In this document: positions 1 to 64,000 of the stretch, in pieces
Numbering within the stretch: the first letter of the stretch is position 1
Layout of the letters: every line of letters starts with the position of its first letter
Assembly: GCA_023228825.1 (NCBI GenBank)
Contig: JALOAL010000001.1
Span: 43,381-107,380, forward strand
Length of the DNA: 64,000 nucleotides
Source: Dehalococcoidia bacterium
GTDB taxonomy: Bacteria; Chloroflexota; Dehalococcoidia; UBA2979
Reading direction: 5' to 3'
Made by a program: the position numbers and the translations under genes
Notes under the pieces: model-generated
Databases searched by the model: none
Told to the model about the DNA's origin: nothing
The model's input: the letters and a program-made list of their open reading frames with translations, nothing else

Positions 1-231
1 CTCATGGCCGGCTTCTCCGTCGTCCAGGACGCCTCGACCGGGCGGGCGTACGAGGCGGCTCGCGGGGTGGGGGTGGCGGTGCAGAAGCACATGCGCGAGG
101 AGAGCGGCGTCATCACTCGCATCGTGGGCGACAGCGTGCTCTTCGCACCGCCGCTCGTCATCGACGCGTCCGAAGTGGACCAGATCGTCGACGCTGCGGC
201 GAAGGCCGTGCGCGCAGTGACCGAGGGCTGA
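1..231 (+). CDS. C-terminal fragment of a class-III (omega/acetylornithine-type) PLP-dependent aminotransferase; 5' end lies outside the window
   Basis: The ORF is open from position 1 in frame 1. Its C-terminal sequence (VVQDASTGRAYEAARGVGVAVQKH...IVGDSVLFAPPLVIDASEVDQIVDA) is typical of aminotransferase class III tails. Confidence 0.55.
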   Translation, partial: LMAGFSVVQDASTGRAYEAARGVGVAVQKHMREESGVITRIVGDSVLFAPPLVIDASEVDQIVDAAAKAVRAVTEG

Positions 232-600
232 CGCGAGGCTGAGTGTGACATCGGAGCCGGCGCGACCGGCTCCGATGTCTCCTTCGTGGCCATCACGCTA
301 CGGGAGGAGCGGCCCCGCGGCCCGACTTTCCATGCCCGATCCAGTCGTCCGAGGCGCCTCGGTGCGAGGGGGGGATGGCCGGCCGGACGACGTAAGAGAA
401 ATGCTGAGGTTGGTGAGCGGGTGATTGACAAGCCATGATGCCGTCTCTAGCCTGTGCCGCAGGAAAGGGGGTGATGCTCGTGGCTGATGCCAGTCATAGT
501 CACATTTCGTTGATGGGGAAGGGCATCTTCAAGGAGGTGCTCGAAACCTAGCCCCCGATCGAGTGACTAACAGGAGAGGGAGCCGCTTGCGGCTCCCTCT

Positions 601-668
601 CTGCTTGTCTGGGCTTCTGCTCGTCTGGGCTTCTGCTCGTCTGGGCTTCTGCTCGTCTGGGCTTGCCC
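601..668. repeat. Tandem direct repeat of a 16-bp unit (gtctgggcttctgctc), about 4.2 copies, just upstream of birA
   Basis: Read directly: ctgctt-gtctgggcttctgctc x3, then gtctgggcttgcccc. Confidence 0.9.
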
Positions 669-684
669 CGCTTCCCATCCCTCG

Positions 685-1518
685 ATGTCAGGCCCGGCGA
701 TCGTTCGTCCCGAACCCGCTAGCCTCTCTCCCATGCCATTCGACCACGATCGCTACCAGGCCCTGCGCCGCAGCCAGACTGTCGGCGTGAAGGTCGCCCA
801 CCTCGAAGAGACCGGCTCCACCATGGACGACGCGCGCGCGGGCGCCGAGGCCGGGCGCGCGGCGGGCACCGCCTACGTGGCCGCCTCGCAGCGCGCGGGG
901 CGTGGCCGCATGGGGCGCTCGTGGGTGTCCGAGCCGGGCGCGGGGCTTTGGGTGACGTACCACCTCCGTGCGCGGCAGGGTGCCCCGCTGCTCTCCCTGG
1001 CGGGAGGCCTCGCCGTGGCGGAGGCGCTGGAGGTGGTGGCCGGCCTGCGCTGCGAACTGAAGTGGCCCAACGACGTGCAGCACGGCGGCCGCAAGATCTC
1101 CGGCGTGCTGGCGGAGGCGCGCCCCGCGGCGGACGGCGTCACGGACGTCTTCCTGGGCATCGGCATCAACCTGCGCACGCCCTCCGGCCTGCCGGAGGAC
1201 ATACTGGCGGCCGCCACCAGCGTGGAGCAGGAAGGCCGGCCCGCGCCCTCGCGGGAGGCGCTGCTCGCCGGACTGTCGAGCGCCCTCGAGGTGCGCGCGG
1301 GCCAGGCGGAGCGGGACTCGGCCGGGCTGGTGGCCGGCTGGCGCGCGCGCCTGAACACGCTGGGGCGCCGGGTGCGGCTCTCGCTGCCGGACGGCAGCGT
1401 GGTGGAGGGCGACGCCGTCGATATCACGGCGGACGGCGCGCTCGTGATCGAGGCGGACGGGGAGCGGCGCACGTTCACGGCCGGCGACGTGACCAACGCC
1501 CGTACGGTCGAGGCGTAG
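685..1518 (+). CDS. birA: Biotin--[acetyl-CoA-carboxylase] ligase, group I (no N-terminal HTH); alternative start at 733
   Basis: Carries the GRGRMGRSW biotin-ligase signature, a KWPNDV/GGRKISGVL core and a C-terminal SH3-like domain. Length is about 260-277 aa. Confidence 0.8.
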   Translation: MSGPAIVRPEPASLSPMPFDHDRYQALRRSQTVGVKVAHLEETGSTMDDARAGAEAGRAAGTAYVAASQRAGRGRMGRSWVSEPGAGLWVTYHLRARQGAPLLSLAGGLAVAEALEVVAGLRCELKWPNDVQHGGRKISGVLAEARPAADGVTDVFLGIGINLRTPSGLPEDILAAATSVEQEGRPAPSREALLAGLSSALEVRAGQAERDSAGLVAGWRARLNTLGRRVRLSLPDGSVVEGDAVDITADGALVIEADGERRTFTAGDVTNARTVEA

Positions 1519-1597
1519 GCGCGGCCCCGAGGCGCCGTCTCGGGGCCCCGGCGTACTGCTTGATCGTGCGGAGGGCGCTCCGTAGTCTCAGAGCACG

Positions 1598-1687
1598 ATG
1601 GAACGGAACGCACACGCGGCGCAGGCTCATCTGCACGGGCATGGTCATCACCATGTCACGCCGTCGCGCGCGTTCTTGCTCGCCTAG
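1598..1687 (+). promoter_or_regulatory. His-rich leader peptide ORF (MERNAHAAQAHLHGHGHHHVTPSRAFLLA*) upstream of the his operon; putative attenuation leader
   Basis: A 29-codon ORF has 7 His codons within a 9-codon run (cat ctg cac ggg cat ggt cat cac cat). It is followed by a roughly 220-nt GC-rich leader before hisZ. A 9-bp stem hairpin (ggccccgag...ctcggggcc, 1521-1548) sits just after the birA stop. Confidence 0.55.
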
Positions 1688-1906
1688 CCCGTTCCGTCCC
1701 GTTTCAGTCCAGGGACACCCACGGCACCAGCAAGCATGATCGCCGCGGCGGCCAGAGGCCTCGCGGCGTCCCGGCGTGTCCGGCGTCTCGTGAGGTTGTC
1801 GCGCAGTGGCGAAACCGCGAAGGGACGTATGATGCCAGCCAGCCCAACCGCACCCGGGACCAGCCCAGCCGGGCCCTCGGTCGACACGTCACCCCAGGAG
1901 GACGCC

Positions 1907-2890
1907 ATGCCGGACCGCGGCCTGCGAAGTCACGGAATGCGCGACCTGGGTCCGGCCGACATGGCCGAGTTCCGCCGCGTGGAGCGCGCCTTCCTCGATG
2001 TGACGGCAGTCGCCGGCTTCCGCGAGGTGCGCACGCCGGCGATTGAGCCCCTGCACCTGTACAGCGCGTCCGGCACGCTCTCGCCGCAGGCCCTGGATCG
2101 CGTCTACTCGTTCCTGGACTGGGACGGCTGGAGCGGCGAGCGCGTGGTGTTGCGGCCGGACACCACGGTGGCCGTGGCCCGCTGGTATGGCGACCTGCGC
2201 GATCCCGGCGTGGAGCGCGTCTCCTACGCGCAGCCGGTCTTCCGCTTCGCCGCAGAGGGCGACCGCGAGGTCTGGCAGTTCGGCGTCGAACTCTTCGGCG
2301 CCGCCTCGGACGTCGCGGACGCGGAGTTGCTGACGCTGGCGCAGGCGTTCCTGGACGCGCTGGGGCTGGCGGACGTGACGTGCGAAGTGGCCCACGCCGG
2401 GCTGGCGCGCGCCGCCTTCGCCGCCGCCGGGCTCAGCACGCGCGAGCAACTGGCCGCCTACGACCGCATGCTGGAGGGCGACGCGAGCGTCACGGCGGAA
2501 CTGGCTGCCACGCACCCAGAGGCGGCGGCCGCGATCCGTCTGCTGGCGGAGATCGACGGGTCCTCCGCGGGCTACATCGCCAACCTGCGCGCGGCCATGC
2601 CGGCGGTGATCGGTGGTGCGGAGCCGGCGCTGGACGACCTGGACCGCGCCGTCCGCGCCCTGGACGAGGCCGGCGTGCCGTATCGCATCCTGAGCGGCAC
2701 GGCCCGCAACTTCGAGTACTACACGGGAGTGACCTTCCGCTTCCTCTCTGGCGGCCAGACGGTGCTGGTGGGCGGACGCTACGACCGCCTGTCCGAGACC
2801 CTGGGCGGACCGGACGCGCCTGGCTGTGGCTGGGCGGCCAATGCCCTCACGCTGGTGCAGGCCTCCGCGGCGGATCGAGACGCCTCGTGA
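1907..2890 (+). CDS. hisZ: ATP phosphoribosyltransferase regulatory subunit HisZ (histidyl-tRNA synthetase paralogue)
   Basis: Class-II aaRS-like core (FREVRTPAIEPLHLY...RYDRL) without an anticodon-binding domain. It lies immediately upstream of hisG with a 4-nt GTGA overlap. Start chosen at the in-frame ATG 1907. Confidence 0.75.
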   Translation: MPDRGLRSHGMRDLGPADMAEFRRVERAFLDVTAVAGFREVRTPAIEPLHLYSASGTLSPQALDRVYSFLDWDGWSGERVVLRPDTTVAVARWYGDLRDPGVERVSYAQPVFRFAAEGDREVWQFGVELFGAASDVADAELLTLAQAFLDALGLADVTCEVAHAGLARAAFAAAGLSTREQLAAYDRMLEGDASVTAELAATHPEAAAAIRLLAEIDGSSAGYIANLRAAMPAVIGGAEPALDDLDRAVRALDEAGVPYRILSGTARNFEYYTGVTFRFLSGGQTVLVGGRYDRLSETLGGPDAPGCGWAANALTLVQASAADRDAS

Positions 2891-4317
2891 GTGCGGGGGG
2901 CTCGGCATCGCCGGTGCGCGTGGCGCTACCTCGGGGCGACCTGCGCGGCCCGGTGGACGCGCACCTGCGCGACGTGGACTTCGTGGTGGAGGGCTACGGT
3001 TCTGGCGCTCGCACCTACCGCTTCGAGGTGGAGCGCCGCCCGGGCATCGCCGTGCGCGTGTTCTCGGACCAGGACATCCCCATCCAGGTGGCGCTGGGCC
3101 ACTACGACCTCGGCATTGCCAGCCGCACCTGGATCGACGAACTGCTGGTGAAGCACCACCTGGACTCCGTGGTGCCGCTGCGCCAGATCGACGTGGCTGG
3201 CGAGGACCTGGTGGCGGCCGGCGCGCCGGGGACCACGCTGGCGGAGGTCGCCTCGGCCGGCGCGGTGCGCGTGGCCACGGAGTACCCCAACCTGGCGCAG
3301 CACTACTTGGCCCACGCCCGCGTCCCGGACTACCGCCTGTTCGAGGTCTGGGCGCAGGCGGAGGCGTGGCCTCCGCAGGACGCGGAAATGGCAGTGGCCA
3401 CCCGTCGCGCCGCAGACAAAGAAGGCCTGGAGGTCTACGGCGAGGTCCACCGCGGCGGCGTCTGGCTGATCGCCAACCGCGAGGCGCTGGCCCGGCGCGA
3501 CCTGTCGGCGGCGCTCGAGCCGTTGTTGCGCATCCCGCTGGCGCCGGAGGCGGGCGGCCTGGTGGCGCCGCCGCCGCTGGAGGCCGCCACGCGACGCCTG
3601 GCGTCGCCCCCGCCGGAGCGCGAGGTGTTCCGCATCGCCGTGCCGGACGGCCACGCACAGCGGCACACTGTGGCTGCGCTGGCGGATGCCGGCATCTCCT
3701 TCCCCGGCTACGCGGAGGACTCCGCGCAGCGTTACCCGGACTCCGGCCTGGACGACGTGCAGGTGAAGGTGATGCGGCCGCAGGACATGCCGCGTGCGGT
3801 CGCCCTCGGACAGATCGACCTGGCATTGACGGGGCGGGACTGGCTGCGGGCGTTCCTGGCCACGTTCCCGGCCGCGCCGGTGGTGGAGTTGTGCGACCTG
3901 AAGCGCTCCAAGTACCTGCTGGGCGCCGTGGTGACGGAGGACCTCCCGGTCGCCACGATCGACGAGGCGGTGGCTTACTGGCGGCGCGACGACCCGGAGT
4001 ATCCGATCCGGGTGGCGTCTGAGTACGTGTCGCTGGCGGACGAGTACGCCCGCTCCCGGCACCTGGGGAAGTACCGCGTAATCCCCATCTCCGGCGCGTC
4101 CGAGGGCTTTGTCCCGGAGGACGCGGAGATCTTGATCGAGGGCACGGAGACGGGCACCACGCTACGGGCCAACCGGCTGACTATGATCGATGTGATCATG
4201 GAGTCCACCAACTGCGCCATTGGCGCGGCCACCAGGCCTGCGGGCCGGCGTGGCGACCTGCGCGACGACTTTGTCGCGCGCATGGCGACTGCGGCGGCCG
4301 CAACCACGGCCGGCTAG
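2887..4317 (+). CDS. hisG: ATP phosphoribosyltransferase, unusual tandem form: a degenerate N-terminal HisG-like domain plus a complete short-form HisG catalytic domain
   Basis: The N-terminal half has VRVALPRGDL, VFSDQDIPIQVALGHYDLGIASRTW and VATEYPNL. The C-terminal half has FRIAVPDGH, VMRPQDMPRAVALGQIDLALTGRDW, IRVASEYVSLADEY and ILIEGTETGTTLRANRL, the PRPP-binding region. GTG start overlaps the hisZ stop. Confidence 0.75.
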   Translation: MSAGGSASPVRVALPRGDLRGPVDAHLRDVDFVVEGYGSGARTYRFEVERRPGIAVRVFSDQDIPIQVALGHYDLGIASRTWIDELLVKHHLDSVVPLRQIDVAGEDLVAAGAPGTTLAEVASAGAVRVATEYPNLAQHYLAHARVPDYRLFEVWAQAEAWPPQDAEMAVATRRAADKEGLEVYGEVHRGGVWLIANREALARRDLSAALEPLLRIPLAPEAGGLVAPPPLEAATRRLASPPPEREVFRIAVPDGHAQRHTVAALADAGISFPGYAEDSAQRYPDSGLDDVQVKVMRPQDMPRAVALGQIDLALTGRDWLRAFLATFPAAPVVELCDLKRSKYLLGAVVTEDLPVATIDEAVAYWRRDDPEYPIRVASEYVSLADEYARSRHLGKYRVIPISGASEGFVPEDAEILIEGTETGTTLRANRLTMIDVIMESTNCAIGAATRPAGRRGDLRDDFVARMATAAAATTAG

Positions 4318-4354
4318 GCGCGGACGCGGGAAGGCGAGGGCAAGGGACGCGGGC

Positions 4355-5104
4355 ATGCCATCGCTGGGATCGCACCTCAAGCGAGCGCGAATCGTCGCGG
4401 ACCGCCTCGACCTCCCGGAGATCGAGGCGGACCGGGGTGCGTTCTACCTGGGGGCGACGGCGCCGGACATCCGCGTGATCACCCGGCTTGACCGGGAGGT
4501 GACGCACTTCTTCCGCCTGTCCGAACTGGGCGCGCAGGATTCGGTGGCACGCATGTTCCGGGAGCACCCCGGCCTGCAGGCCCCGTCCGGGCTGGACGCG
4601 GCCACCACCGCGTTCGTGGCCGGGTATCTGACGCACCTGGTGCTAGACGAGTCGTTCATCGGCGAGATCTATCGCCCGCACTTCGGGGCGTTCTCCGACA
4701 GGGATGGCGATCCCAAGGCGAACGTCCTGGACCGCGCGCTGCAGTACGAGTTGGACCGCCGCGACCGTGAGGACAGCGGCATGATGGAGGAGATCCGGGC
4801 GGCCATTGCCCGGACGGCGCCCGTGCAGGGCATCCCGTTCATCCAGGACCAGCACCTGGTGGAATGGGCCATCGTCTCGGAGGACGTGGCGGCGCAGCCG
4901 GCGGACTACAGCCGCTTCCGCCGCATGATGATGCGGCACCTCCAGACGGCCGGGTACGACGAAGCAACCATCGAACGCGAGTGCGAGGCCCCCACGGACC
5001 TTGTGCAGGAGGCGTTCGCGATCGTCTCGGAGGAGCGCATCAATCGCTTCTGGCGAGACGCGCAAGACCAGATGACCGAACGCGTGAGGGGCTACCTCCG
5101 ATGA
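4355..5104 (+). CDS. Uncharacterised protein embedded in the his operon; weak resemblance to the zinc-dependent phospholipase C-like family
   Basis: Its stop overlaps the hisD start (ATGA at 5101-5104). Motifs GSHLKRARIVADRL, FYLGATAPDI and THFF resemble N-terminal motifs of bacterial PLC_Zn-like hypothetical proteins. Confidence 0.4.
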   Translation: MPSLGSHLKRARIVADRLDLPEIEADRGAFYLGATAPDIRVITRLDREVTHFFRLSELGAQDSVARMFREHPGLQAPSGLDAATTAFVAGYLTHLVLDESFIGEIYRPHFGAFSDRDGDPKANVLDRALQYELDRRDREDSGMMEEIRAAIARTAPVQGIPFIQDQHLVEWAIVSEDVAAQPADYSRFRRMMMRHLQTAGYDEATIERECEAPTDLVQEAFAIVSEERINRFWRDAQDQMTERVRGYLR

Positions 5105-6453
5105 CAACTACATCCCCGACCACGGGCGCACTCCGCATTGTGGAGGACGTCCAGCAGGCACGGGAGACCGTGCTGAAGCGTGAGCCCGTGGCGGACCCGG
5201 TGCTGCCGGACGCGCTCCAGCAGTCCATCAACGACCTGTGGGGCGAGCCGGTCTCCCCGGCCGACCACGTGCGACGCATCATCGAGGCCGTCCGCACCGA
5301 GGGCGATGCCGCAGTGAAGCGCTTCTCCGAGCAGTTCGACGGGTCGTCGTACACCTCGATCGAGGTGCCGCCGGAGGAGATCGCGGCGGCGTTCGAGCAG
5401 GTGACGCAGGAGCAGCACGACGCCATCGCCTTCGCGGTGTGGCGGGTGCGGCGATACCACGAGATGCAGATGGAGCACGCGCCCACGTCGTTCAAGACGC
5501 GCGGCGCCGGGATGATGGTGCGCCCGCTGAAGATCGCCGGCGTCTACATGACTGGCGCGGATGCGGCGCTGCCCTCGTCCGTGGTGCACACGGCGGTGCC
5601 CGGCAAGGTAGCCGGCGTGGACGACATCATCGGCGTGACATCCGCACGCGCGGACGGCAGCGTGAACCCGCTCAAGATCGTGGCGGCACGCCTCTCCGGT
5701 ATCGAGCGCATCTTCCGCGCCTCCGGGGCGCAGGGGCTCGCGGCGCTGGCGTACGGCACCGAGTCGATCCCGCGCGTGGACAAGATCTTCGGGCCCGGCG
5801 GCGTTTTCGTGACGCTGGCCAAGCAGCAGTTGTTCGGCAAGGTGGGCATCGACGCGCTCTACGGCCCCACGGAGACGCTGGTGCTGGCGGACGATAGCGC
5901 CTCGCCAGACCTCGCCGCTGCGGACCTGCTGGCACAGGCCGAGCACGACGTGCTCGCCACGCCGGTGCTGATCACGCTCTCCCGAGGCATGGCGGAGGCG
6001 ATCGCGGAGCAGGTGGACCTGCAACTGCCCGTGCTAGAGCGTGAGTCCATCGCGCGCGCGGCTATCGCCCGCGGCGGCGCGGTGGTGGCCGCGGACCTGG
6101 ACCAGGCGCTGGAACTGGCCAACGAGTTCGCGCCGGAGCACCTCTGTCTGCTGGTGCAGGACGGTGAGTCGCTGTTGCCTCGGATCCGCTCCGCCGGCGG
6201 GGTGTTCGTGGGCGAGTCGTCTCCGGAGGTACTGGGGGACTACACGGCCGGCCCCAGCCACGTCATGCCCACGGGCGGGTCCGCCCGCTTTGCCTCGCCG
6301 TTGTCGGTGCTGGACTTCCTGCGCGTGATGTCCGTGGTGCACCTGGACGAAGAGGACGTGCAGCGCCTAGGCCCGTTCGCCGCCGACCTGGCGCGGGCGG
6401 AGGGCCTGACCGCGCACGCGCACAGCATTGAGCGACGGCTGGAGGGCCGCTGA
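5101..6453 (+). CDS. hisD: Histidinol dehydrogenase
   Basis: Full-length HisD-like sequence (VEDVQQARETV..., GPGGVFVTLAKQQLFGKVGIDALYGPTE, AEHDV, HLDEEDV). Sits in his-operon context. Confidence 0.9.
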   Translation: MTTTSPTTGALRIVEDVQQARETVLKREPVADPVLPDALQQSINDLWGEPVSPADHVRRIIEAVRTEGDAAVKRFSEQFDGSSYTSIEVPPEEIAAAFEQVTQEQHDAIAFAVWRVRRYHEMQMEHAPTSFKTRGAGMMVRPLKIAGVYMTGADAALPSSVVHTAVPGKVAGVDDIIGVTSARADGSVNPLKIVAARLSGIERIFRASGAQGLAALAYGTESIPRVDKIFGPGGVFVTLAKQQLFGKVGIDALYGPTETLVLADDSASPDLAAADLLAQAEHDVLATPVLITLSRGMAEAIAEQVDLQLPVLERESIARAAIARGGAVVAADLDQALELANEFAPEHLCLLVQDGESLLPRIRSAGGVFVGESSPEVLGDYTAGPSHVMPTGGSARFASPLSVLDFLRVMSVVHLDEEDVQRLGPFAADLARAEGLTAHAHSIERRLEGR

Positions 6454-6455
6454 GG

Positions 6456-7580
6456 ATGGCGACGTTCAACCCGCGAGAGGCGCTCCGCCGTTCGCTGCAG
6501 ATGCTCCCGGAGTACGCCGCGCTGGAAGACCCCGCGGCGGTCGCCGCGCAGTTCGGCCTGGACCTGGCCCGCGTGGTGAAGGTGGACGGCAACGAGAACC
6601 CGTACGGCCCCTCCCCCCGGGCGCTGGAGGCCCTCCGCGCGGTCGAGTACGAGCCGAACCGCTACGGCGACGCGGACCAGAAGGCGCTGCGCGCGGCCAT
6701 CGGGCGGTACCTGGACGTGCCACCGGAGGCCGTGGTCTGCGGCGCCGGCTCGGACGAAGTGATCGAGTTGATCTTCCGCCTCTTCATGGAGGAGGGCGAC
6801 CGCATCGTGACGTCGTCGCCGACGTTCGGGATGTACGCGTTCAATGCGCAGGTCGCCGGGGCGGAGGTGGTGGACGTGCCGCTGCTGGAACAGTGGGCCT
6901 TCGACACCGAGGGCCTGGTGGACGCGGCGTTGCAGGCGAAGGCCACCTTCCTGCCCAGCCCCAACAACCCCACGGGTAACCCCGTGCCGGTGGGCGTGGT
7001 AGACGCGTTGCTGGAGACCGGCAACATGCTCGTGCTGGACGAGGCGTACATCGAGTTCTCGGACGCGCCCTCGCTGGCCAAGCGGGCGGCGGAGACACCG
7101 GGGCTCGTGGTGCTGCGCACGTTCTCCAAGTGGGGCGGCCTGGCGGGACTGCGCATCGGCTATGCGGTGCTGCACCCAGAGACGGCCGCCATCCTGATGC
7201 AGGCGAAAGACCCGTACAACCTCAACGCCGCCGCAGAGGCCGCCGCCCTCGCGTCGCTGGAGGACGTCGCCGTCCTGGACGAGCGGGCGTGCCTGCTGGC
7301 GGCGGAGCGCGAGCGCGTGTCGGAGGCGCTCGCGGGCCTGGGGTGGGTGCACCCGTACCCGTCGCAGGCGGTCTTCCTGCTGATGCGGCTGGACGGCCGC
7401 AGCGGGCGCGCGGTGCGAGACGGGCTGAGGCGCCGCGGCATCTTCGCCCGCTACATCGACCACCCGCGTCTCCAGGACCATATCCGCATCTCGATGGGAC
7501 TACCGGAACAGAACGACCTGATCATCCAGGCGTTCACTGACATTGGCCGTAAGATTGGTGAGGAGACTGCGAATGCCTGA
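6456..7580 (+). CDS. hisC: Histidinol-phosphate aminotransferase
   Basis: Class-II aminotransferase fold (KVDGNENPYGPSP, TFSKWGGLAGLRIGY), located between hisD and hisB. Confidence 0.9.
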   Translation: MATFNPREALRRSLQMLPEYAALEDPAAVAAQFGLDLARVVKVDGNENPYGPSPRALEALRAVEYEPNRYGDADQKALRAAIGRYLDVPPEAVVCGAGSDEVIELIFRLFMEEGDRIVTSSPTFGMYAFNAQVAGAEVVDVPLLEQWAFDTEGLVDAALQAKATFLPSPNNPTGNPVPVGVVDALLETGNMLVLDEAYIEFSDAPSLAKRAAETPGLVVLRTFSKWGGLAGLRIGYAVLHPETAAILMQAKDPYNLNAAAEAAALASLEDVAVLDERACLLAAERERVSEALAGLGWVHPYPSQAVFLLMRLDGRSGRAVRDGLRRRGIFARYIDHPRLQDHIRISMGLPEQNDLIIQAFTDIGRKIGEETANA

Positions 7581-8187
7581 CCTGGTGCAGCGCCAGCGCC
7601 GCGCGACCGTGGAGCGCAACACGGCGGAGACGCAGGTGCGTGCCTCCGTGGACCTGGACGGGACGGGCGTGGCGAACGTCTCGACCGGCCTCGGGTTTTA
7701 CGACCACATGCTGAACGCCTTCGCCCGCCACGGGCGCTTCGACCTGGATGTGCAGGCCACGGGCGACCTCCACATCGACGCGCACCACACCATGGAGGAC
7801 GTCGCGCTGTCCCTCGGCCAGGCGTTTGACGAGGCGCTCGGGGGCCGCGAGGGCATCGTGCGCATGGCAGACGCCGTGGTCCCGCTGGACGAGGCGCTGG
7901 TGCAGTGCGTGATCGACATCTCCGGCCGGCCCTTCGCCGCGACCTCCATGGAGTTCGGCGGCGAGCGCATTGGCGAGGTGCCCACGGAGATGGTGTCCCA
8001 CGTCCTGCGCTCCTTTGCCACCACCGCAAAGATCACGCTGCACGTCCGCCAACTGGCGGGAGCGAACGACCACCACATCGCGGAGGCGACCATGAAGGCC
8101 CTGGGCCGCGCCATGGACGCCGCGACCGCCTTCGACCCGCGGATTGCGGGCCAGGTGCCGTCCACCAAGGAAACACTGACGACTTAG
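7573..8187 (+). CDS. hisB: Imidazoleglycerol-phosphate dehydratase
   Basis: Carries ERNTAETQV, GFYDHML and DAHHTMEDVA motifs. The ATG at 7573 overlaps the hisC stop. Confidence 0.9.
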   Translation: MPDLVQRQRRATVERNTAETQVRASVDLDGTGVANVSTGLGFYDHMLNAFARHGRFDLDVQATGDLHIDAHHTMEDVALSLGQAFDEALGGREGIVRMADAVVPLDEALVQCVIDISGRPFAATSMEFGGERIGEVPTEMVSHVLRSFATTAKITLHVRQLAGANDHHIAEATMKALGRAMDAATAFDPRIAGQVPSTKETLTT

Positions 8188-8347
8188 GCGGCACGCAGGA
8201 TCACCCGTCCCCCCGTCCGGTGTTCCTGCCAACAACATTGTCCGAGACGAACACTGTCCAGAACGCCCTGTTCCCCTTCCCCGTTCCTCCTGCGCCTGTC
8301 GAAGGACGAACGGGGACGGGAGCCCGGACGCAGACCCGGAGGCTGAG

Positions 8348-8764
8348 ATGACGTCCACGAACGCCCTGGAAGAGGGCACCGCCCTCACGCTGGACTTCCA
8401 GAAACTGGCCAAGGCCGCTGCCTCCTCGGACGTGCTGCCGTGCGCCGTGCAGCACGCCGACACCGGCGAGGTCATCCTTGTCGCGTACGTCAACGACGAG
8501 GCGTTACGGGTGGCCCGGGAGACGCGGAGCGCGGTGTTCTGGAGCACCTCCCGCAACGAACTCTGGGAGAAGGGCAAGACCTCCGGCGAGACGTTCGACC
8601 TGCTGGAGGTGCGGGTGAACTGCGAGCAAAACTCGCTCGTCTACATCGTGCGGCCTCAACGCGGGGGGATCTGCCACACGAAGAACGCCCAGGGCGAGCC
8701 CCGCAACTGCTACTACCGGCGGCTCAACCTGGAGACCGGCGAACTCGAGAACCTCGACCCGTAG
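8348..8764 (+). CDS. hisI: Phosphoribosyl-AMP cyclohydrolase
   Basis: LLPCAVQHADTGEVILVAYVNDEAL and the WSTSRNELWEKG...C..C...C zinc site are typical of HisI. Confidence 0.85.
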   Translation: MTSTNALEEGTALTLDFQKLAKAAASSDVLPCAVQHADTGEVILVAYVNDEALRVARETRSAVFWSTSRNELWEKGKTSGETFDLLEVRVNCEQNSLVYIVRPQRGGICHTKNAQGEPRNCYYRRLNLETGELENLDP

Positions 8765-8789
8765 GCCAGTGCATCGAGAGCGAGCATCC

Positions 8790-9614
8790 ATGACCCAGAC
8801 ACAGCCGTCCGCCACCCCCGAACTCCGAGACCTGCTCGCCTTCGCCCTCGAACTGGCGGACGAGGCGGACCGCATCGCGATGTCGTTCTACCGAGGCGAC
8901 CTGGGGACGACGACGAAGGCGGACGGATCGCTGGTGACCCTGGCGGACAAGGCGGTGGAGGCGCGCCTGCGCGAACTGCTGGCGGGGCGCTACCCACAGC
9001 ACGCCATCCTCGGTGAGGAGGAGGGCTACACCGCCGGCGAGAGCATCGACGATGGCCGCTGGATCCTCGACCCGATCGACGGCACGCACGGCTTCGCGCG
9101 CGGCCTGCCGGTCTGGGCCTGCCTGGTCGCGTACGAGCGAGGCGGCGAGGTGCAGGTCGGGGTGGCGTCCGCACCCGCGCTGGGTACGCGCTGGTGGGCA
9201 GCCCGTGGCCTGGGCGCCTACCGAGGCGCCACCGGGGGCGGACACGCCGGCGAGCGCATCCACGTCTCCTCGATCGCCACGGTCGCGGAGTCGCACGTCC
9301 TGAACGGGAGCATGAAGTACGCGCTCCAGCGCTGGCCGAACGCGCAGGCCGTGAACGACGCCGCCTGGCGCGAGCGCGGCTACGGCGACTTCTGGTCGCA
9401 CTGCCTGGTGGCGGAGGGCGCCGCCGAGGCCATGTACGAATACGGCCCGCAGGCGTGGGACCTGGCGGCGCTCCAGGTGATCGTGGAGGAGGCGGGCGGC
9501 CGCCTCACGGACGACCAGGGCGAGCGCGCCATCGACCGCGGGCATGCGGTGACCTCGAACGGGCTGGTGCACGACGAACTGCTCGCGGTCCTGACCGCCG
9601 CGCCGTCGCGCTAG
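8790..9614 (+). CDS. hisN: Inositol monophosphatase-family histidinol-phosphatase (HisN-type); alternative start at 8769
   Basis: IMPase motifs (ILGEEEG, WILDPIDGT, DFWSHCLVAEG) in a gene directly downstream of hisI. Confidence 0.7.
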   Translation: MTQTQPSATPELRDLLAFALELADEADRIAMSFYRGDLGTTTKADGSLVTLADKAVEARLRELLAGRYPQHAILGEEEGYTAGESIDDGRWILDPIDGTHGFARGLPVWACLVAYERGGEVQVGVASAPALGTRWWAARGLGAYRGATGGGHAGERIHVSSIATVAESHVLNGSMKYALQRWPNAQAVNDAAWRERGYGDFWSHCLVAEGAAEAMYEYGPQAWDLAALQVIVEEAGGRLTDDQGERAIDRGHAVTSNGLVHDELLAVLTAAPSR

Positions 9615-10330
9615 CAGCCGAGGCGCTCCGCGAGGGCCACGAGGCTGTCCGCCACCACGTCGAACTCCGCGCGCGGGGTCAGGTCGCGGGCGGCGCCTGG
9701 GCCGTACTCCAGCGGGCGGGGGATGAAGGCGGTGCGCACGCCCGCAGCGTCGCGCGCGGCGATCAGGTCGCCCTGGTGCGCGGCCACCATCATGCACTCC
9801 TCGCCTCGTAGCCCCAGCAGGCGGCAGGCCTCGCGGTAGCACTCCGGGTCGGGCTTGTAGTGCCCCGTCACCTCGGCGCCCAGCACGCAGTCCCACGGTA
9901 GGCCGGCACGCTTCGCCATGTTCACGATCAGCGCGATGTTCCCGTTGGACTGCGGCGCCACGATGTAGCGCGCCTTCAGCCTCGTGAGTCCTTCCACGCT
10001 GTCTGGCCACGGATCGAGGCGGTGCCATGCCCGGCTGAACTCGTCCACCTCGGCGGCAGGCAGGTCCTTGATGCCGAACTCCGCGAGCACGGCCTCCAGG
10101 TTCTCTCGGTGCAACGTATCCAGCGGGACGAAGGGGCGGCGTCCGCTGCGCACCTCCTCCATCGCCGGCTGGTACAGCGCGCGCCAGCGGTCCGCCACCT
10201 GCCCCCAGTCCGTGCGCGGCAACCCCAACCGCGAGGCGAGCGCCTCGCCCTCGCGGGCCACGCCGGAGCGCCAGTCCACGACGGTGCCGAAGACATCGAA
10301 CAGCAGCGCGCGCAGCGGAGGCTCTTTCAT
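9611..10330 (-). CDS. Haloacid dehalogenase type II / HAD-superfamily hydrolase
   Basis: LLFDVFGTVVDW motif I, a VAPQSNGN...KPDP core and a C-terminal AAHxxDLxAA. Start chosen at MKEPPLRALLFD. Confidence 0.7.
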   Translation of the reverse strand: MKEPPLRALLFDVFGTVVDWRSGVAREGEALASRLGLPRTDWGQVADRWRALYQPAMEEVRSGRRPFVPLDTLHRENLEAVLAEFGIKDLPAAEVDEFSRAWHRLDPWPDSVEGLTRLKARYIVAPQSNGNIALIVNMAKRAGLPWDCVLGAEVTGHYKPDPECYREACRLLGLRGEECMMVAAHQGDLIAARDAAGVRTAFIPRPLEYGPGAARDLTPRAEFDVVADSLVALAERLGC

Positions 10331-10418
10331 TGCGGCACTGTAGCGCGCGGCAGCCAGCCGGGACGCCTCGCTGCGGGTGCCCGGTGCGGGTGCCCGGTCT
10401 GGGTGCTGGGTGCGGGTG

Positions 10419-11579
10419 CTAGGGCGCCGGCGCGACCTCATCGTAGAGGGCGGCCATGTGGCGGGCGTAGACCGGGACGGCGTGCTCACGCTCCCAGCGG
10501 GCGCGCCCGTTCATGGCGAGGCGGGCGCGCAAGTCCTGGTCGCGCACCACGTGCTCCAGCGCCCCCGCGAGCGCTTCCACCTCGCCAGGCGCCACAAGGA
10601 GGCCGCTGGTCCCGTCCTCGATTACCTCGGGGATGGCGCCGACGGGCGTGGCGATGACGGCGAGGCCGTGCGCCAGCGCCTCCAGGACGGAGAGTGGCAG
10701 GCCCTCGGCGTAGGAAGGCAGCACCATCACGTCCGCCCGCGCCAGGAGGCGCTGCACCTCCGGCTCGTCGACCCAGCCCGTGAAGTGGATGCGCTCGGCG
10801 AGGGCGTGCTCCGTAGCGCGTGCGCGGTACACCTCCACGTCGCCGTCGCCAGCCATGGTCGCCTCCCACGGCAGCGCGGCCACGTCCGGACGCGCGAGCG
10901 CGTCGATGAGGTCGCCCGCACCCTTACGCGGGCCCAACTGGCCCAGGAAGAGGATGCGCAGGGTGCCCTCGGCTCGACGAGCGGGGAGTGCCTGCGGCCC
11001 GGGGACTGCGTTCCGCATGACGAGCACGCGGTCGTCCTCCAGGCCCAGGGTGTCCCGGACGTACGCCGCCCATATGTCGCCCAGGACGACCACGCGGTCG
11101 GCGCTGCGGAACATCCACCGCACCAGGGCGAGCATTGGGGCCGGGAGGCCGTCCAGGAAGTCCCGGTACTGGCTGCTGTGCAGGTGCAGGATCACGGGCG
11201 TGCGTCCGAGGCGTGCGATGACCACCACGAAGAACGCGCGCGCGGTGCTGCCTCGCTGCGTCATGTTCACGTGCAGCAGGCGGTGCCGCCGCCGCACCAC
11301 GCTCCAGGCGATTTGCCCGAGGGCAGCCGCGAACACCGAAAGCGAGGCGGCGAGGCTGCCGCGGCCGCGTAGCGCCAGCCGCTCCACGCGAGGGGCGTCC
11401 GGCGTCGCCTCGAACTCTGCGGCCAGGTAGTCCACGGCCCGCTGGATGCCGCCGTGCGTCCCGTCCTCCACCAGGAGCACGGGACGGGGTCGTGCGTGGC
11501 CTCGTGGTCCCCGAGGCCCTCGAGGCCAGCGAGGCGTGGCGGCGGGGGTGGGCGCGGGGGTGCCGGTAGGGGCGGTCAT
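10419..11579 (-). CDS. Glycosyltransferase family 1 (GT-B)
   Basis: Has the C-terminal EX7E-type region (VLPSYAEGLPLSVLEALAHGLAVIAT...GLLV). The ATG overlaps the upstream wecG-like stop (ATGA). Confidence 0.75.
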   Translation of the reverse strand: MTAPTGTPAPTPAATPRWPRGPRGPRGHARPRPVLLVEDGTHGGIQRAVDYLAAEFEATPDAPRVERLALRGRGSLAASLSVFAAALGQIAWSVVRRRHRLLHVNMTQRGSTARAFFVVVIARLGRTPVILHLHSSQYRDFLDGLPAPMLALVRWMFRSADRVVVLGDIWAAYVRDTLGLEDDRVLVMRNAVPGPQALPARRAEGTLRILFLGQLGPRKGAGDLIDALARPDVAALPWEATMAGDGDVEVYRARATEHALAERIHFTGWVDEPEVQRLLARADVMVLPSYAEGLPLSVLEALAHGLAVIATPVGAIPEVIEDGTSGLLVAPGEVEALAGALEHVVRDQDLRARLAMNGRARWEREHAVPVYARHMAALYDEVAPAP

Positions 11580-12325
11580 GCGCCGCCGGACCATCTCGCC
11601 TTCGCGACCATCCACAGGAAGCGAGTGTTGGTCTCCAGGTAGCGCCGGCCCAGGCGACGCGGTTCCTGCAGCAGCCGGTGGAACCACTCCAGGCCCGCGT
11701 GCTGCATCCACAGCGGAGCGCGCGAGGCCCGGCCGGCCACCACGTCGAACGAGCCGCCCACGCCCATGGCGAACGGGACGTTCATCTCCCCCAGCCAGCG
11801 GTGGATGAACCGCTCCTTCCGAGGTGAACTGATCGCGACGAACAGGACGTCCGCCTGCCGCTCGCGGATGGTGGCGGCCACCCTCGGTTCTTCGTCCTCG
11901 CTGAAGTAGCCGTCGCGCCAGCCGGCCACCTGCAGGTTGGGGTACCGGTGGCGGTAGATCTGGACCACGCGCTCCACCACCTCCTCTCGGGCGCCCAGGA
12001 AGTAGATGCGCCACCCGCGCTCGGCGGCGCGCGCCACCACGGCCTGCATCAGGTCGATGCCGGCCACGCGTTCCGGTACGCGCTGGCCCAGCAGGCGCGC
12101 GGCCCAGACCACGGACTGCCCGTCCGCGTTCACGAGCGGGCACTGCTCGACGATGGAGCGCAACTCCGGGTCGCGCGCCATGGTCACCACCTTGGCGGCG
12201 TTGATCACCACGTGCTGGTGCGGCCGCCGCGAGGCCACCTGTCGCTCCACCTCCTCCAGCGTCTCCTCCGTGGTGAGGGCGTCCAGGGGGTAGCCGAGGA
12301 AGTCAATGCGTCGCATGGTGGTCAT
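11576..12325 (-). CDS. wecG: WecG/TagA/CpsF-family glycosyltransferase (UDP-ManNAcA / ManNAc transferase)
   Basis: MTTMRRIDFLGYPLDALT..NADGQSVVWAARLLG...FLGAREEV...WLGE matches the WecG/TagA family. Only the C-terminal part of the long ORF is real; its upstream part overlaps wecB. Confidence 0.75.
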   Translation of the reverse strand: MTTMRRIDFLGYPLDALTTEETLEEVERQVASRRPHQHVVINAAKVVTMARDPELRSIVEQCPLVNADGQSVVWAARLLGQRVPERVAGIDLMQAVVARAAERGWRIYFLGAREEVVERVVQIYRHRYPNLQVAGWRDGYFSEDEEPRVAATIRERQADVLFVAISSPRKERFIHRWLGEMNVPFAMGVGGSFDVVAGRASRAPLWMQHAGLEWFHRLLQEPRRLGRRYLETNTRFLWMVAKARWSGGA

Positions 12326-13482
12326 CAGCCCAGCGCCTCCGCCAGCGTCTGCACGATTCGTTCGGCGGCGTGGCCGTCGCCGTAGGGGCTCTGGGCCTGG
12401 CTCATGCGCTGGTAGTGCGCCCGGTCCGCCAGGAGGCGCTCCACGCCGGCGACGATGCGCCCCCGGTCCGCGCCCACCAGTTCCACGATGCCCGCCTCCA
12501 CCGCCTCCGGCCGCTCCGTCACCTCTCGCATCACGAGCACGGGCTTGCCCAGGCTGGGGGCCTCCTCCTGGATGCCGCCGGAGTCGGTCAGGACCAGCGT
12601 GCAGCGGTCCATCAGGGAGACGAAGGTGCCGTAGTCCAGCGGGTCCAGCAGGTACAGGTTGGACTCCTGGTGCACACGGTGGGAGGCCGGGGCCAGGATC
12701 GTCTCCACCGGGCCGCGCACGTTGGGGTTCAGGTGCACCGGGTAGACGAAGTCCACGTCCGGGTGCTGTTCCGCCAGCACCCGGATCGCCTGGCAGATCT
12801 GCACGAAGCCCTCGCCGAAACTCTCGCGGCGGTGGGCCGTAATCAGCACCACGCGCCGCCCCGGCCGCTGACGCCAGCCGCGCGCCGCCAGCCGCGAGGC
12901 GTACCGGTCGCCCTCCCGCGCCACGCGCGCACGGGCGTCCAGGAGCGCATCGATCACGGTGTTGCCGGTGACAAAGATGCGGTCTTCCGTGACGCCCTCC
13001 GCGCGGAGGTGGCAGGCGCCCGTCTCCGTGGGGGCGAAGCAGAAGCGCGTCAGGCCGTCCGCCAGGCGGCGGTTGCCCTCTTCCGGGAAGGGCGCTGCGA
13101 GGTTGCCCGTGCGCAGGCCGGCCTCCACGTGCCCCACGGGGACGCCGGCGTAGAACGCCGCGAGCGTGCTGGCCAGGGTGGTGGTGGTGTCGCCGTGGAC
13201 CAGCACCACGTCCGGCCGCGCCTCGCGGAGGGGGGCCTGCAGGCCCTGCAGGACCAGCGTCGTGATGTCCGCCAGGGTCTGGTCCGGACGCATCACGTCC
13301 AGGTCGTAGCGGGGGGCGATGCCGAAAAAGTCCAGCACCTCGTCCAGCATCTCGCGGTGCTGGGCGGTGACGCAGACCACGCTCTCGAAGCGGGGGTCGC
13401 ACTCCAGCGCACGCACCACGGGGGCCATCTTCACGGCCTCTGGCCGGGTCCCGAAGACGGAGAGGACGCGCACGGGACTCAT
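12325..13482 (-). CDS. wecB: UDP-N-acetylglucosamine 2-epimerase (non-hydrolysing)
   Basis: Classic N-terminus MSPVRVLSVFGTRPEAVKMAPVV, HVEAGLRT and a DSGGIQEEAPSLGKPVLVMR core. Confidence 0.9.
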   Translation of the reverse strand: MSPVRVLSVFGTRPEAVKMAPVVRALECDPRFESVVCVTAQHREMLDEVLDFFGIAPRYDLDVMRPDQTLADITTLVLQGLQAPLREARPDVVLVHGDTTTTLASTLAAFYAGVPVGHVEAGLRTGNLAAPFPEEGNRRLADGLTRFCFAPTETGACHLRAEGVTEDRIFVTGNTVIDALLDARARVAREGDRYASRLAARGWRQRPGRRVVLITAHRRESFGEGFVQICQAIRVLAEQHPDVDFVYPVHLNPNVRGPVETILAPASHRVHQESNLYLLDPLDYGTFVSLMDRCTLVLTDSGGIQEEAPSLGKPVLVMREVTERPEAVEAGIVELVGADRGRIVAGVERLLADRAHYQRMSQAQSPYGDGHAAERIVQTLAEALG

Positions 13483-14786
13483 CGCCGGAACATCCCGCAG
13501 GTGTCGATCACATGGCGTCCGGCCAGGTCCGCCGGGGCGATCTCACGGAAGCACTCGTGGCCCACGAGGCCCACGATGACGTCGGCGCGCTGGAGCACCT
13601 CGTCCAGCGTGGAGAGCGGCGGGTACTCGAGGCCGGGGACGAGGGGATCGCAGGCGAGCGCGCGTGCGCCCAACTGGTTCCGCAGTTCGCTGGCGATGCG
13701 CAGGGCGGGCGACTCGCGCAGGTCGTCCACGTCCGCCTTGTACGCGAGGCCGAGCGAGGCGACCACGGCGTCCGGGCGCTCGCGCAGCGCCGCGTGCACC
13801 TGCTCGATCACCCAGCCTGGCTTCGCGTCGTTCACCTTGCGCACCGCGCGGATCAGCGGCGTGCGCTCCGGCGACGCAGCCACCAGGAACCACGGGTCCA
13901 CGGCGATGCAATGGCCACCCACGCCCGGCCCCGGCTTCAGGATGTCCACGCGGGGGTGGTGGTTCGCCAGTTCGATCAAGTCCCACACGTCCACGCCCTG
14001 GTCATGCGCGAGCACGGAGAGTTCGTTCGCGAAGGCGATGTTCAGGTCGCGGTAGGAGTTCTCCGCCAGTTTCGCCATCTCCGCCGTGCGCGCCGTGGTG
14101 CGCAGCACCTCGCCGGTCACGAAGCGCTCGTAGAAGGCGGCGGCGCGCTCGGTCGCCTCGTCGTCCAGGCCGCCCACGATGCGGTCGTTCTCCACCAACT
14201 CCACCAGGATGCGCCCCGGCAGCACGCGCTCCGGGCAGTGCGCGAAGTACGCGCGCGAGTCGCCCCCGGCCGAATCGCCCTGGCCCGAAACGCCCTCGCC
14301 CGAAATGCCCTCGGCCGAATTGGGGGCCAGGTCGGGGCGCGCTCGGCCCACGGTGGCGGCGATGCGCTCCGTGGTGCCGGGCGGGCTGGTGGACTCGAGG
14401 ATCACGAGGTTCCCGGGCCGCAGCACAGGCACCAGGGCCTCGGCCGCCGCGTCCACGTAGGACAGGTCGGGCGCGTGGCCGGCCCGGACGGGGGTGGGCA
14501 CGGCGATGATGAACACGTCTGCGGGGACGGGCCGGCTGCCGGCCTGGAGGTTGCCGGAGTGCACCGCCGCGCGCACCATGCCGTCCAGGTCCGGCTCCAC
14601 GAAGTGCACGCGGGCGGCGTTCACGGACTCCACCACGCGCTCGCTCACGTCCACGCCGTGGACGGCGAGGCCGTGGGTGGCGAGGAGGCTCGCCGTGGGG
14701 AGGCCGATGTAGCCGAGGCCAAGGACGCAGACGTCCGCCTCCTCGCGCTGCCGCGCTGGTGATAGGACGGACAGGGACGTCGCCAT
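13479..14786 (-). CDS. wecC: UDP-N-acetyl-D-mannosamine dehydrogenase (UDP-glucose/GDP-mannose dehydrogenase family)
   Basis: Rossmann N-terminus (VCVLGLGYIGLP), catalytic GGHCIAVDPWF and a C-terminal UDP-binding domain. Start chosen at MATSLSV; alternative at 14804. Confidence 0.85.
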   Translation of the reverse strand: MATSLSVLSPARQREEADVCVLGLGYIGLPTASLLATHGLAVHGVDVSERVVESVNAARVHFVEPDLDGMVRAAVHSGNLQAGSRPVPADVFIIAVPTPVRAGHAPDLSYVDAAAEALVPVLRPGNLVILESTSPPGTTERIAATVGRARPDLAPNSAEGISGEGVSGQGDSAGGDSRAYFAHCPERVLPGRILVELVENDRIVGGLDDEATERAAAFYERFVTGEVLRTTARTAEMAKLAENSYRDLNIAFANELSVLAHDQGVDVWDLIELANHHPRVDILKPGPGVGGHCIAVDPWFLVAASPERTPLIRAVRKVNDAKPGWVIEQVHAALRERPDAVVASLGLAYKADVDDLRESPALRIASELRNQLGARALACDPLVPGLEYPPLSTLDEVLQRADVIVGLVGHECFREIAPADLAGRHVIDTCGMFRR

Positions 14787-15246
14787 GCAGGGACCCTTCA
14801 ACATGGCGCGGTCGAGGCGCCGGCGTCGGAAGGGCCTCGGGCGTCGGGGCCCCTCGGGATGGGGGAGGCGAGTCGTCACCGTGCGGGAGCGGCATTGAGT
14901 TCGCGTCGAGGCTTCGTCCAAGCGTGAGAACCGGGGGGTGCGGGCCGCGAGGGGCCGGGCGTGCGAACGCGTCTGGAATAGGGGCAAACCCCACTCAGGA
15001 GCCCATCACATCCGTCGGTGACGCCTGTCCGACCCCACCCGGCGATCCGGACGGCCACGGTCGCCACGCCTGGGAGCGCTTCGACACCGGGCGAGGCGTC
15101 GCTGGCCCTCGGGGCTGGATCTCGGGGCTGGGCCGCGGGGCTGGGCCTCGGGCGGGTACGCTCGCCGCAGGCGGACACCTACGTTGAGGTCGCCTCGATC
15201 ACCCGCGTCGCGCTGCTCCAGTGGCCGCCACGAAGTGGCGGGGGGG

Positions 15247-15921
15247 TTAGTCCTGCTGCGCCTTGCGCATGCGGCGCTCGGTAGCCAGTCGCGCGGCCTG
15301 GGAACGGCGTTCCACGCTCAACTTCGAGTAGATTTGCGACACGTAGTTCTTGATGGTCTTCTCCGCCAGCGAGAGCGTCTGCGCGATCTCACCGTTGGTG
15401 AGGCCGTCCGCGATCAGGCCCAGGATGCGATCCTCCTGCGGCGACAGCGAGGCGAAGGCGTCGTCCGCCGGGTGCGCCGCCTTGCCGCTACGCAGGCGCT
15501 CCAGCACCTCCGTGGCCATCTGCGGGTCCAGGAGCGATCCACCCTCGCCCACCGTGCGCACCGCGTCCTGGATGCGCTGCGGGTCCAGGTCCTTCAGCAG
15601 GTACCCGGAGGCGCCCGCCATCACTGCGGAGAAGAGGGCGTTGCGGTCCGCGTGCGACGTAAGGATCAGCACCTTGGTCTCCGGGCGGGCCGTGCGGATC
15701 TCCCGGCACGCCTCGATGCCCGATCCGTCCGGCAAGCGCAGATCCAGCACCACCACGTCCGGCTCCGTGGTGCTGGCGACCTGGATCGCCTCCTGGACCG
15801 ATCCCGCCTCCCCGACGACTGAGAACTCGCGACGCTCCGCGAGGAGGTCGGCCAGGCCGCGACGGACGACCGCGTGGTCGTCCACGATCATGACCCGGAT
15901 CTGTGTGGTGACGTTCGCCAT
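15247..15921 (-). CDS. NarL/FixJ-family two-component response regulator (REC + LuxR-type HTH)
   Basis: IRVMIVDDHAVVRRGL...VVVLDLRLPDGSG...LILTSH, plus a C-terminal LSPQEDRILGLIADGLTNGEIAQTLSLAEKTIKNYVSQIYSKL. Confidence 0.9.
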   Translation of the reverse strand: MANVTTQIRVMIVDDHAVVRRGLADLLAERREFSVVGEAGSVQEAIQVASTTEPDVVVLDLRLPDGSGIEACREIRTARPETKVLILTSHADRNALFSAVMAGASGYLLKDLDPQRIQDAVRTVGEGGSLLDPQMATEVLERLRSGKAAHPADDAFASLSPQEDRILGLIADGLTNGEIAQTLSLAEKTIKNYVSQIYSKLSVERRSQAARLATERRMRKAQQD

Positions 15922-16143
15922 GGTGGTTGCCCTCGATGCGTCCGCGTGGGGCGGGCTTTGACCTCGGTTCGTCCCGTGGGTTCGTCCCGGTGCTGATGTT
16001 CCTTATCATAGAGAGACTGCGGGCGGCGCCCCCGTCACGAAGGTCCCGTTGGGGCCGGGACTCCGGTCACTGCTTCCGGAGTCCACGTCCGCGTGCCAGC
16101 CGCGCCTGGTGGCGACGGTGCACGACACTGGATGGATGCGCGT

Positions 16144-17619
16144 ATGTCCCTGCCAGCCTCGCTCTTCCGGACGCTGGTCCACTTCGCCCCGGACGCCTTC
16201 CTGGTGGTGGACCCGGCGGGCGTCATCGTCTTCGCCAACGCGCAGGCGGAACGCCTCTTTGGCTACGAGCGCGAAGAACTGGTGGACGCCTCCGTGGAGA
16301 TGCTCGTCCCCGGACGCATGCGCGACATCCACGAGGGACACCGGGGCGGCTACTGGAACAACCCGCACTCCCGGCCCATGGGCAGCGGCCTGGCCCTGCA
16401 CGCCCGCCGCCGTGACGGCAGCGAACTGCCCGTGGAGATCAGCCTGAGCCCGGTCTACACGGACGACGACATGTACGTGGTGGCCACCGTGCGCGACGTC
16501 ACGGAGCGTCGCCGCATCGAGGAGGCGCTGCGCGCCAGCGAGGAGCGCTACCGGCTGCTTGCGGAGAACGCGGAGGACGTGGTCTACCGCATCTCGCTGG
16601 AGTCAGATCCGCCCGCATTCGAGTACCTGAGCCCGTCCGTGGAGGTCCTGACCGGCCATCCCGCGGCGGAGTTCATCCGGAACCCCCGGCTGATCGCGCG
16701 GATCACCCACCCGGACGATCGAAGCCTCCTCGAACAGTGGCTCACGGCCCCGGACGAGGTGGACGGGGGGCTGATCCTGCGCGCGGTGCGGCCGGACGGC
16801 AGCGTGGTCTGGTACGAGCAGCGCTTCCGCACCCTGCACGACGAGGACGGCGCACTCACCGCCATTGAGGGCATTGCGCGGGACGTCACGGCGCAGCGCC
16901 GCCTGGAGGAGGAGCGCCGCATGCTCCTGGCCGAGACCGAGATCGACCGGGAGCGCGAACGCATCGCGGCCGACCTGCACGACGGCGTGATGCAGACCAT
17001 GTACAGCGTGGGCCTGCAACTCTCGAGCATCGTGCGGCGCGTCAGCGACCTCCCGGAGGAGACTCGTACCGGCCTGCAGGAGGCGATCGCGGCGCTGGAC
17101 CATGCGATCCGTGACATCCGCGGATACGTCATGGACCTGCGCCCGGCCGACTTCACCGGGGACCTGGGCGAGTCGCTGGAGGCGCTGCTGCGCCTCTTCG
17201 AGTCCACGTCCGGCATGGAGATGACGTTCCACGAAGACCCGGAACTGCCCCGCATGGACGACTCGGTGGCGCTGGAACTGTTCCTCCTCACGCGGGAAGC
17301 GCTCTCCAATATCCGCCGCCACGCCCAGGCCGCCTGCGTACGGGTGGCGCTCAAGGCGGACGATGACCATCTGCACGTCACCATCGGGGACGACGGCGTG
17401 GGCTTCGACGCCACTCGTCAGCGCCGCGAGGAGCAGTTCGGCCTGCGCAACATGGAGACACGGGCGCGCCTGGTGGGCGGCGAGTTCAAGATCACGAGCG
17501 CCCCGGGCGCCGGCACCACCGTCGCCGTGACCATCCCGGTCGGGCGTCTGCAGCCGGGAACCGCCGACACCTACGGCGCCCCGCCGGTGGTGGAGGGCGC
17601 CCCCGCGTCGGGCGGCTGA
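16144..17619 (+). CDS. Sensor histidine kinase with tandem PAS domains and a HisKA_3 / HATPase_c core (NarX/DegS-like); alternative start at 16093
   Basis: Two PAS-like segments, an H-box (ERERIAADLHDGVMQ) and a G-box (GDDGVGFD...GLRNMETRARLVGGEF). It is divergent from the response regulator. Confidence 0.85.
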   Translation: MSLPASLFRTLVHFAPDAFLVVDPAGVIVFANAQAERLFGYEREELVDASVEMLVPGRMRDIHEGHRGGYWNNPHSRPMGSGLALHARRRDGSELPVEISLSPVYTDDDMYVVATVRDVTERRRIEEALRASEERYRLLAENAEDVVYRISLESDPPAFEYLSPSVEVLTGHPAAEFIRNPRLIARITHPDDRSLLEQWLTAPDEVDGGLILRAVRPDGSVVWYEQRFRTLHDEDGALTAIEGIARDVTAQRRLEEERRMLLAETEIDRERERIAADLHDGVMQTMYSVGLQLSSIVRRVSDLPEETRTGLQEAIAALDHAIRDIRGYVMDLRPADFTGDLGESLEALLRLFESTSGMEMTFHEDPELPRMDDSVALELFLLTREALSNIRRHAQAACVRVALKADDDHLHVTIGDDGVGFDATRQRREEQFGLRNMETRARLVGGEFKITSAPGAGTTVAVTIPVGRLQPGTADTYGAPPVVEGAPASGG

Positions 17620-17650
17620 TCCGGCCCCACGACTACGCAACTCTGCGCGC

Positions 17651-18817
17651 TCAGGCGGCGGCGGGCGAGCCCTCGCGCCTGCGTCCCAGCACCAGCCCCG
17701 CCACGATGGCGGCCGCGAGCACCAGCACGGAGATCACGTTGAGCGAGCCGCCCAACTCACGCAGGGTCGGTTGCTCGGCGAGGTTCGCGGCCACCCTCAG
17801 CGCCAGCGAGCCGTGGAGGAGCGCGAGGCCGGCGGGGAAGAGCAGCGTGTAGCGCACGGTCAGGCCGGTGATGGCCGGCAGGATGATAGGCGCGTGCGCG
17901 AAGATCGCACCGAAGACGAAGCCCAGGAAGAACGTGTGCAGCGTGGTGTCGTAGTGCAGGCCAGGCTCCAGCGCCCACGCCAGCAGCGCCAGGCCGCTCA
18001 CGCTCAGCCACCCGTAGGCCGCCAGCAGCGCGACGCCGGCGTAGGACGCGAGCCCACCTCGACGGTAGGTGCGGCGAGCGGTGTCGTTCTTGACAAGCCA
18101 GAGGCCCAGCGCCAGCACCCCCGCACCAGCCAGCCGCAGGCCCGCCTCTTCCGAAGCGAACGCGACCAGTGGCCCCACGAGCAGCACTCCGGCCGCCCCC
18201 CACAGCGTGGCCCGCGCGGGCCAGCGCAGCGGCAGGAAGCGCGTCAACTCCAGGCGCTCCCCGGCGATGGTCAGCGCGAGGAAGGCGATCCACCACGGCA
18301 GGATGAGACGCGGCGCCCAGCCCTCCACCATCCACGTCACGTTCCCCACGCCCCAGCAGGCCACGCCCACGGTCATCACCGCGAGCGGCGTGGCGAACTG
18401 GCGGCGGAGGAAGGCGAGGAACAGCAGCACCACCGCCACGGCGCTTGCGACGAACAGCACGGGCGCGCCGTCCCACGACGGCGCCGCCACCAGCGCCAGC
18501 GCACCGGCCGCCGAGAGCAGCGGCCCGGCGTACGCGGCGGGCCGTCCCATGGCCACCGACCGCTCGAGGCCGATCACCGTGCCGACGACCCCGCTCACCA
18601 TGAGCGCGCCGTGGTTCACGGTCAGGAACCGAACCAGCGCCGGCACCTCCACCCCGATCCGCGCGAGGCCGGACCACAGTCCCGCGATCAGCGCGATGGC
18701 GATCGGCGCGACCAGGACGAGCACCGCCGGCGGCACGCTGCGCTCGAACGGCCGCCGCGCGGCGGCCATGCCGCTCGCCGCATACCCCGGTGCGTTCTCC
18801 CGTGCCTGGACGTCCAT
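17651..18817 (-). CDS. Polytopic membrane protein, possibly NnrS-family (heme-copper membrane protein)
   Basis: About 12 predicted hydrophobic helices, with an NHGALMVSGVVGTVIGLER segment reminiscent of the NnrS HxHE..G motif. It is divergent from the gene at 18986. Start is uncertain; the upstream part of the ORF overlaps the opposite gene. Confidence 0.4.
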   Translation of the reverse strand: MDVQARENAPGYAASGMAAARRPFERSVPPAVLVLVAPIAIALIAGLWSGLARIGVEVPALVRFLTVNHGALMVSGVVGTVIGLERSVAMGRPAAYAGPLLSAAGALALVAAPSWDGAPVLFVASAVAVVLLFLAFLRRQFATPLAVMTVGVACWGVGNVTWMVEGWAPRLILPWWIAFLALTIAGERLELTRFLPLRWPARATLWGAAGVLLVGPLVAFASEEAGLRLAGAGVLALGLWLVKNDTARRTYRRGGLASYAGVALLAAYGWLSVSGLALLAWALEPGLHYDTTLHTFFLGFVFGAIFAHAPIILPAITGLTVRYTLLFPAGLALLHGSLALRVAANLAEQPTLRELGGSLNVISVLVLAAAIVAGLVLGRRREGSPAAA

Positions 18818-18985
18818 GCAGCCATCATGCTCCCCGCGCCCACCCGATGCGAGGGCGAGAGTCCCGAGGGGTACGTGACCTTCTGCCCTGCGGGTTGCAG
18901 CGGGGGCACGCATGATGAGGCCTGGACGTGACACCGGCTGACATGATGGGGGCACCATGAATACCGGTGGAGACGGGAGCGCGAG

Positions 18986-20362
18986 ATGGCGTCTGAGAAG
19001 GCTGTGAAGTCGGACGCCGGTCGACAGGACCGGGTGCACGTCCCCTTCCTGTACGCCTCGCTCTTGCTGGGCGTCTTCGGAGGCTTCAGCCTCGCGGTGA
19101 GCCTGCCGATCGAGCGGGCGATGGGCGGCTTCGACGTCTCGTGGGTGTCGCACGCCCAGGTGCACGGCCACCTGCAGGTGGTGGGCTTCGCCGGGCTCTT
19201 CGTCCTGGGCATGTCCATGCGCCTCTCCCCCCGCTTCGGCCGAGGCGACCTGGCCTTCATGCCGCTGGTGACGCCGGCGTTCGTGCTGCTCGTGGCCGGG
19301 CTCCTTATGCGCGCCCTGGGTCAGCCCCTGACCGACCACGGCTTCTTCGCCGCGATGCTGGTAGCCGGGCTTGCGGCCGAACTCCTGGCCGCCCTCGCCT
19401 TCGTCTTGATCATCGGAGCCACCCTGGCGCCGGCCCTGCGCAACCCACAGCCGCACGCGGTCCTGCTCGTGGGTGCGCCCGTGTGGCTCGCCGTGCAGGC
19501 CGCCCTCGGCATGTGGTGGCTGACGGACCTCGCGCGCGACGGCGGCACGATCGTGGAGCATGGGCGGAACACCGCGCTGGTGAACCTGCAGTTCTTCGGC
19601 GTGGTGCTCAGCGCCCTCCTGGGCGTGGGGATGCGCTCGTTCCCCACGTTCTTCGGGATGCCGCCCACCAGCCGCCCGCTGGGACTGGTCATGGCCACGC
19701 TGCTGCACGCCGGCCTGGCGGTCTGGGCGGGTGCGGCGGTGATCCGGGTGGTCAACGGCGTTGGCTCGGACACGCTGAACGTGGTCGGGTCGGTGGGTGC
19801 GGCGCTGGTGGGGGTGAGCATCCTGCTGGCGGTGGCGGCGTTTGGCCTCGGGCGACGCAAGCACCGGCTGGCCGCGGCCTCGCGCGGGTTCGTGTTTGCG
19901 CTGCAGCCCGTCCTGGCCTGGCTCGCGTTCACGGGCCTGGCGCTGATCTGGGCCGGAGGCCGCGCCGCGGTCGAGGGCAACCCCATCGGTATGCAGGAGT
20001 TGGACGCGGTGCGGCACGTCTTTGCCGTGGGCGTGATCACGCTCGCCATCGTGGCCATGGCGCAGTTGATGCTGCCGGAGTTCGCCAGCGAGCGCATCGT
20101 CAACCCGCCGGTCCCCTGGCGGGGGGCGGCGTTCGGCCTCGCACTCTCGGCCGCCGCAGTGCTGCGAGGCGTGCTGCCATGGGCCGGCCTCGCGGGCGAC
20201 CACGCGGACTGGGGGATGGCGCTCGGAGGCGGGATCGGCATCATCGCCGTGGCCGTGTTCGGCTACCTCTACTGGCGCGCGCGCCGAGGCCACGTGGCGT
20301 ACACCCAGCGCATCGCCGCCATGAGAGCCCGTAATACGCCGATCACCACGGTGAGCAGTTAG
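18986..20362 (+). CDS. nnrS: NnrS-family protein (putative NO-responsive heme-copper membrane protein)
   Basis: WVSHAQVHGHLQVVGFAGLFVLGMSMRLSPRF resembles the NnrS SWHAHEFLFGY..AGFLLTAVPNWTG region. About 12 TM helices and an internal two-fold repeat. Confidence 0.5.
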   Translation: MASEKAVKSDAGRQDRVHVPFLYASLLLGVFGGFSLAVSLPIERAMGGFDVSWVSHAQVHGHLQVVGFAGLFVLGMSMRLSPRFGRGDLAFMPLVTPAFVLLVAGLLMRALGQPLTDHGFFAAMLVAGLAAELLAALAFVLIIGATLAPALRNPQPHAVLLVGAPVWLAVQAALGMWWLTDLARDGGTIVEHGRNTALVNLQFFGVVLSALLGVGMRSFPTFFGMPPTSRPLGLVMATLLHAGLAVWAGAAVIRVVNGVGSDTLNVVGSVGAALVGVSILLAVAAFGLGRRKHRLAAASRGFVFALQPVLAWLAFTGLALIWAGGRAAVEGNPIGMQELDAVRHVFAVGVITLAIVAMAQLMLPEFASERIVNPPVPWRGAAFGLALSAAAVLRGVLPWAGLAGDHADWGMALGGGIGIIAVAVFGYLYWRARRGHVAYTQRIAAMRARNTPITTVSS

Positions 20363-20449
20363 GAGCGGGTGCTGCTCGGTAACAGACTGGAAACATTACG
20401 GGCGGATGCTACGGTGGACGCCCGAGCGGCAAGATTGGAATGACTGACG

Positions 20450-20833
20450 ATGGCTAAGCACACCTACCTCCGAACCCACGACCTGTCCGGCGAGCATCTG
20501 CTGATCGACCTGGGCGAGGCCGTGACCGACCTGCACTCAGATTCGGAGGGACAGGACCGTCGAGGCGTGACGCTCGTGAAGCAGGGCGGGCTGTCGGTGG
20601 TGCTGACCCACCTCCACGCCGGCGCGACCCTGCAGGAGCACGCCGCGCCGGGCGCTGCCACGGTGCAGGTGCTGGACGGCCGCGTCCACGCCAGGGTGGG
20701 CGACCAGGAGATGGAAGTCCCCCACGGCCGCGTCCTGGCGTTCGACTCGAACGTGCGCCACAGCATCGAGGCCCTCGAGGATTCCACGCTCTTGCTGACG
20801 CTGGCGGATCCTGGTTCTGATGGCCGGTCATGA
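20450..20833 (+). CDS. Cupin-domain protein
   Basis: A small beta-barrel-type sequence (GLSVVLTHLHAGATLQEHAAPGAATVQVLDGRVHARVGDQEMEV). Confidence 0.55.
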   Translation: MAKHTYLRTHDLSGEHLLIDLGEAVTDLHSDSEGQDRRGVTLVKQGGLSVVLTHLHAGATLQEHAAPGAATVQVLDGRVHARVGDQEMEVPHGRVLAFDSNVRHSIEALEDSTLLLTLADPGSDGRS

Positions 20834-20864
20834 GATGGCTGGCGTGAGGATGGGAGGCCGTCCG

Positions 20865-21191
20865 ATGAGGATCGGATGCGGCTGGGCTGAGTTTGTAGAC
20901 CCCACCCGAGAAGATGTCGTGGCGCGCGGCTCGGTATTCGCGGATGCCCCGCCCAACGTCCTGGACACACCCTGGGACGGCGAGGTGCGCCTGATCCGCG
21001 GACACCAGGCCCTGATCGAACGAGGCACGAGCGTCTGGATACTCCGCTTCGAGGAGGGCCAGGTGCACCGCATCATCGAGTTGCAGGGCGTGGATGCCCA
21101 CTGGGCGCCCTCTGGGCTGCGCGGCACGGCCCAGGTGAGCAGTTACGACGAACTGGCTCCCGCCGCCGCCAACGAACTCGGCGGCGAGTAG
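20865..21191 (+). CDS. Hypothetical protein
   Basis: ORF in coding-like high-GC3 context downstream of the cupin gene; no recognisable motifs. Confidence 0.35.
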   Translation: MRIGCGWAEFVDPTREDVVARGSVFADAPPNVLDTPWDGEVRLIRGHQALIERGTSVWILRFEEGQVHRIIELQGVDAHWAPSGLRGTAQVSSYDELAPAAANELGGE

Positions 21192-21288
21192 CCGGCCAGT
21201 CAGTCCAAGACCGCCCACCCCCGCGGGCGAGGCGCTGGTCGTGACGCACCAGCACGGCGTGGCCGGCCACCTGGCGCGCCGTCGTCGC

Positions 21289-21783
21289 CTACGGGCGCGA
21301 GGCCACCTCGAGTCGTCCGTGGGCCGCAGTCGCCCGCTGGCCGGAGGCGCGCAGGAGCGTGGCGCGCTGGAGGGCGGCCATGCCCTGCCGCAGCGCCTCC
21401 AGTTCCTCCGTGCTCAGGTGCTCCAGCACCTCTCCGAAGGCGCGCATGTTGGCGGAGAGCAGGGTGGTGACATAATCCGCCCCGCCCTCGGTCAGGCCGA
21501 CGAGCACGGCGCGGCGGTCTGCCGGATCCGGATCGCGGCGGGCATAGCCCTCGTCCACCAGGTGATCCAGGACGGCCGTGGTGGCGTTGGGGGAGAGCGC
21601 CACTGCACGCGCCACCGCACCCACGCGCACGGCGCCCAGGTGGTGCAGGACGATCAGTGCCTTCAACTGCGTCATGGAGAGGTCAAGGTTCAGCCACGGC
21701 GTGGGACGCGTAGTGGCGTTGGCCGCGCCCAGCGCTGACATCAGCGCCTGGATTTCCTGGACGAGGTTGGTCTTCGAAGTCAT
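21289..21783 (-). CDS. MarR-family transcriptional regulator
   Basis: Winged-HTH pattern (LSMTQLKALIVLHHLGAVRVGAVARAVALSPNATTAVLDHLVDEGYARRDPDPADRRAVLVGLTEGG). Divergent from an MFS transporter gene. Confidence 0.8.
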   Translation of the reverse strand: MTSKTNLVQEIQALMSALGAANATTRPTPWLNLDLSMTQLKALIVLHHLGAVRVGAVARAVALSPNATTAVLDHLVDEGYARRDPDPADRRAVLVGLTEGGADYVTTLLSANMRAFGEVLEHLSTEELEALRQGMAALQRATLLRASGQRATAAHGRLEVASRP

Positions 21784-21923
21784 CCTGGCGCCCCCTCTCG
21801 GATTGCCCGTATTCGACGGGTTCTGGATACTCGCAGTCTATCGAACTATCGCCTCGCACGGTACGATGTCCGTCATCGATCTCGGGTGGCTGGCACGTGC
21901 TGTGATCCGGAGAACCGTCCCCC

Positions 21924-23258
21924 TTGACCCAGGTGCAGCGTCCCCCTCAACCCCCGTTCCCGGTAGGCGGCCAGCGGCCGTCCCTGCGGAAGGCGTTCGT
22001 CGCCTTCCGCAACCCGTACTTCCGATGGCACTGGGCGTCCACGCTGGCGTCCTTCTCCGGGATGCAGATGCAGATGATCGCCCTGGGCATCCTGGGGTGG
22101 GAACTGTCGGGATCGTTCGCCGTGGTGGGCGTGCTCCAGGCGGCGTTCGCCATCCCCATGGCGCTGTTGTCCCTGCCGGGCGGCGCCGCCGTGGACCGCG
22201 TGGAGAAGCGCCGCCTGGTGGTGTTGTCGCAGGGGGCGTTCGGCGCACTCGCTGCGGTGATCGGTTTCCTGGTGCAGGTGGACCTGATCACGGTGGTGCT
22301 GCTCTTCGTCGGCGGTGTGGTGCAGGGCAGCCTGTTCAGCGTGAACGGCCCGGCGCGCATGGCGCTCCTCACCGAGATCGTGGAGCCCGAGGAACTCACG
22401 GCCGCGATCTCCCTGCAGAACATGGCGATGAATGGCACGCGGGTGGTGGCCCCCGCCGTCGCCGGCCTGATGATCGCCTTCGTGAGTATCGAGGGCACGT
22501 ACTACGTCACCGCCGCACTCTACGCGTTCACGGTCTTCGCCATGCTCCACGTGCCGCGCACGTCCTCCCACATCGGGCGGGCGCGCACGGCGCTGCTCGC
22601 GGACATGGGGGCGGGTCTCGGCTACGTCTTCCGTGACCGCACGCTGCGCTCGTTGATGTTGTCCGGCCTGGTGATCGCGCTCTTCATCTTCCCGTACCAG
22701 GTGATGCTCCCCGGCTTCGCGGACGGCCTGGGCCACGCCGAACTGTTCGGCGCCATGGTGGCCGTATCCGGCATCGGCGGGCTGCTGGGATCCCTCGGCG
22801 TGGCCGCGCTCTCCGAGCACCCGCGCAAGCCCTACCTGCAGTTCCTCCTCGGGCTGACCGCTGGAGGCGCGCTGGTGGTGCTGGGCGCGCTGCCCGCGGT
22901 CATGGGCCCGCCGGGGGCGTTCCTCGCGCTGGCGGTTGTCGGCGCTGGCGCCACGGCGTACATGACGCTGAACCAGACGATGCTCATGACCGAGGCGGTC
23001 CCCGACTACCGAGGGCGGGTGATGAGCATCTCCATGCTCACGTTCAGCGCGATGCCCCTGATGGCGCTGCCCCTCGGCATCCTGGCGGACCAGATCGGCG
23101 GCGAAGGCGCATTCATCACTCAGGGCATCATCGCCGCCGCCGTGATCCTTCTGATCGCGATGGCCAACCGCCGCCACACCTTTCAACGCCAGGAAGGCCA
23201 ACGCCCGGAAGGCCAACGCGGGGAGGGCCAACGCCAGGAGGGCGGCCGGACGGCCTGA
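21924..23258 (+). CDS. MFS transporter (DHA3/EntS-like efflux family) with a C-terminal QRxEG-repeat tail
   Basis: Twelve hydrophobic segments and an MFS signature (LPGGAAVDRVEKRRL). The tail is encoded by four 15-bp tandem repeats at 23184-23243. Confidence 0.8.
   Translation: MTQVQRPPQPPFPVGGQRPSLRKAFVAFRNPYFRWHWASTLASFSGMQMQMIALGILGWELSGSFAVVGVLQAAFAIPMALLSLPGGAAVDRVEKRRLVVLSQGAFGALAAVIGFLVQVDLITVVLLFVGGVVQGSLFSVNGPARMALLTEIVEPEELTAAISLQNMAMNGTRVVAPAVAGLMIAFVSIEGTYYVTAALYAFTVFAMLHVPRTSSHIGRARTALLADMGAGLGYVFRDRTLRSLMLSGLVIALFIFPYQVMLPGFADGLGHAELFGAMVAVSGIGGLLGSLGVAALSEHPRKPYLQFLLGLTAGGALVVLGALPAVMGPPGAFLALAVVGAGATAYMTLNQTMLMTEAVPDYRGRVMSISMLTFSAMPLMALPLGILADQIGGEGAFITQGIIAAAVILLIAMANRRHTFQRQEGQRPEGQRGEGQRQEGGRTA
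23184..23243 (+). repeat. Four tandem 15-bp repeats (caacgccaggaaggc variants) encoding QRQEG/QRPEG/QRGEG/QRQEG
   Basis: Read directly from the sequence. Confidence 0.85.
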
Positions 23259-23583
23259 TTACGACACCTGATTGCGACACGGGGATGGGAGGGAGCCCCG
23301 ACCGGCGGCGGGGGGCGCCAACCGGTCAGGACTCCGTCAGAACGCCACCCCCCCAGGAGACGCGAGGGTGGCGCGCGGAGTAGGGCTGGCGAACCAGATC
23401 CTGCACAGCGCGGGGGCTGCGGCACAGGATCCGCTTGATGTTCCGCTGCGCTACCCCGGTGATGCGGGGGCGAGGTGTTTCAACCACAGTTTGTTTCAGC
23501 GTCCGGGATGCTACCGTCCGTCGGGTGGATGAGCAAGCGCTCGCTTGTCTCGCTGCGGCCGGCAGGGAAGGCCCGTCCGGCCC

Positions 23584-24261
23584 TCATGAGGCCGAAGACG
23601 GCCCCGTAGTATTGCCTCCGTAGCCGAGATCGGGTCGGGCATCGCCGAGCCCCGCGTCTTCGACGTCTGTCGTGAGGCCGTGCAGGAGCATCGTGACGAG
23701 GGTGTCCGAGATCTCCTCGACGCCGAGGCGGCCACCCTTCTCGTACCAGCGTGTGAGCCAGTTGCTCGCCCCGAGCAAGCCAAGCGCGGCGACCTTCGGG
23801 TCCAACTCATGCCGGAACTCGCCGGATCGCTGGCCGTCCTCGACCGCGCGGGTCACCAGGGCGGCGTAGCGGTGGTTCAGCCGCTCCGCGTCCGGCGGCG
23901 GTTCTCCTCGAGTCCGTGGAGTCCGGCGGGTGGTGGTCGTCATCGGCTCAAACCACTGCGACGACTCCGGGTGGTAGAGGTCGATGAAGCGAAGGTGCTC
24001 CCGCAGTATCCGTTCGAGTCGCTCTCGAGCCGACGCGTGCGACTCCAGGATCGTGCTCACGTTGTCGATCAACTCGCTCAGACGGCGCCCGTTGATGTGC
24101 CGGAGTAGGTCAGCCTTGCTCGACGTGTAGTAGTACAGGCTGCCCTTGAGGACGCCGAGTTCCCGGGCGATGTCGTCCAGGCGGGTGGCCTCGTAGCCGC
24201 GCTCGCCGAAGAGGCGCGCCGCAACGTCGAGCACCTGATCCAGGTCGCGCACCTTGGTCAC
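23584..24261 (-). CDS. TetR/AcrR-family transcriptional regulator
   Basis: N-terminal HTH (VLDVAARLFGERGYEATRLDDIARELGVLKGSLYYYTSSKADLL). GTG start chosen at VTKVRDLD. Confidence 0.75.
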   Translation of the reverse strand: MTKVRDLDQVLDVAARLFGERGYEATRLDDIARELGVLKGSLYYYTSSKADLLRHINGRRLSELIDNVSTILESHASARERLERILREHLRFIDLYHPESSQWFEPMTTTTRRTPRTRGEPPPDAERLNHRYAALVTRAVEDGQRSGEFRHELDPKVAALGLLGASNWLTRWYEKGGRLGVEEISDTLVTMLLHGLTTDVEDAGLGDARPDLGYGGNTTGPSSAS

Positions 24262-24369
24262 GGCGCCTCCTGAATGATTCCGATCCGTTCCGGTCAGTAT
24301 AGGGAGATTGATTATGACTGCGGGCACTATCGGCCGCTGGCGGGGCCGGGCCACCCCGCGAGCATCCGC

Positions 24370-25926
24370 CTACAACAGGATGCGAGGGCCGGCGGGGCGG
24401 ACGTGGCCGGAGCGCTGGGCCTCTTGCATGACGGCGTCTGCCACCGCGGTGGCGACGGCGGGGTTGAAGGTGGAGGGGAGGATGTACTCCTCGCTCAGCA
24501 GGTCGGCGGGGATGGAGTCCGCGATCGCGCGGGTGGCGGCGGCCTTCATCTCCGGGGTGATGCGGGTGGCGCGTGCGTCCAGGGCGCCCCGGAAGAGGCC
24601 GGGGAAGCACAGGATGTTGTTGACCTGGTTCGGGAAGTCGGAACGGCCGGTAGCCACCACGCGCGCAAGGCCTTCTATCTCGCTGGGGAGCACCTCCGGC
24701 TCGGGGTTGGCGAGGGCGAACACGATCGGATCCGGGGCCATCTGGGCCACCCACTCCGGCTTCAGGAGGCCGGGGCCCGAGAGTCCGAGGAAGATGTCAG
24801 CGCCGCGGAGCGCCTCTTCCAGCGAGCCGGTGAACTGACCCTGGTTCGTGTGGTCTGCGAACCACTGCTTGTTGCGGTTGAGGCCCTCCATGGCCTGGTG
24901 GATGGCGCCCTCGCGGTCGAAGCCGATCACGTCCTGGATACCCAGGCGCATCAGGCCCTGCGTGCACGCCATACCAGCGGCGCCGAGCCCGAGGACCACG
25001 AGCCGCACGTCCTCCGGCCGTTTCCCCACCACCCGCAGGGCGTTCAGCATCGCCGCGCCCACCACCACCGCCGTCCCGTGCTGGTCGTCGTGGAAGACGG
25101 GGATGTCCAGGGCCTCCTCCAGGCGTTCTTCGACCTCGAAGCAGCGAGGCGAGGAGATGTCCTCCAGCAGGATGGCGCCGAACGAAGGGGCAAGCGCCGT
25201 CACGATGCGCACGATCTCGTCGGGTTCGCGGGCATCCAGGCAGATCGGCCACGCGTCGATGTCCGCGAAGGCCTTGAAGAGCATGGCCTTGCCCTCCATG
25301 ACGGGCATGGCGGCGGCGGGGCCCACGTCTCCCAGGCCCAGCACGGCGCTGCCGTCCGTGACCACGGCCACGGTGTTGGAGCGCGAGGTGACGCGCCAGC
25401 CGACCTCCGGGTGTTCCGCGATCTTGCGCGCCACGGCCTCCGAGCCGGGGTGGTGCACCTGGGCCAGGTCCGCCGCGTTCCGGATCGGCAGGCGGCTCTG
25501 CACCTCGATCTTCCCGCGGCGGTGGAGTTGGAACGTGCGGTCGGAGGCCATCTGCAGTTCCACGCCGGGCATTGCGGCGACGGCGGTGGCGATGAGGCGC
25601 GCGGCGTCCTGGCTGGGGCAGAGCACGCGGATCAGCCGCGTGATGGCGGTCACGCTCACATCGACAATGTCGAGGTTCACGATGCTGCCACCATGCGCGC
25701 CGAACGTGGAGGTCAGGCGGCCCAGCACGTCTGGTTGGCGGCTCATTGCGACGCGGAGGAGGAGTTGGTAGCCGCCAGCGGAGTCTACATAATGCTCGAC
25801 AGGCTCAGGTGGCGGGGCGGCGTCGCGTGACCCGTGGCGCAGGGCGCGCGGTTGCGCCGGCGTCGGGCCCGAGCCACCGAGGCGGCTCATCGAGTCCCTC
25901 GAGCCCGTGAGATGTGCTTGCGCCAT
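24370..25926 (-). CDS. NAD(P)-dependent malic enzyme with an N-terminal ACT-like domain
   Basis: Malic-enzyme core (AVVTDGSAVLGLGDVG, VFHDDQHGTAVV, GLGAAG, NPEPEV). The preceding roughly 85 aa (GYQLLLRV...IVNLDIV...) look ACT-like. Start is ambiguous (25926 or 25890). Confidence 0.75.
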   Translation of the reverse strand: MAQAHLTGSRDSMSRLGGSGPTPAQPRALRHGSRDAAPPPEPVEHYVDSAGGYQLLLRVAMSRQPDVLGRLTSTFGAHGGSIVNLDIVDVSVTAITRLIRVLCPSQDAARLIATAVAAMPGVELQMASDRTFQLHRRGKIEVQSRLPIRNAADLAQVHHPGSEAVARKIAEHPEVGWRVTSRSNTVAVVTDGSAVLGLGDVGPAAAMPVMEGKAMLFKAFADIDAWPICLDAREPDEIVRIVTALAPSFGAILLEDISSPRCFEVEERLEEALDIPVFHDDQHGTAVVVGAAMLNALRVVGKRPEDVRLVVLGLGAAGMACTQGLMRLGIQDVIGFDREGAIHQAMEGLNRNKQWFADHTNQGQFTGSLEEALRGADIFLGLSGPGLLKPEWVAQMAPDPIVFALANPEPEVLPSEIEGLARVVATGRSDFPNQVNNILCFPGLFRGALDARATRITPEMKAAATRAIADSIPADLLSEEYILPSTFNPAVATAVADAVMQEAQRSGHVRPAGPRILL

Positions 25927-26043
25927 CGAATGTTGACTGTAGTTTGTTTTTCTTGCAGCGACAATCTGGCGACGACTGGAAGGCCTGGGCGAGGGTTCTG
26001 ATGCTTGCGATGTTCCGGGCGATTCCGCAGGCTCTTCTGCGGG

Positions 26044-26718
26044 CTATTCTGCGCGCCGGACCCAGATGCGGCGGGCCGCCGGGTATCCCATGACCACCGA
26101 ATTGCCTGCCACGGACAATTCGATGGTGCCACGCACCGGCGAGTGAGCCTCCACCCGCAGTGGCACGCACGGTCGTACGCCCACCTCTTCCAGGAATCGT
26201 AACAGTTCCTGATCCTCCTCGAAGACCCGGTCCACCTCGGCGTGGTCGCCGGTGGTGAGGTCGGCGACCGTGGCGCTGGAGCCGGGTGCCGGCGGTGCGC
26301 CGCAGGCGGCGGGGATGGGGTACCCGAAGGGCGAGTGGCTGGGCGATCCGAGACGGCGGTCGATGAGCGCCTCCGTGATCGGCGAGATCGCGTGCTCCAG
26401 CAGGTGCGCCTCTTCGTACGCCCGCCACCACTCGAGGCCGAGCACGTCCACGAGGAGGCACTCCGCCAGGCGGTGGCGCCGGATCATCTCTTGCGCACGC
26501 TCCAGGCCCGGTGGCGTCAGGGAGACCCGCTTGCGCTCGTCCAGCGCCACCAGCCCGTCACGCTCCAGGCGGCGGAGCATGGCTGACATGGAGGGCGGCG
26601 TAATCTCCAGGCGCTCCGCCAGGCGCGCCGCGATCACCTCCGCCTCCTCGTCGTACTGGAGACGGTAGATCGCCGTGAGCGCGTCGTCTGAGGCGACGTT
26701 CGTGACCTGGCTGGGCAC
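26044..26718 (-). CDS. DtxR/IdeR/MntR-family metal-dependent transcriptional regulator with a C-terminal FeoA/SH3-like domain
   Basis: LTAIYRLQYDEE..ARLAERLEITPPSMSAMLRRLERDGLV, a HRLAECLL metal-binding helix and a C-terminal SH3-like domain. Confidence 0.8.
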   Translation of the reverse strand: MPSQVTNVASDDALTAIYRLQYDEEAEVIAARLAERLEITPPSMSAMLRRLERDGLVALDERKRVSLTPPGLERAQEMIRRHRLAECLLVDVLGLEWWRAYEEAHLLEHAISPITEALIDRRLGSPSHSPFGYPIPAACGAPPAPGSSATVADLTTGDHAEVDRVFEEDQELLRFLEEVGVRPCVPLRVEAHSPVRGTIELSVAGNSVVMGYPAARRIWVRRAE

Positions 26719-26724
26719 GGCTTG

Positions 26725-27286
26725 CTACTCCTCCACGCGGCGGCGTCGAGGCCTGGGCGGCGGGCGGGACGAGGTGGAGTCGGTGGCCCTCGGCGTGGAG
26801 CCGCCCCGGATGCCGGCGCGCGGGGTGGCCTTGGCGTGGTCGGAGCGCTCCGTGTACGTGCCGCGCTCCAACGCCGCGTCCACCTCCGCCAGGTCACGGA
26901 ACGAGGTGGCGCTCAGTTCCGTGGTCAGCGCCTCCTGCGCGCGCTTCCAGTGGACGTGTAGAGGGCAGGCGTGCTCCCAGTCGCACGGACCGCCTCGCAG
27001 CACGCATGACTCCAGGGCCACGGGGCCCTCCGCCATCTCCACCACCTCCAGCAGCGTGATCTCCGCAGGGTCCCGGACCAGCGCGTAGCCGCCGTCCGGC
27101 CCGGCCACGGCGATCAGGAGGCCCTGGCGGACGAGGTTCGCGAGGATCTGCGGCAGGTAGCGCTCCGGGATGTCCATCTCGGCGGCAATCTCTCGCGCCT
27201 TGCGGCGGCCCTGGCCGTGGTGCCGCGCCAGGTCCATGACCGCCCGCACCGTGTAGTCCCCCTTGCGTCCCAGTGTCACTTGCATC
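26725..27286 (-). CDS. nsrR: Rrf2-family transcriptional regulator with three Cys (NsrR/IscR-like), putative NO-responsive regulator
   Basis: MQVTLGRKGDYTVRAVMDLARH...REIAAEMDIPERYLPQILANLVRQGLL plus a CVLRGGPCDWEHAC cluster. Confidence 0.7.
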
Positions 27287-27533
27287 ACAACCGCCTCAAC
27301 GATGACCAGCGAAGTGGATGATACACAGCATGCCATGCTGGACGCCCGCGTGAAGCGGCGGCTGGCGAGGAACGCGGCGAGGGAGGAGCGCCGAGGGCGA
27401 GCGCCGTGGGCCGGCCTCCCGCAGAGAGTCCCGTCCGGGAGGCGACCTTCTGCCCTATGCCGGCGCCGATACGAGTGGAACCGTGGAACTGATGAGAGCA
27501 TCGATAGATGGACCGATGGATGGAGGTGCGGGC

Positions 27534-27968
27534 ATGAGCCTCAAGCAGCGGACGATCGCGGAGATCTCCATGCGCTGGCCGGAGGCGGGGCCGGTGCTGG
27601 AAGCCCACGGGATCGACAATTGTTGCGGCGGCGCTCATACGCTGACCGAAGCGGCAGAGGCCCACGGCGTGGCTGTGGACCTGGTGCTGACGGAACTGGA
27701 GGATGCAGGCGTGACTGAGAGTGACGAGGCGGCAGCCGGCGCGGAGCCGGTGGTGGACGTGCGGCCCCTGCCCCCGCGGGAGAAGCACCCCAAGGTCTTC
27801 GCCACCTTCGACGCGTTGCCCGTGGGCGGCGCGCTGCAGTTGGTGAACGACCATGACCCACGGCCGCTCTTCTACCAGATGCAGGCGGAGCGGCCGGGCC
27901 AGGTGGGCTGGGACCCGCAGGAGCAGGGCCCGGAACGCTGGGTGATCCGCATCGCCAAGGTCGCCTGA
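27534..27968 (+). CDS. ScdA_N (DUF542)-like plus DUF2249-like protein, NO/iron-sulfur-stress associated; alternative start at 27483
   Basis: IAEISMRWPEAGPVLEAHGIDNCCGGAHTL matches the ScdA N-terminal domain signature. The C-terminal FDALPVGGALQLVNDHDPRPLFYQ looks DUF2249-like. It is divergent from the Rrf2 gene. Confidence 0.5.
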   Translation: MSLKQRTIAEISMRWPEAGPVLEAHGIDNCCGGAHTLTEAAEAHGVAVDLVLTELEDAGVTESDEAAAGAEPVVDVRPLPPREKHPKVFATFDALPVGGALQLVNDHDPRPLFYQMQAERPGQVGWDPQEQGPERWVIRIAKVA

Positions 27969-28087
27969 CCGGATCGCACCGGTACGGCTCAAAACCAGGG
28001 ACGCCCTCCTCGTGAGGGCGTCCCTCGTTGCGTCCGTTGCGTCCGCCCGGCGGCCGTGCCGGCTCGAGCGCTGGTCGCGGCAGCGGG

Positions 28088-28981
28088 TCACGCGTCTTGC
28101 CTTCGGAAGATCGCGTTGGCCGCGACCAGGGGGAGGACGGCCCAGGCCAGCACCGCTGCGGTGAGCACCACGGCGCTGGTGGCCGCGCCGAAGCGCACGT
28201 GCATGTACGCGCCCAGCGGTCCCAGCACGTGCAGATCCGGCTCCAGGCTGAGGATCGCCAGGATGCGCACCGCCTCCACCGGGTTCAGCAGCGTGCTGAG
28301 CAGCAACGTCTCCCCGGAAGACGCCACCGAGAGCGCCATGCCGATGCCCACCAGGTTGTAGAACAGCACCAGCACAAACCACGTCACCACTGCCAGCGCC
28401 AGCGCCTTCGACCGGCCGTCGGACACCACCGAGATCAGCACGCCGATGCTGAGCATGGCGCTGGCAAGGCTCGCCGACAGCACCACGAACAGCAGGTAGT
28501 GCCCGAAGTCCGTCACCGGACTGACCAGGGCAATGAGCAGGCCGGCCGCGCCGAACCCCAGCATCACGGCGGCCCACACCGCAGCCGTCAGGCCCAGGTA
28601 CTTCCCCAACAGCAGTTCCGTGGCGGTGAGGGGCTGCGCGAGCAGCACGCCCAGCGTGCCTCGGTCGCGCTCGCCGGCTATGGCGCCGGCGCCCAGGATG
28701 AGGGCCAGCAGCGGCACGAGCAGCAGGCACAGGTTGATCAGGCTGGCCGTGGTGCGGTTGAACCCCTGCGACGCCACGCCGCCTTCCTGCTGCACGAGCG
28801 CCAGTCCCACCGCGACCAGCGCGAACGTGGCCGCGAACGCCACCAGCCAGCGGCTGCGCACCGCGTCCCGCAGTTCCTTCGCGAAGATCGTGGCCAGTCC
28901 GGCGGTGCGCGGGACCGCCGGTGCGGCCAGCCCCGTGGCCACTCCCGGCGTGCTGATCGGGGCATTCATCGGGGTACTCAC
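28088..28981 (-). CDS. nosY: ABC-2-type permease NosY
   Basis: Six-TM ABC-2 permease encoded immediately downstream of nosF in the nos cluster. Confidence 0.7.
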   Translation of the reverse strand: MSTPMNAPISTPGVATGLAAPAVPRTAGLATIFAKELRDAVRSRWLVAFAATFALVAVGLALVQQEGGVASQGFNRTTASLINLCLLLVPLLALILGAGAIAGERDRGTLGVLLAQPLTATELLLGKYLGLTAAVWAAVMLGFGAAGLLIALVSPVTDFGHYLLFVVLSASLASAMLSIGVLISVVSDGRSKALALAVVTWFVLVLFYNLVGIGMALSVASSGETLLLSTLLNPVEAVRILAILSLEPDLHVLGPLGAYMHVRFGAATSAVVLTAAVLAWAVLPLVAANAIFRRQDA

Positions 28982-29883
28982 TACGGGCCTCCCACTGCTT
29001 GAGGATCGGCCGTGGTGGCCTCCTCCACTCGGAAGTCCAGGATGGTGATGCCGCCCTCCACCAGGGCCTCGAAGACCTTCACTTTCTCGCCGGTGGGGCA
29101 GGTGACTGCCAGCCAGTCGCCGTTGCGGGCCACCTCCTCACCGGCGGCGGCGGCGATCAGGGGGATGGCCTGCGCCGTGTGGCCGTTCAGGCGGAAGAAC
29201 AGGCGGCTGCGCGCGGCGTTCGCACGCACGAACTCGGACGAGGGCCCGAGGAAGGTCGTGCGGCCCTGGTCCAGCACCAGGACGTGATCCGCCGTGGCCG
29301 GGACATCCTCCAGCCAGTGGGTGGAGAGCACCACGCTCTTGCCTCGCGCGCGCTGGGCGCGGATGAAGTCGCGCAACTCCAGGCGTGCCGCCACGTCCAG
29401 CCCCGTGGCGGGCTCGTCCAGGATGAACAGCGCCGGGTCGCCCATCTGCGCCACCGCCAGGCCCAGGCGCTGCCGCATGCCGCCCGAGAGCGCGCCCACC
29501 ATCTTCTCTGCGTGCCCGCCCAGGCCCACGGCCTCCACCGCCTCGCGCGCCCGCTCTTCCGATGCGCCGCGCAGGCGCGCGTAGAACATGGCCGTCTCGC
29601 GCACGCTGAGGTCCACGTGGAACGCCGGGTTCTGCGCCAGGTAGCCGATGCGCCCGCGCGCGCGCTTGCCGTCACGGGCGACGTCCACGCCGTCCACCAG
29701 GATGCGGCCCTGGAAGCGCATCAACCCCACGATGCTCTTGATGAGTGTGGACTTCCCGGCGCCGTTGGCGCCCACCACCGCCAGCACCTGGCCGCCCTGC
29801 AGGTCGAACGTGGCGCCGTCCAGCACCGTGGTGTTGCCGTATCGCTTGGTGACTCCCTGTGCGCTCAGCATGATGGCGTCCAC
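28981..29883 (-). CDS. nosF: ABC transporter ATP-binding protein NosF
   Basis: Walker A GANGAGKST, signature LSGGMRQR and Walker B ILDEP. Sits in nos-cluster context. Confidence 0.8.
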   Translation of the reverse strand: MDAIMLSAQGVTKRYGNTTVLDGATFDLQGGQVLAVVGANGAGKSTLIKSIVGLMRFQGRILVDGVDVARDGKRARGRIGYLAQNPAFHVDLSVRETAMFYARLRGASEERAREAVEAVGLGGHAEKMVGALSGGMRQRLGLAVAQMGDPALFILDEPATGLDVAARLELRDFIRAQRARGKSVVLSTHWLEDVPATADHVLVLDQGRTTFLGPSSEFVRANAARSRLFFRLNGHTAQAIPLIAAAAGEEVARNGDWLAVTCPTGEKVKVFEALVEGGITILDFRVEEATTADPQAVGGP

Positions 29884-31931
29884 TGCCTTCCCATGGTGCG
29901 CTTCGCTGCGACGAAGACCGACAGCGCCGCGGCGGTCAGGGCCAGGCTGACCAGCGCGGGGATGACCTCGAACGTCCGAGGCGTGCCGGAGGCGAGCGTG
30001 ATGGTGGGCGACATCAGCGGGTGCTCGTCCACCACGCGCGGCGTCACGCGGTAGACGGGGAACCAGCGGGCCGCCAGATCCAGCGCGCTGCGCGCCGGCG
30101 TGAACGAGTATGCGCGCACGGCCGGGCTGCGCTGCACCAGTTCGTCGTACGTGCCCTCGTAGCGGTAGGCCAGGTCACCGATGCCGTCGCCGTCCGCGTC
30201 GAAGCCCTGGTAGTCGTCCCAGTAGTTGCCGCGGCCCTCCACGGACCAGCGGTTGCGGTGCTCCAGGTTGCCGCCGCGCGACTCCACCTGCTGCAGGTTG
30301 CCGATGAAACTGTTGCCCAGGAAGGAGACGTCCGTGGTGGTGAAGAGTTCGACCGCGATCTGGTTGGAGGCGATCAGGTTGCCCTGGACCGTCACGAACG
30401 TGCCCGGCGTGCGAGGTGCGCCCTCCATGGTCATCCCCAGCCGGTTGCCGTGGATGCGGTTGCCCTGCAGCAGCACGTCGTCCATGTCCTTCAGGAGCAG
30501 CCCATAGCCCGAGGCCAGCGAGCGGTTGCCGCTGAACTCGTTGTCCACCACGGTCAGCCGCTGCGAGTACATCAGGCTGGCGCCGGCGATGTTCTGCCGG
30601 AACACGTTGCCGGAGGCGTGCAGGTCCTGCGCGTACATGGTGTGCAGGCCGTAGCGCACGTGCGTCACCACGTTGTCGTGGATGCGCGTGTTGCGGGCGA
30701 AGCCGGCAAAGATGCCGTCCTTGGCCAGGGTGATGGTGTTGCCCTCGATCAGGTTGTCCGTGCTGTACCAGAGGTAGAGCGCGTGGCCTCGGCGTTCCGG
30801 AGCCAGGTCCGCCATGCTGCTCACGTAGTTGTCGCGCACCACGTGGCCGCCGCTGCTGAGCAAGGAGATGCCGTAGAGCACGTCCTCAACGCGGTTCCCC
30901 TCCACAGTGGCGTGGTTGCCGGACAGGCGGATGCCGGTGGGCTCGTCCGAGACGTTGCGGGCGGAGTTGCGGACCGTGAAGCCGCGGAGCGTGACGCCGT
31001 CCGCGGTGACCTGCACCACGTCGCCCATGCCGGCGCCGTCCAGCACCACCGTGCCGTCCGCCACCAGGGTGAGCGGTTTGTCCACCACCACCGTGCCCAC
31101 GTACGTGCCCGCCGGCACCGCCAGCGTGCTCCCCTCCACCGCCGCCGCGATCGCCTCGTTGAGGTCGGCCGCGGCGAGGGCTGGCGAGGCGGCCGCGGTG
31201 GCCGAGGGCAGTGCGAGCGCGGCGCCCGTCACCAGCAGCACCGCGACGGCCGCGGCGCCGGTGTTGCTCCAACTCTCGCGCACGAAGCGGACCACGCGGG
31301 GGCCGGCGGCCAGCAACAGCGCCGCTCCCACAAGCATCCAGAACCCGCTATCCACCATGGTCTCCGTGTGGAAGTTCACCACCGTGGTGGTGCCCAGCAC
31401 CTTGGGCGTGAAGGGCTCCAGGCGGATCGGCGCCGAGGGGGCCAGGTCATGGCCATACTGGTAGAGCCACCACTGCAGGTCCACCAGCATCCCCAGCGGG
31501 ACGGAGACCACCGCCGCCGCCAGGAGCAGCCGCACACGCGTGCTCCGAGCCCACACCGCACCCGCCAGCAGCAACAGCACCAGCCCCGCGATGACGAACG
31601 GGAACGCCTTCAGTTCCAACAGCGTGTCCGGGTCGATGGGCCGGATGCCCACGTAGTGGTTCAGCGTGTTGATCTCGGACAGGTCGCCTTCCATGTGCGT
31701 GCCGTAGGCGTAGAGGTGCAGGCCGCCGGGGTACTGAGGCGCCAGCAACTCCATGCGCCACAGCGGGCGGAAGGCCGCCGCCAGCACCGCCAGCGCCGCC
31801 AGCACGGCGCACACGCCCCACACCCGGTCGATGCGAGACCACGCCAGGCTCACCGCGCTCCCCGCCTCCCGAGGCTCCTCGGCCGTCCGTTCTGGACGCT
31901 CCCACGCCCCCGTGTCCTGTCGGGTAGCCAT
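29865..31931 (-). CDS. nosD: NosD-like periplasmic parallel beta-helix copper-processing protein fused to an N-terminal multi-helix membrane domain of about 240 aa and a C-terminal TM anchor
   Basis: Beta-helix repeats (GNHATVEGNRVEDVLYGISLLSSGGHVVRDNYV...GNTITLAKDGIFAGFARNTRIHDNVVTHVRYGLH...) are typical of NosD. The N-terminus has about 6 hydrophobic segments. It overlaps nosF by 19 nt and nosL by 1 nt. Confidence 0.7.
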   Translation of the reverse strand: MATRQDTGAWERPERTAEEPREAGSAVSLAWSRIDRVWGVCAVLAALAVLAAAFRPLWRMELLAPQYPGGLHLYAYGTHMEGDLSEINTLNHYVGIRPIDPDTLLELKAFPFVIAGLVLLLLAGAVWARSTRVRLLLAAAVVSVPLGMLVDLQWWLYQYGHDLAPSAPIRLEPFTPKVLGTTTVVNFHTETMVDSGFWMLVGAALLLAAGPRVVRFVRESWSNTGAAAVAVLLVTGAALALPSATAAASPALAAADLNEAIAAAVEGSTLAVPAGTYVGTVVVDKPLTLVADGTVVLDGAGMGDVVQVTADGVTLRGFTVRNSARNVSDEPTGIRLSGNHATVEGNRVEDVLYGISLLSSGGHVVRDNYVSSMADLAPERRGHALYLWYSTDNLIEGNTITLAKDGIFAGFARNTRIHDNVVTHVRYGLHTMYAQDLHASGNVFRQNIAGASLMYSQRLTVVDNEFSGNRSLASGYGLLLKDMDDVLLQGNRIHGNRLGMTMEGAPRTPGTFVTVQGNLIASNQIAVELFTTTDVSFLGNSFIGNLQQVESRGGNLEHRNRWSVEGRGNYWDDYQGFDADGDGIGDLAYRYEGTYDELVQRSPAVRAYSFTPARSALDLAARWFPVYRVTPRVVDEHPLMSPTITLASGTPRTFEVIPALVSLALTAAALSVFVAAKRTMGRQWTPSC

Positions 31932-32476
31932 TACCGATGCTCCTGCTCCGTCGCGTGGCCGCCGCCTTCGGGGCCGTGGGAGGGCTCCCGGTAGGGCCCG
32001 TGTTCGTGGATGTGCTCCGTCAGGGCGTGCCAGGCGACCACCGTGCCGCCCATCTCCTGGGCCAGGCGGTCGGAGGCGTCCCGGTCCGGCGCTGCCGCAG
32101 CGCCGAAGGCCATGGGGCTGCGGATCTCTGCGGACAGCACGAAGGTCGCCGTCTCCACCGGCGCCCACGCCTCCTCGACGTAGGTGTTCACCCAGTGGCG
32201 AGCGTCGCCCGGCGCGGGGCGTTCAGCGGCCTCCAGCACCAGGCAGCCGATGTCGTCGAAGTGGACTTCGCCGGACTCTGTCGTCCAGGCGGCGGCGAAG
32301 CGCGCGTCGTCGATGATCATGCCGCAGCGCGCGCACGCCTCCTCGCCGTAGCGCACCACGGGCTCGCGGTCAGGGTCCAGGTCCTCGCCCTCCAGGAGGG
32401 CCGGCACGGCCACGATGGCGACCCCGACCGCACCGGCCGAACCAGCCAGGATGAGGAACCGTCTTCGAGTAACCAT
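31931..32476 (-). CDS. nosL: NosL-family copper chaperone with a twin-arginine signal
   Basis: RRRFLILAGSAGAVGVAIVA Tat motif, a CARCGM copper-binding motif and a C-terminal Met/His-rich tail. Confidence 0.7.
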   Translation of the reverse strand: MVTRRRFLILAGSAGAVGVAIVAVPALLEGEDLDPDREPVVRYGEEACARCGMIIDDARFAAAWTTESGEVHFDDIGCLVLEAAERPAPGDARHWVNTYVEEAWAPVETATFVLSAEIRSPMAFGAAAAPDRDASDRLAQEMGGTVVAWHALTEHIHEHGPYREPSHGPEGGGHATEQEHR

Positions 32477-32548
32477 GGTCGTCACCTCCTGAGGTGTCCC
32501 GCGGGGTGTGTGCCGGCGGCCCCCCTCCGCCGGCACACGGATCCCCCG

Positions 32549-34579
32549 CTACGCGACGAGCATCCAGCCCTGCATCTCCAGGTGGAGCGCGGAGCAGAAC
32601 TCGGTGCAGTACATGGCGAAGGAACCCTGGACGTCCGCGACAAAGTCGATGCGCGTGTACTCACCCGGGTCGAGGCTGACGCTGACGTTGTGGCGCGGGA
32701 TGGCGAACCCGTGCGTGGCGTCCGGCGTGGTCTCGATGTTGGTGAGGTGCAACGTGACCTGGTCGCCCTGGTTCAGGCGCAGGATGTCCGGCTTGAACTG
32801 GGAGCGCGTGACGGACATGAAGACCTCCACGCGGTTGCCGTCCCGCTCGATGCGCTCCTCGCCCTGCGCCACGGCGTTGGGGTCTGGCTGCATCGTCAGT
32901 GGGTTCGTGCCGGGCGGGTACAGGTCCCACGCCTTGATGCGGTCCGCGCGGATCGCCTGCACGTAGTGCGGCTCCGCCATGCCGATGGGCGTGTCCGACA
33001 GCACCTCCATCACCTCGCCTCCGAGGTCGACCAGTTGGAAGTTCTGCGGGTTCAGCGTCCCCACCGGCGAGTGGCGGTCAATGGACCACTTGTTCAGCGC
33101 GATGAGGTACTTGCCCTGGGGCTTGGTGGTGTCGCCTTCCATGGTGCAGAGGTGGCCGATGTTGTAGTGGACCGGCACCTTGTCCACGAGTTTGTAGGCC
33201 TGGTCGCCGCTGAAGTACGGCTCGCCCAGGGTGAACTTGGCCACCGCGCTCTCCAGGAAGAGGCTGGTGTAGCCGTGCCCGTCCGCGTCGTACTGCGTGT
33301 GCAGCGGGCCGGCGCCCACCTCCACGCGGCCAGAGACCACGGAGTCGTAGTTCAGGACGGGGATGCCGTACTGGTCGCGCTTCTCGAAGTCTTGGGCCTC
33401 AATCGCGGCCAGCATCTTCTCGAAGGAGTAGATGGTGACGTACGGGTCCAGTTTGCCGGCCACGCAGAGGTAGCCGCCGTCCGGGCTCACGTCCACGCCG
33501 TGCGGGCTCCGAGGCTCCGGCGCCAGGAAGAGGATGCCCTCCTCCACCGCCACGTCCAGCGGGATGACGCGCATGCCGTTGATGACCACGGACCGCGAGC
33601 CCACCACCTGCTCGGCCTTCTGCCAGTTGATGATGTGCATGTAGTCGAAGTCGTTGGCGGACGCGCCCACCTCAATCGGGGGCTTGCCCTCCAGGTTGCC
33701 GCCCGTGGCCATCTCGCTGTTGTAGGAGTTCAGGAACACCCAGCCGTGGCTCACCAGTTTCCCGGAGTCCGCCAGGTCCTGCGTGTACGGCGGCAACTCC
33801 ACCTGGAAACTGCGTGCCAGGTCAAAGCGCCCCGTCTCCTGGTCCACGGCCAGGAAGGTGGAGTAGCCGCGGTACACGTCCGCGAAGTTCTCCAGCGACG
33901 TGGCCGGGTCCGCGCCCTCTATCAGCGTGGGCGTCTTGGTGGAGATGTGCGCGTACTCCGTGTTCTGAGTGACGAACACCCCCCCGTGCGAGGACTGCAG
34001 GTTGGGCACGTCGTAGATCTGCTTCGTCTTGAAGTCCCGCATGTCCACCATGGCGATGCGCCCGTTGGCGCGGTCGTTGATGTAGACGAAGCGGCCGTCG
34101 TACTCGCCCTCCGTCTCGCTGATCGCGGGGTGGTGGGTGTCCGCCCAGGAGAGGTACCGGTGGGCCGAGGTGGACGGCCCGCCGGCGGACGTGGTGCCCT
34201 CCGCCAGCAGTCCGTCCGACTCGTTGCCGAAGCCGAAGCCCTGCCACGGCTCCGGCGTGAACACGCCCACTACCTTCTTGATCTTCATGGACGGCACGCC
34301 CATGACCAGGATCTGGCCGGAGTGGCCGCCCGAGGACAGGATGTAGAACTCGTCCATATCCGGTCGTCCGGGCGGGACCACCGTCTTGAGGGCCTGCACC
34401 ACCTCCGCAGGCGAGAGGCCGCGGGCCTCCGCCACGCTGTTCGCGTCGCCCGTCAGTCCAGAGGGCCCGGAGGCCCCGTCCCCCTCGTCGCTGAGCGTCT
34501 TGCCCAGCACCCCGCCGACCACCAGGCCGGCAGCGCCGGTGGCTGAACCCGCAATGAACTCTCGCCTCGTGACCGCCAT
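32549..34579 (-). CDS. nosZ: Nitrous-oxide reductase NosZ
   Basis: Tat-type N-terminus (TRREFIAG), a beta-propeller region with CuZ-ligand histidines, DTHHPA (a DxHH-type, clade-II-like motif) and a C-terminal CuA cupredoxin motif (H..YCTEFCSALHLEM). Confidence 0.9.
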   Translation of the reverse strand: MAVTRREFIAGSATGAAGLVVGGVLGKTLSDEGDGASGPSGLTGDANSVAEARGLSPAEVVQALKTVVPPGRPDMDEFYILSSGGHSGQILVMGVPSMKIKKVVGVFTPEPWQGFGFGNESDGLLAEGTTSAGGPSTSAHRYLSWADTHHPAISETEGEYDGRFVYINDRANGRIAMVDMRDFKTKQIYDVPNLQSSHGGVFVTQNTEYAHISTKTPTLIEGADPATSLENFADVYRGYSTFLAVDQETGRFDLARSFQVELPPYTQDLADSGKLVSHGWVFLNSYNSEMATGGNLEGKPPIEVGASANDFDYMHIINWQKAEQVVGSRSVVINGMRVIPLDVAVEEGILFLAPEPRSPHGVDVSPDGGYLCVAGKLDPYVTIYSFEKMLAAIEAQDFEKRDQYGIPVLNYDSVVSGRVEVGAGPLHTQYDADGHGYTSLFLESAVAKFTLGEPYFSGDQAYKLVDKVPVHYNIGHLCTMEGDTTKPQGKYLIALNKWSIDRHSPVGTLNPQNFQLVDLGGEVMEVLSDTPIGMAEPHYVQAIRADRIKAWDLYPPGTNPLTMQPDPNAVAQGEERIERDGNRVEVFMSVTRSQFKPDILRLNQGDQVTLHLTNIETTPDATHGFAIPRHNVSVSLDPGEYTRIDFVADVQGSFAMYCTEFCSALHLEMQGWMLVA

Positions 34580-34627
34580 CTGCTTGCTCCTTTGGCCGCC
34601 GGTACCGCGCCGGCTACGCCTCGTTCG

Positions 34628-35068
34628 CTACTCGACGATGACTTCGCCCACCATGCCTGGCAGGTGGAAGTCGCACTGGAACGTGAAGGTCCCGGCGGTG
34701 GAGAACATCACGTCGAATGAACTGGTCTCGCCCGGGTTGACCAGGGGCGCGCTGGCGAAGTCCTTGCCTTCCGTGGCGTTGCTCAGGATGCGCATGTTGT
34801 GGATCGCCACGCCCTCGTTGACCGCGTTGATGGTCACGGTCTCCCCGACCTTCAAGCGGATCTCGGTGGGTTCGAAGAAGTTGTCCTTCATGAGCACGTC
34901 GATCTCGCGTTCCGGCGTGCCGGGGGTCGTCGCCCCCTGCGTGGCCGTCGGCGCGGCGGTGGTCGCGGCGCCGCCGTTGCCCCCGTTGTCTCCCCCACAG
35001 GCGACGCTCGCCGCCGCGAGGATCGCAACGGGCAGCAGGGCAACCCACTGTTTCTTGATCAGACGCAT
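34628..35068 (-). CDS. Cupredoxin (plastocyanin/pseudoazurin-like) lipoprotein, probable electron donor to NosZ
   Basis: Lipobox LAAASVAC plus type-1 copper ligands (H...C.FH..GM: TFQCDFHLPGMVGE). It is directly upstream of nosZ. Confidence 0.75.
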   Translation of the reverse strand: MRLIKKQWVALLPVAILAAASVACGGDNGGNGGAATTAAPTATQGATTPGTPEREIDVLMKDNFFEPTEIRLKVGETVTINAVNEGVAIHNMRILSNATEGKDFASAPLVNPGETSSFDVMFSTAGTFTFQCDFHLPGMVGEVIVE

Positions 35069-35098
35069 CGGAACGTTCCTCTCCCCCTCGGTGCCATC

Positions 35099-35116
35099 TT
35101 GTGACTGACATCACAA
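35099..35116. promoter_or_regulatory. Perfect CRP/FNR-family dimer site TTGTGA-N6-TCACAA in the cupredoxin-nosZ promoter region, about 40 bp upstream of the cupredoxin start
   Basis: ttgtgactgacatcacaa is a perfect palindrome. A second inverted repeat GTTACC-N5-GGTAAC lies at 35140-35156. Confidence 0.5.
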
Positions 35117-35294
35117 GAACCTTTAGGCACAGACTAAACGTTACCCGCGTGGTAACGAGGGACGATGGTCCCGGAGAGTTCAGTACGTCGGTGATGAAAC
35201 CTCAGCGGGCCTGGGGAAGTGGGAGGCCGGGCGCAGATCGGTGCGGAGGGAGCCCCCCGCCGTGGCGTGGCGCCGTGGCGCCGCCGGAGGTTGG

Positions 35295-36920
35295 CTAACG
35301 CCCTCGGTACGAGCGGCCGGCCACGAGGTCGTCGCCGAGGAGTTCCGAGACGGTGACGACGTGCAGGCCCCGGCGGTCGAAGTCGGCCAGGATGGCCGGG
35401 ACCGCGTCCACCGTCGTCTCGTGGATGTCGTGCAGGAGCACGATAGAGCCGCGTCGGGCGTTCTCCGCCACGCGCTGCGCCACCAGCGCCGCGTCATGGT
35501 CAGCCCAGTCGCGCGGGTCCACGGACCACAGCACCATCGGCATCCCCACCAGCGCCGCGGTGCGTTCGTCCATGGCGCCATACGGCGGACGCAGGAGTCG
35601 AGGGCGCTGGCCGGTCGCCGCCTTGATGGCGTCGTTCGTCTCGTCCACTTGTTCCTGGAGCGCGTCTCCGCCCAGTTTCGTGAGGTCACGGTGGTTGAAC
35701 GTGTGGTTCCCCACCTCGTGGCCCTCGTCCACGATGCGGGCCACCATCTCCGGGCTGTATTGCACGCTGACGCCCACCACGAAGAACGTGGCGCGGCTGC
35801 CGTGCGCGGCCAATATGTCCAGCAAGCGTCCGGTGGGGCGGCCGGGGCCGTCATCGAACGTGAGGGCCACACACGCCACCTGCTCGCAGTCGACCGTGCC
35901 GCCCGGTGGGACCGAGGCGCCCGGCGTCTGGGTGGGGCCGGCGGTGGCCGTTGCCGTGGGCATCGCCGTTGCCGTGGGCATCGCCGTTGCCGTGGGGCTG
36001 GGGCTCGGCGTTGCCGTGGGCGGTGGGGGCGTCGGTGTCGGGGTCGGGGTCGGGGTCGCGAGCACGATCTCCGCGCTCGGGTTGGTCACCTCGCGCTGGG
36101 CCCGCAGCCCAAACTCCGAGAGCAGCGGCGCCACCGTGGCGTTCGGAATCACCACGCGAGGCTCCCCGGACGCGCCGGGGCCTACCTGGTACTCGTCGAA
36201 CTCGATCAGCAGGTCGCCCTCCGGCGTGAAGCCGATCGCGTCGTAGTTCTCCTCCGTGGGCGCGGTGCCGCGCTCCATGAACTCCACATCCATGAGGTCC
36301 GGGCGTTCGTTCCGCAGCGTGTCCCGCACGATCTCGACCACCTGTTGTAGCGCCGCTTCGCCGTCCAGCAGCGCCGTGGCGGGCACGCGTTGGTGCGCGG
36401 CGGTGTCGAACCAGACCGTGGTGGCCAGGTTCGCGCCGCCCGCGCCGAAGAACTCATACTGCTCCAGGCGCACGCCGATCACCGAGCCGGACGCCACGAT
36501 GAACTCGAAACTGACGTTGAATTCAGGCATCGCCAGGGAACCCTGTAGCGGCGGCCCCAGGTGCTCGTCGAAGGCCGCGCGCGCGGCCTGGATGATGGCC
36601 CACAATTCGTCGCCCAGCAGCGGGTAGCCGTCGATCACTGGCCACGTGGCGTAATAGTTGAACGGGTCGCGGAGGCGGCTCGCGGCCTGCGTGTCGAGGC
36701 CTTCGATCCACTCCGGGACCACCCGGGCATACTCCGCCACCGCGTACTCCTCGGCCGTGGGCGAGGGGGGCGGGGTCGCCTCGCGCGTCGGGGACGGCGA
36801 GGCGCTGGGCGTGGCGTCCGAGTCGCCGCCGAGGCAGCCGCCCGCGAGCAGGGCGACGGCGCCGAGGAGTAAGAGGCGCGCGAGGAGGTGGGCGCGCGCG
36901 CGCCGCAGGGAGATCGCCAA
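35295..36920 (-). CDS. Lipoprotein with an N-terminal DUF3298/RsiV-like region, a Thr/Pro-rich linker and a C-terminal NodB-type polysaccharide deacetylase (CE4) domain
   Basis: Lipobox LLAGGC. The TPTPTPTPTPPPPTATPSPSPTATAMPTATAMPTATA linker is encoded by 18-bp DNA repeats at about 35947-36000. CE4 motifs include TFDDGP and HTFNH. Confidence 0.7.
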   Translation of the reverse strand: MAISLRRARAHLLARLLLLGAVALLAGGCLGGDSDATPSASPSPTREATPPPSPTAEEYAVAEYARVVPEWIEGLDTQAASRLRDPFNYYATWPVIDGYPLLGDELWAIIQAARAAFDEHLGPPLQGSLAMPEFNVSFEFIVASGSVIGVRLEQYEFFGAGGANLATTVWFDTAAHQRVPATALLDGEAALQQVVEIVRDTLRNERPDLMDVEFMERGTAPTEENYDAIGFTPEGDLLIEFDEYQVGPGASGEPRVVIPNATVAPLLSEFGLRAQREVTNPSAEIVLATPTPTPTPTPPPPTATPSPSPTATAMPTATAMPTATATAGPTQTPGASVPPGGTVDCEQVACVALTFDDGPGRPTGRLLDILAAHGSRATFFVVGVSVQYSPEMVARIVDEGHEVGNHTFNHRDLTKLGGDALQEQVDETNDAIKAATGQRPRLLRPPYGAMDERTAALVGMPMVLWSVDPRDWADHDAALVAQRVAENARRGSIVLLHDIHETTVDAVPAILADFDRRGLHVVTVSELLGDDLVAGRSYRGR

Positions 36921-37219
36921 TGGGGGCTCCGCTCAGACCCGGGAACACGTTCCGGCCCTCTAGACGACCACATCCCGATGACTCGCGCGAGTCATCAGGA
37001 TGTGGTCGGCCATCCCATGGGGTGGGCGTCAGGCGCATCCCTTCAAGATCCCGTTCCAGTACAGCCGTCGTACCTCGCGGCGTCCGGGGCGCCTCGGACA
37101 CCGCGAGCAAGTTCGTCACGAGCGTGGGGGCCTGTTTGCGGATGGCCGCGCCGGTCTTGCTCGCCGGCAGGTTGCGCCGATTGCCCCCAGTGCGACGGCG
37201 TCGATACACTCGCAGGCAC

Positions 37220-37294
37220 GCCCCCGTAGCTCAGGGGATAGAGCACCGGCCTCCGGAGCCGGGTGCGCAGGTTCGAATCCTGCCGGGGGTACCA
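37220..37294 (+). tRNA. tRNA-Arg (anticodon CCG), includes encoded CCA
   Basis: Cloverleaf read manually: acceptor GCCCCCG/CGGGGGT, D-arm TAGCTCAGGGGATAGAGCA, anticodon stem CCGGC/GCCGG with loop CTCCGGA, T-arm GCAGG-TTCGAAT-CCTGC, then ACCA. Confidence 0.8.
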
Positions 37295-37340
37295 CTCGCT
37301 CTCCGGGCGGACCAGCGCGCCGGACGATGCTTCCTCACCT

Positions 37341-37835
37341 ATGAGACAAACCGAGACCTATACCGAACAGATCGCCGCCACACGCGCCTTCAGATGGCTC
37401 GTCTGGGGCGTGGTAGCCGTCTCCGTGGGCATCGGCGCGGTGGTGATGGTGATCGAGGGCGACCGCTGGGCCTCCGCGCTCAGCATCGCCTTCGCCGTGG
37501 CGCTGCTGCTGGTGCTGGACCGCTGGTTCATGACCCTGCACGTCCGGGTGGACTCGGACGGCGTGGTGGCGCGCTTCGGGCCGTTCTCCAAGCGCCTGCG
37601 GCCCTCGGACATCGCGGACGTGGTGGGCGAGCCGTACCGGTGGATGTTGTACGGCGGCTGGGGGATACGCTGGGGCTTCGGCCGCCGGCGTGCGTGGACC
37701 GTCCCGTTCCTGAACCAGGGCGTGGCGGTCGCGCTACAGGACGGCTCGCGATACTTCATTTCCAGTCGGCAGCCGGAGCGCCTGCGCTCCGCCATCGTCC
37801 AGACGATCGAGGCACGCGGGGGGACTCGTGGGTAG
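37341..37835 (+). CDS. Hypothetical membrane protein (two TM helices plus a small soluble domain)
   Basis: ORF with an ATG start. Hydrophobic segments WLVWGVVAVSVGIGAVVMVI and LSIAFAVALLLVL. Confidence 0.4.
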   Translation: MRQTETYTEQIAATRAFRWLVWGVVAVSVGIGAVVMVIEGDRWASALSIAFAVALLLVLDRWFMTLHVRVDSDGVVARFGPFSKRLRPSDIADVVGEPYRWMLYGGWGIRWGFGRRRAWTVPFLNQGVAVALQDGSRYFISSRQPERLRSAIVQTIEARGGTRG

Positions 37836-37911
37836 AAGCAACCGAAGGCGGCGCCGCCGGCAGCAGGGCGAACTGCACGAGCCGATCGGCCAGGTCGAGT
37901 TTCCCGGCGTG

Positions 37912-38601
37912 ATGGGGTGGATGCAGCGGAACGGGAAGGTCCTGTTCCTGCTCGGCATCGTCTTCATGATCCTGAGCGTGGGCGCGGGCGCGTTCGCCAG
38001 CGGCCTCTCGTCACCGACCGAGGTGGCCCAGACCCCCACGCCGACCGCCAGCCCCACCGTCACGGATCCGGACGCCACGCCCACCGAGCCGCCCATCGAG
38101 CGTCGTTACTCGGCGGCGCCGGAGATGGCGCTGGAGGAGGGCGTGGACTACCGCGCAGTCATCCGCCTCGAGTCCGGCGAGGTCACGATCGACCTGCTGG
38201 AGGACGAGGCGCCGGGCTTCGTCAACAACTTCGTCTTCCTGGCGCAGAACCACTTCTATGACGGCCTGACGTTCCACCGCGTGATCCCCGGCTTCGTCGC
38301 GCAGGCGGGGGATCCGCTGGGCAGCGGCACAGGAGGTCCCGGCTACAACCTGCAGGACGAGGCGAACGCGCTCACCTTCGAGCGCGGCGTGCTCTCCATG
38401 GCCAGGTCCAGCCAGGGCGTGAGCGGATCGCAGTTCTTCATCACCCTGGGCCCCGCGCCGCACCTGAACGCGGACTTCACCGTGTTCGGCCGCGTGGAGG
38501 ACGGCATGGACCTGCTGGAAGCGCTGACGCCGCGAAACCCGGACCGGCCCGCCCAGCCCACGGGCGACACCATCCTGAGCATCGAAATCCTGGAGGAGTA
38601 G
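37912..38601 (+). CDS. Membrane-anchored/secreted cyclophilin-type peptidyl-prolyl cis-trans isomerase
   Basis: N-terminal TM helix and Thr/Pro linker, then cyclophilin motifs FHRVIPGFVAQAGDP...GSQFFITL. Confidence 0.85.
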   Translation: MGWMQRNGKVLFLLGIVFMILSVGAGAFASGLSSPTEVAQTPTPTASPTVTDPDATPTEPPIERRYSAAPEMALEEGVDYRAVIRLESGEVTIDLLEDEAPGFVNNFVFLAQNHFYDGLTFHRVIPGFVAQAGDPLGSGTGGPGYNLQDEANALTFERGVLSMARSSQGVSGSQFFITLGPAPHLNADFTVFGRVEDGMDLLEALTPRNPDRPAQPTGDTILSIEILEE

Positions 38602-38605
38602 CCAC

Positions 38606-39109
38606 ATGGCCAAGCAGTACGAAGCCGCACCGGCGATGACGATCGACCCGGGCAAGTCCTACACGGCGGTCATCAAGACCGAGCATGGCGAGATCCGCGC
38701 GCGTCTGCTGACAGACGTGGCCCCCAACACCGTGAACAACTTCGTCTTCCTTGCCCGCGAGGGGTTCTATGACGGCACCACCTTCCACCGGGTGATCCCG
38801 GGCTTCGTGGCGCAGGGAGGCGACCCCACGGGCAGCGGCACCGGTGGCCCCGGCTACCGCTTCCCGGACGAACTCTCTGACACCCCCTTTGTCACGGGCG
38901 TGCTGGGGATGGCCAACGCCGGCCCGAACACCAACGGCTCGCAGTTCTACCTCATGCTGGGCGACGCCCCCCACCTCACCGGCCGCTACACCGCCTTCGG
39001 GCAGGTGGAGGAGGGCCTGGACGTCCTGCAGGCCATCCGCACCCGCGACCCGGAGTCTGACCCGAACCCGGGCGACCAGATGCTCTCCGTCACCATCGTC
39101 GAGGAGTAA
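38606..39109 (+). CDS. Cytoplasmic cyclophilin-type peptidyl-prolyl cis-trans isomerase
   Basis: FHRVIPGFVAQGGDPTGSGTGGPGY...GSQFYLML. It is a tandem paralogue of the preceding gene. Confidence 0.85.
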   Translation: MAKQYEAAPAMTIDPGKSYTAVIKTEHGEIRARLLTDVAPNTVNNFVFLAREGFYDGTTFHRVIPGFVAQGGDPTGSGTGGPGYRFPDELSDTPFVTGVLGMANAGPNTNGSQFYLMLGDAPHLTGRYTAFGQVEEGLDVLQAIRTRDPESDPNPGDQMLSVTIVEE

Positions 39110-39248
39110 CGCGGGCCTCGCGGCGTAGCGAAGACCTCGAGGCGTAGCGCGCCTCGAGGTCGCCGCCGGTCCCCACCGCCTTCGTCAGACGTCCCACCGT
39201 ACGGAGCCAGCCCCCAGATGCCGATAGTCCCGGCGAAGGGGGAGGCGT

Positions 39249-39974
39249 ATGCCCGGCGGTGGCCGACACGCATGGCCTGAATTGGACGCGCCCGTACTGC
39301 TCGCTGGCGACGCCGAGGCAGACCTGGGCGCGCTGGCGGAGGTGCTCGCCCGCAGAGACCAGTGGGGCACGCCTCACAGCATCGCCAGCGGCATCCCGGC
39401 CGCCTGCGCGGCGCTGCGCCTCTCCGAGTTCGCCGTGGTGGTCGCGGACGTGGGCACCACGGACGAAGCGCTGACCATCCTGCGCGCCGCAGGCCGAGGG
39501 CGCCCGGCGGCGCGGGTGATCTGTCTCCTCCCGCCGCACTACCAGATCGCCCCCGGCCTGGAGGCGTACATACAGGGTGCGGCGTTCGCCGTGCTCCGCC
39601 ACCCGTTGCCCGGTGTGGACGTGCGCGCCCTTGTCCAGATGGCAGGCCAGGACTACGCGCGCGAGCGCGCGGGGGTGCGTTCGGCACACCCACACGGCCC
39701 GCACAGCACAAGCACCCACGGCACACGCACCGACGGCGCAGGCACGGACGGGGACCGCTGGCGGCATGCGCAGGACCACCTGGCCGCGGCGCTGCGCCTC
39801 ATGGTGGAGGAGTCGACCGGCCAGCCCTCGGCTCCCGAGACCGAGGTCGTGATCATGCGGGCCGTGGCGGCGGCCTCGCGTGCGGCGCGCACGGGGGACG
39901 ACGGTCCGGGGCTGCTGGAGGCGGTGGCGCGGGCGCTCCTGCCCCCGCAGGCGCGGGGCCGAGATGCCGCGTAG
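39249..39974 (+). CDS. Hypothetical protein with a degenerate receiver (pseudo-REC)-like N-terminal domain
   Basis: VLLAGDAEAD...FAVVVADVGTTDEAL...VICLLP resembles a REC fold, but the acidic pocket and conserved Lys are not canonical. Confidence 0.3.
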   Translation: MPGGGRHAWPELDAPVLLAGDAEADLGALAEVLARRDQWGTPHSIASGIPAACAALRLSEFAVVVADVGTTDEALTILRAAGRGRPAARVICLLPPHYQIAPGLEAYIQGAAFAVLRHPLPGVDVRALVQMAGQDYARERAGVRSAHPHGPHSTSTHGTRTDGAGTDGDRWRHAQDHLAAALRLMVEESTGQPSAPETEVVIMRAVAAASRAARTGDDGPGLLEAVARALLPPQARGRDAA

Positions 39975-40010
39975 GTCAGGGAGGGGCGGACGGTTGGGCG
40001 GCGGACGCGG

Positions 40011-40223
40011 TCAGCGCGCTGCGGCGGCTGCGCGGTCCTTGCTCGCCTTGCGCTCCACCAGCGCCATGATCCCGAACGAGGGGATGAAGAAGGCGAACGC
40101 GATCAACGACGGAACCCACCACGCCCCGATCAGCATCAGCAGACCCAGGGCGAGTGAGAACGACATGCCCAGGATCGATCCGATCCGGGCGACGAGGACG
40201 TAGGCGGGAATTCCTTCTGGCAT
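40011..40223 (-). CDS. Small hydrophobic membrane protein (about 70 aa)
   Basis: Two hydrophobic helices (YVLVARIGSILGMSFSLALGLLMLIGAWWVPSLIAFAFFIPSFGIMALV). Divergent from the GAF-GGDEF gene. Confidence 0.3.
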   Translation of the reverse strand: MPEGIPAYVLVARIGSILGMSFSLALGLLMLIGAWWVPSLIAFAFFIPSFGIMALVERKASKDRAAAAAR

Positions 40224-43200
40224 GGCTCTAGGACGAATCGTAGCAACGGCCGGGGGTGGGGACAACGCGCAGGCGTCGTCCTCCGTCACCACGTCCCCGC
40301 TGGGCGACATCCGGGCGCTCTGGCGCGCCCACCGCGTGGTCAGCGCGCTCATGCTGACGGTGCCGTTCCTGACGTGGGCCACCACGGGGCAGGTGCTCCC
40401 CGCGCTCTTCGTCCCCGGCGTCCTGTTCATGATCCTCACGCAGGCGGAGGCGGTGCTGGTGCCGCGCCTGTCCGAGGGCTCCCGTGTGTGGGTCGTGGTC
40501 GCCTTCCGCGTGGTCTACATGGCGCTGGTGGTGGTGGGGGTGCCCGCCATGGCCCCGTGGCCCTGGCTGACGCCGTCCCTGCTAGGCCTCATGGTGCTCA
40601 ACTCCGCGCTGATCCTGCCGGGGAGGGCGCTGGCGGTGCTGACCACAGGCGCCTCGCTGGCCAACGTGCTCGCGGCGGCCCTGCCTCGCTGGGGCGGCAT
40701 CCGCCTGGCAGAGGGCCTCACCGAGCGCATGGCGGAGCCGCTGGAGGTGCTGGTCTTCTCCGCCGTGGTCTTCCCGGCCTGCGCGCTGTTCCTCCACGTC
40801 CGCGGCCGCCGCACGCGCGAGATCCGAGGCCGCCTCGAACGGACCATCGGCGACCTCCGCGCGGTGCGCGACGATCTGGAGGCCTCGCAGGAACAGTTGC
40901 GGCGCTGGAACCGCCAGTTGAACGCGGAGGTGGACCTCCAGACCAACGCGCTGGAGGAACGTAACCGCTACCTCTCCATCATCAACGCGGTCTCCTTCGC
41001 GCTGGCCGAGCCCATGGACGACTCGCGTGCGCTGGAGCGGGCCGTGCGCCTGGTGGCCCGCCTGCTGGGCGTCCGCGCGGCGCAGGCCTACACCCGTGAA
41101 CGCGCGGGCGAGGTGGTGGATCTCTTTGTGACCGTGGCGCCAGAGGACCTGCACGCACCGCGCCTGCCGGAGGCGCTGCTGCGTTCTGTTGCGCGCACCG
41201 GCCGCCCGCTCACCTCCACGCACCCGGACTGGGAGCCGGACGTGGAACTGCCGGACCTGGGCGAGCCCTACCACGTGGTGCCGCTGGTCGCGAAGGGCCG
41301 CGTGCTCGGCTCGTTCGCGCTCATCGGCGACGGAACGCTCACCAGCGACGACGACGGCCGTCACTTGCTGCTGCTCGTGGGGCGAGAGATGGGCGTGGCG
41401 CTGGAGAACGCCCGGCTCTACCAGGAGGCGGTCGAGAAGGCCGCGCGCGAGGAGTTCCTGGCGGAGGTCACGCGCCTCCTCAACGGCGGCGCCCGCGGCG
41501 AGCGCGCGCTGCCCGGCGTGCTGGAGGCGCTCATCGGTCAGACCGGCGCGCGGGAGGCGCTACTGGTGTCGCTGCCCGAGGGCTCACGCGACTTCGTGAT
41601 CGCGGGCACCGCCGCCGTGGACGACGCGCCCTCCTGGCTCGAACCGGTCGCGCGCTCGCTGACCAGCCTGGTGAACGACCGCTCGGCGCCGCTGGTGCTG
41701 GGCGCGGGTGGCGAGAGCCCGCTCTCCGGCGCGCTCGTGACCCGCGGCGTCACCTCGGTTGTGGTGGCGCCCATCTTCGCCACGCGCAGTGGGGTGATGC
41801 CCACCCTGCGTCGAGGCGGCGCGGACGACGGCTCCGGCGACCTGCGTCCGGGCGTCTCGCTGGCGGGCGCGCTCCTCGTGGCCTCCGGGTCGCCCGAGCC
41901 GTGGGGGGAGGATCAGACGTCGCTGCTGCACCGCGTGGCGGAGGTGATCGCGCGGCGCGTGCAGGCGGACGAACTGGTGGCCGTGCAGCAGCAGCGTATC
42001 CGTGAACTGACCGGCCTGGCGGAGGTGGCGCGCACCATGCAGTCCGGCGCGGACGTGGAGCGCCTCTACAACGGCTTCGCCACCGCCCTCCATCACCTGC
42101 TCCCCTACGAGCACCTCTACATCGCCCGCCTGGACGAGGCCGGCCTGCTCACCGGCGTGCCGGCCTTCGGGCTGCGCGGACGGCCAGACACGCCCGGGCC
42201 CTCGCTTCCCGCAGACGGCGCCCATCCGTGGTTCGCCTCCCGCGAGCCCATCCTCTGGCGACGCGGCGAGGGCCACGCGCCCGCCTTTGTGCCGGAGGAC
42301 GCGCGGAACGCCGTGGTGGTGCCCATGCGGCCCAAGGGCCAGATGCTGGGCGTGGCCGTGGTGGTGGTCCCGCGTCCGCTCCGGAGCGACCAGGTGCACA
42401 TTGTGGAGCAGGCGGTGGAGCAGTTGTCGCTCGCCCTGGACGGAGCCTCGCTCTACCAGCAGGCCACGGCGCGCGCCTCGCACATCCAGGCGCTGAGCAA
42501 CTTGGCGCGCATCGTGGCGTCCGTGGTCAATTTGCGCGAGGCGTTCGCCGCGTTCTCGGAGGAGGTGCGCTGGCTGATCCCCTTCGACCGGGCGGTGATG
42601 TTCTTGCTGGACGAGAGCGGCGAGGCCGTGGAGCCCTACGCCACCTACCCGGAGGACGTGCAGCCAGAGGGCCCCACGCCCACCGCTGGCTCCGTGGCCA
42701 GCGTGCCCATTGCCCTGGGCTCTGCGGTGACGGTGCGCCGCGACGACCCTCGCCACGCCGGGCTCGACTGGTCCCTGCTGGGCGACGACGCACGCGAGGT
42801 GGCCGCGGTGCCCGTGCGCCAGGGCGAGCGCACCTCTGCGGTGTTCGCGCTGGTGAACAACAACGTGGGCGAGTACGACATGAGCGAGTTGGACGCGCTG
42901 GAGGAGGTGGCCGGACTGCTCGCGGTCACCATCGAACGGCTGCGCCTGTACGAGCACGCGGACCACAGCGCGAAGCACGACCTGCTGACCGGCCTGCCGA
43001 ACTACCGCTACCTGCAGGAGCGCCTGCACGACCTGCGGCTGGGCATCACGGACGTGGGGCGCAGCGCGGCCATGGTGATCGACATGGACAACCTCAAGAC
43101 CTTCAACGACCTCCTGGGCCACGAGTCCGGCGACCGCGTGATCGAGATTGTGGCGCGAGAGTTGCGCGCGGCCTGCCGCCAGCAGGACTTCGTCGCGCGC

Positions 43201-43977
43201 ACCGGGGGTGACGAGTTCGTGATCGTGATGGAGGGCGCCGGTACGGAGGCGGCCTCCGCCGTGGCGGACCGCATCCACGAGGCCTTGCACGAGGCCCACC
43301 TGGAGATCCCGGACGCCCCGGTGCGTATCGGCGTGTCGATCGGCGTGGCGGAAGCCCCGGCGGACGCGGAGACCACGGGCGAACTGCTGCAGGCCGCAGA
43401 CCAGGCGATGTACGACGCCAAGGTGGGCGGCGGCCAGCGCACGCGCACGGCGCGGGCCCACCACGGCGGCTCGGACTCCCTGCGCTCGCTCCGAGGCCGC
43501 GAGGTGCGCCTGGCAGAGACGCTCTTCCACGCCCTGACCTCCGGCGCCACCGTGGAGGAGATGTCCGCCATCAGCACCGCCGCCCGCTGGCTGGGCGCGG
43601 TCATCCTGCGCGCGGGCACGCCGCCGGAGGTGTTGCCACAACTGCGCCTGCTGGTCGCCTCCCGCGCCTCGAGACGCCTAGCCGCGCCGTCTACCAACCA
43701 GGACCAGTCGCTGGCGCACTACCTGGTGGGACGGATCTACCGAGACTGGAAGAGCATCAACCTCGAAGCGTCGGAGACCGTGACGCTCCTCATCCCCGCC
43801 ATGCTGGACATCGCCTGGATGATGCTGCCGCGCCCGGCGGGGGAGGGCCTGACCGTGGAGCGCGCTCTCGCGCGCTACCTGGACATGTACCCCCACGCCG
43901 CCATGCACAAGGACTGGCCCACCATCGACGAGATCGTGCGCAGCAACATCGACCGCCGCGCACAGGACGCAGCCTGA
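40222..43977 (+). CDS. Large signalling protein: N-terminal membrane region, multiple GAF-like domains, a GGDEF diguanylate cyclase domain and a C-terminal extension of about 170 aa with unknown function
   Basis: GGDEF domain features: LLTGLPNYRYL, a DMDNLKTFND active-site region, and ARTGGDEFVIVM. The repeated segments upstream are GAF-like. Start is uncertain; the first 150 aa are hydrophobic. Confidence 0.75.
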   Translation: MALGRIVATAGGGDNAQASSSVTTSPLGDIRALWRAHRVVSALMLTVPFLTWATTGQVLPALFVPGVLFMILTQAEAVLVPRLSEGSRVWVVVAFRVVYMALVVVGVPAMAPWPWLTPSLLGLMVLNSALILPGRALAVLTTGASLANVLAAALPRWGGIRLAEGLTERMAEPLEVLVFSAVVFPACALFLHVRGRRTREIRGRLERTIGDLRAVRDDLEASQEQLRRWNRQLNAEVDLQTNALEERNRYLSIINAVSFALAEPMDDSRALERAVRLVARLLGVRAAQAYTRERAGEVVDLFVTVAPEDLHAPRLPEALLRSVARTGRPLTSTHPDWEPDVELPDLGEPYHVVPLVAKGRVLGSFALIGDGTLTSDDDGRHLLLLVGREMGVALENARLYQEAVEKAAREEFLAEVTRLLNGGARGERALPGVLEALIGQTGAREALLVSLPEGSRDFVIAGTAAVDDAPSWLEPVARSLTSLVNDRSAPLVLGAGGESPLSGALVTRGVTSVVVAPIFATRSGVMPTLRRGGADDGSGDLRPGVSLAGALLVASGSPEPWGEDQTSLLHRVAEVIARRVQADELVAVQQQRIRELTGLAEVARTMQSGADVERLYNGFATALHHLLPYEHLYIARLDEAGLLTGVPAFGLRGRPDTPGPSLPADGAHPWFASREPILWRRGEGHAPAFVPEDARNAVVVPMRPKGQMLGVAVVVVPRPLRSDQVHIVEQAVEQLSLALDGASLYQQATARASHIQALSNLARIVASVVNLREAFAAFSEEVRWLIPFDRAVMFLLDESGEAVEPYATYPEDVQPEGPTPTAGSVASVPIALGSAVTVRRDDPRHAGLDWSLLGDDAREVAAVPVRQGERTSAVFALVNNNVGEYDMSELDALEEVAGLLAVTIERLRLYEHADHSAKHDLLTGLPNYRYLQERLHDLRLGITDVGRSAAMVIDMDNLKTFNDLLGHESGDRVIEIVARELRAACRQQDFVARTGGDEFVIVMEGAGTEAASAVADRIHEALHEAHLEIPDAPVRIGVSIGVAEAPADAETTGELLQAADQAMYDAKVGGGQRTRTARAHHGGSDSLRSLRGREVRLAETLFHALTSGATVEEMSAISTAARWLGAVILRAGTPPEVLPQLRLLVASRASRRLAAPSTNQDQSLAHYLVGRIYRDWKSINLEASETVTLLIPAMLDIAWMMLPRPAGEGLTVERALARYLDMYPHAAMHKDWPTIDEIVRSNIDRRAQDAA

Positions 43978-44000
43978 GGGACACGAGAGGTCAGGAAAAG

Positions 44001-44077
44001 TGGTCGGGGCGCGCGGATTTGAACCGCGGGCCTCTGCGTCCCAAACGCAGCGCTCTGCCAGGCTGAGCTACGCCCCG
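44001..44077 (-). tRNA. tRNA-Pro (anticodon TGG), includes encoded CCA
   Basis: Reverse complement reads CGGGGCGTAGCTCAGCCTGGCAGAGCGCTGCGTTTGGGACGCAGAGGCCCGCGGTTCAAATCCGCGCGCCCCGACCA, with anticodon loop TTTGGGA. Confidence 0.8.
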
Positions 44078-44169
44078 ATGCCGGCCGCTCCGAGGGCTGG
44101 CCGCTTCCTATCTTCGCCGACAGCGGCGTGTCAGTCACGCCCCGCCAGTCTGCGCTCCCGCAGCGAGCG

Positions 44170-45099
44170 CTAGTCCCGGCGCCTCGCCACGCCTCGGATC
44201 TCGTCCACGCAGGTGACGCCCTCGGCGGCGCACCACGCCTCGAACTCCGCCAGGATGGACCACGGCGCGGCGGGGTCGAGGAAGGTGGCGGTTCCGACCT
44301 GCACCGCCGTGGCGCCCGCCATCACGAACTCCACCACGTCCAGCCCCGTCATCGCCCCGCCCGAGGCCACCACGGGAATGTCCACCACGGACGAGGCCAG
44401 GTAGACGTTCCTCATCGCGATCGGCTTGACCGCCGGCCCGGAGAGGCCTCCGGAGCCCGTGGAGAGCACCGGCCGCCGCGTGCGCACGTCGATCGCCATG
44501 GCGGGGATGGTGTTGGTCACGGTGAGCGCCTGGGCGCCCGCCGCCTCCACCGCCATGGCAATGGGGCGGATGTCCGAGACGCTGGGCGTCAGTTTCACCA
44601 GCATCGGCAGCGTGGAGTGGGCGGCCACCTCGCGCACCACGGCGGCGGCCTGTTCGGGCACCTGGCCGAACTCCAGCCCGCCAGCCTCCACGTTCGGGCA
44701 CGACACGTTGACCTCAAGGCCGGCCACGCCCGGGACGCCCTCCAGGCGGGCGGCCAGGGTGCCGTACTCGTCCAGGGTCTCGCCCATGATGTTGACGATG
44801 GCCGGGACATCCCAGCGCTCCCAGACCGGCGCGATAGTCTTGATCAGCGCGCTCACGCCAATGTTCTGGAAGCCAATGGAGTTGAGCATCCCCGCCGCCG
44901 TCTCCGCCGTCCGAGGCGTTGCGTTGCCTCGACGCGGGCGGAGCGTGGTGCCCTTGGAGACGATGGCGCCCAGCGCGTCCACGTCGTGATACTTCGCCAG
45001 TTCCAGGCCGTTGGAGAAGGTCCCGGACGCGGTCATGATCGGATTGCGCAGGCGCAGTTCCGTCTTGTGATGCGGGGCAAGGTTGACGGTCAGGTCCAT
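44170..45099 (-). CDS. pyrD: Dihydroorotate dehydrogenase, class 1B catalytic subunit
   Basis: TIM-barrel DHOD motifs (NPIMTASGTF, NSIGFQNIG, NVSCPN with the catalytic Cys, GSGGLSGPAVKPIA). Confidence 0.85.
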   Translation of the reverse strand: MDLTVNLAPHHKTELRLRNPIMTASGTFSNGLELAKYHDVDALGAIVSKGTTLRPRRGNATPRTAETAAGMLNSIGFQNIGVSALIKTIAPVWERWDVPAIVNIMGETLDEYGTLAARLEGVPGVAGLEVNVSCPNVEAGGLEFGQVPEQAAAVVREVAAHSTLPMLVKLTPSVSDIRPIAMAVEAAGAQALTVTNTIPAMAIDVRTRRPVLSTGSGGLSGPAVKPIAMRNVYLASSVVDIPVVASGGAMTGLDVVEFVMAGATAVQVGTATFLDPAAPWSILAEFEAWCAAEGVTCVDEIRGVARRRD

Positions 45100-45252
45100 G
45101 GGGCTCCCGGGATCGCCTCCATCATACGGTGCGCGTGCGGAACGGGAGACGTGCAGAAGGGCGGCTCCCGCAGGAACCGCCCTTCGAATATCTCGGACGT
45201 TCCGAGGCCGTCCTCCGCACTCCGGGAGCGGGCACTCCGGGAGGACGAGGTG

Positions 45253-45516
45253 TTACGCCTCGTCCGCCAGGGAGTACTCCTCCGTCTTGGACGAGCGGTA
45301 GGAGCGGTTCAGGTCGTTGCGGAGCGTGTTGGTCTGCTCCCACATCACCTGCTCGGTCGAGTTGGAAAACGACTTGTGGGCGCCGCAGCGCTTGCACACG
45401 CCGCCGCTCTCCCGGCCATTCGGCGTCTCGATGATCCAGTGATGCACGCAGTTACGCGGCGACACCGGCTTGATTTCACGGTCCTCGGTCTTCGACTGAG
45501 TCGTGGCCTGGCTCAT
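45253..45516 (-). CDS. Small hypothetical protein with a Cys/His zinc-ribbon-like motif
   Basis: The NCVHHW ... CKRCG spacing suggests a zinc ribbon. Start chosen at MSQATTQSK; the upstream part of the ORF is probably not translated. Confidence 0.3.
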   Translation of the reverse strand: MSQATTQSKTEDREIKPVSPRNCVHHWIIETPNGRESGGVCKRCGAHKSFSNSTEQVMWEQTNTLRNDLNRSYRSSKTEEYSLADEA

Positions 45517-45966
45517 GATGCTTTCTCTGTCCTCCGAAGCGGTGACGACACCCCGAGTGTGCAGCCTGTCGTCGCCTCTGCGGGCTACCCGACCTTCCCT
45601 GGGCCGGCCCGGGGACTGCACGTCCCCCTGGGAGATGCATGATCCCGCCCGTTCCCAAGGAGGGTCAATGTTGTTGTGTTAAATAAGTGCCCAACTTCGC
45701 TAATGTGTGCTATCGGGTCTGTTGCAGGCCTGGGTTCCGGGGCCAAAGCCCGGCCTGCTGCCACGTTTCGCCCTTGAGAGTCCGCTTCCGTATACTTGTT
45801 TGAAGCACACTGTGGCGCGCTGGACGCGGGCCCCGAAGCCCCATCAGGCATCCGTTGTCACATTGATAACGCTCCTGGCCCGCTGATGGTTCCCGCGTCC
45901 CTCCCGACCCCCGGGAACGCGCTTGTTTACGTAAGGATCGTCATCTTGCTCGACCAAGACGCGGTG

Positions 45967-46980
45967 ATGACCGCGCTCAAGACGGTGCAGGACCCGGAAC
46001 TGCATCGGGACATCGTTTCTCTCAACATGGTGCGGGACCTCAAGGTCGAGGGTGGCCGCGTGGCCTTCTCCCTGGTTCTCACCACCCCCGCGTGCCCCCT
46101 GCGCGAGACCATCGACCATGACGTGCGCGAAGCCCTGGAGGGCATCGGCGGCGTCGAGGAGATCGACATCGACTGGGGCGCCGAGGTGCGCTCCACGTTC
46201 CGGGAGGGCGGCCCCACGCCGATCCCGGGCGTCCGCAACGTGATCGCGGTCGCGTCCAACAAGGGCGGTGTGGGCAAGTCCACCGTGGCCGTGAACCTGG
46301 CCGTGGCGCTGGGCCGCCTGGGCGCGCGCGTGGGCCTGCTGGACGCGGACATCACCGGCCCCAACATCCCCACCATGCTCGGCATCCAGGGCGGCCTGCA
46401 GGCCAGCGGCCAGCAGGGCCTGAGCCCCGTGGAGGCGCACGGCATCAAGGCCGTCTCGCTCGGCTTCGTCGTCCCGCCCGGCACCCCCGTGGTCTGGCGA
46501 GGGCCCATGATCGGCTCCGGTGTCCGCCAGTTGATGCACGACGTGGACTGGGGCGACCTGGACTACCTCATCATCGACCTGCCGCCCGGCACCTCGGACG
46601 CCTCCATGAGCATGGCGGCGGAGGCCCTGATCGCCGGCACGGTGATCGTGTCTACGCCGTCCAAGGTCTCCATCGAGGATGCACGCAAGGCCGTCGGCAT
46701 GTTCGACCGGCTGGGCGTGCCCATCTTCGGCGTGGTGGAGAACATGAGCAGCGACGTCTTCGGACGTGGCGGCGCTCGTGAGGCCGCCGACGAACTGGGC
46801 GTGGAGTTCCTGGGCGAGATCCCACTGGACGTCACCGTCCGCGAGGGCGGCGACGTGGGCGTGCCGGTGGTGGTGGGGCACCCGGAGTCGCCCCAGACCG
46901 CCGCATTCATCGAGTTGGCCGAGCAAGTGGCCGCGCGCTGCTCCGTCCTGCAGTTTGCCGGAGAGGCAGGCACCCGTTGA
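45967..46980 (+). CDS. apbC: Mrp/NBP35/ApbC-family iron-sulfur cluster carrier ATPase with an N-terminal DUF59 domain
   Basis: DUF59 (LKTVQDPELHRDIVSLNMV), a deviant Walker A (SNKGGVGKST) and a CPxC-like C-terminal region. Confidence 0.85.
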   Translation: MTALKTVQDPELHRDIVSLNMVRDLKVEGGRVAFSLVLTTPACPLRETIDHDVREALEGIGGVEEIDIDWGAEVRSTFREGGPTPIPGVRNVIAVASNKGGVGKSTVAVNLAVALGRLGARVGLLDADITGPNIPTMLGIQGGLQASGQQGLSPVEAHGIKAVSLGFVVPPGTPVVWRGPMIGSGVRQLMHDVDWGDLDYLIIDLPPGTSDASMSMAAEALIAGTVIVSTPSKVSIEDARKAVGMFDRLGVPIFGVVENMSSDVFGRGGAREAADELGVEFLGEIPLDVTVREGGDVGVPVVVGHPESPQTAAFIELAEQVAARCSVLQFAGEAGTR

Positions 46981-48119
46981 CCCCACCCTTGGAACCCGTA
47001 CTGGAGGCCGCTGACGGTGGCACCTCGCCGCGTTCGCGTCGCCTCGGCTCCATGATCGCCGGACGCCGCAAGGCGGACGAGGCCCCCGCCGAGGACCGCG
47101 AGGGGCGCGAGGGGCGCGAGGGCAAGGCGGAGAAGGCGGAGAAAGCCGACAAGGCCGACACGCCTGCCGAGAAGCCTCGCGCCGCCAGCCGCCGTACCAA
47201 GGCGGACGACGACGAACGGCCCGCCCGCAGCACCTCGCGCGCCGCGGCGGCCGAGGACGACGACGAGGACGCGGACGACGGCAAGCCGCGCGTGCGCCGC
47301 AGCCGCCGAGGCGGCGCCGGACGCACCCGCCGGACGTCCGAGGCCTCCGAGCCGGCTGACGACGCGACGGAAGACCAGGCGGAGGCCAGGGATGCGGCCC
47401 CCGCTGCGGCCGCCCCCGCCGAGACGGTGGAGACCGAGGACGAGCCCGCCGAGGTGCGTCCGCGTCGCGCCGCCACGCGTCGAACCGCCTCGGCAGCGGC
47501 GCCCGCAGAAGCACCGACCGCGCTACTGGACGAGATCCAGTCGCTCCGCGCGACCATGTCGAAGCAGGAGCGCATGCTGGAGGTGCTGGCGAGCGGCATC
47601 GACAACCTGGGCGAGCGCATCACGTTCAGCGGCTACCGCCCACGCATCGCGATCTTCGTGGACGTGCCGAACCTGATCTACGGCTACGAGGGCGACGGCA
47701 CCCTGAACATGGGCAAGATCCTGGACATGCTGACGGAGGGCCGCGACCTGGTGCGCGCCACCGCCTATTCGCCAGTCTCGGACGACCCGCGCGAGCCCAT
47801 GGAGCAGCAGCGCTTCGTGGCCCCCTTCGTCCCCTACGAGTACCGGATTGTCACCAAGCCGCTGAAGCGCTTTGCGGACGGCTCCATCAAGGGCAACTTC
47901 GACGTGGAGATGGCCATCGACATGGTGTTGATGGCAGACCGCGTGGACGTGATGGCCTGTGTCTCCGGGGACGCGGACTTCGCCCGCGCGGTGGAGGCAG
48001 TCCAGCAGAAGGGTGTGCGCGTGGAGGTCATCGCCTTCGCGGGGAGCACCTCGCTGGAGATGCGCGCCCTGGCGGACCACTACCTGGAGTTGGGCCGGGT
48101 CGTCGACAAGATCCTCTAG
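46977..48119 (+). CDS. NYN-domain (LabA/PIN-like) protein with a roughly 170-aa disordered Lys/Glu/Asp/Arg/Ala-rich N-terminus; TTG start overlaps the apbC stop (alternative ATG at 47052)
   Basis: NYN motifs: IAIFVDVPNL, DVEMAIDMV, CVSGDADFARAV. Confidence 0.6.
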   Translation: MTPPLEPVLEAADGGTSPRSRRLGSMIAGRRKADEAPAEDREGREGREGKAEKAEKADKADTPAEKPRAASRRTKADDDERPARSTSRAAAAEDDDEDADDGKPRVRRSRRGGAGRTRRTSEASEPADDATEDQAEARDAAPAAAAPAETVETEDEPAEVRPRRAATRRTASAAAPAEAPTALLDEIQSLRATMSKQERMLEVLASGIDNLGERITFSGYRPRIAIFVDVPNLIYGYEGDGTLNMGKILDMLTEGRDLVRATAYSPVSDDPREPMEQQRFVAPFVPYEYRIVTKPLKRFADGSIKGNFDVEMAIDMVLMADRVDVMACVSGDADFARAVEAVQQKGVRVEVIAFAGSTSLEMRALADHYLELGRVVDKIL

Positions 48120-48200
48120 GCACGAGCCAAGACCGATGTGAGAGGGTGTCCAACAACACCCTCCCTCCAGGCTTCCTCGGAGCGTGGCGCCCCGTCTCCG

Positions 48201-48464
48201 TCAGGCCTCGTCGTCCCCGTCGAGCCAGGGCGCGGCGCTCTTCCCGCGGCCGCCTGGACGCGAGCGTCCGGCGGAGGGGCCGCTGACCAGCGAGTCGCCG
48301 CTGGCGATGGCCGCGAGGAACGAGCCCCCCATCAGCCCGATACCGATGCCAAAAAGCCAGCCCAGGTAGGCCGGCTGGGTGTCGATGATGGTCGCCGCGG
48401 CGAGGATGCCGAGGAGGAGGCCGGCCAGGATGGGCAGGAAGGCTGGCTGCAGGTAGCGGCTCAT
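48201..48464 (-). CDS. Small membrane protein (two TM helices), hypothetical
   Basis: LQPAFLPILAGLLLGILAAATII and WLFGIGIGLMGGSFLAAIA. Its start overlaps the pyrK stop. Confidence 0.35.
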   Translation of the reverse strand: MSRYLQPAFLPILAGLLLGILAAATIIDTQPAYLGWLFGIGIGLMGGSFLAAIASGDSLVSGPSAGRSRPGGRGKSAAPWLDGDDEA

Positions 48465-49237
48465 GCGTAGAGGTCTCTCAGGTCAAACATGGGGCCGTCA
48501 GTGCATACGAGTCTAACCCCACCCTTTCGGGGGAAGACGGCGCACGAGTAACAAATGCCCAGACCGCATGCCATCCGTGCTTCCAGCAGGCCCTGGATGG
48601 GCTTGTTGCTGCCGGCGTCCCGGGCCACGCGATAGAGCGCCTCGAACATCGGGTCCGGGCCGCAGGCGAAGGCCTGGTCACACCAGGGGAGGAGCCGCTC
48701 GAAGGGCGCGGTCACGCGCCCGGTCTCGCCCAGCGAGCCGTCCTCCGTGGTCACCACCAGTTCCACCTCTGACGGCAGAAGGGCGGCCGGAAAGATCTGC
48801 GCCTCCGTACGCCCGCCCAGGACCATGGTGACCTCGCGACCTTCCGCGACCAGGGAGTCCGCAAGCCAGATCAGCGGCGCCACGCCGATGCCGCCGCCCA
48901 CCAGCAGCATCTTTTGGACGCGCTCGCGCGGCTCGAAGCCGCGGCCCAGCGGGCCCACCAGGCGCACCTGGTCGCCCTCGCGGCGGCGGGACAGCCAGTC
49001 CGTGCCGCGCCCCACCACGTCGAAGAGCACGCCGAACTCCGGGCCCCCGGGCCCCCGCCGCACCCGGAAGATCGAGAACGCGCGGCCCAGCAGCGGGTCG
49101 TACGACTCCCCCGCATAGGCCATGAGGAACTGCCCGGGGACCGCGGACGCGAGGTGATCCGGGCTCCGCAGCCACAGCGCGTGCGTATCGCCGTACAGCC
49201 GCACGCTCTCCGTGACCTCCGCGAGGAACGACTTCAT
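48461..49237 (-). CDS. pyrK: Dihydroorotate dehydrogenase electron-transfer subunit
   Basis: FNR-like FAD/NAD fold with a C-terminal 2Fe-2S cysteine cluster (CGLGICYSCAV...C). Confidence 0.8.
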   Translation of the reverse strand: MKSFLAEVTESVRLYGDTHALWLRSPDHLASAVPGQFLMAYAGESYDPLLGRAFSIFRVRRGPGGPEFGVLFDVVGRGTDWLSRRREGDQVRLVGPLGRGFEPRERVQKMLLVGGGIGVAPLIWLADSLVAEGREVTMVLGGRTEAQIFPAALLPSEVELVVTTEDGSLGETGRVTAPFERLLPWCDQAFACGPDPMFEALYRVARDAGSNKPIQGLLEARMACGLGICYSCAVFPRKGGVRLVCTDGPMFDLRDLYA

Positions 49238-49247
49238 CGACTCGTCC

Positions 49248-49934
49248 TCACAAGGCCGTCTCGGTCGGCCGGCGGCTGCCCACCAGGATCGGCGCGACCT
49301 GGTTCAGGTGGTCCACCACGTGCGTCGCCCCCTCGGTGATCAGCCGCTCGCGCGACCGCGATCCCAGCAGGGCTACCACCACCGGGATGCCCGCGTCCCG
49401 GGCGCAGTTCATGTCGAACTCCGTGTCGCCCACGAACGCCGCGTCCTCCGGCGGGACGTCCAGGCGCCGCAGCGCAGACAGCGCCGCCTCCGGATCCGGC
49501 TTGGGCGCGCCAGACTCGCGGCCGTGCACCACGGCGAAGAGGTCATCCCAGCCCTGCGCCTCTACCATCAGGCGCGCCCCTCGGTCGCGCTTGTTGGTCA
49601 CCACCCCCATCAGCACGCCGGCGTCGTGCACCTGGCGGAGGAGCGCCGCGGCGCCCTCGTGCGGCGGGGTGCGCTGGATGAAGCCGTGTTCGTAGACGCG
49701 CAGGTAGTCGGCGTTGACCGCGCGGGCCACTTCCGAGGAGACCCCGAAGAGTTCTTGCACCAGCACGTCCATGGGCGCGCCGATGTGAGGGACGATCGCG
49801 TCCGGCTCCGCGTGCAGGCCGTGCATCCGTGCGGCCTCCGCCATTGCCTGCGCGATCGTGGGTAGCGAGTCCACGAGCGTGCCGTCCAGGTCGAAGAGCG
49901 CCGCGCGCACGGGCCGGCCGTCCGTCGCGGTCAC
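49248..49934 (-). CDS. HAD-superfamily hydrolase (phosphoglycolate phosphatase/PpaX-like)
   Basis: [12 protein letters not shown] motif I, VVTNK motif II, and a K...GDTEFD motif III/IV. Confidence 0.7.
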
Positions 49935-52900
49935 TGCCCGTCGCCGTCGCGATACTCAAGCAGCGGGCGCACGTCGTAGTCGCCGCCGGCCCGCAGCGCG
50001 CCGATCGCCGCCGCCGCCGTCTCCAGCGAGGTGAAGCAGGGGATGCGTACCTCCGTGGCCGCTCGGCGGATGTGGAAGCCGTCGCGCCGCGCGTCTGCCC
50101 GCCCACCCTCGATGGTGTTGATGACGGCGCCGACCGTGCCCTCGCGGATCACGTCCACCACGTTCGGGTGGCCCTCGTTCAGGCGCTTGGTCACCATCTC
50201 CACAGGGATGCCGAGTTCCTGGATGAGCGTGGCCGTGCCCTCCGTGGCATAGAGGCGGCACCCGGCCTCGTGCAGGTCGCGGATCAGCGCCGTGGCGCGC
50301 GCCTTGGTCTGGTTCGAGACCGAGATCAGGAACGGCGTGCCCGGCGCCACCTCCAGCCCCGAGGCGATCATCGCCTTCCGGACGGCAGGGGCGAAGGAAC
50401 GGTCCACGCCCATGACCTCGCCCGTGGACTTCATCTCCGGGCCCAGGAACGTGTCCACGTCCACCAGTTTCTGCATGGAGAAGACGGGCGCCTTCACCGC
50501 GACCAGGTCGCCCTCCGGCCACAGGCCAGGCTCGTAGCCCTGCTCGCGCAGGGACTGGCCCAGCATGATGTTGACGGCCAGTTGCACCATGGGCACGCCC
50601 GTCACCTTGGAGAGGAAGGGCACCGTGCGCGAGGAGCGCGGGTTCACCTCGATCACGAAGACGCCGGGGCCCGTGGGGTCGCTCTCCGGCGCGATCACGA
50701 ACTGCACGTTCATCAGCCCCCGCACTCCAAGGCCCAGCGCCATGCGCGTGGAGTAGTCCACGATCGCCTCGCGCTGCTCCGCCGTCAGGCGCTGCGGCGG
50801 GTAGACGGCCATGGAGTCGCCGGAGTGCACCCCTGCGCGTTCGATGTGCTCCATGATGCCCGGGATGAGCACGGTCTCGCCGTCGCAGATCGCGTCCACC
50901 TCGACTTCGGGTCCCACCAGGAACTTGTCGATGAGGACGGCGCCGGTGTTCTCCGCCAGCGCGGCGGCGAAGAAGCGCACGAGTTCGTTCGCGTCCTGCA
51001 CCACCTCCATCGCGCGCCCGCCCAGGACGTAGGACGGCCGCACCAGCACCGGATAGCCAATGGCCTCCGCCGTGCTCAGCGCGTCCTCCAGCGTGGTGAC
51101 GGCGGTGCCCGGCGGCTGGGGGATGTCCAGTTCCGCGAGCAGCGTGCCGAAGCGGCCCCGGTCCTCCGCCAGGTCGATCGCGTCCGCAGACGAGCCGGCG
51201 ATGGGGAGCGCGGAGGCATGCAGCGCCCGCGCCATGTTCACCGCCGTCTGGCCGCCGAACTGCACGATCGAGGGCGGCGCCTCGCCGTCTTCGCCCGCCT
51301 CGTTCTCCAGCAGGTCGCGGATGGACTCCTCGTCCAGCGGCTCGAAGTAGAGGCGGTCCGAGGTGTCGAAGTCGGTGGAGACGGTCTCCGGGTTGGAGTT
51401 CGCCATGATCGACTCGATGCCCGCCTCCTGCAGCGCGCGGGCGGCGCGCACCGAGCAATAGTCGAACTCGATGCCCTGGCCGATGCGGATGGGCCCGGAG
51501 CCGATGACGAGCATGGACTGCCGGCCGGTGGGGGGCGCCTCGTTCTCCTCCTCGTAGGTGGAGTAGAAGTAGGGCGTGACGGCGTCGAACTCCGCGGCGC
51601 AGGTGTCCACCATCTTGTAGACGGGGCGCACGTCCCACTCGTCGCGCAGGGCGCGCACCTGCTGCGGCAGGCGGTCCGCCAGCGTGGCGATGTCCCGGTC
51701 CGCGAACCCCAGGCGCTTGGCCTGGCGCAGCAGCGCCGGCGTCAGGTCTTCGGAGAGCAGGCGCTTCTCCATCTCCACGATGCGCGCCAGGCGCTCCACA
51801 AACCACGGGTCCACGCCGCAGTCGCCGGAGATCTCCGCCAGCGGCACGCCACGACGGATCGAGGCGAGCAGCGCCCAGATGCGTTCGTCCGTGGCGGTCA
51901 GTGGCGGGTGGTCGCCCCACTCCGGGTGCTGCCACAGGATCGACCGGCTGCCGAACTCCAGCGAGCGGATCGCCTTCTGGAGGGCGCCCTCGAACGTGCG
52001 GTCAATGGCCATGACCTCGCCCGTGGCCTTCATCTGCGTGCCCAGGCGGCGGTCACCGCTGATGAACTTGTCGAAGGGCCAGCGGGGGATCTTCACCACC
52101 ACGTAGTCCAGCGCCGGCTCGAAGGCCGCCGTGGTGCGCTTCGTGACCGCGTTCTCCACCTCGTGCAGGCGCTTGCCCACGGCGATCTTGGCGGCCACAC
52201 GCGCGATCGGGTAGCCCGTGGCCTTGGAGGCCAGGGCGGAAGACCGCGACACGCGCGGGTTCACCTCGATGACGTGGTACGGGAGGCAGTCCGTCTCGCC
52301 CGCGCCCTCCCAGCCGACCACGTCCGGCCGAGGCGCCAGCGCGAACTGGACGTTGCAGCCGCCCTCGATGCCCAGGGCGCGGATGATCTTCAGGGCGCTG
52401 TTCCGCAGCATGTGGTATTCGCGGTCAGACAGGGTCTGCGAGGGGGCGACGACGATGGAGTCGCCGGTGTGGACCCCCATGGGGTCCAGGTTCTCCATGT
52501 TGCAGATGGTGATACAGGTGTCGTTGCCGTCCCGCATCACCTCGTACTCGAGTTCCTTCCAGCCCAGGAGGGACTGTTCCACGAGCACCTGGCTGATGGG
52601 GGAGGCCGCGATGCCGCTCTTGCAGATGCGCTCGTAGTCCTCCTCCGTGTAGGCCACGCCGCCGCCGGTGCCGCCCAGCGTGTAGGCCGGGCGGATGACC
52701 GCCGGCAGCCCGATCTCCGTGAGGGCGGCCCGCGCCTCCTCCCACGACTCCACGATGGCGCTCCGCGGGGTGGGTTCGCCGATCTCGTGCAGGAGGTTGC
52801 GGAACAGTTCGCGGTCTTCCGCGAGTTTGATCGTGCGCACGCTGGAGCCCAGCAGGCGCACGCCGTACTTGTCCAGCACGCCCGCCTCAGCGAGGTCCAC

Positions 52901-53143
52901 CGCCAGGTTCAGACCAGTCTGCCCGCCCAGCGTGGGGAGCAGCGCGTCCGGCCGTTCCCGCGCGATGATCCGCTCCAGCACCTCCACCGTCAGGGGCTCG
53001 ATGTAGACCACGTCCGCGACGCCTTCGTCGGTCATGATCGTGGCCGGGTTGGAGTTGACCAGGATGGAGCGGATGCCCTCCTCGCGCATGGCCTTGCAGG
53101 CCTGCGTGCCGGCGTAGTCAAACTCCGCCGCCTGCCCGATCAC
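49931..53143 (-). CDS. carB: Carbamoyl-phosphate synthase large subunit (minimal extent from an in-frame GTG; conserved coding continues to about 53203 with no canonical in-frame start)
   Basis: Full CarB architecture (two ATP-grasp halves and an MGS-like domain). The conserved N-terminal [23 protein letters not shown] lies upstream of the first in-frame start codon (see finding). Confidence 0.85.
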
Positions 53144-53244
53144 TATCGGCCCGCTCCCGATGATCAGGACGGAGCGAGGCTTCTCGAACGGGCGCGTATC
53201 GGCATCCGCCGCCGGGGCGGGGGTGGGTGTGGAAGCGGTAGTCG

Positions 53245-54012
53245 TCAGTTGTGGTACCCCCCACGGTGGGCAGCGCCGAGCATCGGGATCTCCGCCACGA
53301 CGTCAATGGTCTCGTAGTGGTTGTAGGGGAGGATGGGGACTCGGGCGAGTTTGGCGTGCGTCAGCGGCGCCGTCCCCACCTCCAGGTCACGGAAGGGCTC
53401 CAGCGCCTCGATCACGCGCTGGCGTTCGCCCTTGCCGGTGAAGTAGGCGATGTCCATGGTGGGGACGAACTGGTCGCCGTCCTCCGTGATCAGCGGGTCG
53501 TCCTTCAGCACCTGGCCCACCAGCGGCACGCCCAACTTCGCAAGTCGGCGCGCCTCCCGGAAGGCGCCGCCATCCTCCACGCCCATGTAGATGCGCTCGC
53601 CGTCCCCCACGGAGACGCCTCGGAGCGTCACGCTCAACGGTTCAAGGCGTCGCAGACGCGGCGCGGCGTTCACGTAGAAGGACTCCACCTGCGACCACAT
53701 GATGTCCGTGGACATGAGAAAGCCCACGCGCACCCACGTGGTGTGCAGCCACTCCGTGGGGACCACATCCACCTCGGGCATCTCGCGCAGGCGCTCCAGC
53801 ACCGGCTCAAGCCCCTCGAAGGCCGAGGGCGTCTCCAGGCCGATCGGCTGCAGGAACTCGATGGGCACGCGCCAGCCGTGCGAGCGCTCCTCCCAGAGCG
53901 CCCAGTAGTCCGGCAGCGGTCCGGTGGCGTTGACGAACGCGTTCCAGTCGCGCTCGCGCTGCTCCGCGTAGGCCTGCGCCAGCGCCTGGGTGTCGTTGGT
54001 GTCCGCCGTCAT
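53245..54012 (-). CDS. Hypothetical protein, possibly a 2H-phosphoesterase (LigT-like) fold
   Basis: Contains an H-x-T-x motif ([10 protein letters not shown]) and a second, degenerate H-x-x-x segment (LTHAKL). Inserted between carA and carB. Confidence 0.3.
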
Positions 54013-54494
54013 TCGTCGCCCCCGTTGCGCTCGCCCTCCTGGTAGATCGGCAGTTCGAACGTGGTGCCCGGGTTGAACAGCGGCACGAGTGCGCCGATGG
54101 AGGAGAGGTAGGAGAGCGCCGGCTGGTTGTCCCGAGGCAGCCGCGCCTTGATGCGGCCGTACCCCTGCTGCCGGGCGAAGGCCAGGCTGTACTCCGCCAG
54201 CGCGGTGCCGTGCCCCTGCCGCCGGTTCTGCTGCCGAATCCACGCGCCGAAGGTAGCGGCGTCCGGCTCCGCGGAGTTGAAGTCCACCGTGGCGAAGCCC
54301 AGCAGGCGCCCGCGGTCGTCTTCCACCACGAAGAACGCGCCGTGGTCGCCCTGGCGGTCCATCCACTCCTCGATCTCCTGGGGCGTGCGGGTGCCGGCGA
54401 GGGCCACGGGGTCCGGCTCGCGTATCAGTTCCGCGATGATCTCAGAGATCTGGCCTGCGTCTGCCTTCGTGGCGCGCCTGATCGTCGAGGGCAT
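54009..54494 (-). CDS. GNAT-family N-acetyltransferase
   Basis: Acetyl-CoA-binding motif RQQNRRQGHGTALAEYSLAFARQQGY. Its start overlaps the downstream gene (ATGA). Confidence 0.7.
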   Translation of the reverse strand: MPSTIRRATKADAGQISEIIAELIREPDPVALAGTRTPQEIEEWMDRQGDHGAFFVVEDDRGRLLGFATVDFNSAEPDAATFGAWIRQQNRRQGHGTALAEYSLAFARQQGYGRIKARLPRDNQPALSYLSSIGALVPLFNPGTTFELPIYQEGERNGGDE

Positions 54495-54565
54495 GGTGGG
54501 TCTCCTCTGTGTCGCTTGCAGGCGCGGCCGGCCGGTGTCCGGACGGGCGCCCCCTCGCCGCGTCC

Positions 54566-55711
54566 TTAGCGGACGCCGGGGCGCAAGGATCGCACGCTGT
54601 CTAGGAATCGGTCGAACAGGAACTCCGTGTCGTTCGGCCCCGGCGACGCTTCCGAGTGGTACTGGATGGTGAACACCGGTTCCTCGCGGTGCAGCAGGCC
54701 CTCCACCGTGCCGTCGTTCAGGTGGACCTGCGCCACCTGGACCGGGGACACAAGGTGGTCGCCGTCAATCGCGAAGCCGTGGTTCTGGGAGGTGATGTGC
54801 ACCTTCCCGGTGATCTCGTCCCGCACGGGGTGGTTCGCGCCACGGTGGCCGAACTTCAACTTGTAACAGGAGGCGCCGAAGAGCCGGCCGATCACCTGGT
54901 GCCCCAGGCAGATGCCCATGATGGGCGTCTTGCCCACCAGCGCGCGCGAGGTGGCCACCACGTGATCCAGCAACATGGGGTCGCCGGGGCCCGGCGACAG
55001 CAGGACGCCGTCCGGCCGGAGCGACAGGATCGCCTCCGCGTCCGTGTCGTGTGGCACGGTGGTGACCGTGCAGCCGCGCGCGCGCAGGATGCGCATGATG
55101 TTGCGCTTCACGCCCAGGTCCACCACCACCACGTGCGGCGCAGGCCCGCCGTCCGGCGCCACGCCGAGGGGTACCCGAGGGTCCTCGAAGTCGTACGCCT
55201 CCGCCGTGGAGACACCGGAGACGTAGTCAATGCTGGCGTAGTCCGGCGCTGCACGCAGCCGCGCCAGCGCCTGCTCCGGCGTCTCGTCCCGCGTGATGGT
55301 GCCCATGACCACGCCGCGCGAGCGCAGGTGCCGCGTCAGGGCGCGCGTGTCCACCTCCGCGATGCCAGGGATGCCGCGCGCCTCCAGGTATTCGTGCAGG
55401 GTGTGGACGGAGAGCCAGTGCGAGGGCAGGTCCGTCATCTCCCGCACCACGAAGCCGCGCACCTGCACCTGCCTGCTCTCGTCCGAGAACAGGCTGGTGC
55501 CGTAGTTGCCCTGGAGCGGGAAGGTCATGCTCAGGATCTGTCCACTGAAGGACGGATCGGTCAGGGCCTCCTGGTAACCGGTCATGGCCGTGGTGAAGAC
55601 CACCTCGCCGGTCGTGTGTCCGGCGGCGCCCACGCCCACGCCCTCGAATACCCGGCCATCGGCCAGGACGAGGCGGGCGGGCGGTCGCACTCCGGTGTTC
55701 AGCAGGCTCAC
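54566..55711 (-). CDS. carA: Carbamoyl-phosphate synthase small (glutamine amidotransferase) subunit
   Basis: CarA N-domain plus a class-I GATase catalytic triad (GICLGHQ, H..E). Confidence 0.9.
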   Translation of the reverse strand: MSLLNTGVRPPARLVLADGRVFEGVGVGAAGHTTGEVVFTTAMTGYQEALTDPSFSGQILSMTFPLQGNYGTSLFSDESRQVQVRGFVVREMTDLPSHWLSVHTLHEYLEARGIPGIAEVDTRALTRHLRSRGVVMGTITRDETPEQALARLRAAPDYASIDYVSGVSTAEAYDFEDPRVPLGVAPDGGPAPHVVVVDLGVKRNIMRILRARGCTVTTVPHDTDAEAILSLRPDGVLLSPGPGDPMLLDHVVATSRALVGKTPIMGICLGHQVIGRLFGASCYKLKFGHRGANHPVRDEITGKVHITSQNHGFAIDGDHLVSPVQVAQVHLNDGTVEGLLHREEPVFTIQYHSEASPGPNDTEFLFDRFLDSVRSLRPGVR

Positions 55712-55755
55712 AGGGTCCCTTTCGATGCGGTCAGTCCCAGTCTGTGACCGCCGCG

Positions 55756-57099
55756 CTACAGCGCGACGATGCGTTCCGTCTCATGCACCAGCGCGCCGCC
55801 GTAGATGGTGGCCACCACCATCCCCTTCAGCGTGCGGCCGCCCAGCGGCGTGTTCTTCCCCTTCGACGCGAACGCGGCGGGGTCCACCGTCCATTCCGCG
55901 TCCGGGTCCAGCAGTGTCACGTCTCCCAGCGCGCCCGGCGCCAGCGTGCCCAGGCCCTGCAGGCCCTCCAGCGCGTCCAGCCCCCACGCCCGCACCGGCC
56001 CGATGCTCATGCGTTCGATGAGCGTGGGCAGCGTGAGCCGTCCCTGATGCACCAGCCGCATGCTGAGGCCGAACGCAGTCTCCAGCATGGTCAGGCCCGG
56101 CGATGCGAGGTCGAATTCGATGTCCTTGTCCGTGGAGGCGTGAGGCGCGTGGTCCGTGGCAATGGCGTCGATCACGCCGTCGCGCAGGGCCGCTGTCAGC
56201 GCCTCCAGGTCCGCCTCCTCCCGCAGGGGCGGGTTCACCTTGGCGTTGGTGTCGTAGCGCAGGTGGACGTAGTCGCCGTCGAAGGCGACCTCCTCGTGCG
56301 TCAGGGTGAGGTGGTGCGGGGTCACCTCCGCCGTGATGTGCGCGCCGCGTTCCCGGGCGGCGGCGATCAGGGCCACCGAGCCCGCGGTGGAGACGTGGCA
56401 GATGTGCAGGTGCGCGCCCACCAGTTCGGCCAGCGCGATGTCCCGCGCCACCATCGTCTCCTCCGCGCTGGCGGGGCGCCCGCGCAGGCCGAGGCGGGTG
56501 GCCACCCAGCCCTCGTGCATCTGGCCGTCACGCACCAGGCTGGGGTCCTCGCAGTGCTGCGCCACCGGCATGGCGAACTGCGTGGAGTACTCCAGCGCAT
56601 GCCGCATCAGGCTGGCGTCCGCCACCGCGTCGCCGTCGTCCGAGAGCGCCACCACGCCCGCGTTGCGCAACTCGCCCTGCGGGGTCAATTCTTTGCCTTG
56701 GCGGCCCATGGTGATGGCGCCGATGGGCAGTACGCGCACGCGGCCCGTCGCGTCCGCCTCGCGCAGGACGGACTCCACTGCGGGGCGGCTGTCCAGCGCG
56801 GGCGTGGTGTTGGGCATGGCGCAGACCGTGGTGTAGCCCCCGCGCGCCGCCGCCGCCGTGCCAGTGGCGATCGTCTCCTTGTGCTCCTGCCCGGGCTCCC
56901 GCAGGTGCGTGTGCAGGTCCACGAAGCCGGGCGCCACCACCAGCCCCGTGGCGTCGATGCGCTCGGCGTCGATCACTGCGTCGCCCTCTCCGGGGCCCAC
57001 GCGGGCGATGCGCCCGCCCACGATGACGACGTCCGCGATGCCGTCCTGGCCCAGCGCCGGGTCGATCACGCGGCCGTTGTGGATGGCAATGGTCGTCAC
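55756..57099 (-). CDS. pyrC: Dihydroorotase
   Basis: Amidohydrolase metal ligands (DLHTHLREPG, a carbamylated-Lys region, D at TDHAPH). Confidence 0.9.
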   Translation of the reverse strand: MTTIAIHNGRVIDPALGQDGIADVVIVGGRIARVGPGEGDAVIDAERIDATGLVVAPGFVDLHTHLREPGQEHKETIATGTAAAARGGYTTVCAMPNTTPALDSRPAVESVLREADATGRVRVLPIGAITMGRQGKELTPQGELRNAGVVALSDDGDAVADASLMRHALEYSTQFAMPVAQHCEDPSLVRDGQMHEGWVATRLGLRGRPASAEETMVARDIALAELVGAHLHICHVSTAGSVALIAAARERGAHITAEVTPHHLTLTHEEVAFDGDYVHLRYDTNAKVNPPLREEADLEALTAALRDGVIDAIATDHAPHASTDKDIEFDLASPGLTMLETAFGLSMRLVHQGRLTLPTLIERMSIGPVRAWGLDALEGLQGLGTLAPGALGDVTLLDPDAEWTVDPAAFASKGKNTPLGGRTLKGMVVATIYGGALVHETERIVAL

Positions 57100-58217
57100 G
57101 AGCGCGCCTCGCTACCCGCACCGGGAACGCTGCCAGTACTCGAGCCAGTACTCGAGCCAGCACTCGATGCAGGACTCGAGTCCTGGCCGGGCAGTTCAGT
57201 GCGGCCGGACAGCAGGTAGAGCAGCGCCATGCGGATGGCCACGCCGTTCGTGACCTGCTCCTCGATGATGGAACTCTGTCCAACGGCGACCGAGCCCGCG
57301 ATCTCGATCCCCTCGTTCTTGGGGCCGGGGTGCATCAGCACGTGGCCCGGCTTGGCGCGGGCCAGACGCGCGGCCGTCACCTGGTACATCTGCGCGTACT
57401 CGTGTAGCGAGGGCAGCAGGCCGCCCTCCTGGCGCTCGCTCTGCAGGCGCAGGGCCATGACCACGTCCGCGCCCTCGATCGCGCGGTCAATGTCCGTCTC
57501 CACCGTGACGCGGGGCAGGGCGGCCTCCGCGTGGGCGGGGCGGTCAGAGGTCTTCAGGCCGCGCGGCATCAGCGTGGGCGGCCCGCAGAGGACCACCTCC
57601 GCCCCCATCGCCGTGAGCCCCCACATGTCAGACCGCGCCACGCGGGAGTGGGCGATGTCGCCGATCATCACCACGCGCTTGCCCTCGATACTGCCGAGGC
57701 GGCTCTGAATGGTGTACAGGTCCAGCAGCGCCTGTGTGGGGTGCGCGTGCGCCCCGTCGCCGGCGTTGATGATCGAGGCGTCCGTGTGCGCGGCCGCCAG
57801 GTACGGCGACCCGGCGATGCTGTGGCGCATCACGATCGCGTCCGCGCGCATCGCGCGCAGCGTCCGCACCGTGTCGATGAGCGACTCGCCCTTCACCACG
57901 GAAGAGGTGGAGGAGGCAACGCTGATCACGTCCGCGCCCAGCACCTTGCCCGCCAGTTCAAAGGAGACGCGCGTGCGCGTGGAGGGCTCGTAGAACAGGT
58001 TCACCACCGTGTAGCCGCGTAGCGCCGGCACCCGGGCGATGCGGCGGTCCAACGCCTCCCGCATGCGCTCCGCGGTGGTGAGCACCGTCTGGATCTCGTC
58101 CACCGTGAAGTCGTCCAGGTCCAGGACGTGCTGGTGGTCCCAGGCCGGCTGCCGGGTGGCCTCGCCGTGCTGTCCGTCCTGGGTGTTGTGGGGGGAGATG
58201 GATGCGGCGGCTGTCAT
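57096..58217 (-). CDS. pyrB: Aspartate carbamoyltransferase catalytic subunit, with an N-terminal extension of about 25 aa and a Ser/Gly-rich C-terminal tail
   Basis: STRTR, HPTQ and HPGP motifs. Confidence 0.9.
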
Positions 58218-58780
58218 GCCTCGATCCTCCCTGGGAGGACGATTACCGCATCGCGGCCGTCCTCCTCCTGCAGCAGCACGCGCACGTCGTCCTCGTGCGC
58301 GGTCGGGATGTTCTTGCCGACCATGTCGGCGCGGATGGGGAGTTCGCGGTGCCCTCGGTCCACCAGCACGGCCAGGCGGACGATGCGAGGCCGGCCGAAG
58401 TCGTTCAGGGCGTCCATGGCTGCGCGGATGGTGCGGCCGGTCATGAGCACGTCGTCCACCAGCACCACCACGCGCCCGTCCACGTCCGGCAGGCTAGAGG
58501 GCATGGGCGTGGGGTGGCGGCGGTCCAGGTCGTCGCGGTGCAGCGTGATGTCCAGCGCACCCAACTCGGGCCGAGCGCCCTCGATAGTGGCGATGTCCTC
58601 CGCGATGCGCTCCGCGATGATCGCGCCGCCGCGCTGGATGCCCACCAGCACCAGGTCGTCGACACCCTGGTTGGCCTCCACGATCTCGTGGGCCAGGCGC
58701 CGCAGGGCGCGGCGCACGCCGGTCGTGTCCAGCAGCGGCGCCGTGTTCACCACGAGGCCGCCCCCGTGTCCCTGAGCCAT
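58214..58780 (-). CDS. pyrR: Bifunctional pyrimidine operon regulator / uracil phosphoribosyltransferase PyrR (alternative GTG start at 58753)
   Basis: PRTase fold ([17 protein letters not shown]) with typical PyrR N-terminal helices. It is the first gene of the pyr operon and is preceded by a PyrR-box RNA. Confidence 0.85.
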
Positions 58781-58795
58781 GCGGAGGAGGTGACA

Positions 58796-58950
58796 TAAAA
58801 AGACCTCCCCATCAGTGGGGAGGCAACGCCGCAAACCGGGCCGGGGGAGGAATAGCCATGGAAGCACTCCGGAGAGTGCGCGGCCAGAAGTGCGCCGGAG
58901 CGCGGGGTCCTCATTCGAGCGTTCCTTCCCGGCCTCACTGGACCGGCTTA
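58796..58950 (-). promoter_or_regulatory. pyr leader/attenuator: PyrR-binding loop (GGUCCAGUGAGGCC) followed by a GC-rich hairpin with a U-tract (intrinsic terminator) immediately upstream of pyrR
   Basis: The minus-strand RNA reads ...uaagccGGUCCAGUGAGGCCgggaagg... (plus 58921-58947), matching the PyrR box RRUCCAGAGAGGCY. The plus-strand hairpin cctcccc-atcag-ggggagg lies at 58804-58823, with AAAAA at 58797-58801 (UUUUU on the RNA). Confidence 0.6.
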
Positions 58951-59058
58951 AAGACAACGCGAGGTGCGTTCAGAGCAGTCTACGCCTCGTCCCGCCGTTC
59001 GCTCAAGGGGAACGGCTGATCGGGGTGAGCGATATCAGCGATATCCGGGAAATAGGCG

Positions 59059-59967
59059 TCAGTCGTCCTGCTGGCCGCCACGCTGCTCGCGCAGGAAGCG
59101 CTCCAGGTCCTCCACCATGTCTTCCGCGTCTGGAAGTTCCTCGTGCGCCCGCGGTTCCTCGGTGGCCTCGTCGTCGTCATCGTCCACGCCGTCCGCCACG
59201 CGGCGGGCGTACTCCGCGACCTCCGGATTCTGCTCGATGTCCGCGGCCACCTGCGCCTCGAAGCGCGCGGCGAAGACCTCCAGGTCGTGCAGGGTGAGGT
59301 CGAAGCCAAAGCCCCGGTTCAGGCGCTCCAGCAGCGCCAGGCTGCCCTTGGGGTTGGGGGTGCGTTGCACGTAGAAGGGGATGTTGGCCCACAGCGACGC
59401 GGACGGGATGCCCTGGTCACGCAGCGTCTGTGACAGCACGCCCACAATGCCCGTGGGCCCCTGGTACGTGGAGGCGCGAGGCTCGCCCAGGCCCAGCGCG
59501 TCCGAGAGCCACGGCTCCGTGGCGGAGCCGAAGACGCGCACCGGGCGGGCGTGGCTCGCCTCGCCCAGCAGCGCGCCCAGCACCACCACGCCGGCCACCT
59601 CGAACGTGCGGCACACCTGCAGGATCTGCTCGATGTAGGTGCGCCAGGACAGGTGTGGCTCAATGCCGGAGAGCAGGATCACGTCTCGGTCCAGGTGCTC
59701 CACGCGTTTCGCCGAGAAGACGTTGGGGGGCCACTCCACCACGCGCTCGCCGTCCTTCAGGCGGACCTGGGGGCGCAACTGGGAGAAGTCGTAGAACTCC
59801 TCCGGGTCGATCTCCGCCACGGTCTCCGCGCGCCAGCGGCGCTGGATGAAGCGCACGGCGCTGCTGGCGGCCTCGCCGGCGTCGTTCCAGCCGGAGAAGC
59901 CCGCGATCAGGATGGGCTGGCGCAGGTGCGGTTGCTGAGTGATGCGGAGCGCTTCGAAGTCCGGCAT
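59059..59967 (-). CDS. PAC2 (proteasome assembly chaperone 2-like) family protein with an acidic C-terminal tail
   Basis: ILIAGFSGWNDAGEAAS...VILLSGIEP...GPTGIVGVL pattern of the PAC2 family. Confidence 0.6.
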   Translation of the reverse strand: MPDFEALRITQQPHLRQPILIAGFSGWNDAGEAASSAVRFIQRRWRAETVAEIDPEEFYDFSQLRPQVRLKDGERVVEWPPNVFSAKRVEHLDRDVILLSGIEPHLSWRTYIEQILQVCRTFEVAGVVVLGALLGEASHARPVRVFGSATEPWLSDALGLGEPRASTYQGPTGIVGVLSQTLRDQGIPSASLWANIPFYVQRTPNPKGSLALLERLNRGFGFDLTLHDLEVFAARFEAQVAADIEQNPEVAEYARRVADGVDDDDDEATEEPRAHEELPDAEDMVEDLERFLREQRGGQQDD

Positions 59968-60088
59968 CGGCCTCCCTCATCCCCTTGCGGCGCCCCACCG
60001 GGGACGCGTGCGGACAGGATAGCCCCTCGCGGGAGGAAGCCTCTCCACCGCCGGCGCCGCCTCGGACGCCGTCTGGCGAGTGTGGACG

Positions 60089-61307
60089 TTAGAGGCTGAT
60101 CGAGGTGAGGTCGATGTTGGGCGCGGCCCTCATGGAGCGTGAGACCGCGTTGTCCACGATCTGCGCGCCGCGCTCGTGCGACAGGTCCAGCGTACCGATC
60201 AGCAGGACGCCACGATGCATCACCCACAACTGCCCCAGGACGTAGTCCCGCCGGCAGTCCTGCAGCGAGTAGCCGCGCACACCCGCCTCCACGAGCGCCT
60301 CGTGGTAGGCGTCCACCAGCCCCGCCTCGTGCGCCTCGGCGTCCTCGGTGGCCATGTTGGGGCGGAGGAAGTAGGCCACGTCGATCATTGGGTTGCCGGT
60401 CATGACGCCCTGCCAGTCGATGATCGTCATCGGCTCCGGGCCGTCGTCGTGGAACATGATGTTGTCCGCGCGGAAGTCGCCGTGCAGCAACGTTCGAGGC
60501 GAGCGCGACACGCGGTGGATCAGGTCCGGCCCGTGGACGTCGTTCCAGGCGGAGATGGCGCGCATCTCCGGCGTTAGTGCGTCATGGAAGCGCTGCTCGA
60601 AGACCGGCCAGGCCCGACGGTAGATCGCGTGCTGCACCGCCACCGCGTCGTCCGCCGGCAGGAGCCACGTGCGGTCGAGGAGCGGGCTCTCCCAGAAGGC
60701 GGCGTGCAGCCGCGCCAGCGTCCGCAGCGCCAGTTCCGCCTCGGCCGGCGTGCAACCCTTCACCTGGTCGCCCACGCGCGCGGCGCCCAGGTCCTCCAGC
60801 AGCAGGCCGAAGCGGCGCTCGCTCTTGCCGGCCTGCGACATCAGGGAGTTCAGCAGCCGGATGGTGACCGCGTCCGGGAGGAAGGCCAGCACGCGCTGCA
60901 CCACCGTCTCGGCGCGCTTGCGAGTCTCGAACTCGCCGAAGAAGCACTGGGGCACCTTCACCGTGAAATGCGGGCCCAGTTCCCGGTAGGCCAGGATCTC
61001 CTTCTCGTAGGAGCCAAAGGTCATGCCCAGCGCTCGGTTCTCCGGGATGGGGGACGGGAACTTCGCAATCACGCTGGCCGGGCCGGCCCCGTCCACGTAG
61101 GTCAGGTGGACGCGCCCCAACTCACCGAGGAACCCCTCACCCTCGCCCAGTTGCTTCACCTCAATCGCCGCCACGCTGCACGCATCGCCCAGCGCCCCGC
61201 AGTTCCGGAGGGCGCCCGTGAACCACTCCGGCGTCAGGTCCGTCAACCGCGAGGGGATCCGGGACATGGGTGGGGTGGTGGCGGTAGTCGTCGTCATGGC
61301 GGTAGCC
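60089..61307 (-). CDS. Phosphotransferase (APH/ecdysteroid-kinase-like) family protein
   Basis: LLHGDFRADN catalytic loop and IIDWQ (DxD-type) motif. Start chosen at MTTTTATT, with a GAGGAGGG Shine-Dalgarno upstream. Confidence 0.7.
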
Positions 61308-61514
61308 CTCCTCGCGCGGCGGTGCGTGCGTATCACGACTGCAATGTTATGACTCACGTAAAGAGGGGGCACGCCGCGGCCTCGCGCAGGTTCGAGCGGA
61401 CTCGGCTGGCGCGCGCTTGCAATGATGTCGCTGTGGTGTCATATTGACACCATCGTTACCCCCGCGCCCAGAGAGCCCAGAGATCCGCGCGCGGAAAGGC
61501 CGAGGGAGGCCGGC

Positions 61515-62027
61515 ATGAAGATCGACACCGACGCCATCTTCGAGGCGTTCCAGCGCACCCTGGCCCTCGTGGACGACGCGGAGCGACAGCGGCTGGAGCG
61601 CATCCTGCACGCCAGCCAGGACTCCGTCCAGCGCGCCGTGGTGGACCTGGTGCGCGCCATTGCCGAGGAGGTGAACGCCGCCGCGAGCCACCTGCACGCG
61701 GAGGTCGCGTACGGCCCCGACGGCCCGGAGTTCACCGTGGACGCCGCACCGGCCGCGGAGGAGGGCGCCTCCATTGAGTTCGAGTTCGATACCGGGGAGA
61801 TCGAGCGGCTGACGCTGCGGCTGCCCTCCGAGTTGAAGGAACTGGCGGCGCTGGCGGCGGAGCAGCACGGCGTCTCCCTCAACACCTGGCTTACGCGCCT
61901 CGTCAGTCGCGAGGCGGCCCGACGCGCAGCGCCGGAGCGCGGCCGCGAGCGGGAACGCCGAGGGGGACCCGGCAGTCGTGGAGGGCGGGGACCGGGCCAG
62001 AGCCTGAAGGGTTGGATCGGCGGATAG
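61515..62027 (+). CDS. Hypothetical protein with a C-terminal ribbon-helix-helix / HicB-like segment
   Basis: LTLRLPSELKELAALAAEQHGVSLNTWLTRLVSRE resembles RHH (CopG/HicB C-terminal) DNA-binding domains. Ends in a Gly/Arg-rich tail. Confidence 0.4.
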   Translation: MKIDTDAIFEAFQRTLALVDDAERQRLERILHASQDSVQRAVVDLVRAIAEEVNAAASHLHAEVAYGPDGPEFTVDAAPAAEEGASIEFEFDTGEIERLTLRLPSELKELAALAAEQHGVSLNTWLTRLVSREAARRAAPERGRERERRGGPGSRGGRGPGQSLKGWIGG

Positions 62028-62096
62028 CGGCCGCCCTCCGGAGGCGCCGCGCACGCAGAGGGACCACACGCCAGGGACAGCCGTGGAGGCACGCGA

Positions 62097-63020
62097 GTGC
62101 AGTATTACCGGAACATTGAACGCACCTTCCCTGCCCAGGACAGCAAGCGCCTGCGGATCGCCAACCGCAGCGGCGAACTCACCGTGATCGGGGAGGACCG
62201 GCAGGACATCTCCTTGTCGTTGCAGGTGGCCGTGGACGCGGACAACGAACGCGAGGGCGAGCGCCTGCTGGACTCCATCCACGTCCCCATGGCCGCCGCC
62301 GGCGGCGGCGTGGAGGTGGGCCCGCCAGAGTTCGAGGAGCGCCGGGGCACCGTGGTGGTGCTGGGCCTGCGCATCGGCTCGCTCAGCCTCGGCGGGTCGG
62401 GGACGCGCCTGAACATGGTGGCGCGCGTGCCTCGCGCCTGCGCGGTGACGGCGGAACAGCGCTCCGGCCCGCTACGCGTGTCCGGCCTGCAGGCCGGCCT
62501 CCGCGCCGAGTCCCGCAACGGCCACAGCGAGGTCACGGAGGTGGCGGGCGACGTCGCGCTGGAGACGCGTAGCGGCACCACGGAGGTGCGCAAGGTGCGC
62601 GGCGACCTGGCCGTGGAGGCGCGCTCCGGCCGCCTGGAGGTGGAGTCCGTCACCGGCCACACCCGCCTCCGCAGCCGCAACGGCAACGTGCTCATCCGCG
62701 ACATCGGCGGCGAACTGGAGGTGGAGAGCCGCTCCGGCCGCGTCCAGATCGATGACGTGCGCGGCCCCGTGCAGGTGCGCGCCCACTCCGGCGCCGTGGA
62801 GTTCCGAGGCCGCATCCAGCACCCCGTGGACATCGAGGTGCACAGCGGCCTGGTGAAACTGGCCGTCACGCGCGACTCGCGGTTCTTTATGGACGCGGAG
62901 ACGCACGTGGGATCCATCCGCTCCGAACTGCCCGTGGACTACCTGGAGCGTCCTCCAGAGGACGCCCCGGTGGTGCGTGTCCGCACGCACGCCGGCGCCG
63001 TGCGCATCGTGACCGCATAA
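62097..63020 (+). CDS. DUF4097-like beta-rich repeat protein (putative adhesin/LiaG-YvlB-like)
   Basis: Repeated G.V.V....G.V.V...SG segments (EVAGDVALETRSGTTEV / LAVEARSGRLEV / LEVESRSGRVQI). Confidence 0.5.
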   Translation: MQYYRNIERTFPAQDSKRLRIANRSGELTVIGEDRQDISLSLQVAVDADNEREGERLLDSIHVPMAAAGGGVEVGPPEFEERRGTVVVLGLRIGSLSLGGSGTRLNMVARVPRACAVTAEQRSGPLRVSGLQAGLRAESRNGHSEVTEVAGDVALETRSGTTEVRKVRGDLAVEARSGRLEVESVTGHTRLRSRNGNVLIRDIGGELEVESRSGRVQIDDVRGPVQVRAHSGAVEFRGRIQHPVDIEVHSGLVKLAVTRDSRFFMDAETHVGSIRSELPVDYLERPPEDAPVVRVRTHAGAVRIVTA

Positions 63021-63083
63021 TCGTGACCGCACAATTATGACTGCGGGCTGAACGCCCCGGCGCGGGAAGGGGCGCGAGGGGTG

Positions 63084-63456
63084 CTACTCGCTGACTTCGG
63101 CCTCGCCAGCGTCCGTGAACGTGATGTGCATGGTCTTCACGACCTCGCCATCGGCGTCGACCAGTTCGACGGTGCACCCGTCCACGATGCTGCACTGCAC
63201 GACCTCAGGCTCGGCGACGAGGGCTTCGGTGCCCGCATCGGCTTCTCGCTCGGCGATGAGGTTCTTCACCCAGTCCGGCATGCCACCCGCACCGTCCGTG
63301 CCATCCGCCAGCGTTGGTCGCGCGAGGTCGGCATTGGGCGCGTCACGGAACGGCCCCTCCGCGTTTGCCGTGCTGAGCACGCCACCGGCGAGGATGCCGA
63401 CCACGAGCGCGAGAGCGAAACCGGCGGTGATGCCGGCAGTCTTGATGCGAGTCATA
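63084..63456 (-). CDS. Small secreted/membrane-anchored hypothetical protein
   Basis: N-terminal signal/TM sequence (MTRIKTAGITAGFALALVVGILAGGVLS) and an acidic C-terminus. Confidence 0.35.
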
Positions 63457-63769
63457 ACCCGACCTCCAAGCAGCAACGCGACCGCGAGCATATCAGCCGT
63501 GTTGGCGACGGACGAAGGGCGACGGCGAATATGACCATCCAGGAATTCGAGCGCCAGCAGCCTGTTCAGGACAGACGCCTGGACTCGCATGGCGAGGACA
63601 TCGAGAGCATCAAGATCTGGCGAGCGAAGGTGCAGGGCTCCCTCCTCGCACTCAGCCACCCCGGGTAGTCGGGGGTGCACCGGACGATACGGCCTGTAAT
63701 AGACTCCCCTCGTTCCAACCGGGACCTGGCGTCGCCCCCCGGCGCGCAACCCGGAGGAGGGGGTACGAG

Positions 63770-64000
63770 ATGTCACTGAACCTGGGCGCCATCCTGCAGG
63801 CCTCGGCCGCACGGCACGCGGACCGGCCCGTGCTGATGCTGGGCGACTACTGCATGACCTATCGCGAGTTGGACCGAGCCGCCCGTGGCTTTGCGGCGGC
63901 CCTCCGCCAGAAGGGCATCCAGCCCGGCGACCACGTGGCGGTCATGCTCCCCAACGTCCCGCAATTCCCGGTGGCCTACTTCGGCGCCCTGTACGCGGGC
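63770..64000 (+). CDS. AMP-dependent synthetase/ligase (acyl-CoA synthetase family), N-terminal fragment continuing beyond the window
   Basis: N-terminal pattern MSLNLGAILQASAARHADRPVLMLGDYCMTYRELDRAARGFAAALRQKGIQPGDHVAVMLPNVPQFPVAYFGALYAG is typical of ANL-family enzymes. Confidence 0.6.
   Translation, partial: MSLNLGAILQASAARHADRPVLMLGDYCMTYRELDRAARGFAAALRQKGIQPGDHVAVMLPNVPQFPVAYFGALYAG

Follow-up and report, generated by a model that had tools for sequence, protein, structure and literature searches.

The gap between birA (685–1518) and hisZ (annotated start 1907; gene identities by NCBIfam) in this Chloroflexota genome likely holds a ribosome-mediated transcription attenuator, which would sense charged tRNA-His by means of a short histidine-rich leader ORF and control the downstream hisZ-hisG-(unknown ORF)-hisD operon. 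The putative element is a known type of regulator in a phylum without a reported case, as neither a His leader-peptide attenuator nor any other his regulation in Chloroflexota was reported in the literature searched. The features of the locus are listed in Table 1, with positions counted along the window, i.e., the whole 64-kb stretch of DNA that was analyzed.

Table 1. Features of the birA-hisZ intergenic region and of the downstream operon (window coordinates)
Feature	Position	Strand	Description
GC hairpin directly 3' of the birA stop	1520–1550	+	Stem GGCCCCGAG (1523–1531) / CTCGGGGCC (1539–1547)
Promoter P1 (predicted)	1560–1588	+	-35 TTGATC (1560–1565), 17-nt spacer, -10 TAGTCT (1583–1588)
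Leader ORF	1598–1687	+	29 codons, ATG to TAG
Segment 1	1598–1621	+	Start of the leader mRNA, AUG included; potential partner of segment 2 and of 1689–1700 (putative anti-antiterminator, H1)
Segment 2	1659–1673	+	Core GCCGTCGCG (1660–1668), codons Pro-Ser-Arg, 3' end of the leader ORF
Post-stop stretch	1689–1700	+	CCGTTCCGTCCC, complementary to the first leader codons GGAACGGAACG (1600–1610)
Segment 3	1729–1753	+	3' arm of the antiterminator; its last 13 nt (1741–1753) form the 5' arm of the terminator
Terminator-like hairpin	1741–1768	+	CGCCGCGGCGGCC, loop AGA, GGCCTCGCGGCG; dG -21.7
Direct repeat	1764–1787	+	CGGCGTCC, 2.9 copies; occupies the U-tract position of relatives
Conserved motif	1819–1834	+	GAAGGGAC-GTATGATG, between the terminator hairpin and the annotated hisZ start
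hisZ	1832–2890	+	ATP phosphoribosyltransferase regulatory subunit; possible extended start at 1832
Operon order		+	hisZ (to 2890) - hisG (2887–4317) - unknown ORF - hisD (5101–6453); NCBIfam

The leader ORF lies exactly where the original prediction had placed it and encodes the peptide MERNAHAAQAHLHGHGHHHVTPSRAFLLA, for which no protein-family match was found. Its His residues (n = 7; codons 6, 11, 13, 15, 17, 18, and 19, i.e., one codon at 1613–1615 and six inside 1628–1654) are less dense than the seven in nine codons first claimed: the richest nine-codon stretch (HLHGHGHHH) contains six, and all seven fall within 14 codons. This is the sole stretch with at least six His in nine codons across the six reading frames of the window, and its His codons comprise four CAT and three CAC, compared with no CAT and 36 CAC in five flanking genes. 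The previously noted hairpin behind the birA stop was confirmed (arms 1520–1534 and 1536–1550 according to the repeat finder); it has no U-tract, is located just upstream of the leader promoter, and is probably the terminator of birA.

A His-rich mini-ORF was found at the equivalent position in about 28 of 160 related hisZ loci (2–9 His upstream of hisZ in L001–L015, L017, L021, L031, L037, L062, L078, L081, L083–L085, L087, and L155), all of them uncultured and labelled as Chloroflexota or Dehalococcoidia MAGs. Among the carriers of the element is a MAG with the label Thermoflexus hugenholtzii (L012). The 80 closest hisZ loci, taken from GTDB genomes, carry the same labels except for one of doubtful assignment, the best of the related loci being 82% identical. 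His richness at the same place is what the leader peptides share, while their remaining sequence and the positions of the His residues are variable. The conserved elements are four, namely the promoter, segment 2, the terminator hairpin, and the antiterminator pairing. An nhmmer profile spanning segment 2 to the terminator had a single match in each of 22 loci and likewise in the 64-kb window (1642–1781). In two relatives with 39–40% GC (L062, L078) unrelated sequences follow an equivalent logic, with a segment 2 (CGGGCTT) equal to the 3' arm of the terminator, which is followed by T6. One locus (L003) was misaligned at the terminator in MAFFT and was therefore left out of alignment A3 and read by eye.

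For the leader ORF only a weak Shine-Dalgarno had been claimed, and indeed no usable one precedes the leader ATG in the window; the location of P1 just before the ATG and a leaderless mRNA would account for this. The -10 box is separated from the ATG by 9 nt, the geometry TTGnnn-(16–18)-TAnnnT-(7–10 nt)-ATG is kept in 23 high-GC loci, and the P1-to-ATG pattern occurs once in the whole window, both strands considered. With a -10 box so near to the ATG, the leader mRNA is probably leaderless or nearly so, as judged from the predicted transcription start, while two low-GC relatives have instead a 27–35 nt UTR with GGAG. A consensus promoter and terminator scanner run on positions 1–3000 found nothing; P1 fails its rule of 4/6 matches per hexamer and the hairpin at 1741–1768 fails its U-tract rule; both were recognized only via the comparison with relatives.

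Segment 2 is an invariant block in alignments A1–A3, and its bases 1660–1672 pair with 1741–1752, i.e., with the 5' arm of the terminator minus the last base, which makes this pairing and the terminator mutually exclusive. The extended antiterminator joins 1659–1680 with 1729–1750, and its stem is present in the MFE fold. In the 9-bp core, 96.0% of the cells were paired across 14 loci and 97.7% across 19 loci, and three pairs carried compensatory changes (G-C to C-G, U-A to C-G, and C-G to U-A; 8 cells). The observed core pairing or covariation was reached by 0/500 shuffles, and slid registers were 21–78% paired. Residue changes in segment 2 (PSR to PSC or PPR; R to C) accompany a change of the partner base in segment 3; as these compensatory changes alter the encoded residue, the constraint is on the RNA and not on the peptide. 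Alternative structures had been proposed for positions 1688–1906, and an exclusive terminator and antiterminator with compensatory changes do exist, with the amendment that the key segment 2 is placed inside the leader ORF. The reading as a hisL-type attenuator, which the original prediction had staked on a His-codon run conserved in related genomes and on predictable alternative structures, was thus supported on both counts.

The third helix of the set, between segments 1 and 2, has a dG of -30.7 and a z-score of -3.2 in the window, with a mean z of -1.2 over 20 loci; in many loci the pairing exceeds that of shuffled controls by no more than a modest margin. The repeat finder independently recovered all these helices in the window, including the pairing of the post-stop stretch with the leader start (arms 91% and 90% complementary). 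The global fold of 1519–1920 had no stability advantage over shuffles (z -1.2), and the bulk folding energy is uninformative here for that reason. The His run is placed between segments 1 and 2; the distance from the last His codon to segment 2 is 4 nt in eight loci, and segment 2 ends 10–12 nt before the stop codon. When ribosome footprints were masked during folding, 7 of 16 loci (L002, L003, L004, L005, L006, L008, and L062) switched from the terminator with the ribosome at the stop codon to the antiterminator with the ribosome on the His codons, and the MFE structure of the window under simple masking changed to the antiterminator with the A site at His13 and not at His15, His17, or His19.

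What the sequences show is the ORF with its conservation, the conserved geometry of the promoter, and two alternative helices that covary; the course of events that these suggest, from the transcription start through stalling and actual termination to the histidine response, would be the following. Transcription from P1 would begin at or a few nucleotides from the leader AUG, and a ribosome would load on the leaderless mRNA. With plentiful histidine, it would pass the His codons and segment 2 and reach the stop codon. In its wake, segment 2 would pair again with segment 1, and segment 3, now free, could form the 3:4 hairpin (the terminator), ending transcription before hisZ. With scarce His-tRNA, the ribosome would stall within the six clustered His codons and hold segments 1 and 2 apart, and segment 2 would pair with segment 3 once the latter is made; because this antiterminator covers the terminator 5' arm except for its last base, the polymerase would continue into hisZ. 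The predicted design is one of three hairpins in which the 5' end of the mRNA can pair with segment 2.

Directly 3' of the terminator hairpin (limits set by hand; the automatic best-hairpin search over-extended the stems) the window reads TCCCGGCGTGTCC and lacks a U-tract, which is normally required for intrinsic termination. Of the 16 folded loci, nearly all are predicted to form the hairpin, and its equivalent is followed by T5–T7 in L004, L012, L014, L015, L084, L085, L062, and L078, while the loci without a U-tract are the window, its closest relatives L001, L081, and L087, and additionally L005, L007, and L009. The latter group is what would be expected if the sensor were unchanged, with ribosomes stalling on the leader His codons, and the output in the high-GC clade of the window were not intrinsic termination but either factor-assisted termination or pausing (NusG/NusA or Rho) or a translational effect via access to the hisZ ribosome-binding site, an alternative that we consider unlikely. 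It agrees with the number of canonical U-tract terminators across the window, which shows no enrichment (10 found vs. about 13 expected from shuffles), and it has parallels in the leaderless leader peptides of Streptomyces lividans, with hairpins devoid of a U-rich stretch (PMC8079986), and in mycobacterial leaderless sORF attenuators that sequester the RBS (10.1101/834739). For a translational output, GGGACG (1822–1827) of the Shine-Dalgarno-like motif finds its complement in CGTCCC at 1767–1772, a sequence kept in L081 and L087, but no anti-Shine-Dalgarno pairing that depends on the terminator/antiterminator state was found, and sequestration by CGTCCC or GTCC after the hairpin, having shown no state dependence, is retained only as part of this alternative. 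For Rho, C abounds and G is scarce in the stretch 3' of the leader stop, where the GC skew is negative, but the simple version of attenuation through it was rejected, as a stalled ribosome would expose the C-rich region and the regulation would have the wrong sign. Set against all non-intrinsic outputs are the relatives in which equivalent helices bear textbook terminators, making transcription termination the simplest ancestral mechanism.

The conserved motif upstream of the annotated hisZ start may be read either as a Shine-Dalgarno together with an ATG (1832) from which hisZ would start further upstream in the same frame, or as the -10 box (TATGAT, 1828–1833) of a second promoter, which, being downstream of the terminator, could bypass the attenuator. 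The conserved MPDRG start of HisZ is encoded from 1907, with GGAGGA 6 nt upstream. It is very unlikely, in our opinion, that the leader in the window genome is a decaying relic which no longer regulates, with hisZ being expressed mainly from such a second promoter. The clade of the window has lost the U-tract, erosion of the sensor is illustrated by two relatives with only two His codons (L011, L084), every leader-bearing locus has kept the TAnAAT hexamer, and in hisZ loci without a leader TAGAAT is preceded by a -35 box (TTGTAG) at 17–18 nt. However, none of the leader-bearing loci has a TTG-type -35 upstream of the hexamer, and the ATG or TTG within the motif shares the reading frame of hisZ in 14 counted loci, with indels in multiples of three, which is more in keeping with a translated start than with a promoter alone. 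The window, moreover, retains seven His codons, four of them the otherwise avoided CAT, and P1 is intact there, as are the helices 1:2, 2:3, and 3:4. Finally, it is scarcely conceivable that the leader ORF encodes a functional His-rich micropeptide (e.g., a metal-binding one, Ni or Zn being possible ligands of such peptides) or is one of the spurious ORFs abundant in GC-rich DNA, and both were rejected on covariation and synteny, given that conservation is limited to His richness, that residue changes in the best-conserved codons (PSR) go along with a compensating base in segment 3, that the ORF shows strict linkage with hisZ and a terminator and has no protein-family match, and that its promoter-to-ATG pattern is unique and its His density the highest in the window.

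Taking the leader as a transcription attenuator, it was compared with known systems. No match to the Rfam His_leader family (RF00514) was obtained by cmscan of positions 1–6000 at E-values up to 10, and a scan of the whole window at the gathering threshold returned two tRNAs only. No T-box was matched in the window or in 16 related hisZ loci without a leader, and neither His_leader nor any other riboswitch was matched in the Rfam scans (1–6000 at E up to 10; gathering threshold for the window and 16 related loci). The hisL element of Escherichia coli, Salmonella, and other gamma-proteobacteria (RF00514) likewise has an ORF with His codons upstream of the his operon, a stalled ribosome there selects between antiterminator and terminator hairpin, as predicted for the window, and both the hisL of E. 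coli and the leader of the window mix CAC and CAT. In hisL, however, seven His codons stand in a row inside segment 1, while those of the window are interspersed (HxHxHxHHH) and located in the loop between segments 1 and 2. The folding of hisL follows an A–F scheme, more elaborate than the three hairpins of the window, whose mRNA, unlike that of hisL, is probably leaderless, with hisZ and not hisG as first gene and no U-tract.

In the Bacillus cereus group, Clostridioides difficile and its relatives, and Erysipelotrichales, attenuators with a His leader peptide have been predicted ahead of hisZ or the his operon (PMC2965389, PMC9413887, PMC4833913). These also consist of a His-codon mini-ORF followed by terminator/antiterminator hairpins directly upstream of hisZ, and they likewise come from comparative genomics and stand outside RF00514; they belong to another phylum, the Firmicutes, are low in GC, and have 3–5 consecutive His codons, the comparison with the window being by description only. 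In the probable leaderless start, the window resembles leaders of high-GC Actinobacteria, namely trpL, leuL, ilvL, thrL, and metL of Streptomyces lividans (PMC8079986) and ilvBNC of Corynebacterium glutamicum with its three-hairpin model (PMC11857589): the ORF is at the 5' end of the transcript without a Shine-Dalgarno (predicted for the window), the first hairpin includes the mRNA start and acts as an anti-antiterminator (likewise a prediction for the window), and several of these leaders share hairpins without a uridine-rich stretch. They differ in sensing Trp, Leu, Ile/Val, Thr, or Met, with no His leader listed, and in belonging to a different phylum. The Corynebacterium his operon uses a T-box (PMC9413887, PMC3896937), and the actinobacterial T-box comparison drawn in the original prediction is inapplicable, because the genome comes from Chloroflexota. 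Mycobacterial polycysteine leaderless sORFs (10.1101/834739) are similarly enriched in codons for the amino acid of their pathway, and stalling on them remodels the downstream RNA, whereas the conserved downstream element of the window is a terminator hairpin, with a U-tract in many relatives.

A broader scenario, possible although rather doubtful, would be that Chloroflexota independently evolved a leaderless three-hairpin His attenuator, that their highest-GC lineages, including that of the window, use a terminator hairpin without a U-tract, and that read-through transcripts give an N-terminally extended HisZ from an ATG inside what is the promoter -10 box of relatives. If true, this would imply U-tract-independent termination by the Chloroflexota RNA polymerase and its factors, or an output moved to another level. 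Across the relatives, one scaffold carries anything from a textbook terminator with its U-tract to a hairpin devoid of one, a natural experiment on what terminators need in very GC-rich bacteria. For annotation, the gains would be the leader ORF, the start of the operon, and possibly the start codon of hisZ. With the putative attenuator, the biosynthesis of amino acids would have a concrete regulatory element, open to testing, in a phylum that is almost solely known from metagenomes. It would also extend leader-peptide attenuation, and probably leaderless sensory sORFs as well, beyond Proteobacteria, Firmicutes, and Actinobacteria.

Between birA and hisZ lies a His-rich mini-ORF, the leader ORF, whose DNA (ATG GAA CGG AAC GCA CAC GCG GCG CAG GCT CAT CTG CAC GGG CAT GGT CAT CAC CAT GTC ACG CCG TCG CGC GCG TTC TTG CTC GCC TAG) matches the original prediction and which translates as MERNAHAAQAHLHGHGHHHVTPSRAFLLA; the claim of seven His in nine codons is slightly off, since the ORF has 7 His codons overall and its densest nine codons (HLHGHGHHH) hold 6. 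The hairpin described right after the birA stop is likewise real. When all six frames of the 64-kb window were scanned, at least 6 His per 9 codons occurred only in the leader ORF. Its His codons are 4 CAT and 3 CAC, compared with 0 CAT and 36 CAC in the five flanking genes (685-6453); a rough set of genes called across the window had a CAT share of 17%, and 20 pooled leaders (genomes with 39-78% GC) contained 65 CAT and 60 CAC. The codon usage of the leader is one more hint of selection on decoding, and its use of CAT could reflect selection for a wobble-decoded codon or for RNA structure.

Coordinates of the leader region, neighbouring genes and other features of the window
Feature	Position	Strand	Basis or remark
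Perfect GC hairpin	574-601		GAGAGGGAGCC...GGCTCCCTCTC, immediately before the tandem repeat
16-nt tandem repeat	600-664		TCTGCTCGTCTGGGCT, 4.1 copies, 97% match; gap upstream of birA
birA	685-1518		NCBIfam
Hairpin after birA stop	1523-1531 / 1539-1547
P1 -35, TTGATC	1560-1565		comparison with relatives
P1 -10, TAGTCT	1583-1588		9 nt to leader ATG
Leader ORF	1598-1687	+
Segments 1, 2 and 3	1598-1621; 1659-1673; 1729-1753
Segment 2 invariant core	1660-1668		alignments
Third helix	1598-1621 with 1659-1676 and 1689-1698		dG -30.7; z -3.2 vs shuffles
nhmmer profile match	1642-1781		only match in the window
Extended antiterminator	1659-1685 / 1727-1753		unconstrained fold of the window
Terminator-like hairpin	1741-1753 / 1757-1768		dG -21.7
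Direct repeat	1764-1787		CGGCGTCC, 2.9 copies
Motif before hisZ	1819-1834
hisZ	start 1907 (annotated)		NCBIfam
hisG, 476 aa	2887-4317		NCBIfam
ORF, 250 aa, between hisG and hisD	4352-5104		no NCBIfam match
hisD	5101-6453		NCBIfam
tRNA-Arg (CCG)	37220-37294	+	Rfam or ARAGORN
tRNA-Pro (TGG)	44001-44077	-	Rfam or ARAGORN
Textbook intrinsic terminator	58803-58824	-	GCCTCCCCACTGATGGGGAGGT then CTTTTTATGT

Downstream, the GTG start of hisG overlaps the hisZ stop (GTGA), and its product, about twice the usual short form, contains two HisG-matching stretches (best at residues 249-446); it resembles a short-form HisG, duplicated internally or fused, beside hisZ. The 250-aa ORF, with a sub-threshold match to Pfam Zn_dep_PLPC (26.0 bits vs. 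a cut-off of 26.8), is not a known histidine-pathway gene. Beyond the two tRNAs, Rfam and ARAGORN gave no other RNA genes in the window.

The best 80 hisZ relatives in GTDB species genomes come from MAGs with Chloroflexota, Chloroflexi or Dehalococcoidia labels (one label is doubtful, and one of the 80 carries a Thermoflexus label), the closest being 82% identical; the comparison with actinobacterial T-boxes drawn in the original prediction is therefore not applicable. The His-codon run is conserved across related hisZ loci (160 from GTDB genomes or metagenomes, with handles such as L001): searching 700 nt ahead of hisZ in the 80 GTDB loci located a His-rich mini-ORF at the equivalent position in L001-L010, L012, L014, L015, L062, and L078, relaxed criteria added L013, L017, L021, L031, and L037, the metagenome scan found the leader also in L081, L083, L085, L087, and L155, and two leaders with only 2 His codons each (L011 and L084) were recognised by eye. 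The number and positions of His differ between leaders (e.g., MERNSYATPQAHLHGHGHHVAPSGALLLA, MEQGTFSVAASRAHHHGHVHHHTPSRVRALA, MRQTHFVHAHAGHAHSAHAAHAHGTPSCARLHR, MRTIEVYGRHDHMHRVHRNPSRSCAHR and, from a 39% GC genome, MFSQANILHHHTHHTLPNHRAWSLCR), while the presence of His and the linkage to hisZ are constant. With an nhmmer profile built on the element's 3' part, 22 loci gave one match each. The element is absent from the remaining ~130 hisZ loci, mostly Dehalococcoidales with 41-50% identity, and Rfam scans of 16 leader-less loci detected no T-box or His_leader. In L037 (3717-3767) a stop codon stands straight after the His run (MSAQTLAAAAHTAHTH), with the usual continuation in frame beyond it, and L011 (3711-3794) and L084 (about 284-348) have kept promoter, segment 2 and terminator despite their few His codons.

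A leader promoter (P1) with the layout TTGnnn, 16-18 nt (mostly 17), TAnnnT, 7-10 nt, leader ATG was present in 23 of 23 high-GC loci, and the pattern TTGAnn-16..18-TAnnnT-6..11-(A/G)TG has, with both strands counted, a single occurrence in the window, at the leader ORF. As transcription from sigma-70 promoters usually begins 6-8 nt past the -10 box, the leader mRNA is predicted to be leaderless or nearly so (0-3 nt), which would account for the missing Shine-Dalgarno before its ATG. The low-GC relatives L062 and L078 have instead a 27-35 nt 5' UTR with GGAG.

At the 3' end of the ORF lies a nearly invariant GCCGTCGCG (segment 2), which in 8 loci starts 4 nt beyond the final His codon and in most ends 10-12 nt short of the stop codon, and a GC hairpin (CGCCGCGACGGC-loop-GCCTCGCGGCG) follows 23-53 nt past the leader stop. 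In sequence, segment 2 is almost identical to the 3' arm of this terminator-like hairpin and can thus pair with its 5' arm, forming an antiterminator (in the window, G1660-C1752 through G1668-C1744, a one-base bulge, and G1670-C1743 through G1672-C1741) that covers the 5' arm save its last base. The predicted alternative structures are hence mutually exclusive helices, both independently reported by the repeat finder as inverted repeats (I1 and I2), and they are accompanied by compensatory changes. In alignments of 14 and 19 loci, respectively, 96.0% and 97.7% of the cells of the 9-bp antiterminator core were paired, 2 and 3 core pairs (5 and 8 cells) were changed on both sides, none of 500 shuffles in either alignment matched the observed pairing or covariation, and slid registers paired at 22-76% and 21-78%. 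Compensatory changes joined segment 2 GCCGTCGTG with arm CACGACGGC (L005, L007, L009), CCCGTCGCG with CGCGACGGG (L014, L015), and GCCGCCGCG with CGCGGCGG (L013, L017, L031); because the encoded residues change with them (PSR becomes PSC or PPR), segment 2 is conserved as RNA rather than as peptide. L062 and L078 have no sequence in common with the other loci yet are built on the same principle: CGGGCTT, their segment 2, is identical to the 3' arm of AAGCCCGAGA...TCCCGGGCTT, which is followed by T6. With the register fixed, 81-86% of the terminator-helix cells were paired, the rest being explained by a bulge and by register shifts that cannot be represented in the alignment, and locus-by-locus folding gave the hairpin in nearly every locus. 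A third helix can form when the leader mRNA's first 24 nt, which contain the AUG, pair with segment 2 plus the post-stop stretch, with the His run as the loop between its strands (mean z -1.2 over 20 loci; -3.0 in L078).

The element is a real, conserved cis-regulatory element, and the hisL-type interpretation is right in substance, with a conserved leader and alternative helices; judging from sequence, it is probably a histidine-sensing, ribosome-mediated attenuator. Based on this anatomy and the established attenuation model (summarised in PMC9413887), with ample His-tRNA the ribosome would clear the His codons and segment 2 and arrive at the stop, segment 2 would re-pair with the 5' end, and the terminator hairpin would form and stop transcription before hisZ. 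When His-tRNA is scarce, the ribosome would stall between segments 1 and 2, leaving segment 2 to pair with the emerging segment 3, so that no terminator would form and the polymerase would continue into hisZ. A crude thermodynamic test with a masked 30-nt ribosome footprint gave the switch in L002, L003, L004, L005, L006, L008, and L062, and at some stall positions only in the window; kinetic, co-transcriptional folding matters for the outcome.

The hairpin is followed by textbook U-tracts in L004 (TTTTTGTG), L012, L014, L062, L078, L084, and L085, and by weaker ones in L002, L006, L008, and L013. No U-tract follows it in L005, L007, and L009, in the window and L001 (tail TCCCGGCGTGTCC in both), or in L081 and L087, whose tails are as U-poor. 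The direct repeat at 1764-1787 lies where relatives have the U-tract, and its CGTCCC, the complement of GGGACG within the motif ahead of hisZ, recurs in L081 and L087. As the birA hairpin also lacks a U-tract and canonical U-tract terminators are not enriched in the window (10 found vs. ~13 expected), this genome may terminate differently, or the output of the attenuator may have moved to another level, which is the main rival reading for the U-tract-less clade. It has parallels in Streptomyces lividans, where leaderless leader peptides are followed by hairpins without a uridine-rich stretch (PMC8079986), and in mycobacteria, where leaderless Cys sORFs act through translational output (10.1101/834739). 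The terminator at 58803-58824, one of the few textbook ones in the window, shows that U-tract terminators can occur in this genome despite their lack of overall enrichment. Factor-independent intrinsic termination at the attenuator is, in this genome, slightly more likely than not.

Downstream of the hairpin, a conserved motif (GAAGGGAC-GTAnAATG) carries an ATG (TTG in L081 and L087) that, in the 14 loci counted, is in frame with the conserved MPDRG start of hisZ, 39-75 nt away and with indels always in multiples of three, which argues for its translation. The downstream start (1907) is ATG or GTG in every case, and its purine-rich Shine-Dalgarno has conserved nucleotides and variable encoded residues. 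TAnAAT in the motif also resembles a -10 box, and in leader-less hisZ loci the corresponding position is taken by a clear promoter (GAATTGTAGG-17/18-TAGAATG); the motif may be both a translated start and a -10 box. Among leader-less loci, L016, L019, L022, and L025 show the promoter-like GAATTGTAGG-17/18 nt-TAGAATGCG ~60-110 nt upstream of hisZ (e.g., L019 3810-3900), followed by a conserved 5' UTR hairpin (CCCTGCCC-loop-GGGCAGGG) with no Rfam match, and in L019 the ATG of TAGAATG starts a 38-codon uORF ending in GTGA on the hisZ start.

Functionally, the element is probably a classical leader-peptide attenuator, for which scans of the window gave no Rfam His_leader or T-box match. By gene context, it is nearest to the predicted His leaders that precede hisZ in the Bacillus cereus group and in Clostridioides difficile (PMC2965389, PMC9413887, PMC4833913), and by design to leaderless attenuators of high-GC Actinobacteria (PMC8079986, PMC11857589); the third helix fits the three-hairpin model of the leaderless Corynebacterium glutamicum ilvBNC attenuator, in which the first hairpin serves as anti-antiterminator and conceals the mRNA start as well (PMC11857589). 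A large survey had too few Chloroflexi genomes to judge (PMC4833913), and full-text searches on Chloroflexi, Chloroflexota or Dehalococcoidia, with thin coverage of subscription journals, turned up no such element, though an earlier prediction may exist. It would be a new instance of a well-known kind of attenuator, in a phylum without a prior report in the literature searched. Of moderate interest are that translation is probably leaderless, that the highest-GC clade has lost the U-tract, and that the motif before hisZ can be read as a start codon or as a promoter; a second promoter there, if real, would give basal hisZ expression that escapes the attenuator.

Follow-up and report, generated by a model that had tools for sequence, protein, structure and literature searches.

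The cluster described here encodes the copper enzyme that converts the greenhouse gas N2O to N2, and it raises the question of which type of N2O-respiration module is at hand, how its enzyme would acquire copper and from which donor it would receive electrons. Within positions 28088-35068 of the window (the whole stretch of 64,000 nucleotides analysed here), we found six minus-strand ORFs in the order type-1 cupredoxin lipoprotein, NosZ, NosL, a 688-aa membrane::NosD protein, NosF, and NosY; their Pfam and HMM scores bear out the identities given to them in a first-pass annotation of this DNA (Table 1). We consider, at a probability of roughly 0.8, that clade II nitrous-oxide respiration is encoded here by a self-contained operon from a high-GC Chloroflexota (Dehalococcoidia-class) bacterium, functions beyond homology being predicted from sequence. 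The functional unit is larger than initially drawn, as it takes in a hairpin beyond nosY, a regulator pair (26725-27968), and a palindrome ahead of the cupredoxin gene.

The six genes had been described as coupled by overlaps of 1-19 nt. This holds for three of the five junctions, namely nosL/nosBD (1 nt), nosBD/nosF (7 or 19 nt), and nosF/nosY (1 nt, or an 11-nt gap with the alternative start), but not for cupredoxin-nosZ and nosZ-nosL, where spacers of 48 and 72 nt, respectively, are found, the latter containing a strong hairpin. The accessory genes downstream of nosZ (nosL, nosB::nosD, nosF, and nosY) are translationally coupled. The hairpin past nosY was absent from the output of a terminator-consensus scanner; at the other end, a terminator-like hairpin separates the polysaccharide-deacetylase gene from the nos operon.

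Table 1. Features of the nos operon and its borders, in order of window position.
Feature	Position	Strand	Support
Rrf2-family regulator	26725-27285	-	PF02082 113 bits
ScdA_N (DUF542) + DUF2249 protein, opposite strand just past nosY	27483-27968	+	PF10006 99.5, PF04405 48.7 bits
Terminator-like hairpin, 12-bp GC stem then UGGUUUUG, ends operon past nosY	27990-28026	-	folding z = -3.38
NosY, ABC-2 permease, 297 aa (GTG 28981) or 293 aa (ATG 28969)	28088-28981	-	PF12679 125.7 bits; synteny
NosF, ABC ATPase, 296 aa (ATG 29871; alternative GTG 29883)	28981-29871	-	PF00005 108 bits; synteny; independent gene call
NosB::NosD, membrane::NosD ORF, 688 aa	29865-31931	-	one reading frame
NosD module, beta-helix protein of the NosDFY maturation machine	29865-31190	-	TIGR04247 378 bits (cut-off 300); PF05048 142.9 bits
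Fifth hydrophobic helix, residues 225-247, ends ...ALPSATAAAS	31191-31259	-	model helix 227-240, lower confidence
NosB module, fusion residues 1-224, four-helix membrane protein	31260-31931	-	
NosL copper chaperone, 181 aa, CxxC motif	31931-32476	-	PF05573 29.2 bits (cut-off 24)
GC-rich stem-loop directly 3' of the nosZ stop codon	32502-32548	-	folding energy -43.8 kcal/mol
NosZ, nitrous-oxide reductase, 676 aa	32549-34579	-	TIGR04246 758 bits
Type-1 (blue) copper cupredoxin lipoprotein, 146 aa	34628-35068	-	PF13473 44.5, PF00127 31.9 bits, both above cut-off
Perfect CRP/FNR-type palindrome TGTGA-N6-TCACA, 32 nt upstream of the cupredoxin ATG	35100-35115		
Terminator-like hairpin, T-rich tail, ends upstream polysaccharide-deacetylase gene	35139-35157	-	

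NosZ had been described as clade-II-like with a Tat-type signal, and both points stand. Against the curated models, it exceeds the cut-off of clade II (TIGR04246, 625 bits), whereas it reaches only 398 bits with clade I (TIGR04244, cut-off also 625) and 185 with L-NosZ. Its N-terminus, MAVTRREFI, contains the twin-arginine motif TRREFI, which scores at the threshold of the TAT model (16.8 vs. 16.7) and is followed by a hydrophobic stretch and a Gly/Asp-rich linker without an AxA site. Aligned with structure 3sbp, the protein matches all seven CuZ histidines and the CuA Cys, Cys, His, His, and Met, with DTHHPA in place of the DCHHPH of clade I structures; it has no C-terminal cytochrome domain. 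The closest NosZ sequences (66-81% identical) come from Dehalococcoidia/Tepidiformales MAGs, and an NCBI NosD protein from a Dehalococcoidia MAG (P0011) is 100% identical to ours, in agreement with the Chloroflexi-type lineage first proposed. The motif [ST]RRE[FL]I is kept throughout this NosZ subclade, in all Dehalococcoidia-type relatives, whereas more distant clade II NosZ carry Sec or lipoprotein signals.

NosL also has a Tat-type signal (TRRRFL, matching the Tat-signal model at the N-terminus) instead of the lipobox of proteobacterial clade I NosL, and TRR[RQ]F is visible in the NosL of relatives. Its start is set at ATG 32476, behind AGGAGG, in agreement with the 181 aa of an independent gene call; a GTG start (201 aa) is less likely. 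The membrane part of the 688-aa protein had been left unnamed; its signature motifs LNHYVGI (31644-31664) and YGHD (31446-31457), located in two outward-facing beta-sheet loops, identify it as NosB, the hallmark protein of clade II, here fused to a NosD whose TIGR04247 match spans fusion residues 257-640. The fifth helix is the counterpart of what was once the NosD signal peptide and, from its positive-inside topology, would route NosD outside; it may include a cleavage site. The fusion is widespread and is annotated solely as NosD.

Two doubts could be raised about these identities. A Tat signal is a classical clade I trait, and NosZ could really belong to clade I, or be a clade I/II hybrid, served by a nosR elsewhere in the genome; we hold this to be very improbable in view of the two model scores, of a motif that is DxHH without the DxHHxH pattern, of the nosB in the cluster, and of the nearest non-Tat relatives, which are canonical clade II enzymes (50-54% identity). 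Every PDB chain matched by the NosZ sequence, all of which we take to be clade I enzymes, scores only about 280-310 bits. Comparisons of the 72 loci of our set, run with probes for genes other than nosR, revealed no nosR beside such a cluster. As for the membrane::NosD ORF, nosB and nosD are separate neighbours in Gemmatimonadota, Anaerolineae, Myxococcota, and most Actinomycetota loci, so one may suspect an assembly or frameshift artefact joining two genes. Yet both modules lie in one ORF in about 25 independently assembled related MAG loci, the fusion is spanned by about 85 cluster representatives (600-740 aa) of the protein database, both domains occur in 40 clusters at the 50% identity level, and three separate sequencing runs yielded the identical sequence on assembly; moreover, the fifth helix gives a coherent topology by putting NosD outside. 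This recurrence leads us to reject the artefact for practical purposes.

The rest of the 64-kb window holds about 50 further ORFs, in which Pfam scans revealed housekeeping and regulatory genes only, and no CxxCH haem motif occurs among its likely genes; therefore, no nosR, nosX, nir, nor, or cytochrome c gene lies in the window, as had been noted for nosR, nosX, and the cytochromes. The suggestion that the organism is a non-denitrifying N2O reducer was drawn from the lack of nir and nor, but 64 kb of a genome whose contig alone measures about 320 kb are insufficient for concluding so. Based on Pfam scans, the cluster offers no quinol dehydrogenase candidate apart from NosB (discussed below); the window likewise lacks a quinol-side partner for the cupredoxin, as well as ACIII genes.

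The cupredoxin deserves attention as a possible donor. Its signal peptide has a lipobox cysteine (SVAC|GG) and is followed, via a Gly/Thr/Ala-rich linker, by a cupredoxin domain whose ligands, His...Cys-x2-His-x3-Met, align with those of plastocyanin and amicyanin; these two score higher than auracyanin A, which is also among its PDB matches (E = 1.5e-4). All four ligands and the lipobox cysteine are kept in 24 homologues, which confirms the type-1 lipoprotein annotated upstream of nosZ. Its linkage to nos is conserved. A lipoprotein cupredoxin is encoded between nosZ and nosB in Actinomycetota loci and in L022 and L024, the slot taken by CxxCH cytochromes in L044, L046, L055, and L059 and by cytochrome c in Myxococcota-type clusters. 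Its position is not fixed: L001 and L002 have it downstream of the cluster, and the locus comparison detected no cupredoxin in L003. Pseudoazurin, a cupredoxin, can donate electrons to CuA in some clade I Proteobacteria and is an established donor to the N2O reductase of Paracoccus and Achromobacter. The conservation of slot and ligands supports, but does not prove, the proposal that the module is fed by this small blue copper protein as electron donor of NosZ.

The roles of cupredoxin and NosB could be assigned otherwise. The cupredoxin could be a copper-handling or resistance protein (CopI-like) buffering or supplying copper for NosZ, or a general carrier serving, e.g., a terminal oxidase. 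Its best NCBIfam match is indeed CopI, although weak and partial (39.6 bits vs. a cut-off of 280, residues 45-94 only), its gene varies in position among relatives, and L076 has a second cupredoxin that closes a divergent Nar-like molybdoenzyme operon, which suggests a general carrier pool, although we also count this finding in favour of the donor role. We find this doubtful, as the full His/Cys/His/Met set is present in all 24 homologues, the protein aligns with electron carriers and lacks His/Met-rich copper-sequestering stretches, and its gene fills the slot of cytochrome c genes in other clade II clusters and is the first of the operon, behind a putatively regulated promoter. NosB, in turn, could work in electron transfer, for instance as a quinol-interacting anchor feeding cupredoxin or NosZ, its fusion to NosD being mere gene adjacency. 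Apart from the lack of another candidate quinol dehydrogenase in the cluster, NosB-NosC2 cytochrome fusions have been reported elsewhere (PMC11409646, citing Hein 2017), and because of these the fusion evidence does not point to maturation alone. Against this reading, neither sequence nor model of NosB shows a haem, Fe-S, or flavin motif, its conserved polar residues (His, Tyr, Glu) are in outward-facing loops and not in the membrane core, and its fold is like that of claudin-type scaffold proteins (9-13% identity, a topological resemblance implying no particular function) and unlike known quinol oxidoreductases. Its fusion partners were counted in the 62 proteins of at least 300 aa among the best 150 NosB-family representatives, a sample skewed to relatives of this protein: NosD was found in 40, NosL in 10, and the NosF ATPase also in 6, with no cytochrome or other redox domain in any of the 62. 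A role in electron transfer is, on balance, unlikely, though far from negligible, and NosB most likely serves NosDFY/NosL maturation as a membrane subunit of that machinery, not as an electron carrier.

With NosB placed in maturation and the cupredoxin as donor, apo-NosZ and NosL would be exported via Tat, and uncleaved signal anchors, together with long Gly-rich linkers, would probably keep them tethered, which fits a cell without a periplasm-retaining outer membrane. NosFY and NosB::NosD, supplied by NosL, would load copper into NosZ. The membrane-tethered cupredoxin would be reduced by a quinol-oxidising complex encoded outside the window and would deliver electrons one at a time to the CuA centre of NosZ, a role played by c-type cytochromes in other clade II clusters.

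How unusual is this organization? The label "atypical" was overstated: since clade II clusters as a rule lack nosR and nosX, the layout is atypical relative to Proteobacteria only, and the same gene order is found in about 25 Chloroflexota MAGs. Nor is clade II with a Tat signal a new combination in Chloroflexota, as a subgroup with both traits and nosB, and likewise without nosR, has already been published (PMC11409646, which credits it also to Jones et al. 2013). That paper reports signal type and nosB presence only, without any occurrence of cupredoxin; in the part available to us, no NosB-NosD fusion or regulatory elements are described either. Its MAGs belong to class OLB14 from wastewater plants, whereas the relatives of our window are labelled Dehalococcoidia or Tepidiformales. 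The cluster is, thus, an ordinary member of a known clade II subgroup with modestly new details, of which the dedicated blue-copper protein and the NosB-NosD fusion are not described in the literature searched.

Compared with the clade II clusters of Wolinella succinogenes, Gemmatimonas aurantiaca, and Anaeromyxobacter, ours shares the TIGR04246 NosZ core, the DxHH motif, a nosB adjoining nosZ and nosD, and nosD, nosF, nosY, and nosL without nosR or nosX; it differs by Tat instead of Sec or lipoprotein export, by nosL lying between nosZ and nosB, by the fusion, and by a type-1 cupredoxin instead of nosG, nosH, nosC1, nosC2, and cytochrome c. With the clade I nosRZDFYLX clusters of Pseudomonas stutzeri and Paracoccus denitrificans, it has in common Tat export of apo-NosZ and maturation by NosDFY and NosL outside the cytoplasm, but not NosR/NosX, a NosZ core above the clade I cut-off, or the absence of NosB. 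Chloroflexus auracyanin, to which Alternative Complex III passes electrons, is likewise a Chloroflexota type-1 (blue) copper protein tethered to the membrane through an N-terminal anchor and linker, but is only distantly related to our cupredoxin. Haloarchaeal NosZ are Tat substrates placed with clade I, and we know of no NosB-NosD fusion in haloarchaeal clusters. Halocyanins and azurins are proposed as donors of NosZ and NirK, replacing c-type cytochromes, in Haloferax mediterranei (PMC11218638), whose regulatory motif, CGAAYATDKTYG, differs from that of the window. The NosB-NosL fusions of Bacteroidota (Dyadobacter, Flavobacterium; PMC9697520) also have NosB N-terminal to a copper-delivery component, with LNHYxG and YGH motifs, whereas here the partner is NosD and NosL is separate and Tat-targeted.

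The palindrome ahead of the cupredoxin gene is the sole perfect TGTGA-N6-TCACA match in the window. Allowing 0-1 mismatch, 1.1 Mb of loci contain 35 matches, of which 16 lie upstream of cupredoxin or nosZ, in 14 related loci; about 10 of 24 relatives lack the palindrome, among them the closest one, L014. A Crp/Fnr-family gene adjoins nosZ in L077. From its sequence, the palindrome is a probable operator of the operon promoter, which would be switched on by a Crp/Fnr-family regulator encoded outside the window. The neighbouring Rrf2 protein, with its Cx6Cx5Cx2H motif, probably binds Fe-S; it reaches the TIGR00738 superfamily model only (NsrR equivalog, 37 vs. a cut-off of 182). In several phyla, and in more than 20 loci altogether, nos clusters are bordered by an Rrf2 gene. 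The protein of the window is a candidate regulator of the cluster that would respond to redox state or NO and may add such an input.

The stem-loop after nosZ has a perfect 12-bp inner stem (32508-32538) and no U tail (z = -3.56; none of 200 shuffles was as stable), and about 20 of 24 related loci have a hairpin of 10-15 bp, differing in sequence, at the corresponding site. It is probably a partial terminator or an mRNA-stabilising element, which would hold the cupredoxin and NosZ mRNA above the levels of the maturation genes. This hairpin, the TGTGA-N6-TCACA box, the Rrf2 gene, and the ScdA_N-DUF2249 gene had all been missed by the first-pass annotation. The product of the latter resembles the N-terminal domain of RIC/YtfE Fe-S repair proteins, and its gene has the same position in L014; in Haloferax, DUF2249 genes beside nar, nos, nirK, and nor are induced under denitrification (PMC11218638).

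The nos operon is genuine and lies where the first-pass annotation had placed it: six same-strand genes on the minus strand, spanning 28088-35068, were delimited by ORF listing and third-position G+C, and all six were confirmed by profile searches. Independent gene calling in three other assemblies of this sequence yields 181 aa for NosL, 688 aa for the NosB::NosD fusion, 296 aa for NosF, and 293 aa for NosY. The genes are tightly packed, with spacers of 48 nt (cupredoxin-nosZ) and 72 nt (nosZ-nosL) and overlaps of 1, 7, and 1 nt at the remaining three junctions; the NosD module is followed by an ABC ATPase and an ABC-2 permease, i.e., the NosDFY set. The G+C content is about 70% across the window, the cluster makes no compositional break, and nothing in this composition points to a recently acquired island. 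A sigma-70 promoter scan of 26500-35400 returned no site, a result that is uninformative for a Chloroflexota promoter.

Features of the nos operon and its surroundings (positions within the window; scores in bits)
Feature	Position	Strand	Remarks
Cupredoxin	34628-35068	-	profile search
NosZ	32549-34579	-	profile search
NosL	31931-32476	-	profile search
NosB::NosD, 688 aa	29865-31931	-	NosD at residues 257-640, TIGR04247 378 (cut-off 300)
NosF		-	ABC ATPase, PF00005
NosY		-	ABC-2 permease, PF12679
Perfect palindrome TGTGA-N6-TCACA	35100-35115		32 nt before the cupredoxin ATG; sole perfect copy in the window
Terminator-like hairpin	35139-35157		ends the upstream deacetylase gene
GC-rich hairpin	32502-32548	-	right after the nosZ stop, in the 72-nt spacer; no U tail
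Operon-ending GC hairpin	27990-28026		followed by UGGUUUUG
ScdA_N + DUF2249 gene	27483-27968	+	beyond the operon-ending hairpin
Rrf2-family regulator	26725-27285	-	beyond nosY; Cx6Cx5Cx2H
DtxR/MntR-type repressor	26044-26718		follows the Rrf2 gene

The type of N2O reductase encoded here can be settled by HMM scores. NosZ lies above the cut-off of the clade II model TIGR04246 (758 bits vs. 625) and below that of the clade I Tat model TIGR04244 (398 bits vs. 625), which rules out a clade I or hybrid enzyme; a clade III lactonase-type L-NosZ is likewise rejected, with 185.6 bits against the NF052460 cut-off of 700. Indeed, the Tat signal is the sole trait shared with clade I, since the DxHHxH motif is replaced by DTHHPA and the window lacks nosR and nosX; the gene content is that of clade II, with nosB present and both of these genes absent in Pfam scans of the window. 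This first CuZ-histidine motif is a DxHH without its third histidine, at a position where the aligned NosZ structures 3sbp, 1qni, and 9f8x read DCHHPH. Alignment with P. stutzeri 3sbp finds each of the seven CuZ histidines and the CuA ligands (His, Cys, Cys, His, Met) in place, and the PDB chains are matched at only about 280-310 bits each; NosZ has the ligands of a functional N2O reductase, and N2O-reducing activity is predicted on that basis. The N-terminus, MAVTRREFIAGSATGAAGLVVGGVLGK, barely passes the Tat-signal model TIGR01409 (16.8 vs. a cut-off of 16.7); the signal is followed by a Gly/Asp-rich linker, an AxA site is absent, and the Sec or lipoprotein signal usual in clade II is not found, the protein starting with MAVTRREFI. 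The motif [ST]RRE[FL]I is present in every NosZ of the Dehalococcoidia-type Chloroflexota group, while Actinomycetota relatives carry TRRxALG and more distant clade II enzymes Sec or lipoprotein signals. The RR signal and the DTHHPA motif, both read from the sequence in the first-pass annotation, were thus correct by alignment and by the Tat model; its clade II assignment passed the HMM check, and its guess of a Chloroflexota lineage agrees with the origin of the nearest NosZ sequences.

Relatives were collected by scanning one genome per species, which yielded 72 loci. Among these, the closest NosZ proteins (66-81% identical) belong without exception to MAGs with the label Dehalococcoidia, Tepidiformales, or Chloroflexota; next are those of Actinomycetota (56-60%), then the canonical clade II enzymes of Gemmatimonadota, Anaerolineae, and Myxococcota (44-54%). 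A tblastn search with the window proteins found the order cupredoxin-nosZ-nosL-(membrane domain + nosD)-nosF-nosY in about 25 Chloroflexota loci, often with an Rrf2 gene next. The sequence itself is public and already annotated: the 688-aa ORF has a 100% identical counterpart in NCBI, a protein named "MAG: ... NosD [Dehalococcoidia bacterium]" whose contig measures 319,948 bp. PMC11409646, crediting earlier work (Jones 2013; Hallin 2018), states that some Chloroflexota form a subgroup of clade II with a Tat signal and nosB, and it documents the Tat exception within clade II for this phylum. The headline of the first-pass annotation is therefore already in the literature, and the cluster, being a member of a subgroup on record, adds little to the catalogue. 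The evidence on the cupredoxin and on the NosB fusion is of modest added value; the interest of the cluster lies in the testable leads that it offers on the cupredoxin donor, on the role of NosB, and on the under-detection of nosB in annotation surveys.

The first gene of the operon encodes a type-1 blue copper protein of the plastocyanin/amicyanin family, with a predicted copper site. It passes both PF00127 (31.9 bits vs. 21.2) and PF13473 (44.5 vs. 27), and its sequence runs from a lipobox (SVAC|GG) through a linker of low complexity to the pattern His...Cys-x2-His-x3-Met. Plastocyanin (1bxu) and amicyanin (1sfd) have their copper ligands at the aligned positions, the PDB search also matched auracyanin A, and the lipobox, linker, and type-1 ligands are kept in 24 homologues, all of which bears out the type-1 cupredoxin lipoprotein proposed earlier. 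As for its partner, a CxxCH cytochrome c occupies the position between nosZ and nosB in four of the related loci (L044, L046, L055, and L059), and in the Actinomycetota loci and in L022 and L024 this place is taken by a gene for a lipoprotein cupredoxin; no gene of the 64-kb window contains a CxxCH motif. This positional replacement of a cytochrome c is the best available evidence for the cupredoxin, from which we infer that it may be the electron donor of NosZ. A small blue copper protein may be the donor in lineages devoid of soluble cytochromes c, a lead that can be tested. The open-access literature that we searched contained nothing relevant on nosB with plastocyanin or on blue copper donors of clade II, nor any description of the conserved cupredoxin gene and the regulatory elements of the cluster. 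In one relative (locus L076, positions 1-6507; contig of 2.0 Mb), the cupredoxin-nos operon has a divergent Nar/Nxr-like operon as its neighbour, with genes for a molybdopterin subunit of 1172 aa, an Fe-S subunit, an EB_dh haem subunit, and a NarJ-like chaperone; this neighbour ends with a second cupredoxin of its own, which hints at a role of cupredoxins as the general extracytoplasmic carriers in this lineage.

The first 250 residues of the 688-aa ORF are matched by no Pfam or NCBIfam model. As judged by motifs, homology, and gene position, this membrane domain is NosB. Homologues directly follow nosZ, in the nosB slot, in loci of Gemmatimonadota, Anaerolineae, and Myxococcota; the signature stretches LNHYIGM and YGHN of NosB (PMC9697520, citing van Spanning 2011) read LNHYVGI (residues 90-96) and YGHD (159-162) here; and W58, Y67, E86, N91, H92, Y93, G95, G160, F174, and G180 are invariant or nearly so over 66 sequences. 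A confident AlphaFold model built from 57 sequences (pLDDT 88.8, pTM 0.79) shows four membrane helices, two beta-sheet loops in which the conserved residues lie, and a fifth helix corresponding to the signal peptide of NosD; from the charge distribution, both loops and NosD would lie outside the cell. Because the NosB domain has no model in Pfam or NCBIfam, NosB-NosD fusions are annotated simply as NosD: the source-named fusion representatives are labelled only NosD or nitrous oxidase accessory protein, and nosB would escape any survey based on these models or on product names of that kind.

A single ORF encodes both NosB and NosD in about 25 Dehalococcoidia-type loci, as well as in L021, L022, and L024, and the two are separate genes elsewhere; about 85 database cluster representatives of 600-740 aa span the whole fusion. 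An assembly artefact is ruled out by this recurrence in independent loci and database clusters and by the three other assemblies. An exhaustive HMMER search for the NosB family returned 924 representatives (521 at E <= 1e-10), compared with 10 matches in a word-indexed search. Among the best 150 of the 924, 62 proteins are at least 300 aa long: 40 of them contain NosD, 10 NosL, and 6 also the NosF ATPase, and none contains a cytochrome domain. Fusions of NosB with NosC2 (PMC11409646) and with NosL (PMC9697520) are known; for NosB-NosD, we found no describing paper in the open-access literature searched, which does not prove that there is none. Further fusions of maturation genes were seen in metagenomes, namely NosD-NosF and NosB-NosD-NosF (database proteins P0093-P0103; A2, an alignment of NosB-family proteins, 6 members), and a related locus, L077, has a 547-aa NosF-NosY fusion at 11827-13470.

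NosB is essential in Wolinella, and the fusions bear on its role. PMC9697520 and PMC11409646 leave it between electron transport and copper management. We propose, tentatively and with a probability of about 0.4, an all-copper, cytochrome-c-free N2O respiratory branch in the Tat-type subclade, in which the cupredoxin would be the donor and NosB a structural subunit of NosDFY/NosL. The Tat-type subclade of clade II comprises Dehalococcoidia-class Chloroflexota and some Actinomycetota; in it, NosZ would receive its electrons from a dedicated membrane-tethered type-1 cupredoxin instead of NosC-type cytochromes, and NosB would be a membrane subunit of the copper-delivery machine, not an electron-transfer protein. 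Such a role would explain why, across many lineages, NosB is joined to NosD, to NosL, or to NosD-NosF.

NosL is a weak match to PF05573 (29.2 bits vs. a cut-off of 24) and matches no NCBIfam model. Its signal is of Tat type (MVTRRRFL), as in its relatives, and it has a CxxC motif and no lipobox; in Proteobacteria, NosL is a lipoprotein.

The palindrome preceding the cupredoxin gene is of CRP/FNR type and strongly enriched at the 5' end of the operon in relatives: with 0-1 mismatch, it lies upstream of the cupredoxin gene (L007-L009, L011, L013, L015-L018, L020, L031, L060, and L069) or of nosZ (L002) in 14 related loci, which amounts to 16 of the 35 matches in 1.1 Mb. About 10 relatives lack it, among them the closest one, L014. 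The 64-kb window has no Crp/Fnr gene; in L077, a gene for a protein of this family adjoins nosZ. A one-mismatch copy overlapping the Rrf2 start codon (27274-27289) was treated as chance, about one such match being expected in the window. The hairpin following nosZ has a perfect 12-bp stem (-43.8 kcal/mol, z = -3.56), and about 20 of 24 Dehalococcoidia-type loci (L001-L020, L031, L060, L068, and L069) have a hairpin of different sequence in the corresponding place; this conservation of the hairpin while its sequence changes suggests selection for structure. It probably sets the ratio of structural to accessory transcripts, as a candidate intra-operon attenuator or mRNA stabiliser. An Rfam scan of the whole window found two tRNAs only; the nosZ-nosL hairpin matched neither a riboswitch nor any other known RNA.

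Genes with DUF2249 that adjoin nos and nar are induced in haloarchaeal denitrification (PMC11218638). The arrangement of the Rrf2 and ScdA_N-DUF2249 genes is shared by L014, and in more than 20 loci, spread over several phyla, a nos cluster has an Rrf2 gene at its flank. The identification of the Rrf2 protein as NsrR was rejected (37.3 bits vs. 182 for the equivalog); as only the Rrf2 superfamily model is passed (104.9 vs. 73.3), the protein should be called an Rrf2-family regulator with three cysteines.

N2O reductase is the only biological sink known for N2O, and the candidates for net consumers of N2O in soils and wastewater are the organisms of clade II, many of which do not denitrify. Pfam scans of the 64-kb window found no nir, nor, nosR, nosX, or respiratory-complex genes; together with the CxxCH scan, they uphold the earlier statement that nosR, nosX, cytochrome, nir, and nor genes are absent from it. 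It should be remembered that these 64 kb belong to a much larger genome and, hence, say nothing firm about its denitrification capacity. According to a MAG survey (PMC11409646), norB/C occurs in no nosZ-bearing Chloroflexota, and nirK or genes for DNRA or assimilatory nitrate reduction occur in about a quarter of them.

The rest of the window encodes, according to Pfam, histidine and pyrimidine biosynthesis, carAB, malic enzyme, cyclophilins, a two-component system, a GAF-GGDEF protein, and several regulators. The pyrimidine cluster (pyrR-like, pyrB, pyrC, carA, carB, pyrK, and pyrD) is contiguous except for two genes of lower third-position G+C inserted between carB and carA (53245-54494, minus strand), one of which looks by eye like a GNAT-type acetyltransferase. 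Two long ORFs overlap on opposite strands (17651-20395, minus; 18947-20362, plus), both with gene-like third-position G+C and no Pfam or NCBIfam match. About 300 bp past the deacetylase gene, which itself precedes the nos operon, is a tRNA-Arg(CCG) gene (37220-37294, plus), with a tRNA-Pro(TGG) gene farther out (44001-44077, minus). Two cyclophilin-type prolyl isomerases are encoded in tandem on the plus strand (37828-38601 and 38606-39109); by eye, the first has an apparent N-terminal membrane anchor and a low-complexity linker and is probably extracytoplasmic.

Follow-up and report, generated by a model that had tools for sequence, protein, structure and literature searches.

A probable natural fusion of nosB and nosD in a Dehalococcoidia nos operon

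In a 64,000-nucleotide stretch of DNA from a Dehalococcoidia bacterium (hereafter the window), we found an open reading frame that, with a probability of roughly 0.8, is a natural fusion of nosB and nosD, joining polytopic NosB to the periplasmic NosD of the NosDFY-NosL machinery, the supplier of copper to nitrous oxide reductase (Table 1). In its 688-residue product, a polytopic domain at the N-terminus is followed by a NosD beta-helix and, at the C-terminus, by a transmembrane (TM) helix, an architecture proposed in the initial annotation and confirmed by TIGR04247, hydropathy and AlphaFold2 (AF2). That annotation had placed about 240 residues with roughly six helices ahead of NosD; the length of the extension held (about 250 residues), but the helix count dropped to five, namely four NosB helices plus a fifth segment, TM5. 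Its suggestion of a NosB-like::NosD fusion was supported by the match to a reference NosB, by the presence of both NosB signature motifs and by free homologues whose genes neighbour nosZ and nosD in further nos clusters.

The fusion lies in a tightly coupled minus-strand operon with the order cupredoxin-nosZ-nosL-[nosB::nosD]-nosF-nosY. Its ATG at 31931 shares a TAATG overlap with the nosL stop codon, its own stop codon occupies positions 29865-29867, and the usual operon partners of NosD, the NosF ATPase and the NosY permease, are present and linked through overlapping start and stop codons. The nosZ product, which begins with MAVTRREFI, matched TIGR04246 with 758 bits (cutoff 625), while its 398 bits against TIGR04244 fell under the cutoff of that model. 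The cupredoxin gene, which most related loci also have ahead of nosZ, encodes a likely electron donor to NosZ, probably a lipoprotein since its signal peptide ends in Cys. The NosGH/NosC electron-transfer (quinol-dehydrogenase) module is absent from this nos cluster, which nonetheless keeps NosB.

The ATG start was confirmed by a database protein of 688 residues, 100% identical to the fusion product (P0011, NCBI 'MAG: Dehalococcoidia bacterium NosD'). The maximal reading frame extends upstream to a GTG at 32168, which was rejected as a start because this stretch overlaps nosL in another frame and the database protein begins at the ATG. An internal translation start for NosD was rejected as well: there is no Met there, the sole GGAG precedes the nearest in-frame GTG by ~21 nt, and initiation at this codon would also truncate the signal peptide.

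Table 1. Features of the nos operon and of the nosB::nosD fusion (positions in the window; residues of the fusion product).
Feature	Residues	Positions	Strand	Evidence or remarks
Cupredoxin (plastocyanin/azurin-like)		34628..35068	minus	Signal peptide ends in Cys
nosZ, clade II by sequence		32549..34579	minus	TIGR04246 match; twin-arginine signal
nosL, Cu chaperone		31931..32536	minus	Tat-like RRRF signal; stop overlaps fusion ATG
Whole nosB::nosD ORF	1-688	29865..31931	minus	688 aa + stop; P0011 match; GC3 0.90
Variable charged N-terminal tail	1-33	31833..31931	minus	pLDDT <50; mean identity to homologues 17%
NosB domain	34-222	31266..31832	minus	BLASTP to reference NosB; alignment A2; AF2 pLDDT 96.7
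NosB signature motif LNHYVGI	90-96	31644..31664	minus	Motif definition PMC9697520
NosB signature motif YGHD	159-162	31446..31457	minus	Motif definition PMC9697520
SWSNTG tail end of NosB, TM5, flexible linker	223-250	31182..31265	minus	Split-locus comparison; low pLDDT
NosD parallel beta-helix, periplasmic	251-645	29997..31181	minus	TIGR04247; PF05048; fold match
C-terminal TM anchor, cytoplasmic tail, stop	646-688	29865..29996	minus	TM 655-677
nosF, ABC ATPase		28981..29883	minus	Start overlaps 3' end of fusion ORF
nosY, ABC-2 permease		28088..28981	minus	Start overlaps nosF stop

Since searches of the N-terminal domain against Pfam (allowing E <= 10) and NCBIfam gave no match, its identification relied on the NosB references given in Text S1 of PMC11409646. 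BLASTP aligned it to one of these, NosB of Sulfurimonas denitrificans (ABB45043.1), with 31% identity over 156 aa (E 2e-22), and the motifs listed in Table 1 correspond to the NosB signatures LNHY[IV]GM and YGH[ND] as quoted in PMC9697520 from van Spanning 2011. Kyte-Doolittle hydropathy and AF2 agreed on four TM helices (36-54, 105-127, 131-161 and 195-223), in line with the 4 (or 6) TM helices ascribed to NosB, a small polytopic membrane protein (10.1101/2024.05.17.594689). Fused, free and epsilonproteobacterial NosB all share H92, Y93 and G95 without exception, both in alignment A2 (fused, standalone and reference NosB) and in A4. In other nos clusters, the neighbours of nosZ and nosD include standalone homologues of 215-233 aa, in the order nosZ-nosB-nosD (locus L004) or nosB-nosZ-nosD (L001). 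Judged by sequence, residues ~34-222 are thus a true NosB homologue. The window NosB shares its four-TM core, its position beside nosD in a nos cluster and the APxYP, LNHYxGM, YGH and PFTP motifs of its periplasmic loops with clade II NosB (Wolinella succinogenes, Gemmatimonas, and the NosB-NosC2 of Sulfurimonas and Sulfurospirillum); it differs in forming the N-terminal part of a longer chain, where known NosB is a separate protein of about 200 aa, and in accompanying a nosZ with a Tat instead of a Sec signal. According to PMC9697520 and PMC13274427, which cite Hein et al. 2017, deletion of nosB in W. succinogenes indicated that N2O respiration needs NosB.

H92 was the sole invariant candidate metal ligand in NosB, H161 being frequent but not universal. 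The alignment contained neither a haem or FeS motif nor conserved Cys or Met residues such as typically bind Cu(I), the latter an observation that counts against a role in copper handling. In the AF2 model, the NosB domain is a four-helix bundle topped by a predicted periplasmic beta-sheet, mostly from loop 1 with strands added by loop 3. The top 50 PDB matches to this model were all of the claudin/TARP/PMP-22 type, likewise four-helix bundles, whose extracellular sheet has five strands; the TM-scores were only 0.41-0.47. There was no sequence match between NosB and claudin or PMP-22, whose Cys pair and W-GLW-C-C signature are absent from NosB, and no PDB sequence was matched by a profile built from the NosB alignment. 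As far as predicted models go, this likeness is an analogy of shape and no evidence of common descent.

The assignment of the second domain was supported by sequence and fold. TIGR04247 matched residues 257-640 with 378.2 bits (cutoff 300) and PF05048 matched the NosD region with an E of 1.3e-41 (142.9 bits, cutoff 23.6). The top Foldseek matches to this domain were 7o0y_A, 7osf_A and 7o17_A (target-normalised TM-scores 0.72-0.81, E down to 3e-14), the best folds being the NosD chains of NosDFY in 7osf_A and 7o0y_A (0.76-0.81, also target-normalised). Pseudomonas stutzeri NosD (7O0Y, 7OSF) thus has the same beta-helix fold and belongs to the same family, and in the window nosF and nosY also follow directly downstream. 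That protein has the canonical NosD layout, a soluble protein of the periplasm whose N-terminal signal peptide is cleaved off, whereas in the window protein the signal-like helix is internal, behind 222 residues of NosB, and a C-terminal TM has been added. This departure is a variant feature and no argument against homology.

The C-terminal anchor, followed by a short positively charged tail (KRTMGRQWTPSC), was carried by 43/43 fused and 16/19 split NosD of Chloroflexota; NosD that is not fused carries it equally in Chloroflexota and in Actinomycetota, and among the phyla sampled it occurred mainly in monoderm ones. It is therefore independent of the NosB::NosD fusion. The suggestion in the initial annotation that the fusion tethers the maturation machinery to the membrane gains no support here: NosD is in any case docked to NosFY in the membrane, and signal peptidase may cut the NosB-NosD link. 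As to topology, the N-terminal tail (residues 1-33) would lie in the cytoplasm, followed by the four NosB helices with two periplasmic loops forming the beta-sheet. A short positive cytoplasmic loop would then precede TM5, the old NosD signal peptide, which would lead the chain back out and place the beta-helix in the periplasm-equivalent space, a sixth helix returning the C-terminus to the cytoplasm. This model is supported by the enrichment of K/R in loops 2 and 4 and the C-tail, and by NosD::NosF and NosB::NosD::NosF fusions in which the TM after NosD runs into the cytoplasmic ATPase. The full-length AF2 model reached a pTM of only 0.68.

We then considered whether a frameshift or a lost stop codon might have joined two genes artifactually, as the source is a metagenome-assembled genome and some database relatives carry junk tails (e.g. 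P0131). The initial annotation had named this outcome, together with a poorly conserved N-terminal domain, as grounds for dismissing the fusion, and had asked for orthologous fusions in related genomes. The same continuous architecture was found in about 95 independent protein clusters (clustered at 90% identity) spanning 30-81% identity and coming from many studies. Among 77 complete species-level genome loci, collected by a genome scan with a narrower NosB alignment (A3), 49, each in a species-representative genome, were fused and 28 split. In the window, the ORF is uninterrupted with a steady GC3 of 0.90 and the linker contains no in-frame stop; conservation is equal in the NosB and NosD parts (mean identity 50% in each), with the linker averaging 29%. 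An assembly artefact is thereby effectively refuted and its probability negligible. The fusion, which spans three or more phyla, is genuine and maintained by selection. On the tree the fused and split states are intermingled, which means that the genes have repeatedly been joined and separated, and the separate genes in 28 of the 77 relatives imply that a covalent NosB-NosD linkage is not required. The fusion would have arisen through loss of the nosB stop codon and of the short spacer ahead of nosD. No NosB-NosD fusion was found in the searchable literature, where searches on NosB-NosD or nosBD returned only 'nosBDLYF' gene lists; it may be mentioned in Hein et al. 2017 or Hein & Simon 2019.

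The junction itself bears on what the fusion achieves. Hydropathy and AF2 placed TM5, a weaker fifth hydrophobic segment, at residues 226-246, where it resembles a signal peptide with AAAVAVLLVTGAALAL as the h-region and PSATA/AAS as the c-region. In split relatives, NosB stops just past the same SWSNTG tail and NosD opens at that position with its own Met and signal peptide, from which comparison TM5 is a former NosD Sec signal peptide retained internally. A single chain could therefore be translated and cut after TM5 by signal peptidase I, yielding a five-helix NosB and a normal NosD, here C-terminally anchored. The fusion would then provide only co-translation, co-insertion and a fixed stoichiometry, and no lasting NosB-NosD tether. 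We hold this to be a serious possibility, if one somewhat short of even odds. TM5 has a positive n-region, an h-region of 10-16 residues and a c-region containing Pro/Gly, the segment past its site is probably exposed (pLDDT <50), and 78 aligned fused proteins had small residues at -1 in 79% and at -3 in 65%. A strict AxA-type site occurred 3-10 residues ahead of the NosD block in 65/78 of them, against 52.5 expected from shuffles, an enrichment that is modest (about 3 SD) because the linkers are Ala-rich; moreover, the best-aligned site of the window protein has a Pro at or near +1, so that only the alternative ATA/AAS fits. Acidobacteriota-type fused forms, which have no C-terminal anchor and very short h-regions, again speak for cleavage. 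There is also a precedent in Bradyrhizobium FbcH, the cytochrome b-c1 precursor, which is cut at an internal signal peptide. FbcH has the same layout (polytopic moiety, internal signal peptide, periplasmic domain and C-terminal TM anchor) but is unrelated to the window protein, and the processing documented for FbcH is conjectured for NosB::NosD.

The company kept by NosB in these and other fusions suggests that it works with the copper-maturation and copper-delivery machinery. Extension of the fusion to NosF has occurred several times, giving NosB::NosD::NosF triple fusions, and the database proteins also include NosB::NosL fusions and tandem NosB-NosB forms. The known NosB partners are NosL in Dyadobacter and Flavobacterium (PMC9697520) and the cytochrome c NosC2 in Campylobacterota (PMC11409646), both joined, like NosD here, as periplasmic accessories to an N-terminal NosB through an extra membrane-crossing segment; the partner in the window is instead NosD, and in relatives NosD-NosF. 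The NosB-NosC2 fusion points to electron transfer and not to copper handling. The NosB::NosL and NosB::NosD::NosF fusions, and the retention of NosB in a cluster that has no NosGH/NosC module, place NosB with copper maturation. Our tentative proposal, to which we give nearly an even chance, is that NosB forms an integral part of the clade II NosDFY-NosL copper-insertion machine, as an auxiliary subunit in the membrane, and that the fused forms fix its place in it. NosB and NosD would be made and inserted together, 1:1, beside NosL, NosF and NosY from one translationally coupled operon, and NosB would act as an auxiliary subunit of the copper-insertion complex. The fused forms may in addition be bacterial polyproteins cut at the internal signal peptide.

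A different role, in which NosB sits on the electron-delivery side, linking NosZ to a redox partner in the membrane, and has been fused to NosD by a meaningless accident of adjacency, would accommodate the NosB-NosC2 fusions (PMC11409646); a part in electron transport is among the published speculations on NosB (PMC9697520). Adjacency of nosB and nosD in most clade II clusters would make stop-codon loss an easy accident, and the intermingling of fused and split states also speaks for this reading. We nevertheless consider this explanation unlikely: an accident fits poorly with a fusion that persists over lineages diverged down to 30% identity and has repeatedly been extended to NosF, and NosB is also joined to NosL, lacks conserved Cys for cofactor binding and any haem/FeS motif and, in this cluster, has no quinol-dehydrogenase module to serve.

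To our knowledge, no biological sink for the greenhouse gas N2O other than NosZ is known; in many environments clade II organisms predominate, and NosB is a hallmark of their nos clusters. The conserved, widespread NosB::NosD fusion provides a concrete, testable hypothesis, that NosB belongs to the copper-centre assembly complex, which the NosF-extended fusions and the separate NosB-NosL fusions also favour. Because NosB has no Pfam or NCBIfam model, fused proteins are labelled only 'NosD' in databases, and many Chloroflexota and Acidobacteriota that carry a fused nosB will be overlooked by surveys of nosB presence or absence. Structural studies could use the fused proteins directly as single-chain constructs, and if NosB is indeed an auxiliary subunit, these natural fusions would reveal its role and its site in the complex.

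The genes of the nos operon are tightly packed on the minus strand, with a GC3 near 0.9 in a window of about 70% G+C. The ATG of the fusion ORF overlaps the nosL stop codon (TAATG), its own stop overlaps the start of nosF, and the nosF stop overlaps the start of nosY. The mechanical ORF extends to a GTG at 32168, a start that was rejected because it overlaps nosL in another frame and because a 688-aa protein 100% identical to the window protein is on record (P0011, 'MAG: Dehalococcoidia bacterium ... NosD'); the coordinates proposed in the initial annotation are therefore right.

Members of the nos operon in the window
Feature	Coordinates	Strand
Cupredoxin, signal peptide ending in Cys	34628-35068	-
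nosZ	32549-34579	-
nosL	31931-32536	-
nosB::nosD fusion ORF	29865-31931	-
nosF	28981-29883	-
nosY	28088-28981	-

No Pfam or NCBIfam model matched the N-terminal domain of the fusion ORF, even at E <= 10. Searching with residues 1-250 retrieved free membrane proteins that measure 215-233 aa and a further protein of 283 aa on a short contig, and two free homologues (X) lie inside nos clusters, in the orders nosZ-X-nosD-nosF-nosY-nosL (locus L004) and X-nosZ-nosD-nosF-nosL-nosY (locus L001). Against the reference NosB sequences of Text S1 in PMC11409646, the domain aligned with the Sulfurimonas denitrificans protein ABB45043.1 over 156 aa with 31% identity (E 2e-22). It also carries LNHYVGI (90-96) and YGHD (159-162) where the NosB signature stretches quoted in PMC9697520 read LNHYIGM and YGHN, and when fused and free NosB were aligned with those of epsilonproteobacteria, residues W58, A64, P65, L71, H92, Y93, G95, G180 and F187 were invariant. 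On these sequence matches, the domain is identified as NosB and, with NosD recognised at residues 257-640 (TIGR04247, 378 bits, cutoff 300; PF05048, E 1e-41), the initial suggestion of a NosB-like::NosD fusion is borne out.

An AlphaFold2 model of the window protein, built on 78 homologues (mean pLDDT 88.8), found its best PDB matches in the NosD chains of P. stutzeri NosDFY (7o0y_A, 7osf_A and 7o17_A; target-normalised TM-score 0.72-0.81). Hydropathy and the model agreed on six helices, at 36-54, 105-127, 131-161, 195-223, 226-246 (TM5, weaker) and 655-677. The N-terminus is thus polytopic as first described, with five hydrophobic segments preceding NosD and not about six, and the terminal TM helix predicted after the beta-helix is the one at 655-677. 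Positively charged residues are concentrated in loop 2 (ARSTRV), loop 4 (VVRFVRESW) and the C-tail (KRTMGRQ), a pattern that fits a predicted topology of six TM segments with both termini inside and the NosB loops and NosD outside. The last crossing is independently supported by the fusions that include NosF (NosD::NosF and NosB::NosD::NosF), where the ABC ATPase, a cytoplasmic domain, begins immediately after the helix that follows NosD.

Fusion of NosB to NosD is genuine, conserved and widespread. A full-length search yielded about 95 clusters (90% identity) of 600-740 aa that span both halves with 30-81% identity. In a genome scan with a NosB profile, taking one genome per GTDB species, 80 loci were kept: NosB and NosD shared one stop-free frame in 49, were two genes in 28, and were cut by contig ends in 3, which argues against the frameshift or sequencing error considered at the outset. 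Within the fused family, mean identity to the window protein was 50% for the NosB part and 50% for the NosD part, so the N-terminal domain is as conserved as its partner; identity falls to 29% in the linker and to 17-27% in the tails, which drift. Fused forms occurred in Chloroflexota (labelled Dehalococcoidia, Tepidiformaceae, Anaerolineaceae and others), Acidobacteriota (Vicinamibacterales, Thermoanaerobaculia), one Kapaibacterium and an Omnitrophica-labelled protein (P0090), and all Actinomycetota loci were split. Since fused and split states interleave on a neighbour-joining tree of NosB+NosD (a quick, unreconciled distance tree), fusion or fission happened several times. Not every long NosB match is a true fusion: in the 409-aa protein P0131, the part after NosB is out of frame and of low complexity, which suggests an artefact of assembly or of the reads.

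Split loci point to the origin of TM5. In L028 and L034, for example, NosB stops a few residues past a conserved tail, RF[LV]xxSW[SA]NTG, and NosD has a Met of its own followed by an ordinary signal peptide; in fused proteins the same tail leads into a signal-peptide-like segment, whose hydrophobic core of 10-16 residues is followed by a c-region containing Pro/Gly and then by small residues. Judging from this correspondence, TM5 is a former NosD signal peptide, and it would be exactly what carries NosD outside, because NosB begins on the cytoplasmic side and its helices are even in number. In five split loci (L028, 5914-8112; L034; L057; L058; L077) nosB and nosD share a frame with one stop codon between them and the NosD start codon lies downstream of that stop; a single stop-codon change could be enough to make or break the fusion.

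A retained signal peptide might also be cut, and we give somewhat less than even odds to signal peptidase I separating NosB-TM5 from NosD. Of 78 aligned fused proteins, 79% have a small residue at column -1 and 65% at column -3; the stretch after the putative site has a pLDDT <50, and the Bradyrhizobium FbcH cytochrome b-c1 precursor, of the same layout, is processed. A strict AxA-type site 3-10 residues before the NosD block was found in 65 of the 78, against 52.5 expected from composition-preserving shuffles; the excess is genuine yet modest, given how much Ala the linkers contain.

The C-terminal anchor was present in 43/43 fused and 16/19 split Chloroflexota NosD (the other 3 just below the threshold used), in 7/7 from Actinomycetota and in the single Kapaibacterium locus, and absent from 3/3 fused Acidobacteriota forms and from a fused group of about 605-616 aa. 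Seen in fused and split NosD alike, it is thus separate from the fusion and occurs mostly in phyla generally taken to be monoderm, whose cells would lose a 'periplasmic' protein if it were soluble. NosF::NosY fusions (ATPase and permease in one chain) accompany anchor-less NosB::NosD in loci L005 (11827-13470), L051 and L052, the latter two from Acidobacteriota (Vicinamibacterales).

NosZ scored as clade II (TIGR04246, 758 bits, above cutoff; the clade I model fell below its own), despite an N-terminal twin-arginine motif, MAVTRREFI; with nosB, this matches the exception reported for some Chloroflexota (PMC11409646). The plastocyanin/azurin-like cupredoxin (146 aa) directly upstream of nosZ, a position kept in most related loci, is probably a lipoprotein, as its signal peptide ends in ...AASVAC. 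It is the likely electron donor, since the stretch scanned (~21-39 kb) yielded no NosR, NosX, NosGH or NosC genes. NosL matched PF05573 weakly (29 bits). Its N-terminus has an RRRF signal of Tat-like type and a hydrophobic helix, but lacks a lipobox Cys, whereas proteobacterial NosL is a lipoprotein; translation of the window gene may in fact begin at codon 21, a Met. Just downstream of nosY lie an Rrf2-family (NsrR-like) regulator and a ScdA_N/DUF2249 protein related to iron-centre repair (26725-27501, minus strand, and 27483-27968, plus strand); an Rrf2 gene also lies upstream of nosZ in L004.

In the NosDFY-NosL system, NosD takes Cu(I) from NosL and hands it to apo-NosZ, driven by NosF/NosY, and homology and gene set suggest that the NosD half of the window protein should act likewise. 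An exhaustive phmmer search with NosB returned 922 representatives (E <= 1e-3). The best 150 of these comprised free NosB, NosB-NosL (6 of 10 mid-length proteins tested), about 32 NosB-NosD judged by length, 6 NosB-NosD-NosF, and tandem NosB-NosB, including one NosB-NosB-NosD-NosF chain. Triple fusions (867-1149 aa) were seen in locus L006 (106-2709, followed by nosY and nosL) and in proteins P0160, P0216, P0223, P0228, P0247 and P0263; they imply two NosD per NosF dimer, in contrast to the 1:2:2 NosD:NosF:NosY ratio of P. stutzeri. Tandem copies (P0139, 383 aa; P0160, residues 1-~390), the second with degenerate motifs, hint at NosB working as a dimer or pseudo-dimer.

The fusion partners all belong to the copper-centre assembly machinery, and the window cluster keeps NosB without NosGH/NosC1/C2 or a NosR module, leaving the cupredoxin as the only electron-transfer candidate; we therefore favour NosB as a putative auxiliary membrane subunit of the assembly complex. 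Against this role count the NosB-NosC2 cytochrome fusions of Campylobacterota (PMC11409646), the lack of conserved Cys or Met in the NosB alignments, and the many relatives that keep nosB and nosD separate. Modelled alone (pLDDT 96.7), NosB is a bundle of four helices, and its loops 1 and 3 make up a beta-sheet on the periplasmic side. All 50 best PDB matches of residues 30-222 were of claudin/TARP/GSG1L/DUOXA1 type, with four helices and an extracellular sheet, but at TM-scores of only 0.41-0.47 (E from 2.5e-4 upward), a likeness of predicted shape; a profile search with the NosB alignment found no sequence relationship to PDB entries. Proteins of this type are typically auxiliary or scaffolding subunits, so the modelled fold is compatible with an auxiliary NosB and proves nothing.

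NosB-NosL and NosB-NosC2 fusions have been published (PMC9697520, PMC11409646); no description of NosB-NosD or NosB-NosD-NosF was found in the searchable literature, an earlier mention elsewhere being possible, and the public annotation of the window protein is simply NosD. NosB and NosD are each known already, and their fusion is not a new mechanism. Papers up to 2026 still describe NosB as a protein of unknown function, and the NosB::NosD fusion offers a natural experiment that is useful for this question.
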